Shown here: positions 1 through 15,138 of the stretch, in pieces
Numbering within the stretch: position 1 is the first letter of the stretch
Layout of the letters: each line of letters opens with the position of its first letter
Source of the DNA: a virus
UHGV virus genome: UHGV-0077319
Length of the DNA stretch: 15,138 nt
Strand: one strand, 5' to 3'
The notes under the pieces: generated by a model
Databases searched by the model: none
The model's input: only the letters and a program-made list of their open reading frames with translations
What the model was told of the DNA's origin: nothing
Made by a program: the position numbers and the translations under genes

Positions 1-1100
1 GGCCATGGAACAGGCACACCAACAGGTAATGCAGAGCCTTCTCCCAAACCAAGGTATGCGAGAAGACCAGCTACATCCTTTCCACTCAAATTAGTCAGCG
101 TATTGTCCAGCGGTTGTTTACCTGCCAGCGCATTAAGCATTGTCGTGGCAAAGTTCGGGTCATTCCCCAGCGCCGCAGCCAGTTCGTTCAGTGTATCCAG
201 TGCAGCAGGTGCAGACCCCACCATTGCCGCAATTGCCGATTTCACAAAAGCCGTGGTGGCAATCTGTGTATTGTTAACCGACTGTGCGGCAGTGGGGGCT
301 GTTGGCGTTCCGGTGAGTGCCGGACTTAACAGCGGCGCTTTCAGTGCCAGCGCATTGTTAATGGTGGTACTGAATTTCGGGTCATTATTAATGGCAGCGG
401 CAATTTCTTTCAGCGTATCCAGTGTGGCTGGCGCACCATTAATAAGGGCCATCAGTGCCGCCTGAACAAACGCGGTGGTCGCAATCTGCGTGGTGTTATT
501 CCCCTCCGCTGGCGTTGGCGCTTTGGGTGTTCCGGTCAATGTCGGGCTTTCTTTGGGGGCATACTGTGAATGCGGGTCCGGTGCGGCAAGATGTTTTGCC
601 ATCTTATCATCCACGAACACCTTCAGCTCCAGTACCTTATCATCCACATACTTGCGGGTTGCCAGCACGACGGCAGGGTCGATTTTCAGGGTGATATTGT
701 CCGTGCTGCTGGTAATCAGCACCATGCGCACGGTCTGGGTGCGCCCGCTGCCTTCAGCCAGTTGCGGCTTATAGCTTTCCGGGCAGTTGCCTACGGCAAT
801 CAATGCCCCGGACTCATCAAACAGACCCACTTCACGTATCCACCAACCACCCTCATTTTCAGGGATCACCTGTTCAGCAATAATCTGGCTGCTGTTCTGC
901 GGGTCGATATAGAGCATATTCAGCGCAGCCCGGCGTTTCTCATTTACCAGTGCCGTCTGCTTTGCGTCCGGCGTCGGCAATGCTCCGCCGCCATCGCCCA
1001 CCGCCATATGGGTAATTTTTAGCGGCACACCGAGCGCGGCGGCGCTGGCAAGTTTCGCCGCGCCAATATCCGTCAGCAGGGTATAAAATTTTGTGCTCAT
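1..1100 (-). CDS. H: tail fibre protein gpH, N-terminal part (3' end lies beyond the window start)
   Basis: Minus-strand ATG at 1100 (reverse complement of cat 1098..1100). My hand translation begins MSTKFYTLLTDIGAAKLA and resembles the P2 gpH N-terminus. No minus-strand stop down to position 1. Overlaps the gpI stop by 4 nt. Confidence 0.8.
   Translation of the reverse strand, partial: MSTKFYTLLTDIGAAKLASAAALGVPLKITHMAVGDGGGALPTPDAKQTALVNEKRRAALNMLYIDPQNSSQIIAEQVIPENEGGWWIREVGLFDESGALIAVGNCPESYKPQLAEGSGRTQTVRMVLITSSTDNITLKIDPAVVLATRKYVDDKVLELKVFVDDKMAKHLAAPDPHSQYAPKESPTLTGTPKAPTPAEGNNTTQIATTAFVQAALMALINGAPATLDTLKEIAAAINNDPKFSTTINNALALKAPLLSPALTGTPTAPTAAQSVNNTQIATTAFVKSAIAAMVGSAPAALDTLNELAAALGNDPNFATTMLNALAGKQPLDNTLTNLSGKDVAGLLAYLGLGEGSALPVGVPVPW
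117..495. repeat. two diverged tandem copies (~220 bp period) inside the tail fibre gene
   Basis: The segment starting near 120 (tgccagcgcatt...gtatccagtg...ggcaatctgtgt) recurs near 340 (tgccagcgcatt...gtatccagtg...cgcaatctgcgtggtgtt), with shared anchors visible by eye. The plus-strand shadow ORF 103..465 shows the same internal repetition. Confidence 0.7.
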
Positions 1101-1702
1101 GGATTCACTCTCATTGTGTCAATAACATGGACCGCCCCGCCTTCATGCGCGGTGCCGCCGGAAATAATTGTTTCGTTGATATACGGATAGATCGTGATTT
1201 CTTCGCCAAGATAACTGGCGGCTCCCACCCAATGCGGACCGCTGGTCTGCAGATTGATGGACATGCCGATCATGTGACGGCTACATGGTTTGGCATCGCT
1301 TATCAGTCGCTCAAGTTCCAGATAGGTATCTTCAGTGATGCCCTGGTCCTGCACACCAATGTCCAGACGAAACGTGCCCGGTGTTTCTCCGGTCTGCCAC
1401 CACTCAATAATGCGGATCAGGAAGCCGAACGGCTCCACCACCCGCCGTACGGCACTGGTGGTTCCTTTGTGCTGATGAATATAAAAAGCATCCTTCACTA
1501 CCTGGCGTTTGACGCTTTCTGTCCAGCCCTCGTCCCAGCGATCCACAGAGAACGCCCAGGCGAGATAAGGCAGGAAACTGACCGGACAGGTTGCCGGATT
1601 CCACAAGTCACGCAGTGACACCTGCAGATCAGAAATCCCGCTACAGGTTTGCGCCAGTCGGCGCTCCAGTGGCGTTGAACCCGGTGGCAGCAGACTATTC
1701 AT
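1097..1702 (-). CDS. I: baseplate assembly protein gpI
   Basis: 201 aa ORF. The motif RDLWNPATCPVSFLPYLAWAFSVDRWDEGW matches the conserved P2 gpI core (ELWNPDTCP...LAWAFSVDRWDE). Confidence 0.85.
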   Translation of the reverse strand: MNSLLPPGSTPLERRLAQTCSGISDLQVSLRDLWNPATCPVSFLPYLAWAFSVDRWDEGWTESVKRQVVKDAFYIHQHKGTTSAVRRVVEPFGFLIRIIEWWQTGETPGTFRLDIGVQDQGITEDTYLELERLISDAKPCSRHMIGMSINLQTSGPHWVGAASYLGEEITIYPYINETIISGGTAHEGGAVHVIDTMRVNP

Positions 1703-2603
1703 CCGTTCCCCCGTTGGTCACGCTCCACTGAGTACATGATGCCGCCTGCGTTTTGTTCAGGACCACATCAGCCAGCGGTGAAGCCAGCTCCACACGTTGA
1801 ACACCCTCAACATGCAGCGCGGCAAAAATAGCACTACGGCGAATATCCCGACCGAGCCGCGTCTGACTGGCGATGTACCTCTGCAGGCTGACTTTTGCTG
1901 CTGCCATTACCGGCTCTGCTTCCGGTCCCGGATAAAGAAAAATGGTAGCTTCCACACGGTACGGGATGATTTCTGCGCTGCGAACCGTCAGACGGTCAGC
2001 CACCGGGCGGACGTTCTCACTGTTCAGGGCTTTCTCCACCACATCCAGCAAGTCTTTTTCTGCTGTTCCGTCGCCTTCACGACTCAGGACAGTCAGTACC
2101 ACCTCTGCAGGTGCCGGACTGGTTGCACTGGCATCCGCCACCCGACCGTCGGCGCTTCGGGCATGAAATTCATAAGCTGCAGTTGGTCCCGCAACTGAAA
2201 GCCCTTCAAAGGCTGCAGGCACACGCAGGCGTAACGCTTCATCGCTTTCCATCACAGCTGCAACGGGCGGCACAGCGTCATTATCAGCAGGCGTCACCGT
2301 CAGGCGTTTCACGTTGTAGTTGGCAGCGAGCTGGTCAAGATCGCCGCCCATCGCGTAAGCCACCATCACCGCCTGCGCGGCTTCGTTAATGCGCTGGCGC
2401 AGAAGCAACTCACGGTAAGCATTCTCCTGCAACAATTTGGTGACGGGTTCAGATTCCAGTTCCAGCGTGCGGATCACTGCTTCCTGCTCATCTTTCGGAT
2501 GAAGCGCCACAAATTCTGCCTTGCGTTCGGCAAGCAGCGTCTCAAAGTCCGGCACATCCACAATCTGCGGTGCAGGCAACTGCGAAAGGTCAATCACTGC
2601 CAT
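1695..2603 (-). CDS. J: baseplate assembly protein gpJ
   Basis: The track ORF 1695..2642 starts at an upstream Met. The P2-like N-terminus MAVIDLSQLPAPQIVDVPDFETLLAERKA begins at the ATG at 2603 (cat 2601..2603). The C-terminus ends ...VTNGGTDE like P2 gpJ. Confidence 0.85.
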   Translation of the reverse strand: MAVIDLSQLPAPQIVDVPDFETLLAERKAEFVALHPKDEQEAVIRTLELESEPVTKLLQENAYRELLLRQRINEAAQAVMVAYAMGGDLDQLAANYNVKRLTVTPADNDAVPPVAAVMESDEALRLRVPAAFEGLSVAGPTAAYEFHARSADGRVADASATSPAPAEVVLTVLSREGDGTAEKDLLDVVEKALNSENVRPVADRLTVRSAEIIPYRVEATIFLYPGPEAEPVMAAAKVSLQRYIASQTRLGRDIRRSAIFAALHVEGVQRVELASPLADVVLNKTQAASCTQWSVTNGGTDE

Positions 2604-2949
2604 TCTCTGCTCCTGTTGATACGGAAAGGGACACAGGCACACCGTTATTCCGCCGCCCGGTCAGCTCCACCACCATAGAACCGTCAAAGTTGCTGTTGAT
2701 GGTGATGGAATCCAGCGTCAGCCGTGGCTCCCAGCGACTCAGCGCCACATACACTGCCGACATGACCTGCAGGCGTAATGCCGGATTTTGTGGCTGGTCT
2801 ATCAGTGCCGACAGCAGGGAACCATATTCACGACGGGCAATGCGGCTACCCTGCGGCGTCAGCAAAATGTCCCGCACCGACTGGCGCAGATGGTCAATAT
2901 CAGTAATGGCTTTACCGCTGGTATTGTTCATCCCGATATAAAGCGTCAT
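2590..2949 (-). CDS. W: baseplate wedge protein gpW
   Basis: 119 aa. GMNNTSGKAITDIDHLRQSVRDILLTPQGSRIARREYGSLL is similar to P2 gpW. Overlaps the gpJ start by 14 nt and gpV by 4 nt. Confidence 0.85.
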   Translation of the reverse strand: MTLYIGMNNTSGKAITDIDHLRQSVRDILLTPQGSRIARREYGSLLSALIDQPQNPALRLQVMSAVYVALSRWEPRLTLDSITINSNFDGSMVVELTGRRNNGVPVSLSVSTGAENGSD

Positions 2950-3524
2950 ACCGGGCCTCCGGTGGTGTCGCCGCCTTTCAGGACGCCAGTATGCTGATGC
3001 GCATCAACCACGATCCCGTTAGAACTCATTGCACCGCCGCCCTGGGTAACGCCACCATTGATCACCACCTCACTGTTAATACGCGTGCGGTCAGCCTCCA
3101 GTACAAACTCACTGGTTTTCAGGGTGATATTGTCAGTGGCCTCAATGACCATAGATTTGATGCCCCTGACATACCAGAGCCCGGTGGCGGGTTCGTATTC
3201 AAACCAGCCACCGTCAGGATGTTCTGTCACGCAGGCGTCCGCCGACGTCGACGGTGGAGCGAACTGATTCGAATAGACAGCGGGCAGCGCAAAGGCAGTT
3301 TCCAGATTACCGCCCAGACTCAGCAGCACCACCTGCTCACCTTCCGATGGTCGCCACCATGTCCGGGCATTTCCTGCACGCAGCGTCAGCCAACTGATCC
3401 AGTTAGTTTCAAGCTCGCCCGTTTTCACTCGGCAAAGCCAGTTTTCCCTGTCCACTTCGGTGACTACCCCAGTGCGGATCAGGTTGGTGATAAGGCGCAT
3501 GATTTCGGTAAGTTGTGCGTTCAT
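2946..3524 (-). CDS. V: baseplate spike/assembly protein gpV
   Basis: 192 aa. MNAQLTEIMRLITNLIRTGVVTEVDRENWLCRVKTG...TWWRPSEGEQ is similar to P2 gpV. This is the first gene of the V-W-J-I-H operon. Confidence 0.85.
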   Translation of the reverse strand: MNAQLTEIMRLITNLIRTGVVTEVDRENWLCRVKTGELETNWISWLTLRAGNARTWWRPSEGEQVVLLSLGGNLETAFALPAVYSNQFAPPSTSADACVTEHPDGGWFEYEPATGLWYVRGIKSMVIEATDNITLKTSEFVLEADRTRINSEVVINGGVTQGGGAMSSNGIVVDAHQHTGVLKGGDTTGGPV

Positions 3525-3611
3525 GGGGCTGATTCTTGCATGCTAAAAGAAATAAGATCTCCTGTTCAAAAATGTATGAACTCCTATACAATGTATTTCC
3601 CATGAAAATTT
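3525..3611. promoter_or_regulatory. divergent control region between gpV (minus) and the moron ORF (plus); contains a TGT-N12-ACA dyad
   Basis: TGTatgaactcctatACA at 3573..3590 fits the TGT-N12-ACA Ogr/Delta activator-site consensus of P2 late promoters. A sigma70-like pair TTCAAA (3565..3570) and TACAAT (3587..3592) with 16 nt spacing reads toward the plus strand. Confidence 0.35.
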
Positions 3612-4214
3612 ATGGAATTGCTAAAAGTGAACGAAGATAATCAACCTGAAAAAGAAACCAATATCTTGAATAAATGGTCACCCAGGGACTTACTTAATCC
3701 TTTTACTGAACTCTTTACAATATTCACATCAAAAAATGATAACGAAGTGGAAAACGCAGCTGAAAATTTTCAGATGCGAATTCAAAAACTAATATTCTTC
3801 ACATTAACTTTACTACTTCTTACGAAAGGTTTTTTTGAAATACTACAAACTCTAACTTTTTTAGAACAACCCCTTATTCTTCATTTCCCACTCTTAAATG
3901 AACCTTTAGTGTTTTATAAAGACCATGGCATTGCTGGTAGCCTTTTAAGAATAAAATCACTAGTATTTGTAGCCAATGCATTAGCTCTTTCATGCGGTTT
4001 TCAGCTGGCATACATGCTTGTAACAAAGGGACCAGATGAAGCCGTAGAACCAATTATGTTGGGTATCGCCTCTGCTATTCTTTTAATTCTTTCTGATAGT
4101 TCTCCTGCAGAATGGGGGCTGGAGAAATCCTTAGCTATATTCTTTTTAATAATAAGCATCCCAATTTTATATTGGTCATCAAGAAAAATGAAAAAAGATA
4201 AAGATAACGAATGA
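3612..4214 (+). CDS. hypothetical polytopic membrane protein (AT-rich moron at the S/V junction)
   Basis: 200 aa ORF on the strand opposite to the late genes, in markedly AT-rich DNA with AT-rich codon usage. At least four hydrophobic helices (LIFFTLTLLLLTKGFF, ALSCGFQLAYMLV, IMLGIASAILLILS, LAIFFLIISIPILYW). No clear SD; the true start could be a downstream Met (for example MRIQKL). Confidence 0.55.
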   Translation: MELLKVNEDNQPEKETNILNKWSPRDLLNPFTELFTIFTSKNDNEVENAAENFQMRIQKLIFFTLTLLLLTKGFFEILQTLTFLEQPLILHFPLLNEPLVFYKDHGIAGSLLRIKSLVFVANALALSCGFQLAYMLVTKGPDEAVEPIMLGIASAILLILSDSSPAEWGLEKSLAIFFLIISIPILYWSSRKMKKDKDNE

Positions 4215-4240
4215 CACATTATTTTTCTTTATAGGTATAT

Positions 4241-4687
4241 TTATCTAAATAGCCAGCACAGAATAGCGTCACGGGTAACTATTTCCACTTCATCACTAAC
4301 GCCTAGTAGTCTACGCTCTGCATAGCGGACCTCCGGTCCTCTTCGACTGACGCGATCACGCAGGCCGTAATGGTGAACACGGGCAATGCGCTGTACCTTG
4401 CCTTCAAACTGCACGCTGGCAGAGTCGGCGCTGGCGGCAGTTTTCAGGTATTTTGTGGTGCGCAGCTTTGTAAACATCTGACGTTTGATGCGCCCCTTTT
4501 TGCTGCGTGCTGTTACCCGTCGCGGCTCATAACTGCTGCCATCTGGATTGCGCTGCATCCTGATGTTCTGCTGCTGTGTCCGGCGCAGTTCCTGCGCCAG
4601 CTGGCGCATCATGCGGCTTCTGGTGGCTGGCTCCAGATTCGCCAGCAAGGCACTCAGCCAGTCGTCCACTTTCTGCAGTTCAGCCAC
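4241..4687 (-). CDS. S: tail completion / virion morphogenesis protein gpS
   Basis: 148 aa ORF in the S position, last gene of the O-to-S operon. Size and position match P2 gpS (about 150 aa). Confidence 0.75.
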   Translation of the reverse strand: MAELQKVDDWLSALLANLEPATRSRMMRQLAQELRRTQQQNIRMQRNPDGSSYEPRRVTARSKKGRIKRQMFTKLRTTKYLKTAASADSASVQFEGKVQRIARVHHYGLRDRVSRRGPEVRYAERRLLGVSDEVEIVTRDAILCWLFR

Positions 4688-5132
4688 GTTTCACCGTCCA
4701 CATTTCTTCAGGTTCATCAGGTTCCGCTATAGCTTCAACGCTCGACACACTGCCGTCAGTGCTGACCAGCACACGCTCCGTCAGTTGCAGGTTCAGGCTG
4801 ATATCACAGACATCGTTGCGCAGAATATCCACCTCAAAGGTGAATAGCTTTTCCCGTAACGCCGGGTTATTGATGGCATCGGGCTGGTTATCACGCAGCC
4901 ACAGCAAAACCGGGGCCATCAACAGATTCTGGTCACCACTGAAATCCTCTATCACCACGTTCAGGGTGTAGCGGTACTCCCATGACATGGAGCTGGCCCC
5001 CGTGGCAACCAGCGAACCGTTATCCACAAACAGATGCAGTTTGTCCGGGTTATTACGGACATAAGGCACTGCTTTATTAATGGCGTGGCGCAGGGATTGT
5101 GGTTTGTTCACTATTTCGCTCCTGACACGCAA
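4680..5132 (-). CDS. R: tail completion protein gpR
   Basis: 150 aa. NPDKLHLFVDNGSL...RYTLNVVIEDFSGDQNLLMAPVLLWLRDNQPD parallels P2 gpR (NPDMLRIFVDNGSI...RYTLNVIVTDFTGD...VPVLAWLRENQPD). Confidence 0.8.
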   Translation of the reverse strand: MRVRSEIVNKPQSLRHAINKAVPYVRNNPDKLHLFVDNGSLVATGASSMSWEYRYTLNVVIEDFSGDQNLLMAPVLLWLRDNQPDAINNPALREKLFTFEVDILRNDVCDISLNLQLTERVLVSTDGSVSSVEAIAEPDEPEEMWTVKRG

Positions 5133-5364
5133 TAATCATGTCCACTTTGTCGGCACAGACCGCCCAGGCGGCCTCCGTTTCATCCAGCAACGCGTTCAGA
5201 TCACCGTTAGTGCGCGGCGCTGCCTGATCCAGTCGACACGGCGTCACCCGCGGACAACCACTGACGGTAAGCTGCACCTCCGGTAAATGCCGGACGTTTC
5301 CGCAGCCGGATAATGTCAGCAGGCAAAGGAGTATCAGCCCAGCGGCGTAAATCCTCGTTCTCAC
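5077..5364 (-). CDS. lysC: LysC-like o-spanin (outer-membrane lipoprotein), out of frame within and beyond lysB
   Basis: 95 aa with a signal peptide and lipobox (LILLCLLTLSGC). It starts inside the lysB frame and extends past the lysB stop, the embedded/overlapped spanin architecture of Rz/Rz1 and P2 lysB/lysC. The exact start is uncertain. Confidence 0.55.
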   Translation of the reverse strand: MRTRIYAAGLILLCLLTLSGCGNVRHLPEVQLTVSGCPRVTPCRLDQAAPRTNGDLNALLDETEAAWAVCADKVDMIIACQERNSEQTTIPAPRH

Positions 5365-5635
5365 GTTTCAGTTCCTCGATCCGGCGTTGTCGTTGTCTCA
5401 GCTGTGCGCTGGTCTGTTCTGCTTCGGCATAGAGCCGCGCCTGCTCCCGGTTATTGGTTTCATTCAGAATGGACAGGCTGATAAGCTGGCTGTTGCTCTT
5501 TGCCAGTGCCTGGCTTTTGCTCTGCAGCTCGTTTGCCTGCGTGCTGATGGTCTGGCTGGCATCAGCCAGCCGCCACGTCTGCCAGCCCAGCGCCGCCAGT
5601 AATAACGCCAGCACAACCAGCAGCAACCGGTTCAT
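5207..5635 (-). CDS. lysB: LysB-like i-spanin (Rz-like)
   Basis: 142 aa. N-terminal TM helix MNRLLLVVLALLLAALGW followed by a charged coiled-coil-like segment (EQARLYAEAEQTSAQLRQRQRRIEELKRENEDLRR). Sits in the lysis-cassette position. Confidence 0.7.
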   Translation of the reverse strand: MNRLLLVVLALLLAALGWQTWRLADASQTISTQANELQSKSQALAKSNSQLISLSILNETNNREQARLYAEAEQTSAQLRQRQRRIEELKRENEDLRRWADTPLPADIIRLRKRPAFTGGAAYRQWLSAGDAVSTGSGSAAH

Positions 5636-6009
5636 GCTGCTACCTGTTGCGCCATCTGATTACGGGTGATCCAGAAGGCAATAACGGTCAGTAGATAAAA
5701 GACTAGGGTAATAGCCCACCCCGTCCATGCGAGACTTACAACAATCAGCAATCGCATCACCCAACTGATAAATACGTTTTCTTTTCGGGTAATTGTCTTC
5801 AGCAAAGATGCCCTTAACTCCTGCCAGAGCGGGCCATTCTGAATTAACGCAGCCAGTGCTACCGGAATTACCGCCCATGTCAGCAAACAGGCTACCCAAA
5901 CGCCGGACGCTGCCAGTACCGGAAAGATCCCCTGCGGATACACCATTGCTGCGATTAACAGCGCCATCCATAACATCAGAAACAGTCCGCTGATTAATTT
6001 CTTTTTCAT
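5632..6009 (-). CDS. lysA: LysA-like multi-pass membrane protein (putative lysis regulator/antiholin)
   Basis: The track ORF 5632..6081 has an unlikely upstream start. MKKKLISGLFLMLWMALLIAAMV begins at the ATG at 6009 (cat 6007..6009). About 126 aa with four hydrophobic helices. Position is as for P2 lysA. Confidence 0.65.
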   Translation of the reverse strand: MKKKLISGLFLMLWMALLIAAMVYPQGIFPVLAASGVWVACLLTWAVIPVALAALIQNGPLWQELRASLLKTITRKENVFISWVMRLLIVVSLAWTGWAITLVFYLLTVIAFWITRNQMAQQVAA

Positions 6010-6010
6010 T

Positions 6011-6523
6011 TCAGTTTGCTCCCTGTAAACACCAGGCCATCTCCCGCGCACGGCGGTTATCCAGCCCCTGATTAAACACACCTTTTACATAAACCCAGCG
6101 CGGCAACTGTCGGCACGCATCCGCCCAGCGCCGCTGATTGAGCAATTTCACCAGCGTGGAACTACAGGCATTGCCCGTCCCCACGTTGAAGGCAAACGAC
6201 ACCGTAGCGTCATACACCTTCTGTGGTGGCTGTTGCTTCACACACCTTTCCAGTGCCCGCTCCACACGCAGCACGTTGGAGATCAGCCCTTCTGCTGCCT
6301 GTCGTTCCGTGATTGTTTTGCCGGGAATGACGCCCGATGTATTACCAATGCCGTCGGTCCAGACACCCGCGCTGCACTGATACGGCTGCAGACGACAGCC
6401 TTCGTAATCGGCAATCAGTTTCAGCCCCTCCACGGAGGTGTGAAGCTGCTGAAAACCCGGCAGCGTGGCAGCAATAGCCAGCACGACCCCGACAAGGCAG
6501 CGTTTAACGATTGATGGATTCAT
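6011..6523 (-). CDS. phage lysozyme (T4/P21-type, GH24-like) with a probable N-terminal SAR signal-anchor-release domain
   Basis: 170 aa. Weakly hydrophobic Gly/Ala-rich N-terminus (VKRCLVGVVLAIAATLPG), then a lysozyme core (EGLKLIADYEGCRLQPYQCSAGVWTDGIGNT; FNVGTGNACSSTLVKLLN) resembling the P21 R21 SAR endolysin. Confidence 0.85.
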   Translation of the reverse strand: MNPSIVKRCLVGVVLAIAATLPGFQQLHTSVEGLKLIADYEGCRLQPYQCSAGVWTDGIGNTSGVIPGKTITERQAAEGLISNVLRVERALERCVKQQPPQKVYDATVSFAFNVGTGNACSSTLVKLLNQRRWADACRQLPRWVYVKGVFNQGLDNRRAREMAWCLQGAN

Positions 6524-6719
6524 AGTCCTCCCGCGAGATCTGCCCGTCGCGCAGAAGCTGGTAGGCTTTGTGTTTGTAGTACCAGTTGATAGCCAGCATC
6601 AGCACACCAATCATCAGGCCGCCCAGCGTTGAGGCATCCTTGATGGACAAATCGCCCAGCCAGGCCAGCACGACGGCGATGCAATACGTGATAAAGGCGC
6701 TGATTCGCTCAAGCGTCAT
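6504..6719 (-). CDS. small holin, two predicted TM helices (pinholin-like)
   Basis: 71 aa. Two hydrophobic segments (ISAFITYCIAVVLAWL and LGGLMIGVLMLAINWYY) and a charged C-tail. Lies immediately upstream of, and overlaps, the lysozyme gene. Confidence 0.65.
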   Translation of the reverse strand: MTLERISAFITYCIAVVLAWLGDLSIKDASTLGGLMIGVLMLAINWYYKHKAYQLLRDGQISREDYESINR

Positions 6720-6722
6720 AAT

Positions 6723-6926
6723 TCAGTCCCATAGCTGGACGGTCTGCACGGTGGTGGTTGTCGGAATGTCCGGCAGCTCCACCTGCAGCCCGTGAGGTAA
6801 AAAGGGGCCGTATTCGGCAAGCCCCGGATTTGCCTTCAGTACCTGCTCCGTGACACCCTGCGTGCGCCCGTAATGACGCCAGCAAAGCGCGTCCACCGTG
6901 TCATACTGATGCGCACGCACTTTCAT
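6723..6926 (-). CDS. X: tail protein gpX
   Basis: 67 aa, the same size and position as P2 gpX (between L and the lysis genes). Confidence 0.75.
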   Translation of the reverse strand: MKVRAHQYDTVDALCWRHYGRTQGVTEQVLKANPGLAEYGPFLPHGLQVELPDIPTTTTVQTVQLWD

Positions 6927-7390
6927 CAGATAAGCTCCACTGTGCAGTGCGGCGCATCCTGTACCCGGCTGATGGCCCAGCGGGCGTCACGCCACAAATC
7001 ACCGCTTGCTTCCGCCTGTTCCTCGCCCCGCTTCACACCGGACGCCGTGGCGTCATAGTCCTGATAACGCTCATTGAGCATGGCGCGTGCCCAGCAGTAA
7101 ACCGCGTTGAAATAGTGATGAATGCGCTCACTTTTGCCGTCCAGCTGTTCCGCCGGAACCTCAGCCAGCGACGCATACCCCAGCATCTGCTGACGTCTGC
7201 GAAACTCATACAGCTCTGCGTTGACCTCCGAAATTGCCGACAGCGCAACCTGCTTTAAACGCGGCTGCGTCACCGTGCCGTCAGTGCGCATGACACTGCG
7301 AAACTCCGACAAGTCCACATCAGGCCAGAACGGCGTATTTCTGATGATTTCCGCCTGTTCCGGTACCTGTTCTGGCGCAACAAACTTCAT
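6926..7390 (-). CDS. L: head completion/stabilisation protein gpL
   Basis: The track ORF extends to 7453. The ATG at 7390 (MKFVAPEQ...) is preceded by AGGAGA on the minus strand (reverse complement of tctcct 7398..7403) and gives a P2 gpL-sized product. IIRNTPFWPDVDLSEFRSVMRTDGTVT is similar to P2 gpL. Confidence 0.8.
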   Translation of the reverse strand: MKFVAPEQVPEQAEIIRNTPFWPDVDLSEFRSVMRTDGTVTQPRLKQVALSAISEVNAELYEFRRRQQMLGYASLAEVPAEQLDGKSERIHHYFNAVYCWARAMLNERYQDYDATASGVKRGEEQAEASGDLWRDARWAISRVQDAPHCTVELI

Positions 7391-7485
7391 GCTGCTTTCT
7401 CCTGAAATAAAGGGCGGTGGACGGGGTTTTGATGTGGCTGTGCCTTTCGCCACCCCGTGCCGCCCGTGCGCGGGGGCACGTTCTG

Positions 7486-8136
7486 TCAGCGGCTGTCATT
7501 GCGCAGTCTGCGCTCCAGCTGCTGTTTGTCTTTTTTCACGCCACAGCGGGGATCGAGCTGTAACGCATGGTTGAGATGATTAAGGGCGGAAGCCGGATTG
7601 CTTTCACTCAGGACAGCGCCAATCGCTTTATGCAGACGCGCCCGTGACTGGTCTGGCATATCCAGACCGTCTGTCAGCTCCAGCGTCTGCAGCAACAGAT
7701 CGGCATCAAAGCCGGTGGCGGCAAGCATTGCGCTCTGCGCTGCATCTGCCATTTCCTCTGCCAGCACGGTCTGCACGTTGCGGTTACCCAGCGGCATCAC
7801 CCAGCCATGACGCAGGGCATGACGCCCAATATCCAGCGCCCCGGCATAATCTCCGGCATCAATGCGCCACAGCATCACGTACATCAGCACGTCATCCTGT
7901 TGAGCGCCTCCGGCAGCCAGGACGCCCTCCGCCCAGGCGGCATATTTCGGCAGCAGCTCCACCTTGATTTCCGCTTTTTTCACCGTGGACTGAACGCCCT
8001 TGAGACGGCGGCGGTCTTCCGCCAGTTGCAGCAGCATCAGGTCATAGCCCGACGCGTGGCGAACACTGCCGCCCTCACGGGCGGCCTGTTCAGCCTGAAC
8101 GCGCAGGCGATGCTGCCGTGCGGGACTCAGGCTCAT
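7486..8136 (-). CDS. M: terminase small (endonuclease) subunit gpM
   Basis: 216 aa. LPKYAAWAEGVL...GGAQQDDVLMYVMLWRIDAGDYAGALDIGRHALRHG is similar to P2 gpM. Sits between N and L. Confidence 0.85.
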   Translation of the reverse strand: MSLSPARQHRLRVQAEQAAREGGSVRHASGYDLMLLQLAEDRRRLKGVQSTVKKAEIKVELLPKYAAWAEGVLAAGGAQQDDVLMYVMLWRIDAGDYAGALDIGRHALRHGWVMPLGNRNVQTVLAEEMADAAQSAMLAATGFDADLLLQTLELTDGLDMPDQSRARLHKAIGAVLSESNPASALNHLNHALQLDPRCGVKKDKQQLERRLRNDSR

Positions 8137-8139
8137 GGT

Positions 8140-9195
8140 TTATGCTCCGGCTTCTACGGCGACGCTGAAGTCGCCAATCTGGATGTTTTCCACCAGTGCT
8201 GCGCAGCGGTAGTCCTCAACCACATAGGCTTCGTTAACGGATTCAAAGTTTTCAATCCGGTCACGTTTCGGGTTGTCGATAACTGAACGGCGGCGGGTGT
8301 CTTCCTGCCAGTAGATGGACAGGTTATCCAGACGGGTGATCAGCAGCGCATTCGGCGGGAAGAACGGCGCACGCACGGCCTGCAGGCCACCCATGCGTTT
8401 CTGGCTGATGATCATATCGGCAGCCAGTTTTTCACTGTTTTCCTGCTCTTTGTTGACCAGCGGGAAATACTTATCAGACAACAGTTCACGACCGCAAATC
8501 ACCACCAGATCGTCATCGTCCTGGTAGACCACGTCGATAAGCTCATTAACGGCATCCATCACCACGGCGTCCAGATTGGCATATTCGCCACCTTTGCCGA
8601 CTTTCACTGCACCCGGTGTGGTTTCACCGCCCGTGGTGCTGCTGCCCATGACGTGATCCGGTGCATCCTCACGAATTTTCTGCAGCCAGCCTTTATTCAC
8701 ATCCTGCAGCAGCGGGTTTTCGCTACGGTTGGAGGTTTTCGCACGCTTCACGCCGTTAAAGCCGATCATGATGCGGTCCAGTGCCTGACGTTTCACGATG
8801 GCGTCACGGATACGCACCTGGAAATCCTGAAACTTCGCCCACAGGTCCAGCTTCGCGTAGGTCAGCACCGTGTCAAAGTTGGTCTGCTCGCATTTATATT
8901 CCACATCGACCATCAGCGTCGGATCGACAGGTTCACGCTCTTTCGCGGTGGTGTCAGTGGTTCCGGCAATGGTGCTGCCAACACCCAGCCCCAGCAGCTG
9001 ACCGGACTGCTCAGTCACTGGCGTGACGTTAATCAGCGTCAGGAAAGCGGTGGACTGCTGGATCTGGTCTTCCAGCGTCTGCTGCACAGACGGCTCCACA
9101 GTGAATTTGCTGGACAGTTCTTCAACTGCCACACCGTTCAGACGCGCCAGCTGCTGCAGGTAAGCGTTAAAAGCAAAGCGGGTATTCTTCTTCAT
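8140..9195 (-). CDS. N: major capsid protein gpN
   Basis: 351 aa. N-terminus TRFAFNAYLQQLARLNGVAVEELSSKFTVEPSVQQTL is closely similar to P2 gpN. Confidence 0.9.
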   Translation of the reverse strand: MKKNTRFAFNAYLQQLARLNGVAVEELSSKFTVEPSVQQTLEDQIQQSTAFLTLINVTPVTEQSGQLLGLGVGSTIAGTTDTTAKEREPVDPTLMVDVEYKCEQTNFDTVLTYAKLDLWAKFQDFQVRIRDAIVKRQALDRIMIGFNGVKRAKTSNRSENPLLQDVNKGWLQKIREDAPDHVMGSSTTGGETTPGAVKVGKGGEYANLDAVVMDAVNELIDVVYQDDDDLVVICGRELLSDKYFPLVNKEQENSEKLAADMIISQKRMGGLQAVRAPFFPPNALLITRLDNLSIYWQEDTRRRSVIDNPKRDRIENFESVNEAYVVEDYRCAALVENIQIGDFSVAVEAGA

Positions 9196-9211
9196 CGGGT
9201 TTTGTGCTCCA

Positions 9212-10045
9212 TCAGCAATTGGTCAGAGTGTCAGCGGGGGTGTTACCGCCTGTTGCACGCTGGCGGTAGTCCTGGCGGCTGTCTTCTTGACTCAGCTTGT
9301 CCACCAGTTCGTTAAAGGCGGTCTGCTGTGCCTGCAGGGCAGTCTCCAGCTCAGACAGGCGTTCTTCCTGCTCAGACAGGGATTTTTCGGTGCGTGCGCT
9401 CAGGTTTTGCTGCTCAGTGGCGACCAGCTCCACGGCCTTATGCACATCAGAGAACCGGGCGTCATCGGACTGCTCTTTTTTGGTAAACAGCGCCGTGACA
9501 CGGGCAAACAGGGACGGTTTGTCATCCTGGATTTCTTCCAGTTCGATCACCGTTTCCTCTGCAGCGGTAAAGAGATTGGCAGGATTCTGCTTGCGGTTTG
9601 CCAGTGGGTTATGGGCTGCACTGGCGCTGAATGTCAGCATTTCAGTGCCCAGACTGGCAGGGTCATCAGTGGCAGCCAGGCCGACCAGGTAGGCTTTGCC
9701 CGTATCAGCGAACTTCGGGCTGACTTCCATAGAGGTGAATAATTTCTGGCCTTTTTTCACCAGTTCCACCAGGGACTCCGTTGGCTCAACGTCGGCATAC
9801 AGCGCCATCTTGCCTGCCAGCGGACCTTCCGTGATTTCTTCAGCAAACAGCGCCGTCACCTTGCCGTAGCGGTTAAAGGTGCTGTCCGGCAGATAAGACT
9901 TGATGTGCTCAAGGTTAATCAGCGCGGTATACACCGCCGGGTTGTAGCTGGCTGCCATCTGTTCCAGCCATTCACGCTGGATTTCGCGTCCGTCGGTGGT
10001 GGCACCTTCCACCCCGATGCGAAAACGCTTTGCTTTCACTGTCAT
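9212..10045 (-). CDS. O: capsid scaffolding protein gpO
   Basis: 277 aa. N-terminus MTVKAKRFRIGVEGATTDGREI is similar to P2 gpO. Acidic coiled-coil C-terminal half. First gene of the leftward late operon. Confidence 0.9.
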   Translation of the reverse strand: MTVKAKRFRIGVEGATTDGREIQREWLEQMAASYNPAVYTALINLEHIKSYLPDSTFNRYGKVTALFAEEITEGPLAGKMALYADVEPTESLVELVKKGQKLFTSMEVSPKFADTGKAYLVGLAATDDPASLGTEMLTFSASAAHNPLANRKQNPANLFTAAEETVIELEEIQDDKPSLFARVTALFTKKEQSDDARFSDVHKAVELVATEQQNLSARTEKSLSEQEERLSELETALQAQQTAFNELVDKLSQEDSRQDYRQRATGGNTPADTLTNC

Positions 10046-10187
10046 GAGCCGTGCTCCGTTAGAAAAAACTTACTGGAGCCTTATGGTTGCGGTGATGGGG
10101 GCAGTGAAACAATGCGCGGTATTTGTACCGACAACCACACAAACCGCAGGCGGGGAAAGCCTTCATTCAAGGCTGTAGGTTTGTGCC
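10046..10187. promoter_or_regulatory. divergent late promoter region (PO / PP equivalent) with a TGT-N12-ACA activator-site dyad
   Basis: 142 bp between divergent gpO (minus) and gpP (plus). TGTaccgacaaccacACA at 10124..10141 fits the Ogr/Delta binding consensus. Its centre lies about 55 bp upstream of a transcription start that would leave a ~30 nt leader for gpO. Confidence 0.5.
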
Positions 10188-11954
10188 ATGAACACCACAC
10201 TGACACCCGCAGATCTCGATCCCCGTCGGCAGGCCATGCTGCTGTACTTTCAGGGATACCGCGTAGCCCGCATTGCTGAAATGCTGGGCGAGAAAGTTGC
10301 AACCGTTCACAGCTGGAAAAAACGCGACAAGTGGGGTGACTATGGGCCGCTGGATCAGATGCAGCTCACCACCGCCGCACGCTACTGCCAGCTCATTATG
10401 AAGGAGCACAAAGAAGGGAAAGATTTCAAAGAGATTGACCTGCTGGCGCGCCAGTCGGAGCGCCATGCGCGGATCGGCAAGTTTAACAATGGCGGCAACG
10501 AAGCCGACTTAAACCCTAACGTCGCCAACCGCAACAAAGGCCCGCGCCGTCAGCCGGAAAAGAACGTTTTCACCGATGAACAGATTGAGAAGCTGGAAGA
10601 AATCTTCCATTCCTCCATGTTCAACTACCAGCGCCACTGGTGGGAAGCCGGAAAAACCAACCGCATCCGCAACCTGCTGAAGTCACGCCAGATCGGCGCG
10701 ACCTTCTATTTTGCCCGTGAAGCCCTGATTGACGCCCTGCTAACCGGGCGTAACCAGATTTTCCTTTCCGCCAGCAAGGCACAGGCCCACGTCTTTAAGC
10801 AGTACATCATCGACTTCGCCAAAGAAGTGGAGGTGGAGCTGAAAGGCGATCCGATAGTGCTTCCTAACGGGGCCACGCTGTACTTCCTCGGCACCAATGC
10901 CCGCACGGCCCAGAGTTACCACGGCAACCTGTATCTGGATGAATATTTCTGGATACCGAAATTCCAGGAGCTGCGCAAAGTGGCTTCCGGTATGGCTATT
11001 CACAAAAAATGGCGACAAACCTATTTTTCCACGCCATCCAGCCTGACACACAGTGCTTATCCGTTCTGGTCCGGTGCGCTGTTCAACCGTGGGCGCAACA
11101 AAGCCGACAAGGTGGACATCGACCTGTCCCACAGCAATCTGGCCCCCGGCCTGCTGTGCGCAGACGGGCAATACCGCCAGATAGTCACCGTGGAAGATGC
11201 GGTGCGCGGCGGCTGTAACCTGTTCGACCTCGACCAGCTACGCATGGAGTACAGCCCGGACGAATACCAGAACCTGCTGATGTGCGAGTTCGTGGACGAT
11301 CTCGCGTCCGTGTTCCCGCTTAGCGAACTGCAGACGTGCATGGTGGACAGTTGGGAAGTCTGGACCGACTTTCATGCACTGGCCCTGCGCCCGTTTGGCT
11401 GGCGCGAGGTGTGGATCGGTTATGACCCGGCAAAAGGTACGCAGAACGGCGACAGTGCCGGATGCGTGGTGGTGGCTCCGCCAGCCGTGCCGGGCGGTAA
11501 GTTCCGTATTCTTGAGCGTCACCAGTGGCGCGGGATGGACTTCCGCGCCCAGGCTGATGCAATCAAAAAACTGACCGAGCAGTACAACGTGACCTATATC
11601 GGCATTGACTCGACAGGCGTCGGTCACGGGGTTTATGAGAACGTGAAAGCGTTCTTTCCTGCCGTCCGGGAGTTTGTCTACAACCCCAACGTTAAAAACG
11701 CTCTGGTACTCAAGGCCTACGACATTATCAGTCACCGTCGTCTGGAGTTTGACGCCGGACACACCGACATTGCGCAGTCATTCATGGCAATCCGTCGCGC
11801 AACCACCGCCAGCGGCAACCGCCCGACCTATGAAGCCAGCCGCAGCGAAGAAGCCAGCCACGCCGATCTGGCCTGGGCAACAATGCACGCACTGTTTAAC
11901 GAACCGCTGCAGGGCGAATCCGCCAATACCAGCAATATTGTGGAGATTTTTTGA
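10188..11954 (+). CDS. P: terminase large (ATPase) subunit gpP
   Basis: 588 aa. N-terminus PRRQAMLLYFQGYRVARIAEMLGEKVATVHSWKKRD is similar to P2 gpP. Stop overlaps the Q start (ATGA). Confidence 0.9.
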   Translation: MNTTLTPADLDPRRQAMLLYFQGYRVARIAEMLGEKVATVHSWKKRDKWGDYGPLDQMQLTTAARYCQLIMKEHKEGKDFKEIDLLARQSERHARIGKFNNGGNEADLNPNVANRNKGPRRQPEKNVFTDEQIEKLEEIFHSSMFNYQRHWWEAGKTNRIRNLLKSRQIGATFYFAREALIDALLTGRNQIFLSASKAQAHVFKQYIIDFAKEVEVELKGDPIVLPNGATLYFLGTNARTAQSYHGNLYLDEYFWIPKFQELRKVASGMAIHKKWRQTYFSTPSSLTHSAYPFWSGALFNRGRNKADKVDIDLSHSNLAPGLLCADGQYRQIVTVEDAVRGGCNLFDLDQLRMEYSPDEYQNLLMCEFVDDLASVFPLSELQTCMVDSWEVWTDFHALALRPFGWREVWIGYDPAKGTQNGDSAGCVVVAPPAVPGGKFRILERHQWRGMDFRAQADAIKKLTEQYNVTYIGIDSTGVGHGVYENVKAFFPAVREFVYNPNVKNALVLKAYDIISHRRLEFDAGHTDIAQSFMAIRRATTASGNRPTYEASRSEEASHADLAWATMHALFNEPLQGESANTSNIVEIF

Positions 11955-12979
11955 TGGGAAAGAGTAAGAAGAACCGCGCTGCGGCGACGAAACAGCTCCA
12001 GCTTAAAAACCAGACTACAGCCGAAGCATTCAGCTTCGGCGATCCCGTTCCTGTTCTGGACCGCCGAGAACTGCTGGACTATGTGGAATGCGTACAGATG
12101 GACCGTTGGTATGAGCCGCCCGTCAGCTTTGACGGACTGGCGCGCACCTTCCGCGCTGCCGTGCATCACAGTTCCCCGATTGCAGTAAAGTGCAACATTC
12201 TGACCAGTACCTATATCCCTCATCCGCTGCTCAGCCAGCAGGCTTTTTCGCGTTTTGTGCAGGACTATCTGGTATTTGGTAACGCCTACCTGGAGAAACG
12301 CACAAACCGATTCGGTGAAGTTATCGCTCTTGAGCCTGCGCTGGCAAAATACACCCGACGCGGATTAGACCTGGATACCTACTGGTTTGTGCAATACGGT
12401 ATGACAACCCAGCCGTATCAGTTCACGAAAGGCAGCATTTTTCATCTGATGGAACCGGACATCAACCAGGAGATCTACGGCCTGCCCGGCTATCTTTCTG
12501 CCATTCCGTCAGCCCTACTCAACGAGTCCGCCACGCTGTTCCGTCGCAAGTATTACATTAACGGCAGCCATGCGGGCTTTATCATGTACATGACCGATGC
12601 CGCGCAAAACCAGGAGGATGTGAACAACCTCCGCAACGCGATGAAAAGCGCCAAAGGTCCAGGCAACTTCCGCAACCTGTTTATGTACTCGCCTAACGGC
12701 AAAAAGGACGGGCTTCAGATCATCCCATTGTCAGAAGTCGCGGCGAAGGATGAATTTCTTAATATCAAGAACGTGAGTCGGGATGACATGATGGCAGCGC
12801 ACCGCGTGCCGCCTCAGATGATGGGGATTATGCCTAATAATGTTGGGGGGTTTGGGGATGTGGAGAAAGCAAGTAAAGTGTTTGTACGAAACGAACTTAT
12901 ACCATTACAAAAACGCTTAGGAGAGATAAATGAATGGCTTGATAAAAAAATAATAGAATTTGAAATATATTCACTCTGA
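11951..12979 (+). CDS. Q: portal (capsid vertex) protein gpQ
   Basis: 342 aa in the position downstream of and overlapping P, as in the P2 P-Q operon. The last ~30 codons fall in AT-rich sequence, which suggests the island junction lies at the gene's 3' end. Confidence 0.85.
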   Translation: MMGKSKKNRAAATKQLQLKNQTTAEAFSFGDPVPVLDRRELLDYVECVQMDRWYEPPVSFDGLARTFRAAVHHSSPIAVKCNILTSTYIPHPLLSQQAFSRFVQDYLVFGNAYLEKRTNRFGEVIALEPALAKYTRRGLDLDTYWFVQYGMTTQPYQFTKGSIFHLMEPDINQEIYGLPGYLSAIPSALLNESATLFRRKYYINGSHAGFIMYMTDAAQNQEDVNNLRNAMKSAKGPGNFRNLFMYSPNGKKDGLQIIPLSEVAAKDEFLNIKNVSRDDMMAAHRVPPQMMGIMPNNVGGFGDVEKASKVFVRNELIPLQKRLGEINEWLDKKIIEFEIYSL

Positions 12980-13026
12980 TACATTTACATCACTTAATAG
13001 GACATCCATCGCTCAACACATAATAA

Positions 13027-13056
13027 GAAAAAAAACTACGGCACTACCGTGCCGTA
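13027..13056 (-). terminator. rho-independent terminator for the minus-strand cargo operon (possibly weakly bidirectional)
   Basis: Perfect 7 bp stem acggcac (13038..13044) / gtgccgt (13049..13055) with a 4 nt loop. On the minus strand the hairpin is followed by a U8 tract (A-run 13028..13035 on the plus strand). Lies directly after the last cargo gene. Confidence 0.6.
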
Positions 13057-13064
13057 ACAAATTA

Positions 13065-13559
13065 TCACTTTAAGAATTTTTTCTGATAAGACTCATCAAT
13101 TAGAGATTTAATTATTTTCGCCCTTTTTGACACTAATACACTAATTCTTGTCCTTTGACTTTTATCATACTCCTGTGCTTTTTCAATATTAGATGTAGCA
13201 TCTTTGAATAAATCAGCAATCAAAGGTTTATAGTCACCTTCGATATTAATGCGTTGTTTTAGATGATTCAACCACCGCTCGGTCTCCGCAAGAAGTGCTG
13301 TTATCTCATTTTGAAATGACATTGCATCAATTTCTTTTGAATCTCCCGGTATCCAAAACTTTCTTGATGCAGATTCAATTTCCTTTAAATTATCTGAAAC
13401 ATTTTTTACAATTGACCATGTTTCACTCCTCTTTTGCAACGCACGGGAGTTTCTATATACAAAAACCCAACCAATCAAGGCTGTTAGAATTGCAATCACA
13501 CCTGAACTAGCAAGGTATTGTAATAACCGCAGATAAACCGGAAGTTCATCCATGAACAT
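13065..13559 (-). CDS. cargo gene C: single-pass membrane protein with coiled-coil-like soluble domain (hypothetical; candidate effector)
   Basis: AT-rich ORF. Candidate starts are GTG 13562, ATG 13559 (overlapping the gene B stop as TGATG) and ATG 13553 (GGAG 8 nt upstream). N-terminal hydrophobic helix LLQYLASSGVIAILTALIGWVFVY, then a charged helical region. The terminator follows. Confidence 0.6.
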   Translation of the reverse strand: MFMDELPVYLRLLQYLASSGVIAILTALIGWVFVYRNSRALQKRSETWSIVKNVSDNLKEIESASRKFWIPGDSKEIDAMSFQNEITALLAETERWLNHLKQRINIEGDYKPLIADLFKDATSNIEKAQEYDKSQRTRISVLVSKRAKIIKSLIDESYQKKFLK

Positions 13560-13879
13560 CACTCCTTTTTAGCATCAGAAATATATCCCCATATACTATC
13601 CTTGAGGAAATCCAAATCAGTAAATATTTTTAATTTTTTCCTAATTATAGCTTTATCTATATTATTTGTTCTATAAAGTCCACCAAACGCCTCTTCCAAG
13701 AATGAAGAACCATAACCCATAGCACCATCAAGGTACACGTGCACCTCATCATAATCTTGGATGGCTTTCAAAAGATACTTTTCACGGAAACGTTGTCCAT
13801 TATCAGGACCATCCTCATCATAGCGGCCATAGGGAACATCTGAAAAATCTTCAGCAACATGTATCTCTTTGATTTTCAT
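13559..13879 (-). CDS. cargo gene B: small acidic protein, STAS-like (anti-sigma-antagonist-like) by motif; hypothetical
   Basis: 106 aa. ATG at 13879 overlaps the gene A stop (ATGA). VHVYLDGAMGYGSSFLEEAFGGL resembles the strand-Ser-helix core of STAS/SpoIIAA-like domains. The assignment is from motif memory only. Confidence 0.55.
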   Translation of the reverse strand: MKIKEIHVAEDFSDVPYGRYDEDGPDNGQRFREKYLLKAIQDYDEVHVYLDGAMGYGSSFLEEAFGGLYRTNNIDKAIIRKKLKIFTDLDFLKDSIWGYISDAKKE

Positions 13880-14943
13880 TCAGCACCTCTCAAACTTACA
13901 TTCCATTGAATAAGGGTTCCACCTATGGAGTATGGCAGATCAAATTTATCTTCAACATTATTTTCAGCATCATAAGAATATCGTCCCATTCCACTAAAAA
14001 TATGTAACTGCCCCTCAGGGTTATCTACAACATACCTTTTCATATCAGGTAATCCTTTACCATGCTTCTGACTATTCATTCTTGTCTCACCATACTGTAC
14101 AGCCGCGAATATTTTATCAGAATCCGTCTTAGGATTAAATATCTGAGCGATAAATGTGAAAAAGTCTTTTTTAACCAATGTAACTGGGATACCTTCTCCC
14201 ATATCATACACCATCAAAAATAGTTGTTCTTCGACTTTGTGTGCCAATATCCACCATCTTTTACCAATGTCCTCAATAAATTCAGAGAACTGTTCTTCAT
14301 TTGAATACGCATGTAGACCAACATTGCTAATAGATTCAGTTAATGCTGCATATAATTTCACACCATCCGAAGCGGAAATCTTACCTTCATAAATGGTATC
14401 TTTTATATAACGTAGAATATTTTTAATTTTTTGTCTTGCTTCGGCACTTTCATGATCATCTCTAGTTTTGCCTGCAACAGCGGAAACAATTTCCATTGAA
14501 TTAAGCTTATCTGCAGCTATACGCTGAAACCCTGTAATCCCCCAAATACCACATATTTTAAACCAGTTATTTGCCCTGGGTGAACCGCACGTAGTAATAG
14601 AAATTATATTTTTATCTTTTGTTTGCCTTTGTAAAAAGTCAATATGTGCATACAATACGATTACTGCACATGCTTTCAGAGATTTTGTATTTCTGAAATC
14701 TATTAAAATTTTCTCACCATCATTGATGTAATCTCTGATTAAAGTGATAAACTCTATAAATAGTTTGTAATTTTTAGTATTAAATAAGTCCAATGACGCA
14801 GGCGCGGGTATTCTCACACGAGAGAATACCCGCATGGGCTGTAGCATCCGTCTTCCACCAGAAAGCTTTCTTGACTCCCGCTTCGCAATCTTCCTTGCTC
14901 TGATCAAAGAATGTTCAATTTGTTCTTCAGTTAGCCGCTTCAT
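13876..14943 (-). CDS. cargo gene A: protein with an N-terminal domain of unknown function and a C-terminal GHKL (histidine-kinase-like) ATPase domain
   Basis: The track ORF starts at 14988, but the ATG at 14943 (MKRLTEEQ) has GAGG 7 nt upstream. Bergerat-fold motifs appear in the canonical order: N-box ESISNVGLHA, G1 box YDMGEGIP (DxGxG), G2 box HGKGLPD (GxGL). The N-terminal ~200 residues are unrecognised. Confidence 0.65.
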   Translation of the reverse strand: MKRLTEEQIEHSLIRARKIAKRESRKLSGGRRMLQPMRVFSRVRIPAPASLDLFNTKNYKLFIEFITLIRDYINDGEKILIDFRNTKSLKACAVIVLYAHIDFLQRQTKDKNIISITTCGSPRANNWFKICGIWGITGFQRIAADKLNSMEIVSAVAGKTRDDHESAEARQKIKNILRYIKDTIYEGKISASDGVKLYAALTESISNVGLHAYSNEEQFSEFIEDIGKRWWILAHKVEEQLFLMVYDMGEGIPVTLVKKDFFTFIAQIFNPKTDSDKIFAAVQYGETRMNSQKHGKGLPDMKRYVVDNPEGQLHIFSGMGRYSYDAENNVEDKFDLPYSIGGTLIQWNVSLRGAE

Positions 14944-15138
14944 ATCCTTTCCTCGATAGTTGTTGAAGCTTATCAGTTCACGCAACAACTACAAACATCT
15001 ACCTGCTATCTTAAAGCAACAATTTGAAAGAACATTGAAAATCATAGTATCTGTTTGTAAACAAACGACTGTTTCTATACCTTGCGCGCGCTCGTATCCC
15101 CGCCACGCCTGCCCGCTTTATGTAGTGGTTTTCATGCA

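What the first reader, a model, noticed from the sequence alone, without database searches (positions are those of the whole stretch)
3612..4214. AT-rich membrane-protein moron at the S/V late-operon boundary
A 200 aa polytopic membrane protein is encoded on the opposite strand to all flanking late genes, exactly between the end of the O-to-S operon and the start of the V operon, where P2 has orf30. The sharp compositional contrast with the backbone indicates horizontal acquisition. Membrane-protein morons at such positions are candidates for superinfection exclusion or other lysogenic-conversion functions.
Basis: partly seen in the sequence, partly recalled or inferred. Interest (0 to 1): 0.55.

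Follow-up and report, generated by a model that had tools for sequence, protein, structure and literature searches.

The report
Unannotated membrane-protein cargo in P2-like prophage
A P2-like prophage carries, in a slot already known to collect foreign genes, a conserved gene for a four-helix inner-membrane protein from a widespread family that no database names; it is a reasonable but untested candidate for protecting the host against other phages.

Summary
Window 3612-4214 (+) is a 200-aa ORF (33% GC, GC3 25%) between P2-type genes V (2946-3524, -) and S (4241-4687, -), which are about 56% GC. This is where P2 has orf30, but the two proteins are not homologous.

The gene is real:
- dN/dS is 0.11-0.16.
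- 56 homologue clusters occur in Enterobacterales.
- About 490 remote representatives occur across several phyla.

It encodes four predicted transmembrane helices. A near-invariant turn, T-x-G-P-D-E-A-x-E-P, joins helices 2 and 3.

Pfam, PHROGs, NCBIfam, PADLOC, PDB sequences and three fold searches found no informative match.

It is mobile cargo:
- Phages with 95% identical backbones have an empty 68-77 nt S-V gap.
- Relatives sit in the S-V gap of Citrobacter, Klebsiella and Pantoea prophages.
- They also sit in the Z/fun slot of other P2-like phages and in an AT-rich chromosomal patch in Cronobacter.
- Remote relatives lie beside or fused to putAbiC, OLD-like and other defence-type genes.

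Function is inferred, not shown. I put an anti-phage role at the membrane at roughly 0.5: 0.3 for blocking DNA entry and 0.22 for abortive infection. The slot is known and the family is new, so interest is moderate.

The parts
3612..4214 (+). Cargo CDS, 200 aa including the stop codon. An alternative GTG start at 3627 would give 195 aa. Encodes a predicted 4-TM inner-membrane protein of an unannotated family.
3780..3848 (+). TM1 (aa 57-79). It is preceded by the conserved juxtamembrane helix AAxxFQxRxQKxIF (aa 49-62) and contains K72, G73 and E76, which are invariant in close homologues.
3960..4094 (+). Most conserved core (aa 117-161): TM2, an acidic turn and TM3, with consensus ALAxSCGxQLAYMLxTxGPDEAxxPxMLGxASxILLxLS.
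4023..4052 (+). Signature turn T138-K-G-P-D-E-A-V-E-P147. T138, D142, E143 and P147 are invariant across the 92-sequence superfamily alignment. The positive-inside rule places the turn on the cytoplasmic side.
3525..3611 (.). 87-nt AT-rich divergent control region between the V start and the cargo start. It carries the V-operon late promoter and must also hold any promoter for the cargo.
3573..3590 (.). TGT-N12-ACA dyad (TGTATGAACTCCTATACA), 49 nt from the V start codon. This is the expected Ogr-type activator site of the late promoter PV.
   Evidence: one such dyad lies 47-49 nt from the V start in all 16 loci examined. P2 annotates its activator site at the same relative position.
3565..3592 (+). 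Sigma-70-like hexamers TTCAAA-16-TACAAT, 20 nt upstream of ATG 3612, overlapping the dyad. Candidate cargo promoter only.
   Evidence: 9/12 match, but the region yields 3 such sites against 2.5 expected from shuffles; hexamers conserved in close relatives.
4215..4240 (.). 26-nt spacer (19% GC) between the convergent stop codons of the cargo and S. No intrinsic terminator detected.
2946..3524 (-). gpV baseplate spike gene. It forms the left boundary of the cargo cassette. Identity to empty-site phages runs up to its start codon.
4241..4687 (-). gpS tail-completion gene, the last gene of the O-to-S operon. It forms the right boundary of the cargo cassette.

Best explanation
What is shown:
- 3612-4214 is a functional, horizontally mobile accessory gene in the orf30 slot of a P2-like prophage.
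- It encodes a roughly 200-aa protein with four predicted transmembrane helices.
- It belongs to a large family that no database annotates.

What is predicted from the positive-inside rule: the N-terminus, the invariant TxGPDEAxEP turn and the K/R-rich tail face the cytoplasm, and a variable loop (aa 81-112) faces the periplasm.

What is inferred: the gene is transcribed divergently from the V late promoter, independently of the late operons, and so is made in the lysogen. It then sits in the inner membrane as a stand-alone protein that excludes superinfecting phages.

For this short, partner-less P2-borne form I favour a SieA/Imm/gp15-type block of genome transfer across the inner membrane. 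The variable periplasmic loop would give specificity and the conserved cytoplasmic face would provide the common mechanism.

An anti-phage role of either type I put at about 0.5. This specific entry-block mechanism I put at 0.3.
For: - Real, selected gene: dN/dS 0.11-0.16; 56 homologue clusters; about 492 remote representatives.
- Cargo status: empty S-V gap in 95%-identical backbones, in 77 of 80 closest IMG/VR contigs and in E. coli. GC is 33% against 56%.
- Same slot and orientation in Citrobacter, Klebsiella and Pantoea prophages, down to 40-45% identity.
- Same family in the second P2 cargo slot (G-FI, the Z/fun slot) in L048-L050.
- No conserved partner gene in any context.
- Four or five TM helices across the family, some members with an added N-terminal TM.
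- The periplasmic loop is variable while the predicted cytoplasmic motifs are invariant.
- These features parallel P22 SieA: 162 aa, 3 TM, variants with an extra N-terminal TM, and its best-conserved motif on the cytoplasmic side (PMC10883804).
- The three classical P2 variable regions are the TO region, the Z region and orf30 (PMC3091744). The first two hold the P2 exclusion genes old/tin and Z/fun (iLund4u preprint).
Against: - No expression or phenotype data.
- The promoter match is not better than chance and there is no terminator.
- The superfamily spans Proteobacteria, Bacteroidota, Chloroflexi, Actinomycetota and a Heliomicrobium MAG, often outside recognisable prophages. That breadth is unusual for receptor- or phage-specific entry blockers and fits a generic membrane effector better.
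- The putAbiC fusion and adjacency point towards abortive infection rather than entry block.
- No homologue exists in 50,697 deposited phage genomes, so no characterised phage carries it.
Confidence: 0.3

Rival explanations
1. Abortive-infection membrane effector. The conserved 4-TM module oligomerises and permeabilises or depolarises the inner membrane when infection perturbs it. The infected cell dies or arrests before the phage matures. In longer relatives, N-terminal extensions or fused or adjacent proteins such as putAbiC would act as sensors.
For: - The module is fused to putAbiC (PF16872) in a 533-aa Saccharicrinis protein (P0195 = L038 6657-8258).
- In Ancylomarina a putAbiC protein (L028 322-1296) overlaps the start of the family member.
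- The conserved module is C-terminal, with variable N-terminal regions.
- TM1 carries charged or polar residues K72 and E76, and the acidic turn is invariant.
- Neighbours include an OLD/GajA/AriA-like ATPase-TOPRIM protein, PDDEXK_4, HsdM_N, BrnT, and hits to the PADLOC candidate models PDC-S15, PDC-S26 and PDC-S42.
- The phylum-spanning distribution in low-GC islets fits a generic effector.
Against: - The window protein has only about 57 cytoplasmic residues before TM1, the first 13-21 modelled at pLDDT below 50, so it has no obvious sensor.
- It has no partner gene.
- The putAbiC link is seen in only 2 of 26 genome loci, both Bacteroidota.
- putAbiC is itself only a putative annotation.
- There are no PADLOC hits to the family itself.
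Confidence: 0.22
2. Lysogenic-conversion or host-fitness membrane protein unrelated to phage defence, for example envelope-stress tolerance, ion or small-molecule handling, or immunity to a membrane-acting toxin or bacteriocin.
For: - In Cronobacter sakazakii the homologue sits at a fixed chromosomal position (453 contigs), beside a DUF7079 gene and a 4HBT_2 thioesterase gene, next to a region that varies between strains.
- Most neighbours of remote homologues are ordinary metabolic or unknown genes, with no recurring partner.
- P2-like cargo slots also carry non-defence cargo, such as an O-antigen acyltransferase-type gene in L007, and toxins and partition systems (PMC9122126).
Against: - No transporter, enzyme or immunity-protein signature at sequence or fold level.
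- The repeated association with phage cargo slots and AT-rich mobile patches favours a conflict-related role.
Confidence: 0.2
3. Accessory function in the phage's own lytic cycle, such as modulating lysis timing or membrane events. Alternatively, the convergent, terminator-less arrangement may act mainly to damp read-through between the O-to-S operon and the V operon.
For: - The gene lies near the lysis cassette.
- Only 26 nt separate it from the convergent S stop, with no terminator.
- Its upstream region overlaps the PV activator site, so its expression is probably coupled inversely to late transcription.
Against: - Most closely related phages lack any gene here and keep a 68-77 nt gap, so it is dispensable for the phage cycle.
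- The same family occurs in the Z/fun slot and in non-phage chromosomal sites.
- No match to any holin or antiholin family at E<=0.01 in Pfam or PHROGs.
- Purifying selection acts on the protein, not just the DNA.
Confidence: 0.08
4. Non-functional ORF or decaying remnant.
For: Some database homologues are N-terminally shorter (126-135 aa: P0053, P0054, P0056). These could be truncated copies.
Against: - 200 open codons in 33% GC DNA.
- dN/dS 0.11-0.16.
- Residues invariant across phyla.
Confidence: 0.02

Closest known systems
Bacteriophage P2 orf30 (NP_046770) and the orf30 variable locus of P2-like phages
   Same: - Same position, between the S stop and the V late promoter.
- Opposite strand to S and V.
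- Similarly low GC (0.34).
- Non-essential cargo.
- Also has TM-like segments.
- The locus is recognised in the literature as one of three horizontally acquired regions of P2-like phages (PMC3091744).
   Different: - No sequence similarity (BLASTP E=1.4).
- 261 aa with 3 TM-like segments, against 200 aa with 4.
- Orf30's own function is listed as unknown (PMC3091744 Table 4).
P22 SieA (inner-membrane superinfection-exclusion protein)
   Same: - Small (162 aa), stand-alone, prophage-encoded polytopic inner-membrane protein.
- Sequence types differ by an extra N-terminal TM.
- The best-conserved motif is predicted to be cytoplasmic (PMC10883804).
- The present family shows all three traits.
   Different: - No detectable homology: no Pfam or PHROG hit.
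- Different motif: TxGPDEAxEP against FxRYPxEAxxFNK.
- 4 TM against 3 TM.
- SieA is carried by P22 and its relatives (PMC10883804), whereas this family spans several phyla.
- Exclusion activity is untested here.
AbiC-like proteins (Pfam putAbiC, PF16872)
   Same: Remote relatives of the TM module are fused to a putAbiC protein (Saccharicrinis, 533 aa) or immediately follow one (Ancylomarina). This suggests a shared pathway.
   Different: - The window protein has no putAbiC domain.
- The link is limited to two Bacteroidota loci.
- The Pfam family is itself annotated only as 'putative'.
Lambda RexB, T4 Imm and HK97 gp15 (membrane components of phage exclusion)
   Same: Small inner-membrane proteins made by a resident or infecting phage that act against other phages at the membrane. 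This rests on established knowledge and was not tested here.
   Different: - No match to any Pfam or PHROG family. I did not check which exclusion-protein models those libraries hold.
- No RexA-like partner is present.
- The TM number and motifs differ.
Other cargo of the P2 S-V slot (FRG-domain protein, DUF2971 protein, other hypothetical membrane proteins)
   Same: Same slot, same orientation, similarly AT-rich. An FRG protein also sits directly downstream of a remote family member in viral contig L061.
   Different: These are unrelated protein families, and several are soluble.

Membership tests
P2 orf30-locus cargo (horizontally acquired gene between S and V) | Lies between the stop of S and the late promoter of V, on the opposite strand | tested here: met
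P2 orf30-locus cargo (horizontally acquired gene between S and V) | Present or absent among otherwise closely related phages, and compositionally foreign | tested here: met
   Empty gap in 95%-identical backbones and in 77 of 80 closest contigs. GC is 0.33 against 0.56.
P2 Orf30 protein family | Sequence homology to NP_046770 | tested here: not met
   BLASTP best E=1.4
Moron in the strict sense (independent transcription unit) | Own promoter upstream | tested here: inconclusive
   TTCAAA-16-TACAAT at 3565-3592, but the scan finds 3 sites against 2.5 expected by chance. The hexamers are conserved in close relatives. There are no transcript data.
Moron in the strict sense (independent transcription unit) | Own terminator downstream | tested here: not met
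   No terminator-like site. The 26-nt spacer and its surroundings fold no better than shuffles (z = -0.5 and 0.0).
Known superinfection-exclusion protein families (SieA, SieB, Imm, gp15, Cor, Ltp and others) | Profile-level sequence membership | tested here: not met
   No Pfam or PHROG family at E<=0.01. No viral fold match at E<=0.001. I did not check which exclusion-protein models these libraries hold.
Known superinfection-exclusion protein families (SieA, SieB, Imm, gp15, Cor, Ltp and others) | Expressed from the prophage and blocks phage DNA entry | not testable with these tools
   Needs lysogen RNA-seq or 5'-RACE, and plating, K+-efflux and DNA-entry assays.
AbiC-like (Pfam putAbiC PF16872) | Contains the putAbiC domain | tested here: not met
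   No hit in the window protein. The domain is found only in one fused remote relative (P0195) and one adjacent protein (L028).
Catalogued anti-phage defence systems (PADLOC-DB 2.0) | Match to any defence-protein model | tested here: not met
   0 families for the window protein at E<=0.1. Among 92 family members, only a spurious Cas4a hit at E=0.008.
RexAB-type exclusion | RexB-like membrane protein together with a RexA-like partner gene | tested here: not met
   The window cassette holds only this gene. No Pfam hit.
Holins and antiholins | Membership of a holin family, or location in the lysis cassette on the late strand | tested here: not met
   No holin family in Pfam or PHROGs for this ORF at E<=0.01. 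It lies on the opposite strand, outside the lysis genes.
New 'TxGPDEAxEP' 4-TM family (defined here) | Juxtamembrane helix plus four TM helices, with invariant Q58, T138, D142, E143 and P147 | tested here: met

The most novel reading that the evidence does not exclude
The ORF is a founding member of an unrecognised, phylum-spanning family of stand-alone membrane anti-phage proteins. The family is defined by a 4-TM module with an invariant cytoplasmic TxGPDEAxEP turn. P2-like phages shuttle it between at least two cargo slots (S-V and Z/fun). The same module serves as the membrane effector of AbiC-like systems in Bacteroidota.
Probability: 0.4. Interest if true: 0.6.

Novelty: new member of a known kind. 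Interest (0 to 1): 0.38.

Why it matters
P2-like prophages are recognised carriers of anti-phage genes. Recent surveys have centred on the old/tin and Z/fun hotspots. The orf30 slot has been known as a variable region for many years, and P2 Orf30 is listed with unknown function (PMC3091744).

This gene gives that slot a tractable candidate:
- It is a single small gene.
- It is under clear purifying selection.
- It recurs in two P2 hotspots.
- It belongs to a family of several hundred 50%-identity clusters with no name in Pfam, PHROGs, NCBIfam or PADLOC.

If it protects against phages, it would add a one-gene membrane defence family and give a function to a widespread unannotated domain. If it does not, it is still a clean example of cassette exchange that carries its own copy of a late promoter.

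Tried and rejected
1. Homology to P2 Orf30 and to the 254-aa E. coli S-V cargo: none.
2. Pfam, PHROGs, PADLOC and NCBIfam on the ORF: no hits.
3. PDB sequence profile search with the family alignment at E<=10: nothing.
4. Fold searches:
   - Foldseek against BFVD and against PDB gave no match at E<=0.001.
   - The afdb50 library was unavailable.
5. tblastn against 50,697 deposited phage genomes: no match. Against plasmids: one partial Pantoea megaplasmid hit.
6. Search for a conserved partner gene among 96 neighbours of remote homologues: none recurs more than twice.
7. Intrinsic terminator or structured RNA around the ORF: none. The folds are no better than shuffles and there is no Rfam match.
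8. tRNA at the Cronobacter locus, as a possible att marker: none.
9. Literature: no paper in the library mentions putAbiC. The hotspot papers do not treat the S-V slot or this family. Christie and Calendar's P2 review is not held.
10. The idea that the ORF is a chance frame or pseudogene: rejected on dN/dS and conservation.

Full report
**1. What is in the window**

The window is the late-gene region of a P2-like (Peduoviridae-type) prophage. On the - strand lie:
- I (1097-1702), J (1695-2642), W (2590-2949) and V (2946-3524);
- S (4241-4687), R (4680-5132) and a lysozyme (6011-6523);
- further head-gene-sized ORFs upstream.

The terminase large subunit gene P (10188-11954) and the portal gene Q (11951-12979) are on the + strand, assigned from their match to the P-Q layout of related loci.

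P2 itself has the non-essential orf30 (261 aa) in this position and orientation. Orf30 is flanked by the O-operon terminator and the V-promoter activator site.

**2. Composition and coding status**

GC falls to 0.30-0.37 across 3450-4350, against 0.50-0.63 on either side. The ORF has GC 0.333 and GC3 0.254. V, S and R have GC3 of 0.59-0.62.

Several lines show it is a real gene:
- A 200-codon open frame in DNA this AT-rich is very unlikely by chance.
- dN/dS against homologues with unsaturated dS is 0.11-0.16.
- A word-indexed search found 56 homologue clusters, all 'hypothetical'. Those that carry an organism name are Enterobacterales: Citrobacter, Klebsiella, Cronobacter, Serratia, Pantoea, Hafnia and Scandinavium.

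The start codon is ambiguous. Relatives such as L042, which has a strong AGGGGGAA Shine-Dalgarno, and the annotated Citrobacter protein use the codon equivalent to GTG 3627.

**3. The protein**

Hydropathy gives four TM-like segments at aa 57-79, 107-138, 142-166 and 168-192. The N-terminal 56 residues are acidic and hydrophilic, and the C-tail is rich in K and R. The positive-inside rule therefore predicts that both termini are cytoplasmic. This topology is inferred, not measured.

Many relatives add a fifth, N-terminal TM helix.

AlphaFold2 gives an all-helical model:
- with 36 homologues, pLDDT 74.5 and pTM 0.61;
- with 48 homologues, pLDDT 78.7 and pTM 0.68.

The model has a long helix from 43 to 82, formed by a juxtamembrane helix running into TM1. 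A poorly modelled loop with a small hairpin follows. TM2 and TM3 form a tight hairpin, followed by TM4.

Conservation is concentrated in two places:
- the juxtamembrane helix, AAxxFQxRxQKxIF;
- above all, ALAxSCGxQLAYMLxTxGPDEAxxPxMLGxASxILLxLS, which spans TM2, a turn and TM3.

**4. A large, unnamed family**

An exhaustive profile search of 1.84 billion representatives found 492 proteins at E<=1e-3 and 264 at E<=1e-10. For the distant hits, the match is mostly to the last 90-150 residues.

Across 92 diverse members, Q58, L132, L136, T138, D142, E143 and P147 are invariant. The consensus is ELAYMLFTPGPDEAxEP.

Nothing identifies the family:
- No Pfam, PHROG, NCBIfam or PADLOC model matches the window protein, and no Pfam or PADLOC model covers the shared domain.
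- No PDB sequence matches.
- Foldseek against viral and PDB structures returns nothing significant.

Genome hits cover several lineages:
- Alpha-, Beta- and Gammaproteobacteria;
- Bacteroidota;
- Chloroflexi;
- Actinomycetota;
- Desulfobulbus;
- a Heliomicrobium MAG.

The matching segment is often much lower in GC than the surrounding contig, for example 0.38 against 0.67 in Nitrospirillum.

**5. It is mobile cargo in a known slot**

- Window 1-3524 is 95% identical to Escherichia phage 500465-1 and Klebsiella phage KP12. In both, the S-V interval is empty.
- In an E. coli empty site the V-S gap is 68 nt. Identity to the window runs exactly up to the V start codon and resumes at the S stop.
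- Of the 80 IMG/VR contigs with the closest S proteins, 77 have an empty gap of about 77 nt. Three carry other cargo of 304 or 429 aa. None carries this family.
- None of the 878 E. coli genomes that match the flanks has this insert.

Elsewhere the slot holds other genes:
- P2 Orf30;
- an FRG-domain protein;
- a 254-aa protein;
- 233-aa and 278-aa proteins;
- this family together with a DUF2971 protein.

Several of these are also predicted membrane proteins.

The literature already lists orf30, the Z region and the TO region as the three places where P2-like phages acquire foreign genes (PMC3091744). Recent hotspot surveys concentrate on old/tin and Z/fun.

**6. Where the family travels**

- Relatives at 40-89% identity sit in the same slot and orientation in Citrobacter, Klebsiella and Pantoea prophages and in at least 14 IMG/VR P2-like contigs.
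- In L048-L050 a 46%-identical, 244-aa member sits instead between G and FI, which is the Z/fun slot. There it is co-directional with the late genes, and the S-V slot of the same phages holds unrelated AT-rich genes.
- A remote member follows S in a distant, 61% GC P2-like contig.
- In Cronobacter sakazakii a 50%-identical member (453 contigs) sits at a fixed chromosomal position in an AT-rich patch. It usually follows a DUF7079 gene. It borders a segment that differs between strains and holds integrases and a P4-like primase/AlpA module.

No partner gene is conserved across these contexts.

**7. Hints to function**

Among 26 genome or viral loci with remote members:
- One protein is a fusion, with putAbiC at residues 261-346 and this module at 435-531. 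It is the 533-aa Saccharicrinis protein, which sits next to an HsdM fragment.
- One locus, in Ancylomarina, has a putAbiC protein whose end overlaps the member's start.
- Other immediate neighbours include an OLD/GajA/AriA-like ATPase-TOPRIM protein, a PDDEXK_4 nuclease, BrnT toxins and an FRG protein.
- Some neighbours hit the PADLOC candidate models PDC-S15, PDC-S26 and PDC-S42.

By my count, roughly 4-5 of the 26 loci have a defence-type gene within two genes. That is suggestive, but it has no matched control. Most neighbours are unrelated housekeeping or unknown genes.

**8. Regulation (inferred)**

Each of the 16 S-V regions examined, empty or filled, keeps one TGT-N12-ACA dyad 47-49 nt from the V start codon. 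This matches the position of P2's annotated activator site, which lies about 55 nt from a transcription start annotated at the first base of V. That the dyad is the Ogr recognition element rests on my knowledge of P2 late promoters.

In the window the dyad is at 3573-3590. The sequence between the dyad and V differs from that in empty-site phages, so the cassette brings its own copy of PV.

The cargo start is only 21 nt beyond the dyad. The best sigma-70-like hexamers, TTCAAA-16-TACAAT at 3565-3592, overlap it. I infer back-to-back promoters, in which Ogr binding could switch the cargo off as late genes switch on. The hexamer match is no better than chance, so this is a hypothesis.

No terminator separates the convergent cargo and S genes, and there is no Rfam hit.

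**9. Most likely mechanism**

The shown facts support this much: a selected, mobile, stand-alone inner-membrane protein carried in phage cargo slots.

From the company it keeps, and from the known roles of P2's other cargo genes (old, tin and Z/fun, all phage-exclusion genes), I judge an anti-phage role at the membrane to be about 0.5 likely.

For this short, partner-less form I slightly prefer a SieA/Imm/gp15-like block of genome entry (0.3). The parallels to P22 SieA are its size, its stand-alone nature, variants with an extra N-terminal TM, and a conserved cytoplasmic motif (PMC10883804).

An abortive-infection membrane effector is nearly as likely (0.22). It is better supported by the putAbiC link and by the phylum-wide spread.

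The remaining options are a non-defence host-fitness role (0.2), a role in the phage's own cycle (0.08), and something not considered here. A junk ORF is excluded.

**10. Novelty and verdict**

The kind of feature, an AT-rich cargo gene in the P2 orf30 slot, is already known. The gene family is not catalogued anywhere I could search and has a striking invariant motif.

I file it as a new member of a known kind, of moderate interest (0.38). It is a good, cheap candidate for a plaque-assay screen, but not a surprise to a P2 or phage-defence specialist.

Noticed in passing
window 12980-15138: A second AT-rich block (GC 0.30-0.39) lies just beyond portal gene Q, in the classical P2 old/tin (TO) hotspot. 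It has three co-directional - strand ORFs:
- 13876-14988: 370 aa, weak HATPase_c (E=2e-3), phrog_3364.
- 13559-13879: 106 aa, DUF4325 STAS-like (E=3.5e-12).
- 13065-13562: 165 aa, no Pfam hit.

None has a PADLOC hit. They could form a three-gene defence cassette.
   Followed up: partly
window 3573-3590; also L007, L010, L015, L016, L042-L047, L051-L053, L056, L059, L064: One TGT-N12-ACA dyad sits 47-49 nt from the V start codon in every S-V region examined, whether the slot is empty or filled. The rest of the V upstream region differs between cassettes, so each cargo cassette carries its own copy of the V late promoter.
   Followed up: yes
L048 and L050 7827-8561 (also L049): A 244-aa member of the same family (46% identity, GC 0.35) sits in the other P2 cargo slot, between tail-fibre assembly gene G and sheath gene FI (the Z/fun slot). 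Here it is co-directional with the late genes. The S-V slot of these phages holds unrelated AT-rich genes of 233 or 278 aa.
   Followed up: partly
L038 6657-8258 (Saccharicrinis aurantiacus); L028 322-1296 and 1269-1850 (Ancylomarina longa): The conserved TM module is fused to a putAbiC (PF16872) protein in one Bacteroidota genome. In another, the end of a putAbiC gene overlaps the start of the family member. This is a gene-fusion link between the two.
   Followed up: partly
L001-L006 5324-6636 (Cronobacter sakazakii): A 211-aa homologue (453 contigs) lies at a fixed chromosomal site in an AT-rich patch. It usually sits 290 nt downstream of a DUF7079 gene. It borders a segment that differs between strains and holds integrases, a P4-like primase/AlpA module, Mrr_cat and transposase genes. 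No tRNA is nearby.
   Followed up: partly
L053 and L054 8001-9389: In these P2-like contigs the S-V slot holds two co-directional cargo genes: a family member, then a 286-aa DUF2971 protein (E=1e-5).
   Followed up: no
L061 7995-9498 (IMG/VR contig): A remote family member (174 aa) lies directly upstream of an FRG-domain protein (298 aa) in an AT-rich cluster, after a DUF1367 gene. FRG-domain proteins are also cargo of the E. coli P2 S-V slot, as in L015.
   Followed up: no
L007 590-1516: The Citrobacter P2-like prophage that carries the 88%-identical homologue also has an Acyl_transf_3 gene between the tail-fibre assembly and sheath genes, on the opposite strand to them. This could be an O-antigen-modifying lysogenic-conversion cargo in the Z/fun slot.
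   Followed up: no
L055 2429-4093: A rearranged P2-like contig in which Q follows S has a 554-aa AT-rich KAP-family P-loop NTPase next to Q.
   Followed up: no
L014 1809 (phage P2 record NC_001895, position 10308): The P2 record annotates the V-operon transcription start at the first base of the V coding sequence. This implies a leaderless V mRNA. The window's V gene likewise has no obvious Shine-Dalgarno upstream.
   Followed up: no

Follow-up and report, generated by a model that had tools for sequence, protein, structure and literature searches.

The window, by which we mean the whole 15,138-nucleotide stretch of virus genome UHGV-0077319, carries a five-gene lysis cassette on the minus strand from 6719 to 5077, and the gene order is X, holin, endolysin, lysA, lysB/lysC, R (Table 1). 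A preliminary description, made from the letters of the DNA and a list of its open reading frames, had placed a lysis cassette at these positions; the cassette is confirmed, with all five reading frames present at the coordinates that it gave. Each of the five proteins scores above the curated cutoff of its family, and the scores lie far beyond chance. A scan of positions 3400 to 7000 for promoters and terminators returned counts equal to the shuffled expectation, with no internal signals of note.

Table 1. Coordinates of the lysis genes, their sequence features and the flanking tail genes
Feature	Positions	Strand	Basis
Tail protein X	6723..6926	-	Pfam Phage_tail_X, 2.2e-34; conserved upstream boundary of the lysis module
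Class II (two-TMD) holin, HP1 holin family, 71 aa	6504..6719	-	Pfam, PHROG, hydropathy
GH24 lysozyme, P1 Lyz type, putative SAR endolysin, 170 aa	6011..6523	-	Pfam, structure match
Putative SAR segment, C9-F24 (CLVGVVLAIAATLPGF), with Cys9	6452..6499	-	Hydropathy; cysteine alignment
Catalytic and caging motif, E41-G-C43-x6-C50-x5-T56	6356..6403	-	Alignment with Lyz E42/C44/C51/T57
LysA-type four-TMD membrane protein, 125 aa	5632..6009	-	phrog_162, NF038378, hydropathy
LysB, i-spanin, 142 aa; N-terminal TMD, then periplasmic coiled coil	5207..5635	-	TIGR03495, phrog_89
LysC, o-spanin lipoprotein, 95 aa; GTG start past GAGGA	5077..5364	-	NF038368, Pfam LysC
LysC lipobox, L18-S-G-C21	5302..5313	-	Six-phage alignment
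Tail completion protein R	4680..5111	-	Pfam P2_Phage_GpR, 1.4e-46; conserved downstream boundary

The holin scores 36.7 bits over residues 6-57 (E = 4.3e-09) against Pfam PF16080 (Phage_holin_2_3, the HP1 family), above the gathering threshold of 28.8 that defines membership in Pfam, and identical genes are named "HP1 family phage holin" by PGAP. Of the PHROG families, phrog_175 among them, it matches only the holin family phrog_20 (1.9e-26). The endolysin matches Pfam PF00959 (Phage_lysozyme; 4.5e-40) and phrog_7 (1.1e-67); its ATG lies 3 nt past GGGAGG, and the gene overlaps the end of the holin gene by 20 nt. LysA falls into phrog_162, the family of P2 LysA (1.8e-43), and scores 122.9 bits against NCBIfam NF038378 (cutoff, 40). 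Its hydropathy profile has four to five peaks, corresponding to about four TMDs, and its ATG is found 9 nt past GGGAG.

The last two genes of the cassette form an overlapped two-component spanin like P2 LysB/LysC, with a TMD in the i-spanin, a lipobox cysteine in the o-spanin and a +1 frame relationship between the genes. LysB scores 172.6 bits against TIGR03495 (cutoff, 92.75) and 1.6e-46 against phrog_89; its TMD spans residues 4-20 by hydropathy, and it is 33% identical to P2 LysB. LysC scores 121.4 bits against NF038368 (cutoff, 27), matches Pfam LysC at 9.4e-15 and phrog_456/952, and is 42% identical to its P2 counterpart. The lysC gene, which had been described as lying out of frame, beginning inside lysB and running into R, does exactly this: it is read in the +1 frame of lysB, shares 158 nt with that gene and also overlaps R, whose start is most likely the GTG at 5111 past AGGAG, giving an overlap with lysC of 35 nt. 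Conservation of the lipobox supports this reading frame, as G20 and the lipobox residue C21 are invariant in six phages (the window, Fels-2, P2, 186, PsP3, and phiCTX); C37, C43, and C70 are likewise invariant.

Affinity of the cassette with P2 and Fels-2

The lysis region of P2, Y-K-lysA-lysB-lysC, resembles that of the window in its location between X and R, in the families of LysA, LysB, and LysC, and in having lysC in the +1 frame and running into R. The holin and the endolysin differ: Y is a 93-aa class I holin with three TMDs, and K, which lacks an N-terminal TMD, is a soluble transglycosylase similar to lambda R (PMC3091744). The preliminary description had given gpY as larger and gpK as not of the SAR type, and both points are correct, since Y gives three hydropathy peaks over its 93 residues and K has no N-terminal hydrophobic segment. 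Alignment to P2 Y and K places the window proteins in other families (phrog_20 and phrog_7 versus phrog_175 and phrog_90). In BLASTP comparisons with P2, the holin reaches only 28% identity over 54 aa; for the endolysin there is no meaningful alignment.

These differences had been interpreted as a mosaic replacement, in which a P2 backbone exchanged its Y/K pair for a P21- or P1-like pair of pinholin and SAR endolysin and kept the P2 lysA, lysB, and lysC. The pair does differ from that of P2 at the level of PHROG families, and the LysA, LysB, and LysC families (phrog_162, phrog_89, and phrog_456/952) are common to both phages. Module exchange does happen among such phages, because both pair types occur within the single genus Eganvirus: 186 and PsP3 have Y/K, and EtG and MDG94-186 have the HP1-type holin with a SAR lysozyme. 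Nevertheless, a recent event of this kind in the window is improbable. The backbone is Fels-2-like rather than P2-like: the flanking genes are 39-61% identical to those of P2 at the amino acid level (L 42, X 61, R 53, and S 39) but 89-94% identical to those of Fels-2, which itself carries the same pair. Even the three genes thought to have been retained are distant from P2, with identities of LysA, LysB, and LysC ranging from weak to at most 42%, and GC content stays at 0.52-0.58 across 5077-6719, like that of the backbone and without a break. The same holin and endolysin families are present in all 80 of the 80 closest IMG/VR loci, which argues against a recent mosaic event; these loci were collected by gpX and are close relatives only (X at least 91% identical), and the count therefore describes uniformity within the clade rather than frequency across the family. 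Thus, the pair differs from that of P2 but is native to its own backbone. The difference is an old one between clades, any ancient replacement may have gone in either direction, and such clade-level differences of the lysis module among P2-like phages have already been documented (PMC3091744).

Relatives of the window with the same gene order, in which lysA is optional, include the Salmonella prophages Fels-2 and SopEPhi (Felsduovirus), at approximately 85% nucleotide identity, and P2-like phages of E. coli and Klebsiella, at 96-98% (96.7-97.8% to 500465-1, vB_EcoM-813R9, 4LV2017, and KP12). The Fels-2 proteins are 80% (holin), 92% (endolysin), 76% (LysB), and 84% (LysC) identical to those of the window, and the RefSeq annotation of Fels-2 already records a putative holin with two TMDs and a resemblance to P1 Lyz. 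Klebsiella phage KP12 and phage Cartapus have an identical holin (100%), and that of SopEPhi is, like the Fels-2 one, 80% identical. For KP12, whose cassette is 96.7% identical to that of the window, a 2023 paper (PMC9902359) described an architecture like that of P2 and a SAR endolysin resembling Lyz. Among 5,426 complete E. coli genomes, 1,031 (19%) have this cassette, and the P2 Y/K type is found in 28%. As the standard set of lysis genes in a prophage group that is very common, the cassette is genuine but unremarkable; the literature already covers it, and it carries little weight as a discovery. We consider it very probable that it is the native late-operon lysis module of a Fels-2-like member of the Peduoviridae, located between X and R and operating by the mechanism proposed below.

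Within this clade, the varying, mosaic element is lysA. Although the preliminary description was right about the family of this gene, it had counted as a retained P2 part what is the variable part of the clade: beside holin and endolysin genes that are 98-100% identical, lysA is present, replaced or absent in closely related loci. In Fels-2, for example, its slot is occupied by an unrelated 124-aa four-TMD gene, frameshifted in the reference, where the window has a phrog_162 LysA. This variable presence fits an accessory role; LysA is an optional module and a putative antiholin or lysis-timing factor.

The N-terminal segment of the endolysin

The endolysin has a single N-terminal hydrophobic stretch, C9-F24, preceded by K7 and R8. 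It was initially read as a SAR segment, and it does look like one: it is a weakly hydrophobic TMD containing Cys9, and the cysteines and the catalytic triad of Lyz are in register with those of the window protein. P1 Lyz, the prototype SAR endolysin with disulfide isomerisation (PDB 1XJT/1XJU), is the best match among solved structures (1xjt, E = 3e-26, approximately 36% identity). The two share the GH24 fold, the cysteine of the SAR segment (Cys9, aligned with Lyz Cys13), the EGC caging cysteine two residues past the glutamate and the catalytic Cys/Thr register of an E-x8-C-x5-T triad. The window segment is shorter and less Gly-rich than that of Lyz, with 29-38% small residues versus 47%. HP1 Lys, another GH24 enzyme, is similar as well (34% identity, 2.9e-27); its N-terminal TMD contains Cys11, at the position of Cys9, and it has the EGC...C motif. 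Across representatives that bear both a TMD and the EGC...C motif, 29 of 30 have a cysteine in or beside the N-terminal TMD. Many homologues without a TMD also carry EGC...C; therefore, its presence by itself does not identify a SAR-regulated enzyme, and we discarded the EGC caging cysteine as a SAR-specific marker. The SAR cysteine, the caging cysteine and the catalytic triad are all conserved, which makes a SAR domain more likely than a signal peptide that is cleaved off.

On the one hand, there are two ways in which the endolysin might not be a SAR protein. It could be cytoplasmic, starting from the GTG at codon 14 (157-158 aa), as in two public annotations (Fels-2 RefSeq and phage 813R9); the late start removes the SAR segment, and the endolysin thus looks cytoplasmic. 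Alternatively, its N terminus could be a cleaved Sec signal peptide, for the hydrophobic stretch contains an AXA-like motif, A16-I17-A18 (AIA|A), and on sequence alone signal-peptidase cleavage is conceivable. On the other hand, the ATG has the GGGAGG Shine-Dalgarno sequence, and the 13 codons upstream of the GTG show conservation at the protein level, both in Fels-2 and in homologues of 40-80% identity, most of which are annotated with 169-171 aa; the N terminus MNPSIVKRC... is kept down to approximately 40% identity. Cleavage at A18 would leave an h-region of only about seven residues, and a conserved cysteine in the hydrophobic segment would serve a purpose only in a protein that keeps this segment, as P1 Lyz does. 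We therefore give little credence to either version and regard the endolysin start in several public annotations as placed 13 codons too late.

Databases also hold apparent fusions of neighbouring cassette genes. Many matches are to 296-aa Lys-LysA proteins (PF00959 plus a LysA domain), which we read as indel or frameshift artefacts and not as programmed products; their junctions differ (for instance, RRAR|RWPGV versus REMA|CVYREQ), and nearly all are singletons. A 235-aa holin-endolysin "fusion" was read in the same way.

The holin and the proposed course of lysis

As first described, the 71-aa holin has two transmembrane helices: hydropathy gives two peaks, at residues 6-22 and 29-45. The loop between them is acidic (GDLSIKDAS), the residues past TMD2 are basic (KHK), and the N-terminal tail is short and uncharged (MTLER), resembling that of S21-68. 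From the positive-inside rule, we infer an N-in, C-in topology. The holin gene has a single start: an in-frame TGA stands two codons before it, and the N-terminal region contains no second Met. A dual-start holin/antiholin motif is thus lacking, and the upstream stop rules out a dual-start antiholin within the gene. Distant relatives in Yersinia and Erwinia phages begin with MGLKMEK or MGLTMEK.

The suggestion that this is a P21-type pinholin does not hold at the family level, as the protein belongs to the HP1 family. Against the P21 S family (Pfam PF04971, Phage_holin_2_1) it scores 23.2 bits, under the cutoff of 26, and BLASTP against S21 gave no alignment at E <= 100; the S21 query was checked and is 100% identical to that of phage 21 (OL657228). 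R21 matches the endolysin (3hde, 1.2e-17). The two systems have features in common: S21 is also a two-TMD holin of 71 aa that adjoins a GH24 SAR endolysin, and its TMD2 has a small-xxx-small pattern. However, S21 has a dual start (71/68) and a much less hydrophobic TMD1, and R21 has a catalytic Asp, no SAR cysteine and hence no Cys switch of the window type.

A SAR endolysin needs depolarisation only, and the holin gene adjoins and overlaps that of an endolysin with a SAR-like N terminus; the holin may therefore be a small-hole pinholin, and such a function is plausible. P1 itself combines a SAR endolysin with a holin of the conventional kind, and such a pairing is thus no proof of a pinholin. 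The window protein could likewise be a conventional large-hole class II holin whose depolarisation simply frees the SAR endolysin, as with P1 LydA and Lyz, a serious possibility that falls just short of probable. TMD1 matches a stable TMD in hydrophobicity, its mean Kyte-Doolittle value of 2.12 (35% Gly/Ala/Ser/Thr) exceeding the 1.74 of TMD2 and, by far, the value for TMD1 of S21, which gives no hydropathy peak on the same scan; the releasable TMD1 that is the hallmark of S21 is therefore not evident. The low score against the P21 S family, the lack of a BLASTP alignment to S21 and the single start point in the same direction. Yet TMD1 is similar in hydropathy to the SAR domains of Lyz and R21, and we rejected hydropathy as a discriminator between pinholins and canonical holins, as the values of known SAR domains resemble those of ordinary TMDs on either of the scales applied.

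Other observations speak against a conventional holin. Besides the S21-68-like tail, TMD2 contains a small-residue motif, S30xxxG34xxxG38, that is comparable to G40xxxS44xxxG48 of S21 when read from the sequences. The HP1 holin, archetype of the Phage_holin_2_3 family, which is named for it, has a weakly hydrophobic TMD1 (mean Kyte-Doolittle 1.44, 47% Gly/Ala/Ser/Thr); by BLASTP it is only 21% identical to the window holin (E = 0.19). Finally, in four Peduoviridae genera the holin always goes with a Cys-SAR lysozyme, despite holin identities of 21-37%: the two genes adjoin in HP1 and in Yersinia, Erwinia, and Klebsiella Peduoviridae, and the pair is also found in Eganvirus and Duonihilunusvirus. 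In HP1, the cassette follows the tail sheath and tube genes instead of X and has no lysA. Nothing relevant turned up when the literature was searched for experimental work on the Fels-2 holin or its HP1 family. On balance, we slightly favour a small-hole pinholin, without calling it probable. More tentatively still, the HP1-family holin might represent a second pinholin lineage, independent of S21, that evolved in concert with Cys-switch SAR lysozymes throughout the Peduoviridae, with the optional LysA acting as a stand-alone antiholin or as a regulator of SAR release in place of the dual start.

By homology with the systems above, lysis would proceed as follows. The lysozyme would be exported by Sec and, as with P1 Lyz, would remain inactive while its SAR segment anchored it in the inner membrane, with the catalytic Cys50 locked in a disulfide with Cys43. 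The holin would build up and then collapse the membrane potential at a programmed time, upon which the SAR segment would leave the membrane for the periplasm. Attack of Cys9 on the Cys43-Cys50 disulfide would free Cys50 and complete the E41/C50/T56 triad, leading to degradation of the cell wall. LysB in the inner membrane and the lipoprotein LysC in the outer membrane would then fuse or disrupt the outer membrane. The four-TMD LysA would influence timing without being essential and is probably an antiholin, the role suggested for P2 LysA; P1, which belongs to another phage family, has a different holin and antiholin, LydA and LydB. The HP1-family holin, a candidate pinholin, is among the most abundant holins of enterobacterial genomes.

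Composition of the lysis cassette

The lysis cassette occupies 6719-5077 on the minus strand of the window, has a flat GC content and comprises five genes that are tightly packed or overlap, with tail gene X on one side and the tail-completion gene R on the other. All five open reading frames, their family matches and the lysC overlaps were recovered here, so the preliminary description of the sequence was accurate: the cassette is real, its components were rightly identified, and its arrangement is a known and very frequent one. The RefSeq record of the Salmonella prophage Fels-2 notes "similarity to Lyz [P1]" and "two transmembrane domains; putative holin", and PGAP applies the labels lysozyme, DNZ54_00345 family protein, HP1 family phage holin and LysB. 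A 2023 paper on phage KP12 assigned a 96.7%-identical cassette to the P2 lysis-cassette architecture with overlapped spanins, and reported that its endolysin structurally matches P1 Lyz with a conserved signal-arrest-release (SAR) domain (PMC9902359); the RCIP0057 annotation reads "SAR-endolysin".

Coordinates of the cassette, its flanks and the AT-rich islands in the window
Feature	Position	Strand	Remarks
Tail gene X	6926-6723	-	cassette boundary
Holin	6719-6504	-	71 aa; HP1 holin family (Pfam), phrog_20
Endolysin	6523-6011	-	170 aa; GH24 phage lysozyme, PF00959 4.5e-40; phrog_7 1.1e-67
LysA	6009-5632	-	125 aa; ~4 TMDs; phrog_162 and NCBIfam NF038378
LysB	5635-5207	-	TIGR03495, 172.6 bits
LysC	5364-5077	-	NF038368, 121.4 bits
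Gene R	5111-4680	-	tail completion; likely start GTG 5111 after AGGAG
First AT-rich island	3525-4240		between gpV and gpS
ORF of first island	3612-4214	+	200 aa, multiple TMDs
Second AT-rich island	12980-15138		downstream of portal gene Q
ORFs of second island	13065-13562, 13559-13879, 13876-14988	-	three, overlapping

LysA, LysB and LysC are P2-type, as had been stated: they belong to the same families as their P2 counterparts, with 42% identity for LysC, 33% for LysB and resemblance at the profile level only for LysA. LysB and LysC match the P2 spanin pair at the equivalog level and have the same overlapped architecture. Just as described earlier, lysC is out of frame, begins inside lysB and enters R; it is read in the +1 frame relative to lysB from a GTG preceded by GAGGA, the overlap with lysB is 158 nt, and the gene extends 35 nt into R. 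In LysB, a TMD at the N-terminus is followed by a periplasmic part that resembles a coiled coil. Conservation of the LysC lipobox (LSGC), proposed as a check of the frame, was confirmed in an alignment of the window, Fels-2, P2, 186, PsP3 and phiCTX, where its Gly-Cys and three more cysteines are invariant. LysC/Rz1 is annotated as a short 52-56-aa form in 813R9, EtG, RCIP0057 and MDG94-186.

Endolysin and holin

The holin and endolysin differ from the P2 pair Y/K, as the preliminary description had stated. P2 Y, which has 93 aa and three hydrophobic peaks, falls in phrog_175, whereas the window holin is in phrog_20; P2 K, which lacks an N-terminal hydrophobic segment, falls in phrog_90, whereas the window endolysin is in phrog_7. 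Y/K are thus not themselves of the window type. BLASTP aligned the holin with Y over only 54 residues (28% identity) and gave no meaningful alignment of the endolysin with K.

Among solved structures, the endolysin matches P1 Lyz best (1xjt, 3e-26), followed by R21, the SAR endolysin of phage 21 (1.2e-17). Its Cys9, Glu41, Cys43, Cys50 and Thr56 align with Cys13, Glu42, Cys44, Cys51 and Thr57 of Lyz. In the 2005 work of Xu et al., the membrane-tethered form of Lyz reportedly has its catalytic cysteine caged by a disulfide, and the SAR-domain cysteine is said to free it once the enzyme is off the membrane. The hydrophobic N-terminal stretch of the window endolysin, C9-F24, is preceded by K7 and R8 and is borderline hydrophobic (~+0.9 kcal/mol on the Hessa scale, summed over 16 residues). 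It contains an AIA motif at which signal peptidase could possibly cleave. However, a cysteine lies in or beside the TMD in 29/30 of the representatives (50% identity level) that combine an N-terminal TMD with the EGC...C motif, including ~17 sequences at 40-63% identity, and such conservation would serve no purpose in a cleaved signal peptide. The evidence therefore favours a SAR domain, as first proposed, over a cleaved peptide. A caveat is that the EGC...C motif is also present in many TMD-less homologues.

GGGAGG precedes the ATG at 6523, and Fels-2 and further homologues conserve the 13 residues that this start adds; the shorter GTG start chosen in the annotations of Fels-2 (RefSeq) and 813R9 is therefore probably wrong. 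That internal start (158 aa in Fels-2, L003 16022-16057; 157 aa in 813R9, L001 3384-3422) leaves out the conserved N-terminal residues MNPSIVKRC... together with half of the SAR segment (window 6485-6523).

The holin is small, with two predicted TM helices, as reported initially; its two hydropathy peaks, together with a loop that is acidic and a C-terminal flank that is basic, imply a class II topology, with both termini predicted to be inside. Its assignment to the P21 type did not hold at the family level: it clears the Pfam cutoff of the HP1 holin family (36.7 bits vs 28.8; phrog_20 1.9e-26) and falls below that of the P21 S model (23.2 vs 26), and pairwise comparison with a verified sequence of S21, the phage 21 pinholin, detected no similarity. 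No dual start was found in the gene. That it functions as a pinholin is a serious, if tentative, possibility. Its constant pairing with SAR lysozymes, its short, uncharged N-terminal tail, the SxxxGxxxG motif within TMD2 and the weakly hydrophobic TMD1 of the family archetype, HP1, are compatible with this, but TMD1 of the window holin is more hydrophobic than its TMD2, and in P1 a SAR endolysin works with an ordinary holin. Pinholin or not, depolarisation by the holin is likely the trigger. Distant HP1-family holins (L088-L091, genes 2195-2416, from Yersinia, Erwinia and Klebsiella Peduoviridae) start with MGLKMEK, MGLTMEK or MGLSMEK, with two Met codons spaced by four residues, reminiscent of a dual-start holin/antiholin motif; no such motif is present in holins of the window and Fels-2 type.

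AT-rich islands and other observations

The slot between gpV and gpS, occupied by orf30 in P2 and by nothing in Fels-2, contains an AT-rich island (GC ~0.33 vs ~0.56 in the backbone). Its 200-aa protein had no match in Pfam, PHROG, NCBIfam or PADLOC, nor did its ORF in a megablast of 5426 complete E. coli genomes. About 56 clusters of homologues, all "hypothetical", come from Citrobacter, Klebsiella, Cronobacter, Serratia and Pantoea; a 50%-identical one in Cronobacter adjoins integrase/primase/AlpA island genes and an Mrr-like nuclease. We regard this ORF as candidate prophage cargo that may act in exclusion or defence. The second island, which we take to correspond to the old/tin end of the P2 map, encodes a 370-aa protein with a weak HATPase_c (GHKL ATPase) match, a 106-aa protein matching STAS-like DUF4325 (3.5e-12), on which there is almost no literature, and a 165-aa protein with no match; PADLOC found nothing in the island. 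Twenty complete E. coli genomes carry the island at 100% identity, annotated as hypothetical or STAS-like, and it may be an uncharacterised defence-type operon.

The left end of the window (1-128) shares short, high-identity segments with unrelated phages in their tail-fibre regions (HK97 stf at 1-58, phi456 at 38-128, Citrobacter phage Omnitron), suggesting the tail-fibre mosaicism that is usual at the H/G end. Singleton "fusion" proteins are numerous in public assemblies (database proteins P0001, P0012, P0014 and P0053): holin-endolysin (235 aa), endolysin-LysA (296 aa) and endolysin with a PF05954 domain (288 aa). Rather than real fusions, these are most likely indel errors or pseudogenes, since their junctions vary between sequences.

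Exchange of lysis genes among P2-like phages

The cassette had been interpreted as a mosaic replacement of the holin/endolysin pair inside a P2 backbone, with lysA, lysB and lysC retained. This evolutionary reading is overstated, and P2 is the wrong frame for it: the flanking genes are 89-94% identical to those of Fels-2 vs 39-61% to those of P2 (L 42, X 61, R 53, S 39). Identities to Fels-2 within the cassette are 80% for the holin, 92% for the endolysin, 76% for LysB and 84% for LysC. The DNA of the window shares ~85% identity with Fels-2 and SopEPhi across three quarters of its length, and 96-98% with the E. coli/Klebsiella P2-like phages 500465-1, 813R9, 4LV2017 and KP12. Of the 80 IMG/VR loci closest in X protein (>=91% identity), 80/80 carry the window-type holin and all except one truncated contig the window-type endolysin; none has P2 Y/K.

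Elsewhere, the same pair, an HP1-family holin and then an overlapping GH24 lysozyme starting M-x-SIVKRC, is found in Duonihilunusvirus (Yersinia) and some Eganvirus (EtG, MDG94-186, RCIP0057), with a more divergent version in Haemophilus HP1. Y/K is the pair of 186 and PsP3, which also belong to Eganvirus, and still different holin/endolysin sets are carried by phiCTX and the Burkholderia P2-like phages (PMC3091744). Thus, the X-to-lysB slot is a known exchangeable module of the family, and the window pair, present in 1031/5426 complete E. coli genomes vs 1498 for Y/K, represents one of the two states common among enterobacteria.

Inside the Fels-2-like clade, the real local mosaicism lies instead at the lysA slot (window 5632-6009; Fels-2, L003; IMG/VR loci L008-L087). 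DNA similarity to Fels-2 ends exactly at lysA, and window 5636-6003 has no match there in DNA or protein. Beside 98-100% identical holin and endolysin genes, the slot holds the 125-aa window-type gene, a variant ~40% identical to it, the unrelated Fels-2-type gene (124 aa, four TMDs) or no gene, so that lysB directly follows the endolysin. In the Fels-2 reference (L003 15165-15540), the 124-aa gene is frameshifted and split into two annotated ORFs. Given these four states, lysA is an accessory, swappable module, which fits the non-essential timing role annotated for it in the P2 record.

Follow-up and report, generated by a model that had tools for sequence, protein, structure and literature searches.

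The window analyzed here (the whole 15,138-nucleotide stretch of virus genome UHGV-0077319) holds part of a P2-like prophage in which portal gene Q is followed, ahead of the cos region, by an AT-rich island with three minus-strand, translationally coupled genes that we call A, B and C. We judge that this island is probably accessory cargo in a cos-proximal defense hotspot, where it would specify a three-component phospho-switch of the CapK/VapK type that most likely serves as an anti-phage abortive-infection module. The genes and their relatives are described below from sequence and structure comparisons, and it is from these that we infer an anti-phage activity for the cassette and an abortive-infection role for protein C.

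The original prediction had proposed an AT-rich block lying between the end of Q and the point where the backbone resumes, and this is borne out by base composition, since the GC content is 0.354 in positions 12980-15075 compared to 0.545 in positions 1-12979 and 0.571 from 15076 to the end of the window. Alignment by blastn with a P2-like prophage that carries other cargo refines the limits of the variable segment (GC 0.35 against 0.55 for the backbone) to 12969-15081; homology is lost after position 12968 and is back at 15082. The left flank is gene Q itself (11951-12979, plus strand), which is identified by its Pfam Phage_portal match (E 4.5e-17) and RefSeq annotation; the GC profile places its final ~40 codons inside the low-GC zone, and backbone homology stops 11 nt ahead of its stop codon. 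The right-end flank is P2-like backbone that includes a cos-core-like sequence, GGCGTGGCGGGGATA (15095-15109, minus strand), with one match in the window; its region is homologous to the P2 cos region in the cloned P2 and E1114 sequences in the portion of Table S2A of Rousset et al. considered here.

This interval is highly variable among relatives. Part of a query spanning positions 12700-15138 is matched by 1271 of 5426 complete E. coli genomes, and the entire island occurs in just 20 of those 1271; at the same site other prophages have unrelated genes instead. The expectation that comparison of the Q-side interval in relatives would reveal variable cargo between conserved flanks is thus upheld. 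Variable genes that lie between conserved portal and replication flanks and adjacent to cos are also what characterizes the P2 gpA-gpQ defense hotspot as defined by Rousset et al. 2022 (PMC9122126), and the predicted hotspot context agrees with that definition. The prediction had further equated the site with the locus of P2 old and tin. These are, like the cassette, accessory lysogen genes of the same gpA-gpQ cos-proximal hotspot; however, in the P2 clone of the same portion of Table S2A they lie beyond cos as seen from Q, whereas the cassette lies between Q and cos, so the hotspot is shared but the side of cos is not. The old and tin proteins are unrelated to those of the cassette.

The three genes are arranged as a compact operon. 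At 13876-13879 the letters 'tcat' give an ATGA in which the start of B overlaps the stop of A, and the proposed TGATG at 13557-13561 ('catca') is likewise present in the sequence, but the better start for C is the ATG at 13553, which has an AAGGAG Shine-Dalgarno sequence 8 nt before it and is the RefSeq choice (alternative in-frame starts are at 13559 and 13562). The mechanical extent of the gene A open reading frame reaches a TTG at 14988; in the RefSeq form of 355 amino acids the ATG is preceded by AGGAAAGG. As predicted, an intrinsic terminator closes the operon (minus strand, 13058-13035), with a 10-bp stem containing 5 GC pairs, a loop of 4 and then TTTTTTTT, a T8 tail; four terminator-like sites were found in the region, with 0.8 expected.

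The putative leader and promoter region (14944-15081, minus strand) contains a 14-bp palindrome, GTTTGTAAACAAAC, at 15054-15067 and a repeated TACAAAC/GTTTGTA motif. Blocks of it are kept in Klebsiella and other P2-like relatives: the Shine-Dalgarno sequence GAGGAAAGG and, farther out, GCTTTAAGATA (near -70) and TTTACAAAC (near -116). A LexA box and an Ogr-type TGT-N12-ACA dyad were both considered by eye for the leader and rejected because the spacing of the palindrome differs. A consensus scan gave no strong or convincing sigma-70 promoter upstream of A, promoter-like sites did not exceed those in shuffled sequences, and Rfam gave no RNA family in 12800-15138. A perfect 12-bp hairpin within gene A was also considered as a conserved element and was discarded as not conserved.

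Gene A (13876-14943, minus strand) encodes a predicted STAS plus GHKL serine kinase of the VapK/CapK-like type, as indicated by motifs, an AF2 model, hhalign and PHROG. Its protein has, in order, a basic N-terminal helix, a STAS domain and a GHKL serine kinase domain of the RsbW/SpoIIAB type. The anti-sigma-factor serine kinase branch of the GHKL superfamily is marked by an N-box, G1, G2 and GT motif in a Bergerat fold, and A has all of these: E203/N207 in the N-box, D247-G249-G251 in G1, G295-G297-L298 in G2, and G342-T343-L344 are invariant, and they remain so across homologs down to 24% identity. In the AF2 model (pLDDT 80, pTM 0.81) the fold is nearest to those of RsbW and SpoIIAB, both anti-sigma serine kinases, and includes the N-terminal STAS domain. 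Motifs and fold therefore confirm the earlier call of a GHKL ATPase, but A appears to be more than an ATPase, namely a serine protein kinase with a STAS domain of its own. Profile alignment of A residues 57-347 with VapK by hhalign covers 256 columns (94%, E 1.4e-7), and A matches phrog_3364 with an E value of 3e-55. Its Pfam HATPase_c score of 18.9 bits falls below the cut-off of 26.4, as does that of VapK itself (23.4 bits); the Pfam model does not reach so divergent a family. When PDB chains were searched with the sequences of A and B, nothing significant was returned, and profile searches with the two proteins returned sub-threshold matches only (VapS, E 0.29; RsbW, E 0.38).

Gene B (13559-13879, minus strand) encodes a protein of 106 amino acids that is the predicted kinase substrate and switch. 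It matches Pfam PF14213 (DUF4325) at E 3.5e-12 (46.3 bits, cut-off 23) and is named 'STAS-like domain-containing protein' in RefSeq, in agreement with the small STAS-like protein that had been predicted. Among 24 homologs S58 is invariant and S59 is at least 90% conserved, and this Ser58-Ser59 dyad lies at the canonical STAS phospho-site; of 80 B homologs from viral contigs, all but one (79) have the motif SSFL[DE]E[AS]F. VapS belongs to the same Pfam family (E 2.7e-17 to PF14213), and hhalign places S58 of B opposite phospho-Ser48 of VapS; the direct score is weak (E 6e-4, probability 29%), and the proposed relationship of B to VapS rests on common Pfam membership. In a P4 homolog of B the position of S58 is occupied by Arg and S59 is retained; the predicted acceptor may be either of these two adjacent serines.

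Gene C (13065-13553, minus strand) encodes the predicted effector, a single-pass membrane protein of 162 amino acids. Hydropathy and an all-helical AF2 model (pLDDT 88) show a cytoplasmic four-helix bundle preceded by one N-terminal transmembrane helix (residues 12-34, approximately), which accords with the predicted membrane-bound helical protein; Kyte-Doolittle hydropathy in 19-residue windows peaks at 2.19 (residues 14-32), and the basic stretch RNSRALQKR comes after this peak. Pfam, NCBIfam and PADLOC contain no family for C, and 16 of its homologs gave only noise against Pfam, which did not reproduce the DUF2489 label that UniRef attaches to one of them. A fold search returned only generic four-helix bundles, sensor domains among them, and no toxic or enzymatic domain is recognizable in C. 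With such a generic fold and no such domain, C could be a sensor or anchor rather than an effector, and the system might then defend with its roles reversed: C would perceive membrane perturbation or DNA injection, A would be the effector kinase that acts on phage or host proteins in the manner of Stk2, and B would be a pseudosubstrate or regulator. We regard this arrangement as unlikely.

As a small prophage-encoded protein that spans the inner membrane once, C might also block DNA entry by other phages as a superinfection-exclusion protein, or might set lysis timing for the P2-like phage itself as a holin or antiholin, in either case tuned by the kinase-STAS pair. The one holin match of C that PHROG gives, to phrog_20, is weak (E 0.006) and is confined to the transmembrane segment, and the complete P2-like lysis cassette (holin, lysozyme, LysB/LysC) sits elsewhere in the prophage; C was therefore rejected as a holin. 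Furthermore, the cassette genes are missing from ~98% of matching E. coli genomes and so do not have a core function, the same cassette is also found outside prophages, and to our knowledge known exclusion proteins come without accompanying kinase-STAS pairs. An exclusion or lysis function for C thus seems to us quite improbable.

The closest characterized relative of the cassette that we favor as an abortive-infection module is VapKSC, a kinase/STAS-antitoxin/PIN-toxin anti-phage system described by Chambers et al. (EMBO J 2026; PMC13373217). In that system VapS is the antitoxin and a phosphomimetic VapS released the toxin VapC; the operon gave ~2 logs of protection, which needs a residue in the putative ssDNA site of the kinase, Ser48 of VapS and the toxin active site (PMC13373217). 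The order of genes is the same as in the cassette (kinase, small STAS protein, effector), VapK and A are homologous and have the STAS+GHKL kinase architecture in common, VapS and B are both DUF4325 proteins that are encoded directly downstream of the kinase and have a conserved serine at the equivalent place, and both families are found on mobile elements and near defense genes; 36% of VapKSC loci have a defense gene within 10 kb. There are also clear differences. The effector VapC is a PIN nuclease, whereas C is a single-pass membrane protein with a four-helix bundle and has no PIN domain; a phmmer search with VapC against 79 third-gene products gave no match. A forms a separate clade, the profile of its family giving VapK no more than 20 bits, and A has an additional basic N-terminal helix of ~45 residues. 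VapK F54, the proposed aromatic ssDNA contact at the STAS-GHKL interface (W68 in CapK), aligns by hhalign with S88 of A, a column that is occupied in the A family by S, A, I, R, D, K or E; no aromatic residue is present at this position, and the ssDNA trigger can therefore not be carried over to A. Finally, the long C-terminal tail of VapS is missing from B, which ends instead in a conserved IWxYI helix. Judged by sequence, the cassette is related to VapKSC, with membrane protein C in place of the PIN toxin.

The CapK-CapS regulators of immune operons provide a second precedent, in which a STAS domain lies within a GHKL serine kinase whose substrate is a helix-2 serine of a STAS partner encoded immediately downstream (PMC13373217). 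A and B have the same layout of a kinase with internal STAS and a downstream STAS partner. However, CapK has an N-terminal HTH, and CapS, with its winged-helix DNA-binding domain, acts as repressor of a downstream operon, whereas B consists of STAS only, with no DNA-binding domain, and the next gene encodes a single small membrane protein within the same operon; the STAS region of CapS has no match to Pfam DUF4325. The SpoIIAB-SpoIIAA and RsbW-RsbV pairs differ in that the cassette locus has no sigma factor or PP2C phosphatase, A is fused to a STAS domain of its own, and a membrane protein, not transcription, is the presumed output. The original idea of a partner-switching-like pair that controls an effector thus gains experimental precedent in VapKSC and CapK/CapS, to which the pair is tied by the homology of A to VapK and by the presence of VapS in the Pfam family of B.

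Is the cassette an isolated curiosity of this prophage? Viral contigs and protein-context look-ups yielded a cassette family on 287 viral contigs, and the kinase family comprises 1368 clusters at E<=1e-30. In related cassettes the A profile recovers 72 of 78 upstream open reading frames, and all but two of 79 downstream ones (77) are homologous to C; by these sequence measures the cassette is a large, coherent three-gene family. It is very unlikely that the island is decaying or functionless hitch-hiking cargo, a view for which we see nothing specific beyond the annotation of its reading frames as hypothetical; those of A, B and C are intact with coupled starts, the size of the kinase family and the invariance of the catalytic motifs of A argue against it, and synteny is kept in 80 viral loci.

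The neighborhoods of family members bear on function. One member is in the independent P4 hotspot. Distant members adjoin Thoeris genes, lie between a large methylase-like open reading frame and a DEAD/Helicase_C/MZB protein, or lie beside a prophage cI-type repressor. Among 150 neighboring open reading frames from ~33 non-redundant viral loci, 15 are Peptidase_S24 repressors and single neighbors match IetA, PD-Lambda-5 and methyltransferase models. The frequent proximity to SOS-cleavable S24 repressors, together with a three-component toxin-antitoxin layout, would also suit a stress-responsive toxin-antitoxin or addiction module whose main task is to stabilize the prophage or to respond to DNA damage and other general stresses, and which has hardly any or no specific role against phages; the authors of VapKSC emphasize that stress response and immunity are not sharply separated (PMC13373217). 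Nevertheless, the cassette recurs in two independent defense hotspots, P2 and P4, and beside Thoeris and further defense genes, and VapKSC itself protected against a phage (PMC13373217); moreover, toxin-antitoxin function and abortive infection can coexist. We consider a module of this kind with little or no specific role in defense to be rather improbable.

The original prediction had called the system undescribed. It is indeed absent from PADLOC-DB v2.0.0, in which A, B and C have no match at E<=1, and NCBIfam has no family for any of the three, but the description needs amendment, since the cassette is catalogued in the tables of Rousset et al. 2022 and has a characterized sister system in VapKSC. 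In the parts of those tables considered here, the island's own proteins WP_042005405 and WP_119743262 are listed among P2-hotspot loci (Table S5A), and Table S1B lists a P4-hotspot system #69, 'HATPase_c | DUF4325' (PMC9122126). The three proteins of system #69 match the profiles of A (4e-51), B (1e-36) and C (9e-7), so it belongs to the same family; its catalogue entry in that part of the source has no name, mechanism or phenotype. The terms 'DUF4325' and 'HATPase' do not occur in Table S2 (tested systems), the portion of that table considered does not include the cassette type, and the searchable literature returned no experiment on the cassette or a family member. The 'hp+hp+hp' (3HP) system of Rousset et al. 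was considered and rejected, as its three proteins, in the portion of Table S2A consulted, differ in length and have no similarity by eye.

These findings are consistent with the following scheme for an abortive-infection module. In the lysogen, A, B and C would be made together from one operon whose translational coupling is seen in the sequence, and unphosphorylated B would bind the cytoplasmic domain of C and keep it inactive, by analogy with VapS and VapC. An infection-associated signal would activate A by way of the kinase's N-terminal STAS domain, its basic N-terminal helix or both, and A would then phosphorylate B at Ser58/Ser59, at the start of STAS helix 2, a step suggested by the intact kinase motifs, the conserved serines and the homology to VapK/VapS. 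Phospho-B would release C, which might oligomerize or otherwise perturb the inner membrane, and growth would stop ahead of the completed cycle of the invading phage. Since the operon has no phosphatase gene, the switch would work in one direction only. CBASS, Pycsar and retron systems likewise have small transmembrane effectors in the inner membrane, believed to disrupt it and so kill or arrest the cell upon release by a sensor; these are activated by nucleotide signals or other partners rather than by a kinase-STAS switch, and they have no sequence or specific fold similarity to C. A more tentative possibility, to which we give less credence, is that kinase-STAS pairs are a general, swappable phospho-switch of immunity and that this cassette family would be the first in which phosphorylation directly gates a non-enzymatic membrane-disrupting effector, with a trigger other than ssDNA that is perhaps perceived by the basic N-terminal helix of A or by C at the membrane.

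Lying as it does between the portal gene and cos, the cassette is a compact, naturally portable unit of 2.1 kb that is easy to clone. The lack of a PADLOC v2 model and the sub-threshold HATPase_c match mean that current defense annotation probably overlooks the family, and a kinase without the ssDNA-contact residue raises the question of what else switches on such enzymes. If active, the cassette would add a membrane effector to the nuclease toxin and the transcription factor that the CapK/VapK kinase-STAS principle (published 2026) already covers, and phospho-STAS switching would then be a modular control layer in phage defense.

The window derives from an E. coli P2-like prophage in which the terminase ATPase gene P (10188-11954, plus strand) precedes the portal gene Q (11951-12979, plus strand); in strain D3, the best-matching complete genome, the onward genes are DinI-like, replication endonuclease A, cox/C-type and integrase. 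GC content is 0.545 over 1-12979, drops to 0.354 over 12980-15075 and rises to 0.571 at the right end, and this profile, the three minus-strand ORFs that fill the low-GC segment and the terminator beyond them bear out the original prediction of an AT-rich three-gene island downstream of Q. When a P2-like prophage with other cargo is aligned by blastn, homology breaks off at 12968 and resumes at 15082, so the variable segment is 12969-15081. Backbone homology with other P2-like prophages thus stops 11 nt short of the Q stop codon, which places the recombination junction inside, or at the very end of, Q; the low-GC zone also takes in the final ~40 codons of that gene (12850-12979). A cos-core-like sequence, GGCGTGGCGGGGATA (15095-15109, minus strand), lies just inside the resumed backbone.

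As expected for variable cargo between conserved flanks, the whole island is present in only 20 of the 1271 complete E. coli genomes (5426 searched) that match part of a 12700-15138 query, and unrelated genes occupy its site in others. The site is the cos-proximal gpA-gpQ hotspot defined by Rousset et al. 2022 (PMC9122126). Its earlier description as the locus where P2 carries old and tin is correct as to the hotspot but not the exact position, since P2 itself runs Q, terminator, cos, old, tin (Table S2A, P2 clone, PMC9122126); P2 old and tin are on the far side of cos, whereas the island fills the interval from the end of Q to the cos core (12980-15109). Strain NCTC11121 has an extra 225-aa hypothetical gene beyond cos, before DinI, so one prophage can hold cargo on both sides of cos. 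Two NCTC strains carry an IS1A between Q and the terminator of the island (1863-2560 in the NCTC11121 locus L090; about 12998-13006 in the window), with all three island genes intact.

The first gene, A (13876-14943, minus strand, 355 aa), has an ATG preceded by AGGAAAGG. The ATG of B (13559-13879, minus strand, 106 aa) overlaps the TGA of A as ATGA, and the ATG of C (13065-13553, minus strand, 162 aa) lies 8 nt past an AAGGAG in the last codons of B; two more in-frame starts of C overlap the B stop, among them the TGATG that had been noted along with the ATGA, and both overlaps are in the sequence. Downstream of C is a terminator (13058-13035, minus strand) with a 10-bp stem and T8. No Rfam RNA family matches within the island. 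The leader of A (14990-15067) contains a 14-bp palindrome, GTTTGTAAACAAAC (15054-15067), extra copies of TACAAAC/GTTTGTA and a conserved GCTTTAAGATA block; in P2-like relatives the TACAAAC/GTTTGTA motif is found at about -116 from the ATG (three of the relatives checked) or about -53 (one). The palindrome and motif could be an operator or promoter, but none of the three proteins A, B and C has an evident DNA-binding domain. A also contains a mismatch-free inverted repeat of 12 bp, GCGGGTATTCTC/GAGAATACCCGC, around a 6-nt loop (14804-14833, codons ~37-47), GC-rich to a degree unusual in this gene; folding of the 66-81 nt around it gives -27 to -30 kcal/mol. In the homologous genes of related prophages, which keep the peptide RVFSRVRIP, the repeat is weaker or missing, so its conservation as an element is unlikely.

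A is a STAS-fused serine kinase. It reaches Pfam HATPase_c only below threshold (18.9 bits) and belongs to the function-unknown PHROGs family phrog_3364 (E 3e-55). In an alignment of 23 homologues, with identity down to 24%, its GHKL motifs are invariant: the N-box E203/N207 (in ESISNVGLHAY), G1 D247-G249-G251 (in YDMGEGIP), G2 G295-G297-L298 (in HGKGL) and the terminal GGTLIQW. The kinase fold is likewise intact. Residues 1-45 (14809-14943) form a K/R-rich helix, MKRLTEEQIEHSLIRARKIAKRESRKLSGGRRM..., that is conserved in the A family and has no counterpart in solved relatives; the helix is a candidate for binding nucleic acid or membrane and could be what senses the trigger.

A full-text literature search brought up two kinase-STAS systems, both described by Chambers et al. 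(EMBO J 2026, PMC13373217). CapK is an HTH-STAS-GHKL kinase that, in response to ssDNA, phosphorylates a conserved serine of the repressor CapS (STAS-wHTH); VapKSC is a three-gene operon of VapK (STAS+GHKL), VapS (STAS plus a short tail) and VapC (a PIN toxin), in which phosphorylation of the antitoxin VapS by VapK is proposed to release VapC, and which gives ~100-fold protection against phage Bas42 (PMC13373217). We took the three Vap sequences from its supplementary files. In hhalign the match of the A-family profile to VapK extends across both domains (256 columns, 94%, E 1.4e-7), VapS also matches PF14213 (E 2.7e-17), and the B profile pairs S58 with VapS S48 (E 6e-4), with VapS ranking third when that profile is run against PDB sequences (E 0.29). 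Thus, A and B are a VapK/VapS-type pair, and the partner-switching interpretation was largely right in kind. Against the A-family HMM, VapK reaches only 20 bits, which places A in a sister clade. VapK lacks the N-terminal helix, aligning only from A residue 57 onward, and its F54, the proposed ssDNA-contact aromatic, falls in a variable non-aromatic column of the A family (S88 in A). VapC has no counterpart in the cassette and matches none of 79 third genes of related cassettes.

On sequence grounds B is a DUF4325 STAS-like protein (PF14213 above cut-off, E 3.5e-12). All 24 homologues aligned carry S58 and at least 90% of them S59, within GYGSSFLEEAFGGL, and 79 of 80 viral-contig relatives contain SSFL[DE]E[AS]F. 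This dyad is at the start of STAS helix 2, the site of phosphorylation in SpoIIAA. CapS and VapS are phosphorylated at the same point, on S54 and S48 respectively (PMC13373217). A P4-hotspot homologue has Arg at S58 and retains S59, so S59 may be the acceptor. Of the 441 positions of the phrog_5816 profile, B matches just 341-440 (E 5.5e-14); DUF4325 is therefore also found at the C terminus of far larger phage proteins, which may be fusions to a partner domain.

C combines a membrane anchor with a helical bundle. Its single strongly hydrophobic segment (residues 14-32, Kyte-Doolittle 19-residue mean 2.19) is followed by the basic stretch RNSRALQKR, which by the positive-inside rule puts the remainder in the cytoplasm. 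Homology and architecture make a kinase-STAS switch that frees a membrane effector in abortive infection the most likely mechanism. Unphosphorylated B would hold C inactive; an infection signal would switch on A, which would phosphorylate the Ser58/59 dyad of B, and released C, presumably toxic, would harm or depolarise the inner membrane and so abort infection. The roles might instead be reversed, with C the sensor and A the effector, or the same parts might make up a general stress toxin-antitoxin module. A role in superinfection exclusion or lysis timing is less likely, and dead cargo very unlikely.

The A-B-C layout persists where the A homologue is distant, at 26-32% identity, as in a high-GC metagenome contig, a second contig and Ignatzschineria, and around B homologues in a Pseudomonas putida prophage (beside an S24 repressor), Acidithiobacillus (adjoining the Thoeris genes ThsB/ThsA) and Dyella (with a serine recombinase alongside). 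The high-GC contig (L003, 105-10029; A 2974-4029, B 4076-4417, C 4421-4900) has as cassette flanks a 942-aa ORF whose NPPW motif is methyltransferase-like and a 2137-aa DEAD/Helicase_C/MZB protein, with a small ORF pair resembling a toxin-antitoxin pair between those flanks, and looks like a defence island. A viral contig scan found 287 contigs with a B relative; in 80 of these loci the A profile matches 72/78 upstream ORFs, jackhmmer from C reaches 77/79 downstream ORFs, and 56/78 downstream ORFs have an N-terminal hydrophobic segment (Kyte-Doolittle mean at least 1.6). In five near-identical loci (L045-L047, L049, L065) the kinase ORF is apparently truncated or frameshifted. The 150 neighbour ORFs scanned (~33 non-redundant viral loci) include 15 Peptidase_S24 repressors, 4 TerB-domain proteins, P2-type portal, terminase and GPA genes and, at single loci, matches to IetA, PD-Lambda-5 (A+B) and methyltransferase models. 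The cassette thus occupies several classical "moron"/defence prophage positions.

The cassette had also been called undescribed, which holds for its function: the literature searchable here yielded no paper on it, and PADLOC-DB v2.0.0 contains no model. It is too strong for the cassette itself, which Rousset et al. had catalogued, and for its class, now published. Their P2-hotspot loci include WP_042005405, WP_119743262 and a DUF4325 protein, and their P4-hotspot system #69, "HATPase_c | DUF4325", occurs 9 times and is annotated "1 TM in protein 3" (PMC9122126); its three proteins match the profiles of A (4e-51), B (1e-36) and C (9e-7). "DUF4325" and "HATPase" are not found in Table S2 of tested systems, nor is the system #69 cassette type in the portion of that table covered here (PMC9122126). 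Their "hp+hp+hp" system was rejected as a match, its proteins looking unrelated by inspection. A 2026 preprint on P2/P4 hotspots, in which most untested cargo sampled in P4 proved protective, does not mention the cassette ("STAS" is nowhere in its full text).

We conclude that the cassette, which had been catalogued earlier, adds a new effector variant to the kinase-STAS (VapKSC/CapKS) class that has just been published. It is worth testing as a large family (in 1.84 billion representatives the A profile matches 3990 clusters, at 50% identity, with E<=1e-3, of which 1368 reach E<=1e-30) that is outside the PADLOC-DB v2.0.0 models and whose trigger probably differs from that of VapK.

Follow-up and report, generated by a model that had tools for sequence, protein, structure and literature searches.

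Kinase-STAS switches and membrane proteins in phage defence

Among described systems, the closest to the locus studied here is VapKSC, reported by the Corbett laboratory (EMBO J 2026), which comprises a STAS-GHKL kinase (VapK), a STAS antitoxin (VapS) and a PIN toxin (VapC) (PMC13373217). In this system, VapS holds VapC until the kinase phosphorylates VapS; Ser48 of VapS is buried in the VapC interface, an S48E mutant releases the toxin, and the vapKSC operon provides ~100-fold protection against phage Bas42 (PMC13373217). Its authors describe VapKSC as toxin-antitoxin-like and responsive to a general DNA-damage signal, and their survey, limited to vapC-containing operons, makes no mention of a membrane version (PMC13373217). 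In CapK/CapS, a STAS-GHKL kinase phosphorylates a STAS repressor, and the two proteins regulate CBASS, Bub and other immune operons; the aromatic residue in contact with single-stranded DNA is W68 in CapK and F54 in VapK (PMC13373217). In VapK, this residue is located between the STAS and GHKL domains and mediates activation of the kinase by single-stranded DNA (PMC13373217). Our literature searches on DUF4325 in phage, and on partner-switching or STAS plus HATPase in phage defence, returned nothing relevant, and the search combining GHKL and anti-phage led to the VapKSC report (PMC13373217).

A second set of comparators comes from prophage cargo. The gpA-gpQ cargo hotspot of P2, defined by Rousset et al. 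2022, and its P4 counterpart contain systems with small transmembrane (TM) proteins, such as RT-nitrilase + 1TM, 2TM + 1TM + TIR and hydrolase + TM, in which the TM proteins are presumed abortive-infection effectors (PMC9122126). The P2 hotspot also holds non-defence cargo, for instance partition systems and toxins (PMC9122126).

A three-gene cargo operon next to cos

The window, that is, the whole stretch of 15,138 nucleotides analysed here (UHGV-0077319), belongs to a P2/186-like prophage of Escherichia coli and is 100% identical to strain D3. The terminase gene (10188-11954) is followed by the portal gene gpQ (11954-12979, plus strand), annotated by PGAP in the identical E. coli D3 locus, which forms one boundary of the gpA-gpQ hotspot (PMC9122126). 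On the other side of the cargo block lies cos-proximal sequence (15081-15138) common to Fels-2 and other P2-like phages: these last 57 bases show 96-100% identity to the cos-proximal region of Fels-2 and of many Klebsiella, Salmonella and Yersinia P2-like phages, and the cargo operon therefore abuts cos. GC content is 34-37% from approximately 13000 to 15000, against 53-60% elsewhere in the element. The operon contains three genes only, here termed A, B and C, with gpQ, cos, DinI and gpA as neighbours, and is closed by an intrinsic terminator (13035-13058, minus strand), consisting of a 10-pair hairpin followed by a T-run, that faces the end of the portal gene.

Elsewhere in the window, a 200-aa orphan ORF (3612-4214, plus strand) occupies an islet of 33% GC between the baseplate spike gene gpV (2946-3524, minus) and the tail-completion gene gpS (4241-4687, minus). 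This ORF, on the strand opposite to its neighbours, returned no match in Pfam or PADLOC, and its location looks like a second cargo spot of the prophage.

The operon corresponds to P2-hotspot system #61 'DUF4325' of the Rousset et al. catalogue, listed with 68 occurrences and the remark '1 TM in protein 3' (Table S5B, PMC9122126). Proteins 1 and 2 of this system match A and B at or near identity, protein 1 being identical to A, and the two PGAP proteins of E. coli D3, WP_042005405 (A) and WP_119743262 (C), co-occur in the published locus table (PMC9122126). A P4-hotspot version is present in the same catalogue as system #69 'HATPase_c | DUF4325' (9 occurrences, Table S1B, PMC9122126), and its protein 3 is a clear member of the C family. 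Both systems are catalogue entries without a name or mechanism, and are absent from the lists of validated and additionally tested systems (PMC9122126). The representative given for protein 3 of system #61 is a 214-aa single-TM protein (MEPNYNYHYMM…; Table S5B, PMC9122126) with marginal similarity to C (BLASTP E 0.16; hhalign probability of 41% against the family); either it is a second, very divergent variant of the third gene that accompanies the same A, or the catalogue representatives were drawn from mixed loci. We also considered and rejected an identity between the operon and the validated P2-hotspot system Rst_3HP ('hp + hp + hp'): the 3HP proteins are unrelated in length and sequence and have no TM segment (Table S2A, PMC9122126), and PADLOC reported no match.

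A and B are VapK- and VapS-type proteins

The 355-aa product of gene A (13876-14943, minus strand) combines a STAS-like domain at the N-terminus with a GHKL kinase domain of the RsbW/SpoIIAB type, and the stop codon of gene A overlaps the start of gene B (ATGA). The N, G1, G2 and G3 boxes of the GHKL domain are invariant across 21 diverse A proteins (E203, N207, D247xGxG251, G295xG297 and G342-T343), the N-box reading 'tESisNVglHAY' (E203/N207), with the STAS-like segment upstream of these motifs. Pfam HATPase_c and HATPase_c_2 match A weakly, below threshold, and its best PDB sequence match is the serine kinase RsbW, through the N-box (E 0.06). Profile-profile alignment with VapK (hhalign) was far stronger, with a probability of 96.2% and an E-value of 2.3e-9 over 254 columns, covering both the STAS and the GHKL domains.

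The product of gene B (13559-13879, minus strand) is a 106-aa STAS-like protein of the Pfam DUF4325 family (E 3.5e-12), to which VapS also belongs (E 2.7e-17), and is a putative phospho-switch and antitoxin. At the STAS phospho-serine position, B carries the invariant loop G57-S58-S59-F60-L61-x-E63, with S58 and S59 invariant among 12 diverse B proteins. Searched against the PDB, the B profile returned four weak matches, of which Escherichia VapS (9z7o; E 0.32) is the only STAS-type protein; this alignment spans the whole STAS domain and places S58 on the VapS serine loop. The direct hhalign comparison of B and VapS was weak (probability 11%), a scan of viral contigs seeded on VapS found no close relatives, and PADLOC v2 holds no model for A, B or C. 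The profile match between A and VapK, together with the common DUF4325 family of B and VapS, thus identifies A and B as VapK- and VapS-type proteins.

Several features separate the pair from its described relatives. B lacks the C-terminal inhibitory extension, a helix, of VapS. Aromatic residues in the STAS region of VapK face serine or valine in A, at approximately residues 75-105 in the hhalign alignment, although the published VapK sequence used for this comparison was taken from the paper, like that of VapS, and was OCR-derived, so that residue numbering is uncertain. Since A shows no obvious conserved counterpart of the aromatic that contacts single-stranded DNA, its activating signal may differ from single-stranded DNA. 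As in CapK/CapS, a STAS-GHKL kinase is paired with a STAS protein bearing a phospho-acceptor serine; in contrast, CapK has an additional HTH, CapS is a transcriptional repressor with a wHTH whereas B has no DNA-binding domain, and the Cap pair has no third, toxin gene. The combination of a GHKL serine kinase and a STAS substrate, with an RsbW-like N-box in A, likewise recalls the SpoIIAB-SpoIIAA-sigmaF and RsbW-RsbV-sigmaB modules, but the present locus encodes neither a sigma factor nor a PP2C phosphatase, A carries a STAS-like domain of its own, and the proposed output here is a membrane protein.

Gene C is a conserved gene starting at 13553

Gene C (13065-13553, minus strand) is the last of three tightly packed minus-strand genes and encodes 162 aa, as defined by its ORF and translation, the PGAP CDS WP_119743262 at the same coordinates in E. 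coli D3, dN/dS analysis and homologues. Its stop codon (TAA) is at 13065-13067, and its start lies 5 nt past the end of gene B. The earlier note on this sequence had regarded the start as ambiguous among three candidates and had drawn the gene as 13065-13559. A Shine-Dalgarno sequence, AAGGAG (13562-13567, minus strand), read from the sequence within the last codons of gene B, is spaced 8 nt from the ATG at 13553 but only 2 nt from the ATG at 13559, and overlaps the GTG at 13562; moreover, position 13553 is the start in the PGAP call and in all homologues. Spacing and homologous starts therefore settle on the third candidate, the ATG at 13553, and move the upper bound of the gene from 13559 to that position.

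Comparison with the Enterobacter copy yielded pN = 0.10 and pS = 0.73, for a dN/dS of ~0.04. The length of C is kept in 53 close clusters, 46 columns are invariant among 17 aligned representatives, and the family profile, run against 1.84 billion representatives, recovered 107 clusters (50% identity) at E ≤ 1e-3 with near full-length alignment. Judged by these sequence comparisons, C is a real gene under strong purifying selection. A plus-strand ORF at 13295-13510 overlaps C in antisense and was discarded as a gene, with nothing in its favor.

C is predicted to anchor a cytoplasmic four-helix bundle in the inner membrane

A single stretch of C, residues ~10-33, is strongly hydrophobic, its 19-residue Kyte-Doolittle score peaking at 2.19 (family median 2.08). 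Kyte-Doolittle analysis, the AF2 model and the positive-inside rule concur in assigning it as a TM helix (13455-13526, minus strand; LLQYLASSGVIAILTALIGWVFVY). Lysine and arginine residues follow the TM segment in 146 of 146 members of the family, averaging 3.6 after the segment versus 0.45 before it, which places the short N-terminus in the periplasm and the helical domain in the cytoplasm (N-out/C-in).

In the AF2 model computed from the family alignment (pLDDT 89, pTM 0.73), C folds as a TM helix plus a compact bundle of four helices of 20-30 residues each. One helix spans residues 19-67, and breaks between helices coincide with W67/P69, which are invariant, and with a G/P loop. The cytoplasmic bundle (residues 34-160; 13074-13454, minus strand) is net basic, with 25 lysine and arginine residues against 19 aspartate and glutamate residues, and has no enzymatic motif. 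Its nearest folds include the four-helix-bundle signalling domains of LytS-N, TorS, QseE and MCP, but these similarities are generic, at 4-14% identity, and the top scores belong to designed bundles.

No family in Pfam, NCBIfam or PADLOC matched C (for PADLOC, none at E ≤ 1), and a PDB sequence search returned only noise. Among the known membrane effectors and holins in PADLOC and the PHROG lysis families, the sole match was the phrog_20 holin (E 0.006), in the TM region. Pfam detected no PIN domain, and no conserved periplasmic or ligand-binding domain was found in C. The possibility that C is an HPt phosphotransfer bundle was rejected, as none of its invariant residues (G28, W29, N35, R42, E44, W67, R101 and E124) is a histidine. 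An assignment to DUF2489 was also rejected: none of 17 scanned family members shows DUF2489 in Pfam, even at E ≤ 10. The C homolog of Ignatzschineria cameli (P0046), one of these 17, is labelled 'DUF2489 domain-containing protein' in UniRef, a label that the Pfam scan does not reproduce.

These analyses bear out the earlier description of C as a protein with a single N-terminal TM anchor, for which the TM and topology prediction proposed at the time has now been run, and with no recognizable enzymatic motif. That description had also portrayed the remainder of the protein as a long charged helical coiled coil; the domain is helical and rich in charged residues, but no long uninterrupted heptad-repeat helix was encountered, and the AF2 model shows a compact bundle in place of a coiled coil.

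The hallmark of the C family (13416-13472, minus strand), defined by the alignments and motif listing, is the sequence G28 W29 … N35 … R42 S E44 T W46, which lies on the cytoplasmic face of the membrane, where it takes in the inner end of the TM helix and positions in the first helix of the bundle. It can be written as GW-x5-N-x6-R-x-E…W, or more fully as GW-x3-[YF]-x-N-[AS]-x2-[LI]-x2-R-x-E…W. Nearly invariant positions across the family are G28, W29, N35, R42, E44 and W67, to which a 35-sequence alignment adds R101 and E124 as invariant residues and T120 as a nearly invariant one. The membrane span is free to vary and the short periplasmic tail differs in length between members; with the motif located next to the membrane, this indicates that the selected surface of C is the cytoplasmic one. 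Such a pattern of conservation at the juxtamembrane surface would suit the docking of a soluble partner more than it would suit an extracellular sensor.

C is a fixed component of a widespread A-B-C triad

C directly follows A and B in every one of the approximately 95 loci read from Enterobacterales, marine gammaproteobacteria, viral contigs and metagenomes, and it was never found alone. In a scan of 5426 complete E. coli genomes, all 20 genomes with A and B also had C. The A-B-C order is maintained in Ignatzschineria, Gibbsiella, Enterobacter and Serratia, in a P2-like prophage for all except the Ignatzschineria copy; in Photobacterium, Rheinheimera and Cognaticolwellia, where IS, NERD, integrase or Fic genes adjoin the triad; in Budvicia and an Oceanospirillaceae MAG; and in two metagenome contigs with A 26-32% identical to the window copy. 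Across distant triad loci, A is only 19-32% identical to that copy. The full alignment of 106 C sequences proved too diverse as a seed for genome scans, and the subfamily alignment used in its place found only two genome loci.

The viral-contig scan, seeded on B, produced 230 confirmed matches, of which 80 loci were kept. A protein matching the C-family HMM lies directly downstream of B in 67 of these; in 12 others the third gene encodes a divergent protein of 146-188 aa with an N-terminal hydrophobic segment, weak in some cases (Kyte-Doolittle 1.1-1.4), and a '…YW..P' motif; the remaining locus runs off the end of its contig. A is found upstream of B wherever sequence exists, the exception being four loci (L051, L052, L054 and L056) where only a fragment of A is present. 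No enzymatic third gene was seen in any of the loci read. Given that all loci carry a third gene of one and the same type, C is best described as a fixed, co-diverging core component, and we rejected the idea of a swappable effector added at the end of the operon.

The four loci with a fragmentary A (~200-4750 of each contig) carry two tandem triads on one contig. The first triad is complete and divergent (A, 208-1164; B, 1161-1514; third gene, 1511-1945, 144 aa). Of the other, B and C (3953-4752) have been kept, with the fragment of A. At another locus (L020, 2895-3957), frameshifts seem to have broken A into three ORFs, while B and C are intact and the contig is otherwise identical. In a high-GC metagenome contig (L008, 1-9029), gene calling missed B and C, and the triad became visible only by ORF listing. 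It is flanked by a 976-aa protein on one side and a 2137-aa DEAD/Helicase_C/MZB protein on the other, the interval also holding a small RHH-type/toxin-like gene pair, and this neighborhood resembles a defence island.

Proposed role of C and alternative explanations

The comparison with VapKSC suggests a role for C. The order of kinase, STAS protein and third gene is the same in VapKSC, in the window and in every related locus read; the homology of A to VapK extends over both domains; membership of DUF4325 and a conserved serine loop are common to B and VapS; and both systems reside on mobile, defence-associated DNA. The third protein, in contrast, is here a single-pass membrane four-helix bundle instead of a PIN RNase, B is devoid of the C-terminal inhibitory helix of VapS, and the VapK aromatic in contact with single-stranded DNA is not evidently conserved in A, with the uncertainty in numbering given above. 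With respect to the TM effectors of the hotspots, C resembles them as a small TM protein ending a short P2/P4 cargo operon, but it has no sequence relationship with them (no PADLOC match), its partner genes are wholly different and it possesses a large conserved cytoplasmic domain.

By analogy with these systems, C is probably a membrane-acting effector. More specifically, we propose, with a probability of roughly one half, that C is the output component, in the toxin slot, of a three-gene phospho-switch related to VapKSC and acting at the inner membrane. The earlier note had put C forward as the effector of the cargo operon, and this idea is supported in part: its position in the toxin slot of a VapKSC-like architecture, beside a VapK-type A and a VapS-type B, and the P2 and P4 hotspot context speak for it, whereas C matches no known effector, is not a swappable add-on and is most conserved at its cytoplasmic juxtamembrane surface, not in the membrane span. 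The support is indirect and does not come from features of C itself.

We infer the following course of events. In an uninfected cell, B would bind the cytoplasmic four-helix bundle of membrane-anchored C and keep C inactive. A phage- or damage-derived signal would lead A to phosphorylate the invariant serine loop of B (S58/S59), and phosphorylated B would release C. Free C would then self-associate or rearrange at the membrane and compromise the inner membrane, being toxic to the cell, and growth would stop before the phage cycle is completed; the prophage would thus carry the A-B-C module as anti-phage cargo in a defence hotspot. The conserved juxtamembrane cytoplasmic surface of C and its predicted N-out/C-in topology fit a regulated membrane component of this kind. 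On the other hand, one TM helix joined to a compact four-helix bundle that looks soluble, as modelled, is no obvious pore former, which counts against the proposal. So do the lack of similarity of C to known membrane effectors beyond the weak phrog_20 match, the low similarity of B to VapS in comparisons other than Pfam, the absence from B of the VapS C-terminal extension, the lack of an evident counterpart in A of the aromatic that contacts single-stranded DNA, and the weak predicted hydrophobic segments (Kyte-Doolittle 1.1-1.4) of some divergent third-gene products.

A role for C as a membrane tether or sensor, which would localize A and B at the inner membrane or report perturbation of the membrane or of DNA entry, while A would phosphorylate other proteins of the host or phage as the real output, seems unlikely to us. 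The conserved part of C is indeed a cytoplasmic, docking-type surface, its periplasmic tail being short and variable, and A is the only enzyme of the operon; in the only characterized relatives, however, the kinase itself is the sensor, the STAS protein its substrate and the third gene the toxin (PMC13373217). The presence of the LytS-N, TorS, QseE and MCP signalling bundles among the nearest folds of C would suit a sensor, but these matches are generic (4-14% identity), with designed bundles highest. Similarly, the CapK/VapK aromatic for single-stranded DNA is not evidently conserved in A, leaving room for another input. Against a sensor, C carries no conserved periplasmic or ligand-binding domain.

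It is likewise doubtful that the triad is mainly a stress-responsive toxin-antitoxin, a prophage-maintenance or an inner-membrane superinfection-exclusion module, with a main role other than abortive-infection defence. Among the small inner-membrane proteins of prophages, blocking of DNA entry is common, which favors such a role, but a kinase and a phospho-switch would be needlessly elaborate for constitutive exclusion. VapKSC itself has been called toxin-antitoxin-like and responds to a general DNA-damage signal, although it also protects against a phage (PMC13373217). And while the hotspot carries partition systems and toxins as well (PMC9122126), the triad is found in the P2 hotspot, in the P4 hotspot and, beside defence-type genes, in other mobile islands.

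We consider rather improbable a reversed flow of information, in which C would be an inner-membrane receptor for phage genome entry or membrane perturbation that sets the state of B and A via its juxtamembrane surface, with protein phosphorylation as the output; if true, this logic would constitute a membrane-sensing partner-switch, of a kind not described for any anti-phage system. Finally, the view of C as a structural protein built on a long coiled coil, which its richness in charged residues and all-helical prediction might suggest, is very improbable given the AF2 model (pLDDT 89, pTM 0.73), in which four helices of 20-30 residues are separated by breaks at W67/P69 and at the G/P loop.

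Implications for kinase-STAS operons

Kinase-STAS switches have so far been described with the CapS transcription factor or the VapC PIN toxin as their output. If C is the output component of a VapKSC-related phospho-switch, as we favor, these switches would also be wired to a membrane protein, and this membrane version is widespread, comprising at least 107 clusters (50% identity) and 230 viral-contig matches and occurring in both the P2 and P4 hotspots. The proposal, if true, would supply a name and a testable mechanism for an unannotated protein family and for a catalogued E. coli hotspot system. It would also mean that the third slot of kinase-STAS operons is a modular effector slot, and would offer a simple genetic system for studying the hold of a soluble STAS protein over a membrane effector.

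Follow-up and report, generated by a model that had tools for sequence, protein, structure and literature searches.

A predicted STAS-GHKL kinase, a DUF4325 protein and a single-pass membrane protein form a VapKSC-like cassette in the cargo slot of a P2-like prophage

The window analysed here is the whole of a 15,138-nucleotide stretch of virus genome UHGV-0077319, and three adjacent genes on its minus strand form the subject of this report. Gene 1 (13876..14943; 355 amino acids plus the stop codon) encodes a predicted STAS-GHKL protein kinase that resembles VapK and CapK. Its reading frame had been picked out in a first-pass annotation made from the letters alone, and all of the motif strings quoted there are indeed found within it, on the minus strand. 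The ATG start codon lies at 14943 with GAGGAAAGGA directly upstream at 14954-14945, and no support was found for an alternative TTG start at 14988 that would extend the protein to 370 amino acids. The start of gene 2 (13559..13879, minus strand), which encodes a VapS-like DUF4325 STAS-like protein of 106 amino acids, overlaps the stop codon of gene 1 as ATGA, and a gap of 5 nt separates it from gene 3 (13065..13553, minus strand), which encodes a 162-residue single-pass membrane protein, the candidate effector. An intrinsic terminator with a 10-bp stem containing five GC pairs followed by a T-run (13035..13058, minus strand) begins 7 nt past the gene 3 stop codon. Kinase, DUF4325 protein and membrane protein are thus encoded, in that order, by a translationally coupled operon.

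Within a P2-like E. coli prophage the cassette occupies the cos-proximal defence hotspot as AT-rich cargo, with a drop in GC content from about 55% to about 35% over its length. The left boundary of the cargo slot is the P2-type portal gene Q (11951..12979, plus strand; Pfam Phage_portal E 4.5e-17; RefSeq 'phage portal protein'). Adjoining the slot on the other side is a conserved P2/Fels-2-like sequence (15082..15138) that matches Fels-2 and Klebsiella, Yersinia and E. coli P2-like phages at 96.6-100% and carries on the minus strand the cos-like GGCGTGGCGGGG, taken to be cos by its likeness to the P2 cos sequence. In E. coli D3 the order is Q, the cassette, the conserved cos-like sequence, DinI and gpA. 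Among 5426 complete E. coli genomes the flanks are present in 1249 and the cassette in only 20.

The hotspot between gpQ and gpA, next to cos, was defined by Rousset et al. (2022), whose Table S5B includes a system #61, 'DUF4325', with 68 occurrences, and whose Table S1B includes a P4-hotspot homologue, #69, 'HATPase_c | DUF4325'. System #61 contains the gene 1 product unchanged as its protein 1 and, from residue 3 on, the gene 2 product as its protein 2; the representative differs in carrying another gene 3 variant, of 215 amino acids. The table names the system without giving a mechanism, recognising a STAS kinase or making a link to VapKSC. The cassette is absent from the set tested by Rousset et al. 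(2022) and was not found in the accessible portion of a 2026 preprint on P2/P4. Topic searches of the literature on STAS or partner-switching kinases in anti-phage defence gave no match.

Related cassettes also occupy other positions. In Marinobacter phage AS1 the cassette follows the CI repressor gene, the position in which phage lambda carries rexAB. In the surroundings of 22 genomic loci the commonest neighbour family is Phage_integrase, and the 150 neighbouring open reading frames of these loci (Pfam and PADLOC) point to a mobile-element setting, with integrases, portal proteins and transposases but few known defence genes; for the chromosomal copies there is therefore no 'defence island' argument to be made.

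The C-terminal part of the gene 1 protein (residues ~190-352; 13888..14376, minus strand) is a GHKL, or Bergerat-fold, kinase domain. The N box of GHKL proteins supplies a catalytic glutamate and a Mg-binding asparagine. Here it reads ESISNVGLHA (residues 203-212; nt 14308-14337) and is followed, in the canonical order already recognised by the first-pass annotation, by a G1 box, YDMGEGIP (residues 246-253; nt 14185-14208), a G2 box, HGKGLPD (residues 294-300; nt 14044-14064), and additionally a G3 box (nt 13903-13923), all on the minus strand. In an alignment of 20 homologues with identities down to 24%, E203/N207, D247-x-G249-x-G251, G295-x-G297 and G342-T343 occur in order and are invariant or nearly so, with E203, N207, H211, D247, G249, G295, G297, G342 and T343 being strictly invariant, which puts the motifs beyond coincidence. 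The Pfam HATPase_c model matches the gene 1 protein at E=0.002 and 19 bits, below its gathering score of 26.4, and because of this shortfall the identical RefSeq protein, WP_042005405.1, is labelled hypothetical. At E<=0.01, HATPase_c matches 8 of the 20 family members and HATPase_c_2, of the RsbW/SpoIIAB type, matches 5 (best E 4.8e-5). PHROGs places the kinase in phrog_3364, a family of unknown function, and neither PADLOC (2023) nor NCBIfam yielded a model matching any of the three cassette proteins.

Structure prediction gives a more specific picture. In the AlphaFold model of the gene 1 protein (pLDDT 80) the C-terminal half is a Bergerat alpha/beta sandwich that in a fold search resembles the SpoIIAB/RsbW kinases, the top GHKL match being SpoIIAB with 127 of 141 residues aligned. 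The N box follows the RsbW-type pattern E-x3-N-x3-H-A-Y, and it is here that the family profile matches RsbW. Direct sequence and profile searches of the PDB returned sub-threshold leads only, to RsbW at the N box (E 0.3) and to SpoIIAA over residues 74-152 (E 0.5). The GHKL assignment is supported by the invariance of the motifs, by the fold match and by comparison of profiles with profiles (see below). It agrees with the original call, and neither of the two outcomes named there as contradicting it was seen. From the list of folds offered at that stage the anti-sigma-factor Ser kinases (RsbW/SpoIIAB) are retained, and the histidine kinase, MORC and Hsp90 readings are rejected. A two-component histidine kinase was considered and discarded because there is no HisKA-type Pfam match, the region upstream of the GHKL domain has a STAS fold and no response regulator is encoded in the operon or its flanks. 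Gene 1 is best called a predicted Ser protein kinase of the anti-sigma or CapK/VapK type, not a generic ATPase.

The ~200 residues preceding the kinase domain had been described as matching nothing recognisable. This description does not hold for residues ~35-160 (14464..14841, minus strand), which we assign as a STAS domain because their model matches STAS anti-sigma antagonists in the fold search, SpoIIAA and RsbV being the closest solved folds. Ala91 occupies the position of the SpoIIAA phosphoserine in a manual alignment, and Gly132 is invariant. The Cys/Trp-containing segment remarked on earlier, CGSPRANNWFKICGIWGITGF, is present at residues 119-139 (nt 14527-14589, minus strand). Ahead of the STAS domain lie a Lys/Arg-rich helix and a disordered linker (residues 1-34; 14842..14943, minus strand). 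The very basic character ascribed to the N-terminus is borne out, with 14 K/R against 4 D/E in the first 45 residues; helix 6-26 is modelled with pLDDT 75-80 and residues 25-33 with values below 50. This helix is missing from some members of the family.

The earlier suggestion that the N-terminal region might be a sensor or nucleic-acid-binding module agrees, by analogy, with relatives such as CapK. The CapK kinase is activated by ssDNA, and AlphaFold 3 predicts binding in the groove between its STAS and GHKL domains, a prediction backed by a W68A mutant (PMC13373217). The corresponding aromatic residue proposed to stack on ssDNA in VapK is F54. In the present family it aligns with Ser88, in a column (S/A/I/N/R/D/K/E) that is non-aromatic in all 20 members, and the trigger may therefore differ. 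The ssDNA-contacting K237-G-K239-R of CapK is aligned by hhalign with I226-G-K228-R229 of gene 1, and the invariant W230 and W231 beside this G-K-R might substitute for the ssDNA-stacking aromatic residue.

The gene 2 protein matches Pfam DUF4325 at E 3.5e-12, and VapS matches the same family at E 2.7e-17. Ser59 (codon 13703-13705, minus strand), the predicted phospho-acceptor, is invariant in 26 sequences and is aligned to VapS S48 by the gene 2 profile. By analogy with the characterised system, we infer that the gene 2 protein is the substrate of the kinase and that Ser59 is the site of phosphorylation. The protein also contains an invariant P-x-G-R...D-G...G-x2-F-R motif. The link to VapKSC first arose from a weak PDB match of the DUF4325 profile to 9z7o, 'VapS'. 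The DUF4325 protein also matched the T7 portal weakly (E 0.3), which was treated as chance.

Gene 3 encodes an N-terminal transmembrane helix followed by a four-helix bundle, which the positive-inside rule places in the cytoplasm, leaving a periplasmic stub of about 14 residues. All matches in a fold search were generic helical bundles, which give no functional lead and include no toxic domain that could be recognised, and no PIN nuclease match was obtained from Pfam or the fold search. Several of the fold matches are sensor domains of histidine kinases and chemoreceptors, and gene 3 could encode an anchor or a sensor instead of an effector; toxicity of the protein is proposed by analogy.

The three-gene arrangement is strongly conserved. 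In 67 of 67 testable loci, drawn from Gamma-, Beta- and Alphaproteobacteria, Verrucomicrobia, Planctomycetes and viral contigs, a DUF4325 gene lies immediately 3' of the kinase gene, and the third gene encodes a transmembrane protein belonging to one family in 66 loci and sharing the same architecture in all 67. No gene for a PP2C phosphatase or a sigma factor was found around the cassette in the prophage or in the neighbourhoods of the 22 loci. The gene 1 family comprises 4007 representatives at 50% clustering and E<=1e-3, mostly full length, of which 1377 match at E<=1e-30.

[quoted passage not shown] Comparison by hhalign of the gene 1 family with VapK gave a probability of 93.8% (E 1.8e-7) over 256 columns, colinear across the STAS and GHKL domains, at 22% identity, and the HMM match to VapK scored 19.8 bits. 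Both systems are three-gene operons with the same gene order in a mobile, phage-associated context, both fuse STAS and GHKL domains in one polypeptide, and both have a DUF4325 second protein in which Ser59 here aligns with S48 of VapS. In VapS, the S48A substitution abolishes defence and S48E releases the toxin, and the C-terminal helix (residues 94-116) is needed to inhibit VapC (PMC13373217). The gene 2 protein differs in ending where this inhibitory helix would start and in carrying the additional motif described above. Further differences are the basic N-terminal helix of ~34 residues in gene 1, which is absent from VapK, the replacement of VapK F54 by Ser88, and the third gene, which encodes a single-pass membrane four-helix bundle where VapKSC has the PIN nuclease VapC.

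Further parallels are found in two other groups. CapK and CapS control the transcription of immune operons, among them CBASS and Bub (PMC13373217). They likewise pair a STAS-GHKL kinase with a following STAS protein that has a conserved phospho-Ser, and the GHKL domains are related; the hhalign match of the gene 1 family to CapK (74%, E 2.7e-5) covers the GHKL domain only. CapK has an HTH where gene 1 has its basic helix, CapS has a wHTH that gene 2 lacks, and the cassette ends at the terminator after gene 3 with no immune operon downstream. The SpoIIAB/SpoIIAA and RsbW/RsbV pairs give gene 1 its best structural matches, in the N-terminal as well as the C-terminal half. They share the RsbW-type N box and the logic of a STAS substrate whose Ser lies where helix alpha2 starts. 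Unlike them, the cassette fuses the kinase and one STAS domain in a single chain, has no sigma factor target or PP2C phosphatase, uses a DUF4325 partner in place of the canonical STAS family and adds a membrane protein as third component.

By analogy with VapKSC, we favour the reading that the cassette is a phosphorylation-triggered abortive-infection module, with a probability of roughly 0.6; it looks like a membrane-effector cousin of that system. In the uninfected lysogen, the unphosphorylated DUF4325 protein would restrain the membrane protein by keeping its cytoplasmic four-helix bundle in an inactive state. A signal derived from infection, perhaps ssDNA or DNA damage as for CapK, although the trigger is uncertain here, would switch on the kinase, which would then phosphorylate the invariant Ser59 of the DUF4325 protein. 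The phosphorylated protein would release the membrane protein, and the ensuing growth arrest or membrane permeabilisation would abort the infection. What the sequences and models show is the two-domain fold with its conserved catalytic motifs, the homology to VapK and VapS, the invariant Ser, the fixed gene order and the position in the prophage hotspot. That the kinase is active, which protein it phosphorylates, what triggers it, that gene 3 is toxic and that the cassette protects against phages are all predictions. Rather more tentatively, the cassette may represent a distinct and very widespread branch of the CapK/VapK group, found mainly in temperate phages and integrative elements, in which a phospho-switch on DUF4325 would free single-pass membrane effectors of a new family; the signal might not be that of CapK/VapK, and could be read through the basic N-terminal helix and the invariant K-R-W-W motif. 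At least 1377 clusters (50% identity, E<=1e-30) would belong to this branch, compared with the 289 vapKSC and 443 capKS loci reported.

The strongest competing explanation, though an unlikely one, reverses the direction of signalling. It holds that the membrane protein is a sensor or anchor which activates the kinase when, at the inner membrane, phage DNA enters or the envelope is disturbed, so that superinfection is excluded through phosphorylated DUF4325 protein or some other substrate and there is no membrane toxin. The sensor-like fold matches of gene 3 and its want of a recognisable toxic or pore-forming domain fit such a scheme, as do the non-conservation of the VapK ssDNA-stacking residue and the missing VapS inhibitory tail. 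A cytoplasmic bundle with so short a periplasmic stub nevertheless offers little surface for sensing the outside, the third gene is a toxin in the only characterised relative, and single-TM effectors are common in defence systems (Rousset et al., 2022). It is improbable that the operon is instead a classical partner-switching regulator, in which the kinase would be an anti-sigma factor or anti-regulator antagonised by the DUF4325 protein and would govern phage or host transcription (lysogeny or a stress response), not immunity. This is what the closest solved folds, SpoIIAB/RsbW and SpoIIAA/RsbV, and the regulatory role of the related CapK/CapS might lead one to expect, but genes 1 and 2 lack the DNA-binding domain (Pfam) that CapS possesses in its wHTH, no sigma factor or PP2C phosphatase gene is nearby, the invariant partner is a membrane protein and the cassette travels as mobile cargo in unrelated genomes.

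The same biochemistry might alternatively have been selected for prophage maintenance, the cassette being a toxin-antitoxin module for addiction or stabilisation, or a moron with some other role outside defence. Its architecture resembles a toxin-antitoxin system, few known defence genes surround the chromosomal copies, and about a quarter of P2 hotspots hold non-defence cargo such as partition systems (Rousset et al., 2022); against these points stand its occurrence in the P4 hotspot and in a rex-like position beside cI in phage AS1, together with the protection that VapKSC affords against Bas42, and we give this explanation little weight. It is very improbable that gene 1 belongs with the GHKL ATPases that are not kinases (MORC, Hsp90 or topoisomerase type) and that its product works on DNA or proteins by ATP-driven dimerisation, given the SpoIIAB match, the RsbW-type N box and its profile match, the absence of a transducer domain, the obligate STAS partner, whose Ser at the phospho-site is invariant, and the homology of the family to VapK.

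If the abortive-infection reading is correct, pairs of a STAS-GHKL kinase and a STAS substrate would gain a third kind of output, a membrane protein, beyond the transcription switch of CapKS and the nuclease toxin of VapKSC, and of these three outputs the membrane branch would probably be the commonest. A testable phospho-switch mechanism would become attached to DUF4325 and to a large, so far nameless family of single-pass membrane proteins, and one entry of the P2/P4 hotspot catalogue would be filled in. A function would also be assigned to a protein now labelled 'hypothetical' in prophages of E. coli, Klebsiella, Enterobacter, Serratia and Pseudomonas.

Gene 1 of the cassette (14943→13876, minus strand; ATG start directly preceded by GAGGAAAGGA) encodes a 355-aa protein described in the first-pass annotation as a GHKL ATPase with a large unrecognised N-terminal domain. 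The N-box (ESISNVGLHA), G1 (YDMGEGIP) and G2 (HGKGLPD) strings on which that description was based are located at residues 203-212, 246-253 and 294-300, respectively, the Cys/Trp segment at residues 119-139, and the basic N-terminus contains 14 Lys/Arg within residues 1-45. Pfam HATPase_c scores the protein at 19 bits (E 0.002), under the 26.4-bit cut-off; PADLOC and NCBIfam searches gave no match, PHROGs places it in phrog_3364, a family of unknown function, and RefSeq lists the same CDS from E. coli D3 as a hypothetical protein (WP_042005405.1). Conservation of the motif residues, one of two points on which the annotation made its call depend, is complete: E203, N207, H211, D247, G249, G295, G297, G342 and T343 are invariant in 20 aligned homologues down to 24% identity. 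HATPase_c matches eight of these homologues and HATPase_c_2, the RsbW/SpoIIAB-type model, five. An exhaustive profile search recovered 4007 cluster representatives at E<=1e-3 (1377 at E<=1e-30), almost all of ~350 aa and matched over their full length; the family is large, conserved and two-domain. Motif invariance, the Pfam matches of relatives and this large full-length family together mean that the GHKL assignment holds despite the sub-threshold Pfam score, and it is now narrowed to a Ser kinase of the anti-sigma/VapK type.

The N-terminal half can largely be accounted for. The fold match of its AlphaFold model identifies residues ~35-160 as a SpoIIAA-type STAS domain, leaving outside it residues 1-34, where a basic helix leads into a disordered linker, a segment absent from some relatives. 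Within this domain IDFRNTKSLKACAVIVL corresponds to the beta3-alpha2 element and the Cys/Trp segment to the alpha3 region, where Gly132 is invariant, while manual alignment to SpoIIAA places Ala91 at the phospho-Ser position.

Gene 2 (13879→13559, minus strand), the start of which overlaps the kinase stop codon (ATGA), encodes a 106-aa DUF4325 'STAS-like' protein (Pfam E 3.5e-12) with P16, R19, G24, G28, S59, F60, E63, F65 and G67 invariant across the DUF4325 proteins of the cassettes aligned. A weak phmmer match of its residues 17-82 to T7-family portal proteins (E 0.3), centred on the motif YG-S-[FY]-[IL]-EE-x-[FL]-G-x-L, was judged to be chance. Gene 3 (13553→13065, minus strand) starts 5 nt past gene 2 and encodes a 162-aa protein with an N-terminal TM helix and, by the positive-inside rule, a cytoplasmic body, confidently predicted as a four-helix bundle (pLDDT 88.6) whose fold resembles generic helical bundles only. 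A strong intrinsic terminator follows (13058-13035, minus strand), and the cassette has a GC content of ~35% against ~55% in the flanking phage genes.

We examined 22 loci from one-genome-per-species contigs, spanning Gamma-, Beta- and Alphaproteobacteria, Verrucomicrobia and Planctomycetes, together with 49 viral contigs. Among the 67 loci not cut by a contig end, the DUF4325 gene always lies directly 3' of the kinase gene and a third gene is always present; iterative HMM searching assigned 66 of these third genes to one family, and the remaining one has the same TM-plus-helical architecture. Integrases are enriched around the 22 chromosomal loci, accompanied by a few portal, transposase and SmpB genes, and known defence genes are scarce. 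The only isolated phage carrying a homologue in the phage collection is Marinobacter phage AS1. Its three genes (AS1_41, AS1_40 and AS1_39; MK088078.1 2899-5277) directly follow the CI repressor gene AS1_42 (Phage_CI_repr, E 1.4e-7), with a cro-like gene oriented divergently. This corresponds to the position of rexAB in lambda and implies that the cassette is expressed in the lysogen.

The window is a P2-like E. coli prophage with terminase, portal, capsid, lysis and tail genes, in which the cassette is flanked by portal gene Q and a conserved 57-bp stretch (15082-15138; 96.6-100% identity across Fels-2 and P2-like phages of Klebsiella, Yersinia and E. coli). On its minus strand this stretch carries a cos-like GGCGTGGCGGGG, and it probably represents the cos region at the edge of the cargo slot; in E. 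coli D3 it is followed by DinI and then replication gene A. The cassette occupies exactly the cos-proximal gpQ-gpA interval reported as a defence hotspot (Rousset et al., 2022; PMC9122126). It is a conserved three-gene unit that had been catalogued previously: protein 1 of system #61 'DUF4325' (68 occurrences; Table S5B) is identical to our kinase, and a homologous three-gene system from the P4 hotspot is listed as #69 'HATPase_c | DUF4325' (Table S1B), both absent from the set tested in that study. Protein 3 of system #61 is a different, 215-aa version of gene 3 (MEPNYNYHYMM...), found beside an identical kinase in other P2 prophages, and the P4-hotspot version differs from both. The three versions are divergent members of a single family, a pattern suggesting that gene 3 has diversified rapidly or been swapped.

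Of 5426 complete E. coli genomes, 1249 carry the flanks and 20 the cassette. In NCTC11121 and NCTC9966 the match to the region corresponding to window 12900-15138, which holds the cassette, falls into two pieces with an IS1A transposase between them, so that the cassette or its flank is disrupted by IS1. In Pseudomonas sp. UYIF39 (L004, 6964-10772) two ORFs on the opposite strand, of 349 and 586 aa, come directly after the cassette, with a 306-aa ORF beyond them, resembling P2 Q-P-O; this order, together with Phage_portal matches to 2 of 150 neighbour ORFs, means that in P2-like prophages of Pseudomonas, too, the cassette may sit in this hotspot. A second variable slot lies at 3529-4235, between the baseplate/tail block and a virion-morphogenesis gene (4241-4687, minus strand). 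Here a 200-aa ORF (3612-4214, plus strand) with no Pfam or PADLOC match fills the slot, and in E. coli D3 a TIR-domain protein does; among the E. coli matches to window 1-4300, those ranked best end at 3528.

A weak, near full-length match of the DUF4325 profile to PDB 9z7o, 'Escherichia VapS', links the cassette to VapKSC and CapK/CapS (Chambers et al., EMBO J 2026; PMC13373217). CapK is an ssDNA-activated HTH-STAS-GHKL kinase that phosphorylates a conserved Ser of CapS, a STAS-wHTH repressor. In VapKSC, an operon of three genes, the proposed role of VapK, a STAS-GHKL kinase, is to phosphorylate the STAS antitoxin VapS at S48 and thereby release the PIN toxin VapC; protection against phage Bas42 is abolished by S48A, by a VapC-dead mutant and by VapK F54A (PMC13373217). 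Using sequences from the source data of that study, we found that VapS also matches Pfam DUF4325 (E 2.7e-17) and that the invariant S59 of gene 2 aligns with S48. The kinase family is colinear with VapK over STAS and GHKL (hhalign 93.8%, E 1.8e-7, 256 columns) and shares with it a lid signature ahead of G2, A-x-Q-x-G-x-T ... R/H-G-x-G-L, whereas only the GHKL domain aligns with CapK (74%). It is very probable that gene 1 encodes a VapK/CapK-type STAS-GHKL Ser kinase.

The cassette also differs from VapKSC. A membrane four-helix-bundle protein replaces the PIN nuclease, the gene-2 protein ends at the point where VapS continues into its inhibitory C-terminal helix (residues 94-116) and has its own invariant N-terminal motif, P-x-G-R...D-G...G-x2-F-R, and the N-terminus of the kinase bears an additional basic helix. 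VapK F54, proposed to stack on ssDNA, aligns with Ser88, a column containing no aromatic residue among the 20 homologues. The ssDNA-contacting K237-G-K239-R of CapK aligns with I226-G-K228-R229, followed by W230 (almost invariant) and W231 (invariant). The family may keep a nucleic-acid groove in another form, and the tryptophans of this GKRWW motif (residues 227-231; 14251-14265, minus strand) could provide a family-specific nucleic-acid contact in place of CapK W68 or VapK F54.

We favour an anti-phage or abortive-infection module, at a probability of roughly 65%. One tentative wiring is that the unphosphorylated DUF4325 protein would restrain the cytoplasmic bundle of gene 3, that an infection signal would activate the kinase, and that phosphorylation of Ser59 would free the membrane protein to cause growth arrest or membrane damage. 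Gene 3, with its single TM helix and cytoplasmic body standing where VapKSC has its toxin, might instead be a sensor or anchor, which we regard as unlikely. Still less likely are a transcriptional partner switch, for which CapK/CapS is a precedent but against which the membrane protein as third gene speaks, and an addiction module, which a toxin-antitoxin-like architecture would suit. For a protein homologous to VapK, a non-kinase ATPase is highly improbable.

Neither the membrane-protein variant nor DUF4325 is mentioned in PMC13373217, or in the accessible part of a 2026 preprint on the P2/P4 hotspots. The cassette introduces no new principle; it extends the kinase-STAS immune module, described only recently, by a version whose candidate effector is a membrane protein, and its kinase belongs to a large family without annotation that is easy to test and lies in a well-known phage defence hotspot.

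Follow-up and report, generated by a model that had tools for sequence, protein, structure and literature searches.

A predicted Fels-2-type cos site beside an AT-rich cargo operon in a P2-family prophage of E. coli

The question raised by this locus is what the short GC-rich block at its end represents. The window, as the whole 15,138-nucleotide stretch of viral DNA analysed here is called, closes with this block after a long AT-rich interval. An earlier note, made from the sequence alone, had likened part of the block to the cohesive ends of phages P2 and 186 and had suggested that, if this is the cos region, an AT-rich cargo operon sits between cos and gene Q. Alignment with the P2, 186 and P4 junctions, the order of the surrounding genes and the presence of matching terminase genes all support that reading. 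Positions 15084..15138, together with a few bases past the window, very probably form the cos of a Fels-2-type (Felsduovirus-like) P2-family prophage in an E. coli chromosome. A cos of this kind is an already-known, ordinary feature that is annotated in close relatives and adds nothing new to phage biology; its identification matters mainly for annotation.

Prophage backbone and packaging genes

The window is P2-family prophage DNA that runs in the orientation opposite to the P2 map. Several complete E. coli chromosomes, e.g., that of strain D3, match positions 11900..15138 at 99.8% identity, and the bases beyond the window were taken from this strain (locus L002). The following genes make up the recognisable backbone:

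1097..3524, minus strand: baseplate and tail genes I, J, W and V
4241..5132, minus strand: tail genes S and R
Minus strand: capsid and terminase genes O, N and M
7486..8136, minus strand: terminase small (endonuclease) subunit gpM (Pfam Phage_term_smal, E = 1e-40; 94% identical to Fels-2, 49% to P2)
10188..11954, plus strand: terminase large (ATPase) subunit gpP (Pfam Terminase_6N, Terminase_6C and Terminase_5; 97% identical to Fels-2, 64% to P2)
11951..12979, plus strand: portal protein gpQ (Pfam Phage_portal; 90% identical to Fels-2, 62% to P2)

A two-subunit terminase (gpP and gpM) and gpQ, all intact and of the Fels-2 type, are encoded by the same element as the predicted cos. The packaging and head genes within the window are full-length and 85–97% identical to those of Fels-2, and the remainder of the prophage, as found in E. 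coli D3, includes intact A, Dam-like, regulatory and lysis genes. In D3, genes P and Q come first, three cargo genes stand between Q and the GC-rich block, and a DinI/Tum-like gene and then a small ORF separate the block from replication gene A. Once the linear maps of P2 and 186 are circularised (right arm–cos–Q–P), their order is the same, and the GC-rich block occupies the position of cos.

Besides the cargo, the backbone is interrupted by a second AT-rich island at 3450..4350 (GC 0.30–0.37), which lies between V (2946..3524, minus strand) and S (4241..4687, minus strand). The island carries one ORF of 200 aa (3612..4214, plus strand) on the strand opposite to V and S, and this ORF has no match in Pfam, PADLOC or NCBIfam. 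In P2, this position between V and S is that of orf30.

The GC-rich block compared with known cos junctions

The change in base composition at the window end is pronounced. GC content is 0.55 across the backbone (1..12800), 0.35 across 12980..15074 and 0.29 in the last part of that interval (15000..15074), and then rises to 0.60 in 15081..15138, where the window terminates with ...ccttgcgcgcgctcgtatccccgccacgcctgcccgctttatgtagtggttttcatgca. The return to GC-rich sequence described earlier is thus real; its onset had been placed at 15075, and the switch actually falls at about 15081–15086.

Within the block, the reverse complement of 15097..15109 reads GGCGTGGCGGGGA. This 13-mer is unique among the 15,138 nt on both strands, even when up to two mismatches are allowed. 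The cohesive ends of P2 and 186 given in the earlier note are correct: cosL of P2 (NC_001895, 1..19) is GGCGAGGCGGGGAAAGCAC, and the cos of 186 (NC_001317, 1..19) is GGCGTGGCGGGGAAAGCAT. The proposed 13-nt match to the 186 cohesive end is exact on the minus strand when set against the NC_001317 annotation. The segment fits the P2-family start GGCG[A/T]GGCGGGGA, and its first 13 nt agree with 186 at 13/13 positions and with P2 at 12/13. Aligned base for base with the annotated P2 and 186 cos, the block resolves into three parts:

15084..15090, minus strand: left-arm flank of the cos core, CGCGCGC, the last conserved bases before the variable cargo
15091..15109, minus strand: predicted 19-nt cohesive-end segment, reading 5'-GGCGTGGCGGGGATACGAG-3'
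15110..15138, minus strand: right-arm flank of the cos core, GCATGAAAACCACTACATAAAGCGGGCA and then cut by the window edge, 100% identical to Fels-2

For a wider comparison, the circular junctions of P2, 186 and P4 were rebuilt from the ends of their records, anchored on the 19-mer and compared over positions −32 to +26, counted from the first overhang base. The window ends 29 nt into the right-arm side and the core runs about 3 nt past its edge, such that 3 of these 58 nt lie outside the window. Fels-2 is identical to the present core at 58/58 positions and Yersinia phage MLG42 at 57/58. Alignment of the window end and downstream sequence with the P2 and 186 cos regions, a check that the earlier note had put forward, shows homology across the core, with 45/58 positions identical in each case; P4 shares 44/58, and six P4-like satellites of other Enterobacterales share 41–44/58. 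Across 12 elements, six of them P4-like satellites, 33/58 positions are invariant.

The shared positions are arranged in recognisable blocks. Both TGCAT.AAAA and AAGCGGGC[A/G] are common to the window, P2, 186, P4 and the six P4-like satellites, and P2, 186 and P4 carry [T/C]GCGCGC at the place of the left flank of the window. P2 and 186 in particular resemble the window in the left flank GCGCGC, in the right-arm elements TGCAT.AAAACC and AAGCGGGC[A/G], in genomic position and in terminase family. A conserved cos core of about 55 bp in P2, 186 and P4 is attributed to Ziermann & Calendar 1990 by later papers (PMC5694545, PMC2231350), and the extent of the conserved block agrees with the 55-bp core in the limits that those citing papers give.

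Could the resemblance be a chance motif, or could the block belong to a small gene that encodes a protein? A short hypothetical CDS is indeed annotated over the match in several records of Klebsiella and Yersinia phages. However, an exact copy of GGCGTGGCGGGGA would be expected only about 0.0007 times in 15 kb of this base composition, and the RefSeq annotation of E. coli D3 has no gene at the block. Moreover, the core is kept in P4-like satellites whose flanks are wholly different, which argues for a shared packaging signal rather than linked coding sequence. Conservation on the Q side also ends abruptly at fixed nucleotide positions. Among 77 distinct loci with this 19-mer, the columns of the CGCGCGC flank are 88–100% conserved, and conservation then falls to 40–55%, the drop in column agreement being from 0.99 or higher to about 0.4–0.55. 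This sharp stop 6–7 nt past the overhang, with unrelated cargo immediately following, is the pattern of a DNA site. A chance motif or small gene is therefore highly improbable, and a cos core remains the favoured interpretation of the block.

On the right-arm side, conservation among the same 77 loci reaches about 125 nt from cos, i.e., about 95 nt beyond the window. Several GCATG/TGCAT repeats are conserved in this stretch (9211..9335 of the D3 locus L002), together with a hairpin that resembles a terminator, CCCGCCAG..CTGGCGGGCTTTT. Repeats of the GCAT type can also be seen by eye in the right ends of P2 and 186. The repeats and the hairpin may provide terminase with further binding sites beyond the 55-bp core. 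A weak terminator-like hairpin, with a 5-bp stem followed by TTTTCATGCA, lies inside the cos core itself (15113..15128, plus strand) and is probably coincidental.

The ATACGAG overhang and packaging

The cohesive-end segment of the window departs from those of P2 and 186 at its 3ʹ end. According to the earlier note, the match stops after 13 nt and the sequence then diverges. Positions 14–19 (TACGAG after a common A) are indeed unlike P2 and 186, where AAAGCAC or AAAGCAT stands in place of ATACGAG, with differences at positions 14, 16, 17 and 19; over the whole 19-nt overhang, the window differs from P2 at 5/19 positions and from 186 at 4/19. The description falls short in that the divergent stretch is a conserved Fels-2-type variant, and likeness to P2, 186 and P4 is back within the next 6–7 nt (CGCGCGC, 15084..15090).

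Judged by its recurrence in related sequences, ATACGAG is a conserved lineage variant and not noise. Fels-2 (NC_010463), SEN8 (KT630647), Cartapus (OV696611) and MLG42 all carry the identical 19-mer GGCGTGGCGGGGATACGAG, and in Fels-2-type phages, as in the present prophage, cos is situated between a DinI-like gene and Q. In the window, this overhang is found together with the right-arm flank GCATGAAAACCACTACATAAAGCGGGCA, the combination that distinguishes the Fels-2-type cos. The exact 19-mer occurs in at least 120 IMG/VR stretches. Of 80 such loci that were fetched, 75 are P2-like with an arrangement consistent with A–DinI–cos–Q–P, 5 could not be classified and none is a satellite.

The same 19-mer has been annotated as cos in relatives. 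It is the annotated cos of the Salmonella phage SEN8 (PMC5427200), whose record (KT630647.2) starts at the 19-mer, labelled 'putative cos site' (1..19), and ends at position −1. In the E. coli phage Cartapus, the 19-mer lies inside a feature (1..59) described as 'putative cos site, homologous to the cos of P2 phage'. These 'putative' features were probably assigned by homology to P2, and the labels are therefore not independent proof of cos. In the literature searched, there were no physically mapped ends for the ATACGAG variant; a string search matched the SEN8 annotation only, and the Cartapus paper contains no end mapping (PMC9928086). For the P2-type phage HQ103, PhageTerm confirmed the homologous end position (PMC10321612).

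P4 and P4-like satellites share the core architecture of the window, and the overhang variants sampled among them are all other than ATACGAG. Satellites were sampled from 6 GTDB loci, 60 E. coli rows and 160 metagenome and IMG/VR loci. In the GTDB, metagenome and IMG/VR collections (loci L130–L135 and L137–L296), 148 satellite cos sites linked to psu were sampled, and they show seven overhang variants:

AAAGCAC: 118 sites
AGAGCAT, with T at position 5: 17 sites
GGAGCAT: 6 sites
AGAGCAT, with A at position 5: 3 sites
AAAGCAT: 2 sites
ATAGCAT: 1 site
AAAGCAC, with T at position 5: 1 site

Every satellite variant sampled begins with the 12 nt GGCG[A/T]GGCGGGG. ATACGAG was seen at 0/148 psu-linked cos sites, in a sample that is strongly biased towards close E. 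coli relatives of P4 and dominated by near relatives of P4 Psu, and none of the alignments to the 60 E. coli rows stopped short at the overhang, as a site with ATACGAG would cause. On these sequences, ATACGAG combined with a divergent terminase (49–64% identical to P2) might represent a distinct class of packaging specificity that is not copied by P4-type satellites, a proposal that is quite unlikely to hold. If it did, Fels-2-type phages would escape piracy by P4.

Homology, position and the cognate gpM, gpP and gpQ genes are observed at this locus; cleavage at the positions given below, 5ʹ overhangs and an active site are predictions made by analogy with P2 and 186. Upon induction, the prophage would excise and replicate as circles, and its own terminase (gpM and gpP) would recognise the core of about 55 bp on the circular replicated DNA. 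Two nicks 19 nt apart, in the minus strand 5ʹ of position 15109 and in the plus strand 5ʹ of position 15091, would produce linear virion DNA whose 5ʹ ends are single-stranded, the left one being GGCGTGGCGGGGATACGAG and the right one the complement of it. Following injection, the ends would anneal, and ligation would restore cos. As cos fixes the ends of the packaged genome, the AT-rich cargo would be located at the extreme left end of virion DNA, which would read GGCGTGGCGGGGATACGAG, CGCGCGC, cargo, Q and P, the cargo beginning 7 nt past the overhang.

Several observations on relatives bear on this scheme. P2 packaging prefers covalently closed circles. P4 likewise packages preferentially from covalently closed circles, and cosmid transduction demonstrated that the P4/P2 cos is sufficient in cis for packaging (PMC2231350). 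Cartapus, a Fels-2-like prophage of strain LF82, is spontaneously induced and releases DNase-protected encapsidated genomes (PMC9928086). SEN8 and the Yersinia vB_YpM phages, which carry the same core, are propagated isolates. That Cartapus, SEN8 and the vB_YpM phages carry this core and package their DNA supports the identification of the block as cos.

Descent from a cos does not by itself make the present copy active, and the sequence may be a genuine cos that persists as a relic in a defective, non-inducible prophage and that always goes uncut in this strain. Poor inducibility, or none at all, is common among P2-like prophages. The low output of the close relative Cartapus, about 3e5 encapsidated genomes per mL (PMC9928086), also speaks for a relic. 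Against it stand the 58/58 identity of the core to Fels-2, the full-length packaging and head genes with 85–97% identity to those of that phage, and the intact A, Dam-like, regulatory and lysis genes of D3. A relic is thus unlikely, with some chance of being correct, and relic status would leave the identity of the sequence as cos unchanged.

The cos–Q interval and its cargo

The distance between cos and Q also sets the present locus apart from P2 and 186. From the overhang to the Q stop codon, P2 has 167 nt and 186 has 176 nt, with only a terminator in between, whereas the window has 2111 nt filled with cargo. Such proximity in P2 and 186 could be taken to mean that the real cos lies right after Q, e.g., in 12980..13064, and that 15097..15109 is a non-functional look-alike. 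However, the window contains no second match to the 13-mer with two mismatches allowed. Furthermore, the same 19-mer is separated from Q by variable DNA in most related loci: the interval is filled in 48 of 54 measurable cases (0.5–3.5 kb, median 1697 nt), and the short, empty state is found in the other 6/54. A cos adjacent to Q is accordingly extremely improbable, and the block at the window end is retained as the predicted site. The interval 12980..13064 was itself considered as a cos candidate and rejected, as it has no cos-like motif, is AT-rich and cargo-specific, and contains the cargo terminator.

That the cargo sits between Q and cos, as the earlier note had proposed on condition that the block is cos, is borne out by BLAST. 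With 12000..15138 as the query against 80 loci that carry this 19-mer, homology to 79/80 related loci is lost at 12895..12981 and regained at 15079..15086. The cargo is therefore an AT-rich segment of about 2.1 kb that extends roughly from 12900/12980 to 15083. One boundary lies 7 nt beyond the overhang and the other in the last codons of Q, and the segment comprises three features:

13035..13058, minus strand: rho-independent terminator for the cargo operon, with a 10-bp stem and a run of T after it (terminator scan and direct reading)
13065..14988, minus strand: three-gene cargo operon encoding proteins of 370 aa, 106 aa and 165 aa; GC 0.35 versus 0.55 in the backbone
14989..15083, minus strand: AT-rich cargo leader from cos to the first cargo start codon; GC 0.23–0.33, not conserved where the cargo differs

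The cargo promoter is presumed to lie within the leader. A consensus scan of 14989..15083 gave no sigma-70 match of at least 9/12, and the promoter is for this reason inferred rather than located.

At the other boundary, the 3ʹ end of Q (12880..12979) is affected. The last 30 or so codons are AT-rich, the final 15–80 nt or so already belong to the variable region, and the C-terminal residues of the protein differ among the window, Fels-2 and P2. Because homology breaks at variable points inside Q, cassette exchange seems to recombine within the 3ʹ end of the gene and not downstream of it.

Gene content in this interval also varies among relatives, and against the other Fels-2-type phages the cargo is the only point of difference at the cos locus. 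Between cos and Q, a single 1.7-kb gene is present in Fels-2, a DUF4145 gene in Cartapus, and a pair of genes, one of them for an HNH endonuclease, in SEN8. The cargo of the window is unlike all three, consisting of an operon with an HATPase-like gene, a STAS-like gene and a third gene. It is found at 98% identity or more in 20 complete E. coli genomes, and among the 80 related loci it is shared only by one from IMG/VR (L022), at 78% identity.

The 370-aa protein has a weak, sub-threshold match to HATPase_c (Pfam, E = 0.002), the 106-aa protein contains a STAS-like DUF4325 domain (Pfam, E = 3.5e-12), and the 165-aa protein has a hydrophobic stretch near its N-terminus. From these domain matches, the trio resembles a kinase/STAS partner-switching pair accompanied by a possible membrane protein. 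Searches with PADLOC and NCBIfam returned zero matches for the cargo, a literature search for DUF4325 gave no system, and the HATPase_c and DUF4325 domains are absent from the main text of Rousset 2022. The operon is a candidate for an uncharacterised defence cassette.

The location of the cargo is a familiar one. Foreign genes inserted in the cos–Q interval were described by Dodd & Egan 1996 (retrons Ec67/Ec86) and by Nakayama 1999 (both cited in PMC5694545), and the interval forms part of the A-to-Q defence hotspot described by Rousset et al. 2022 (PMC9122126) and also covered in a 2026 NAR survey. In the known hotspot phages, as in the window, AT-rich foreign genes take the place of the sequence that runs from cos to the end of the P–Q operon (PMC5694545, PMC9122126). 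The position of the present operon at this classic hotspot strengthens its reading as a mobile accessory cassette, possibly one with a role in defence.

The A side of cos is variable as well, exceeding 250 nt in 35/52 loci. Unlike the window, P2 carries its cargo (old and tin) on this side. In the present prophage, the A side is minimal, with 203–204 nt from the DinI stop codon to cos.
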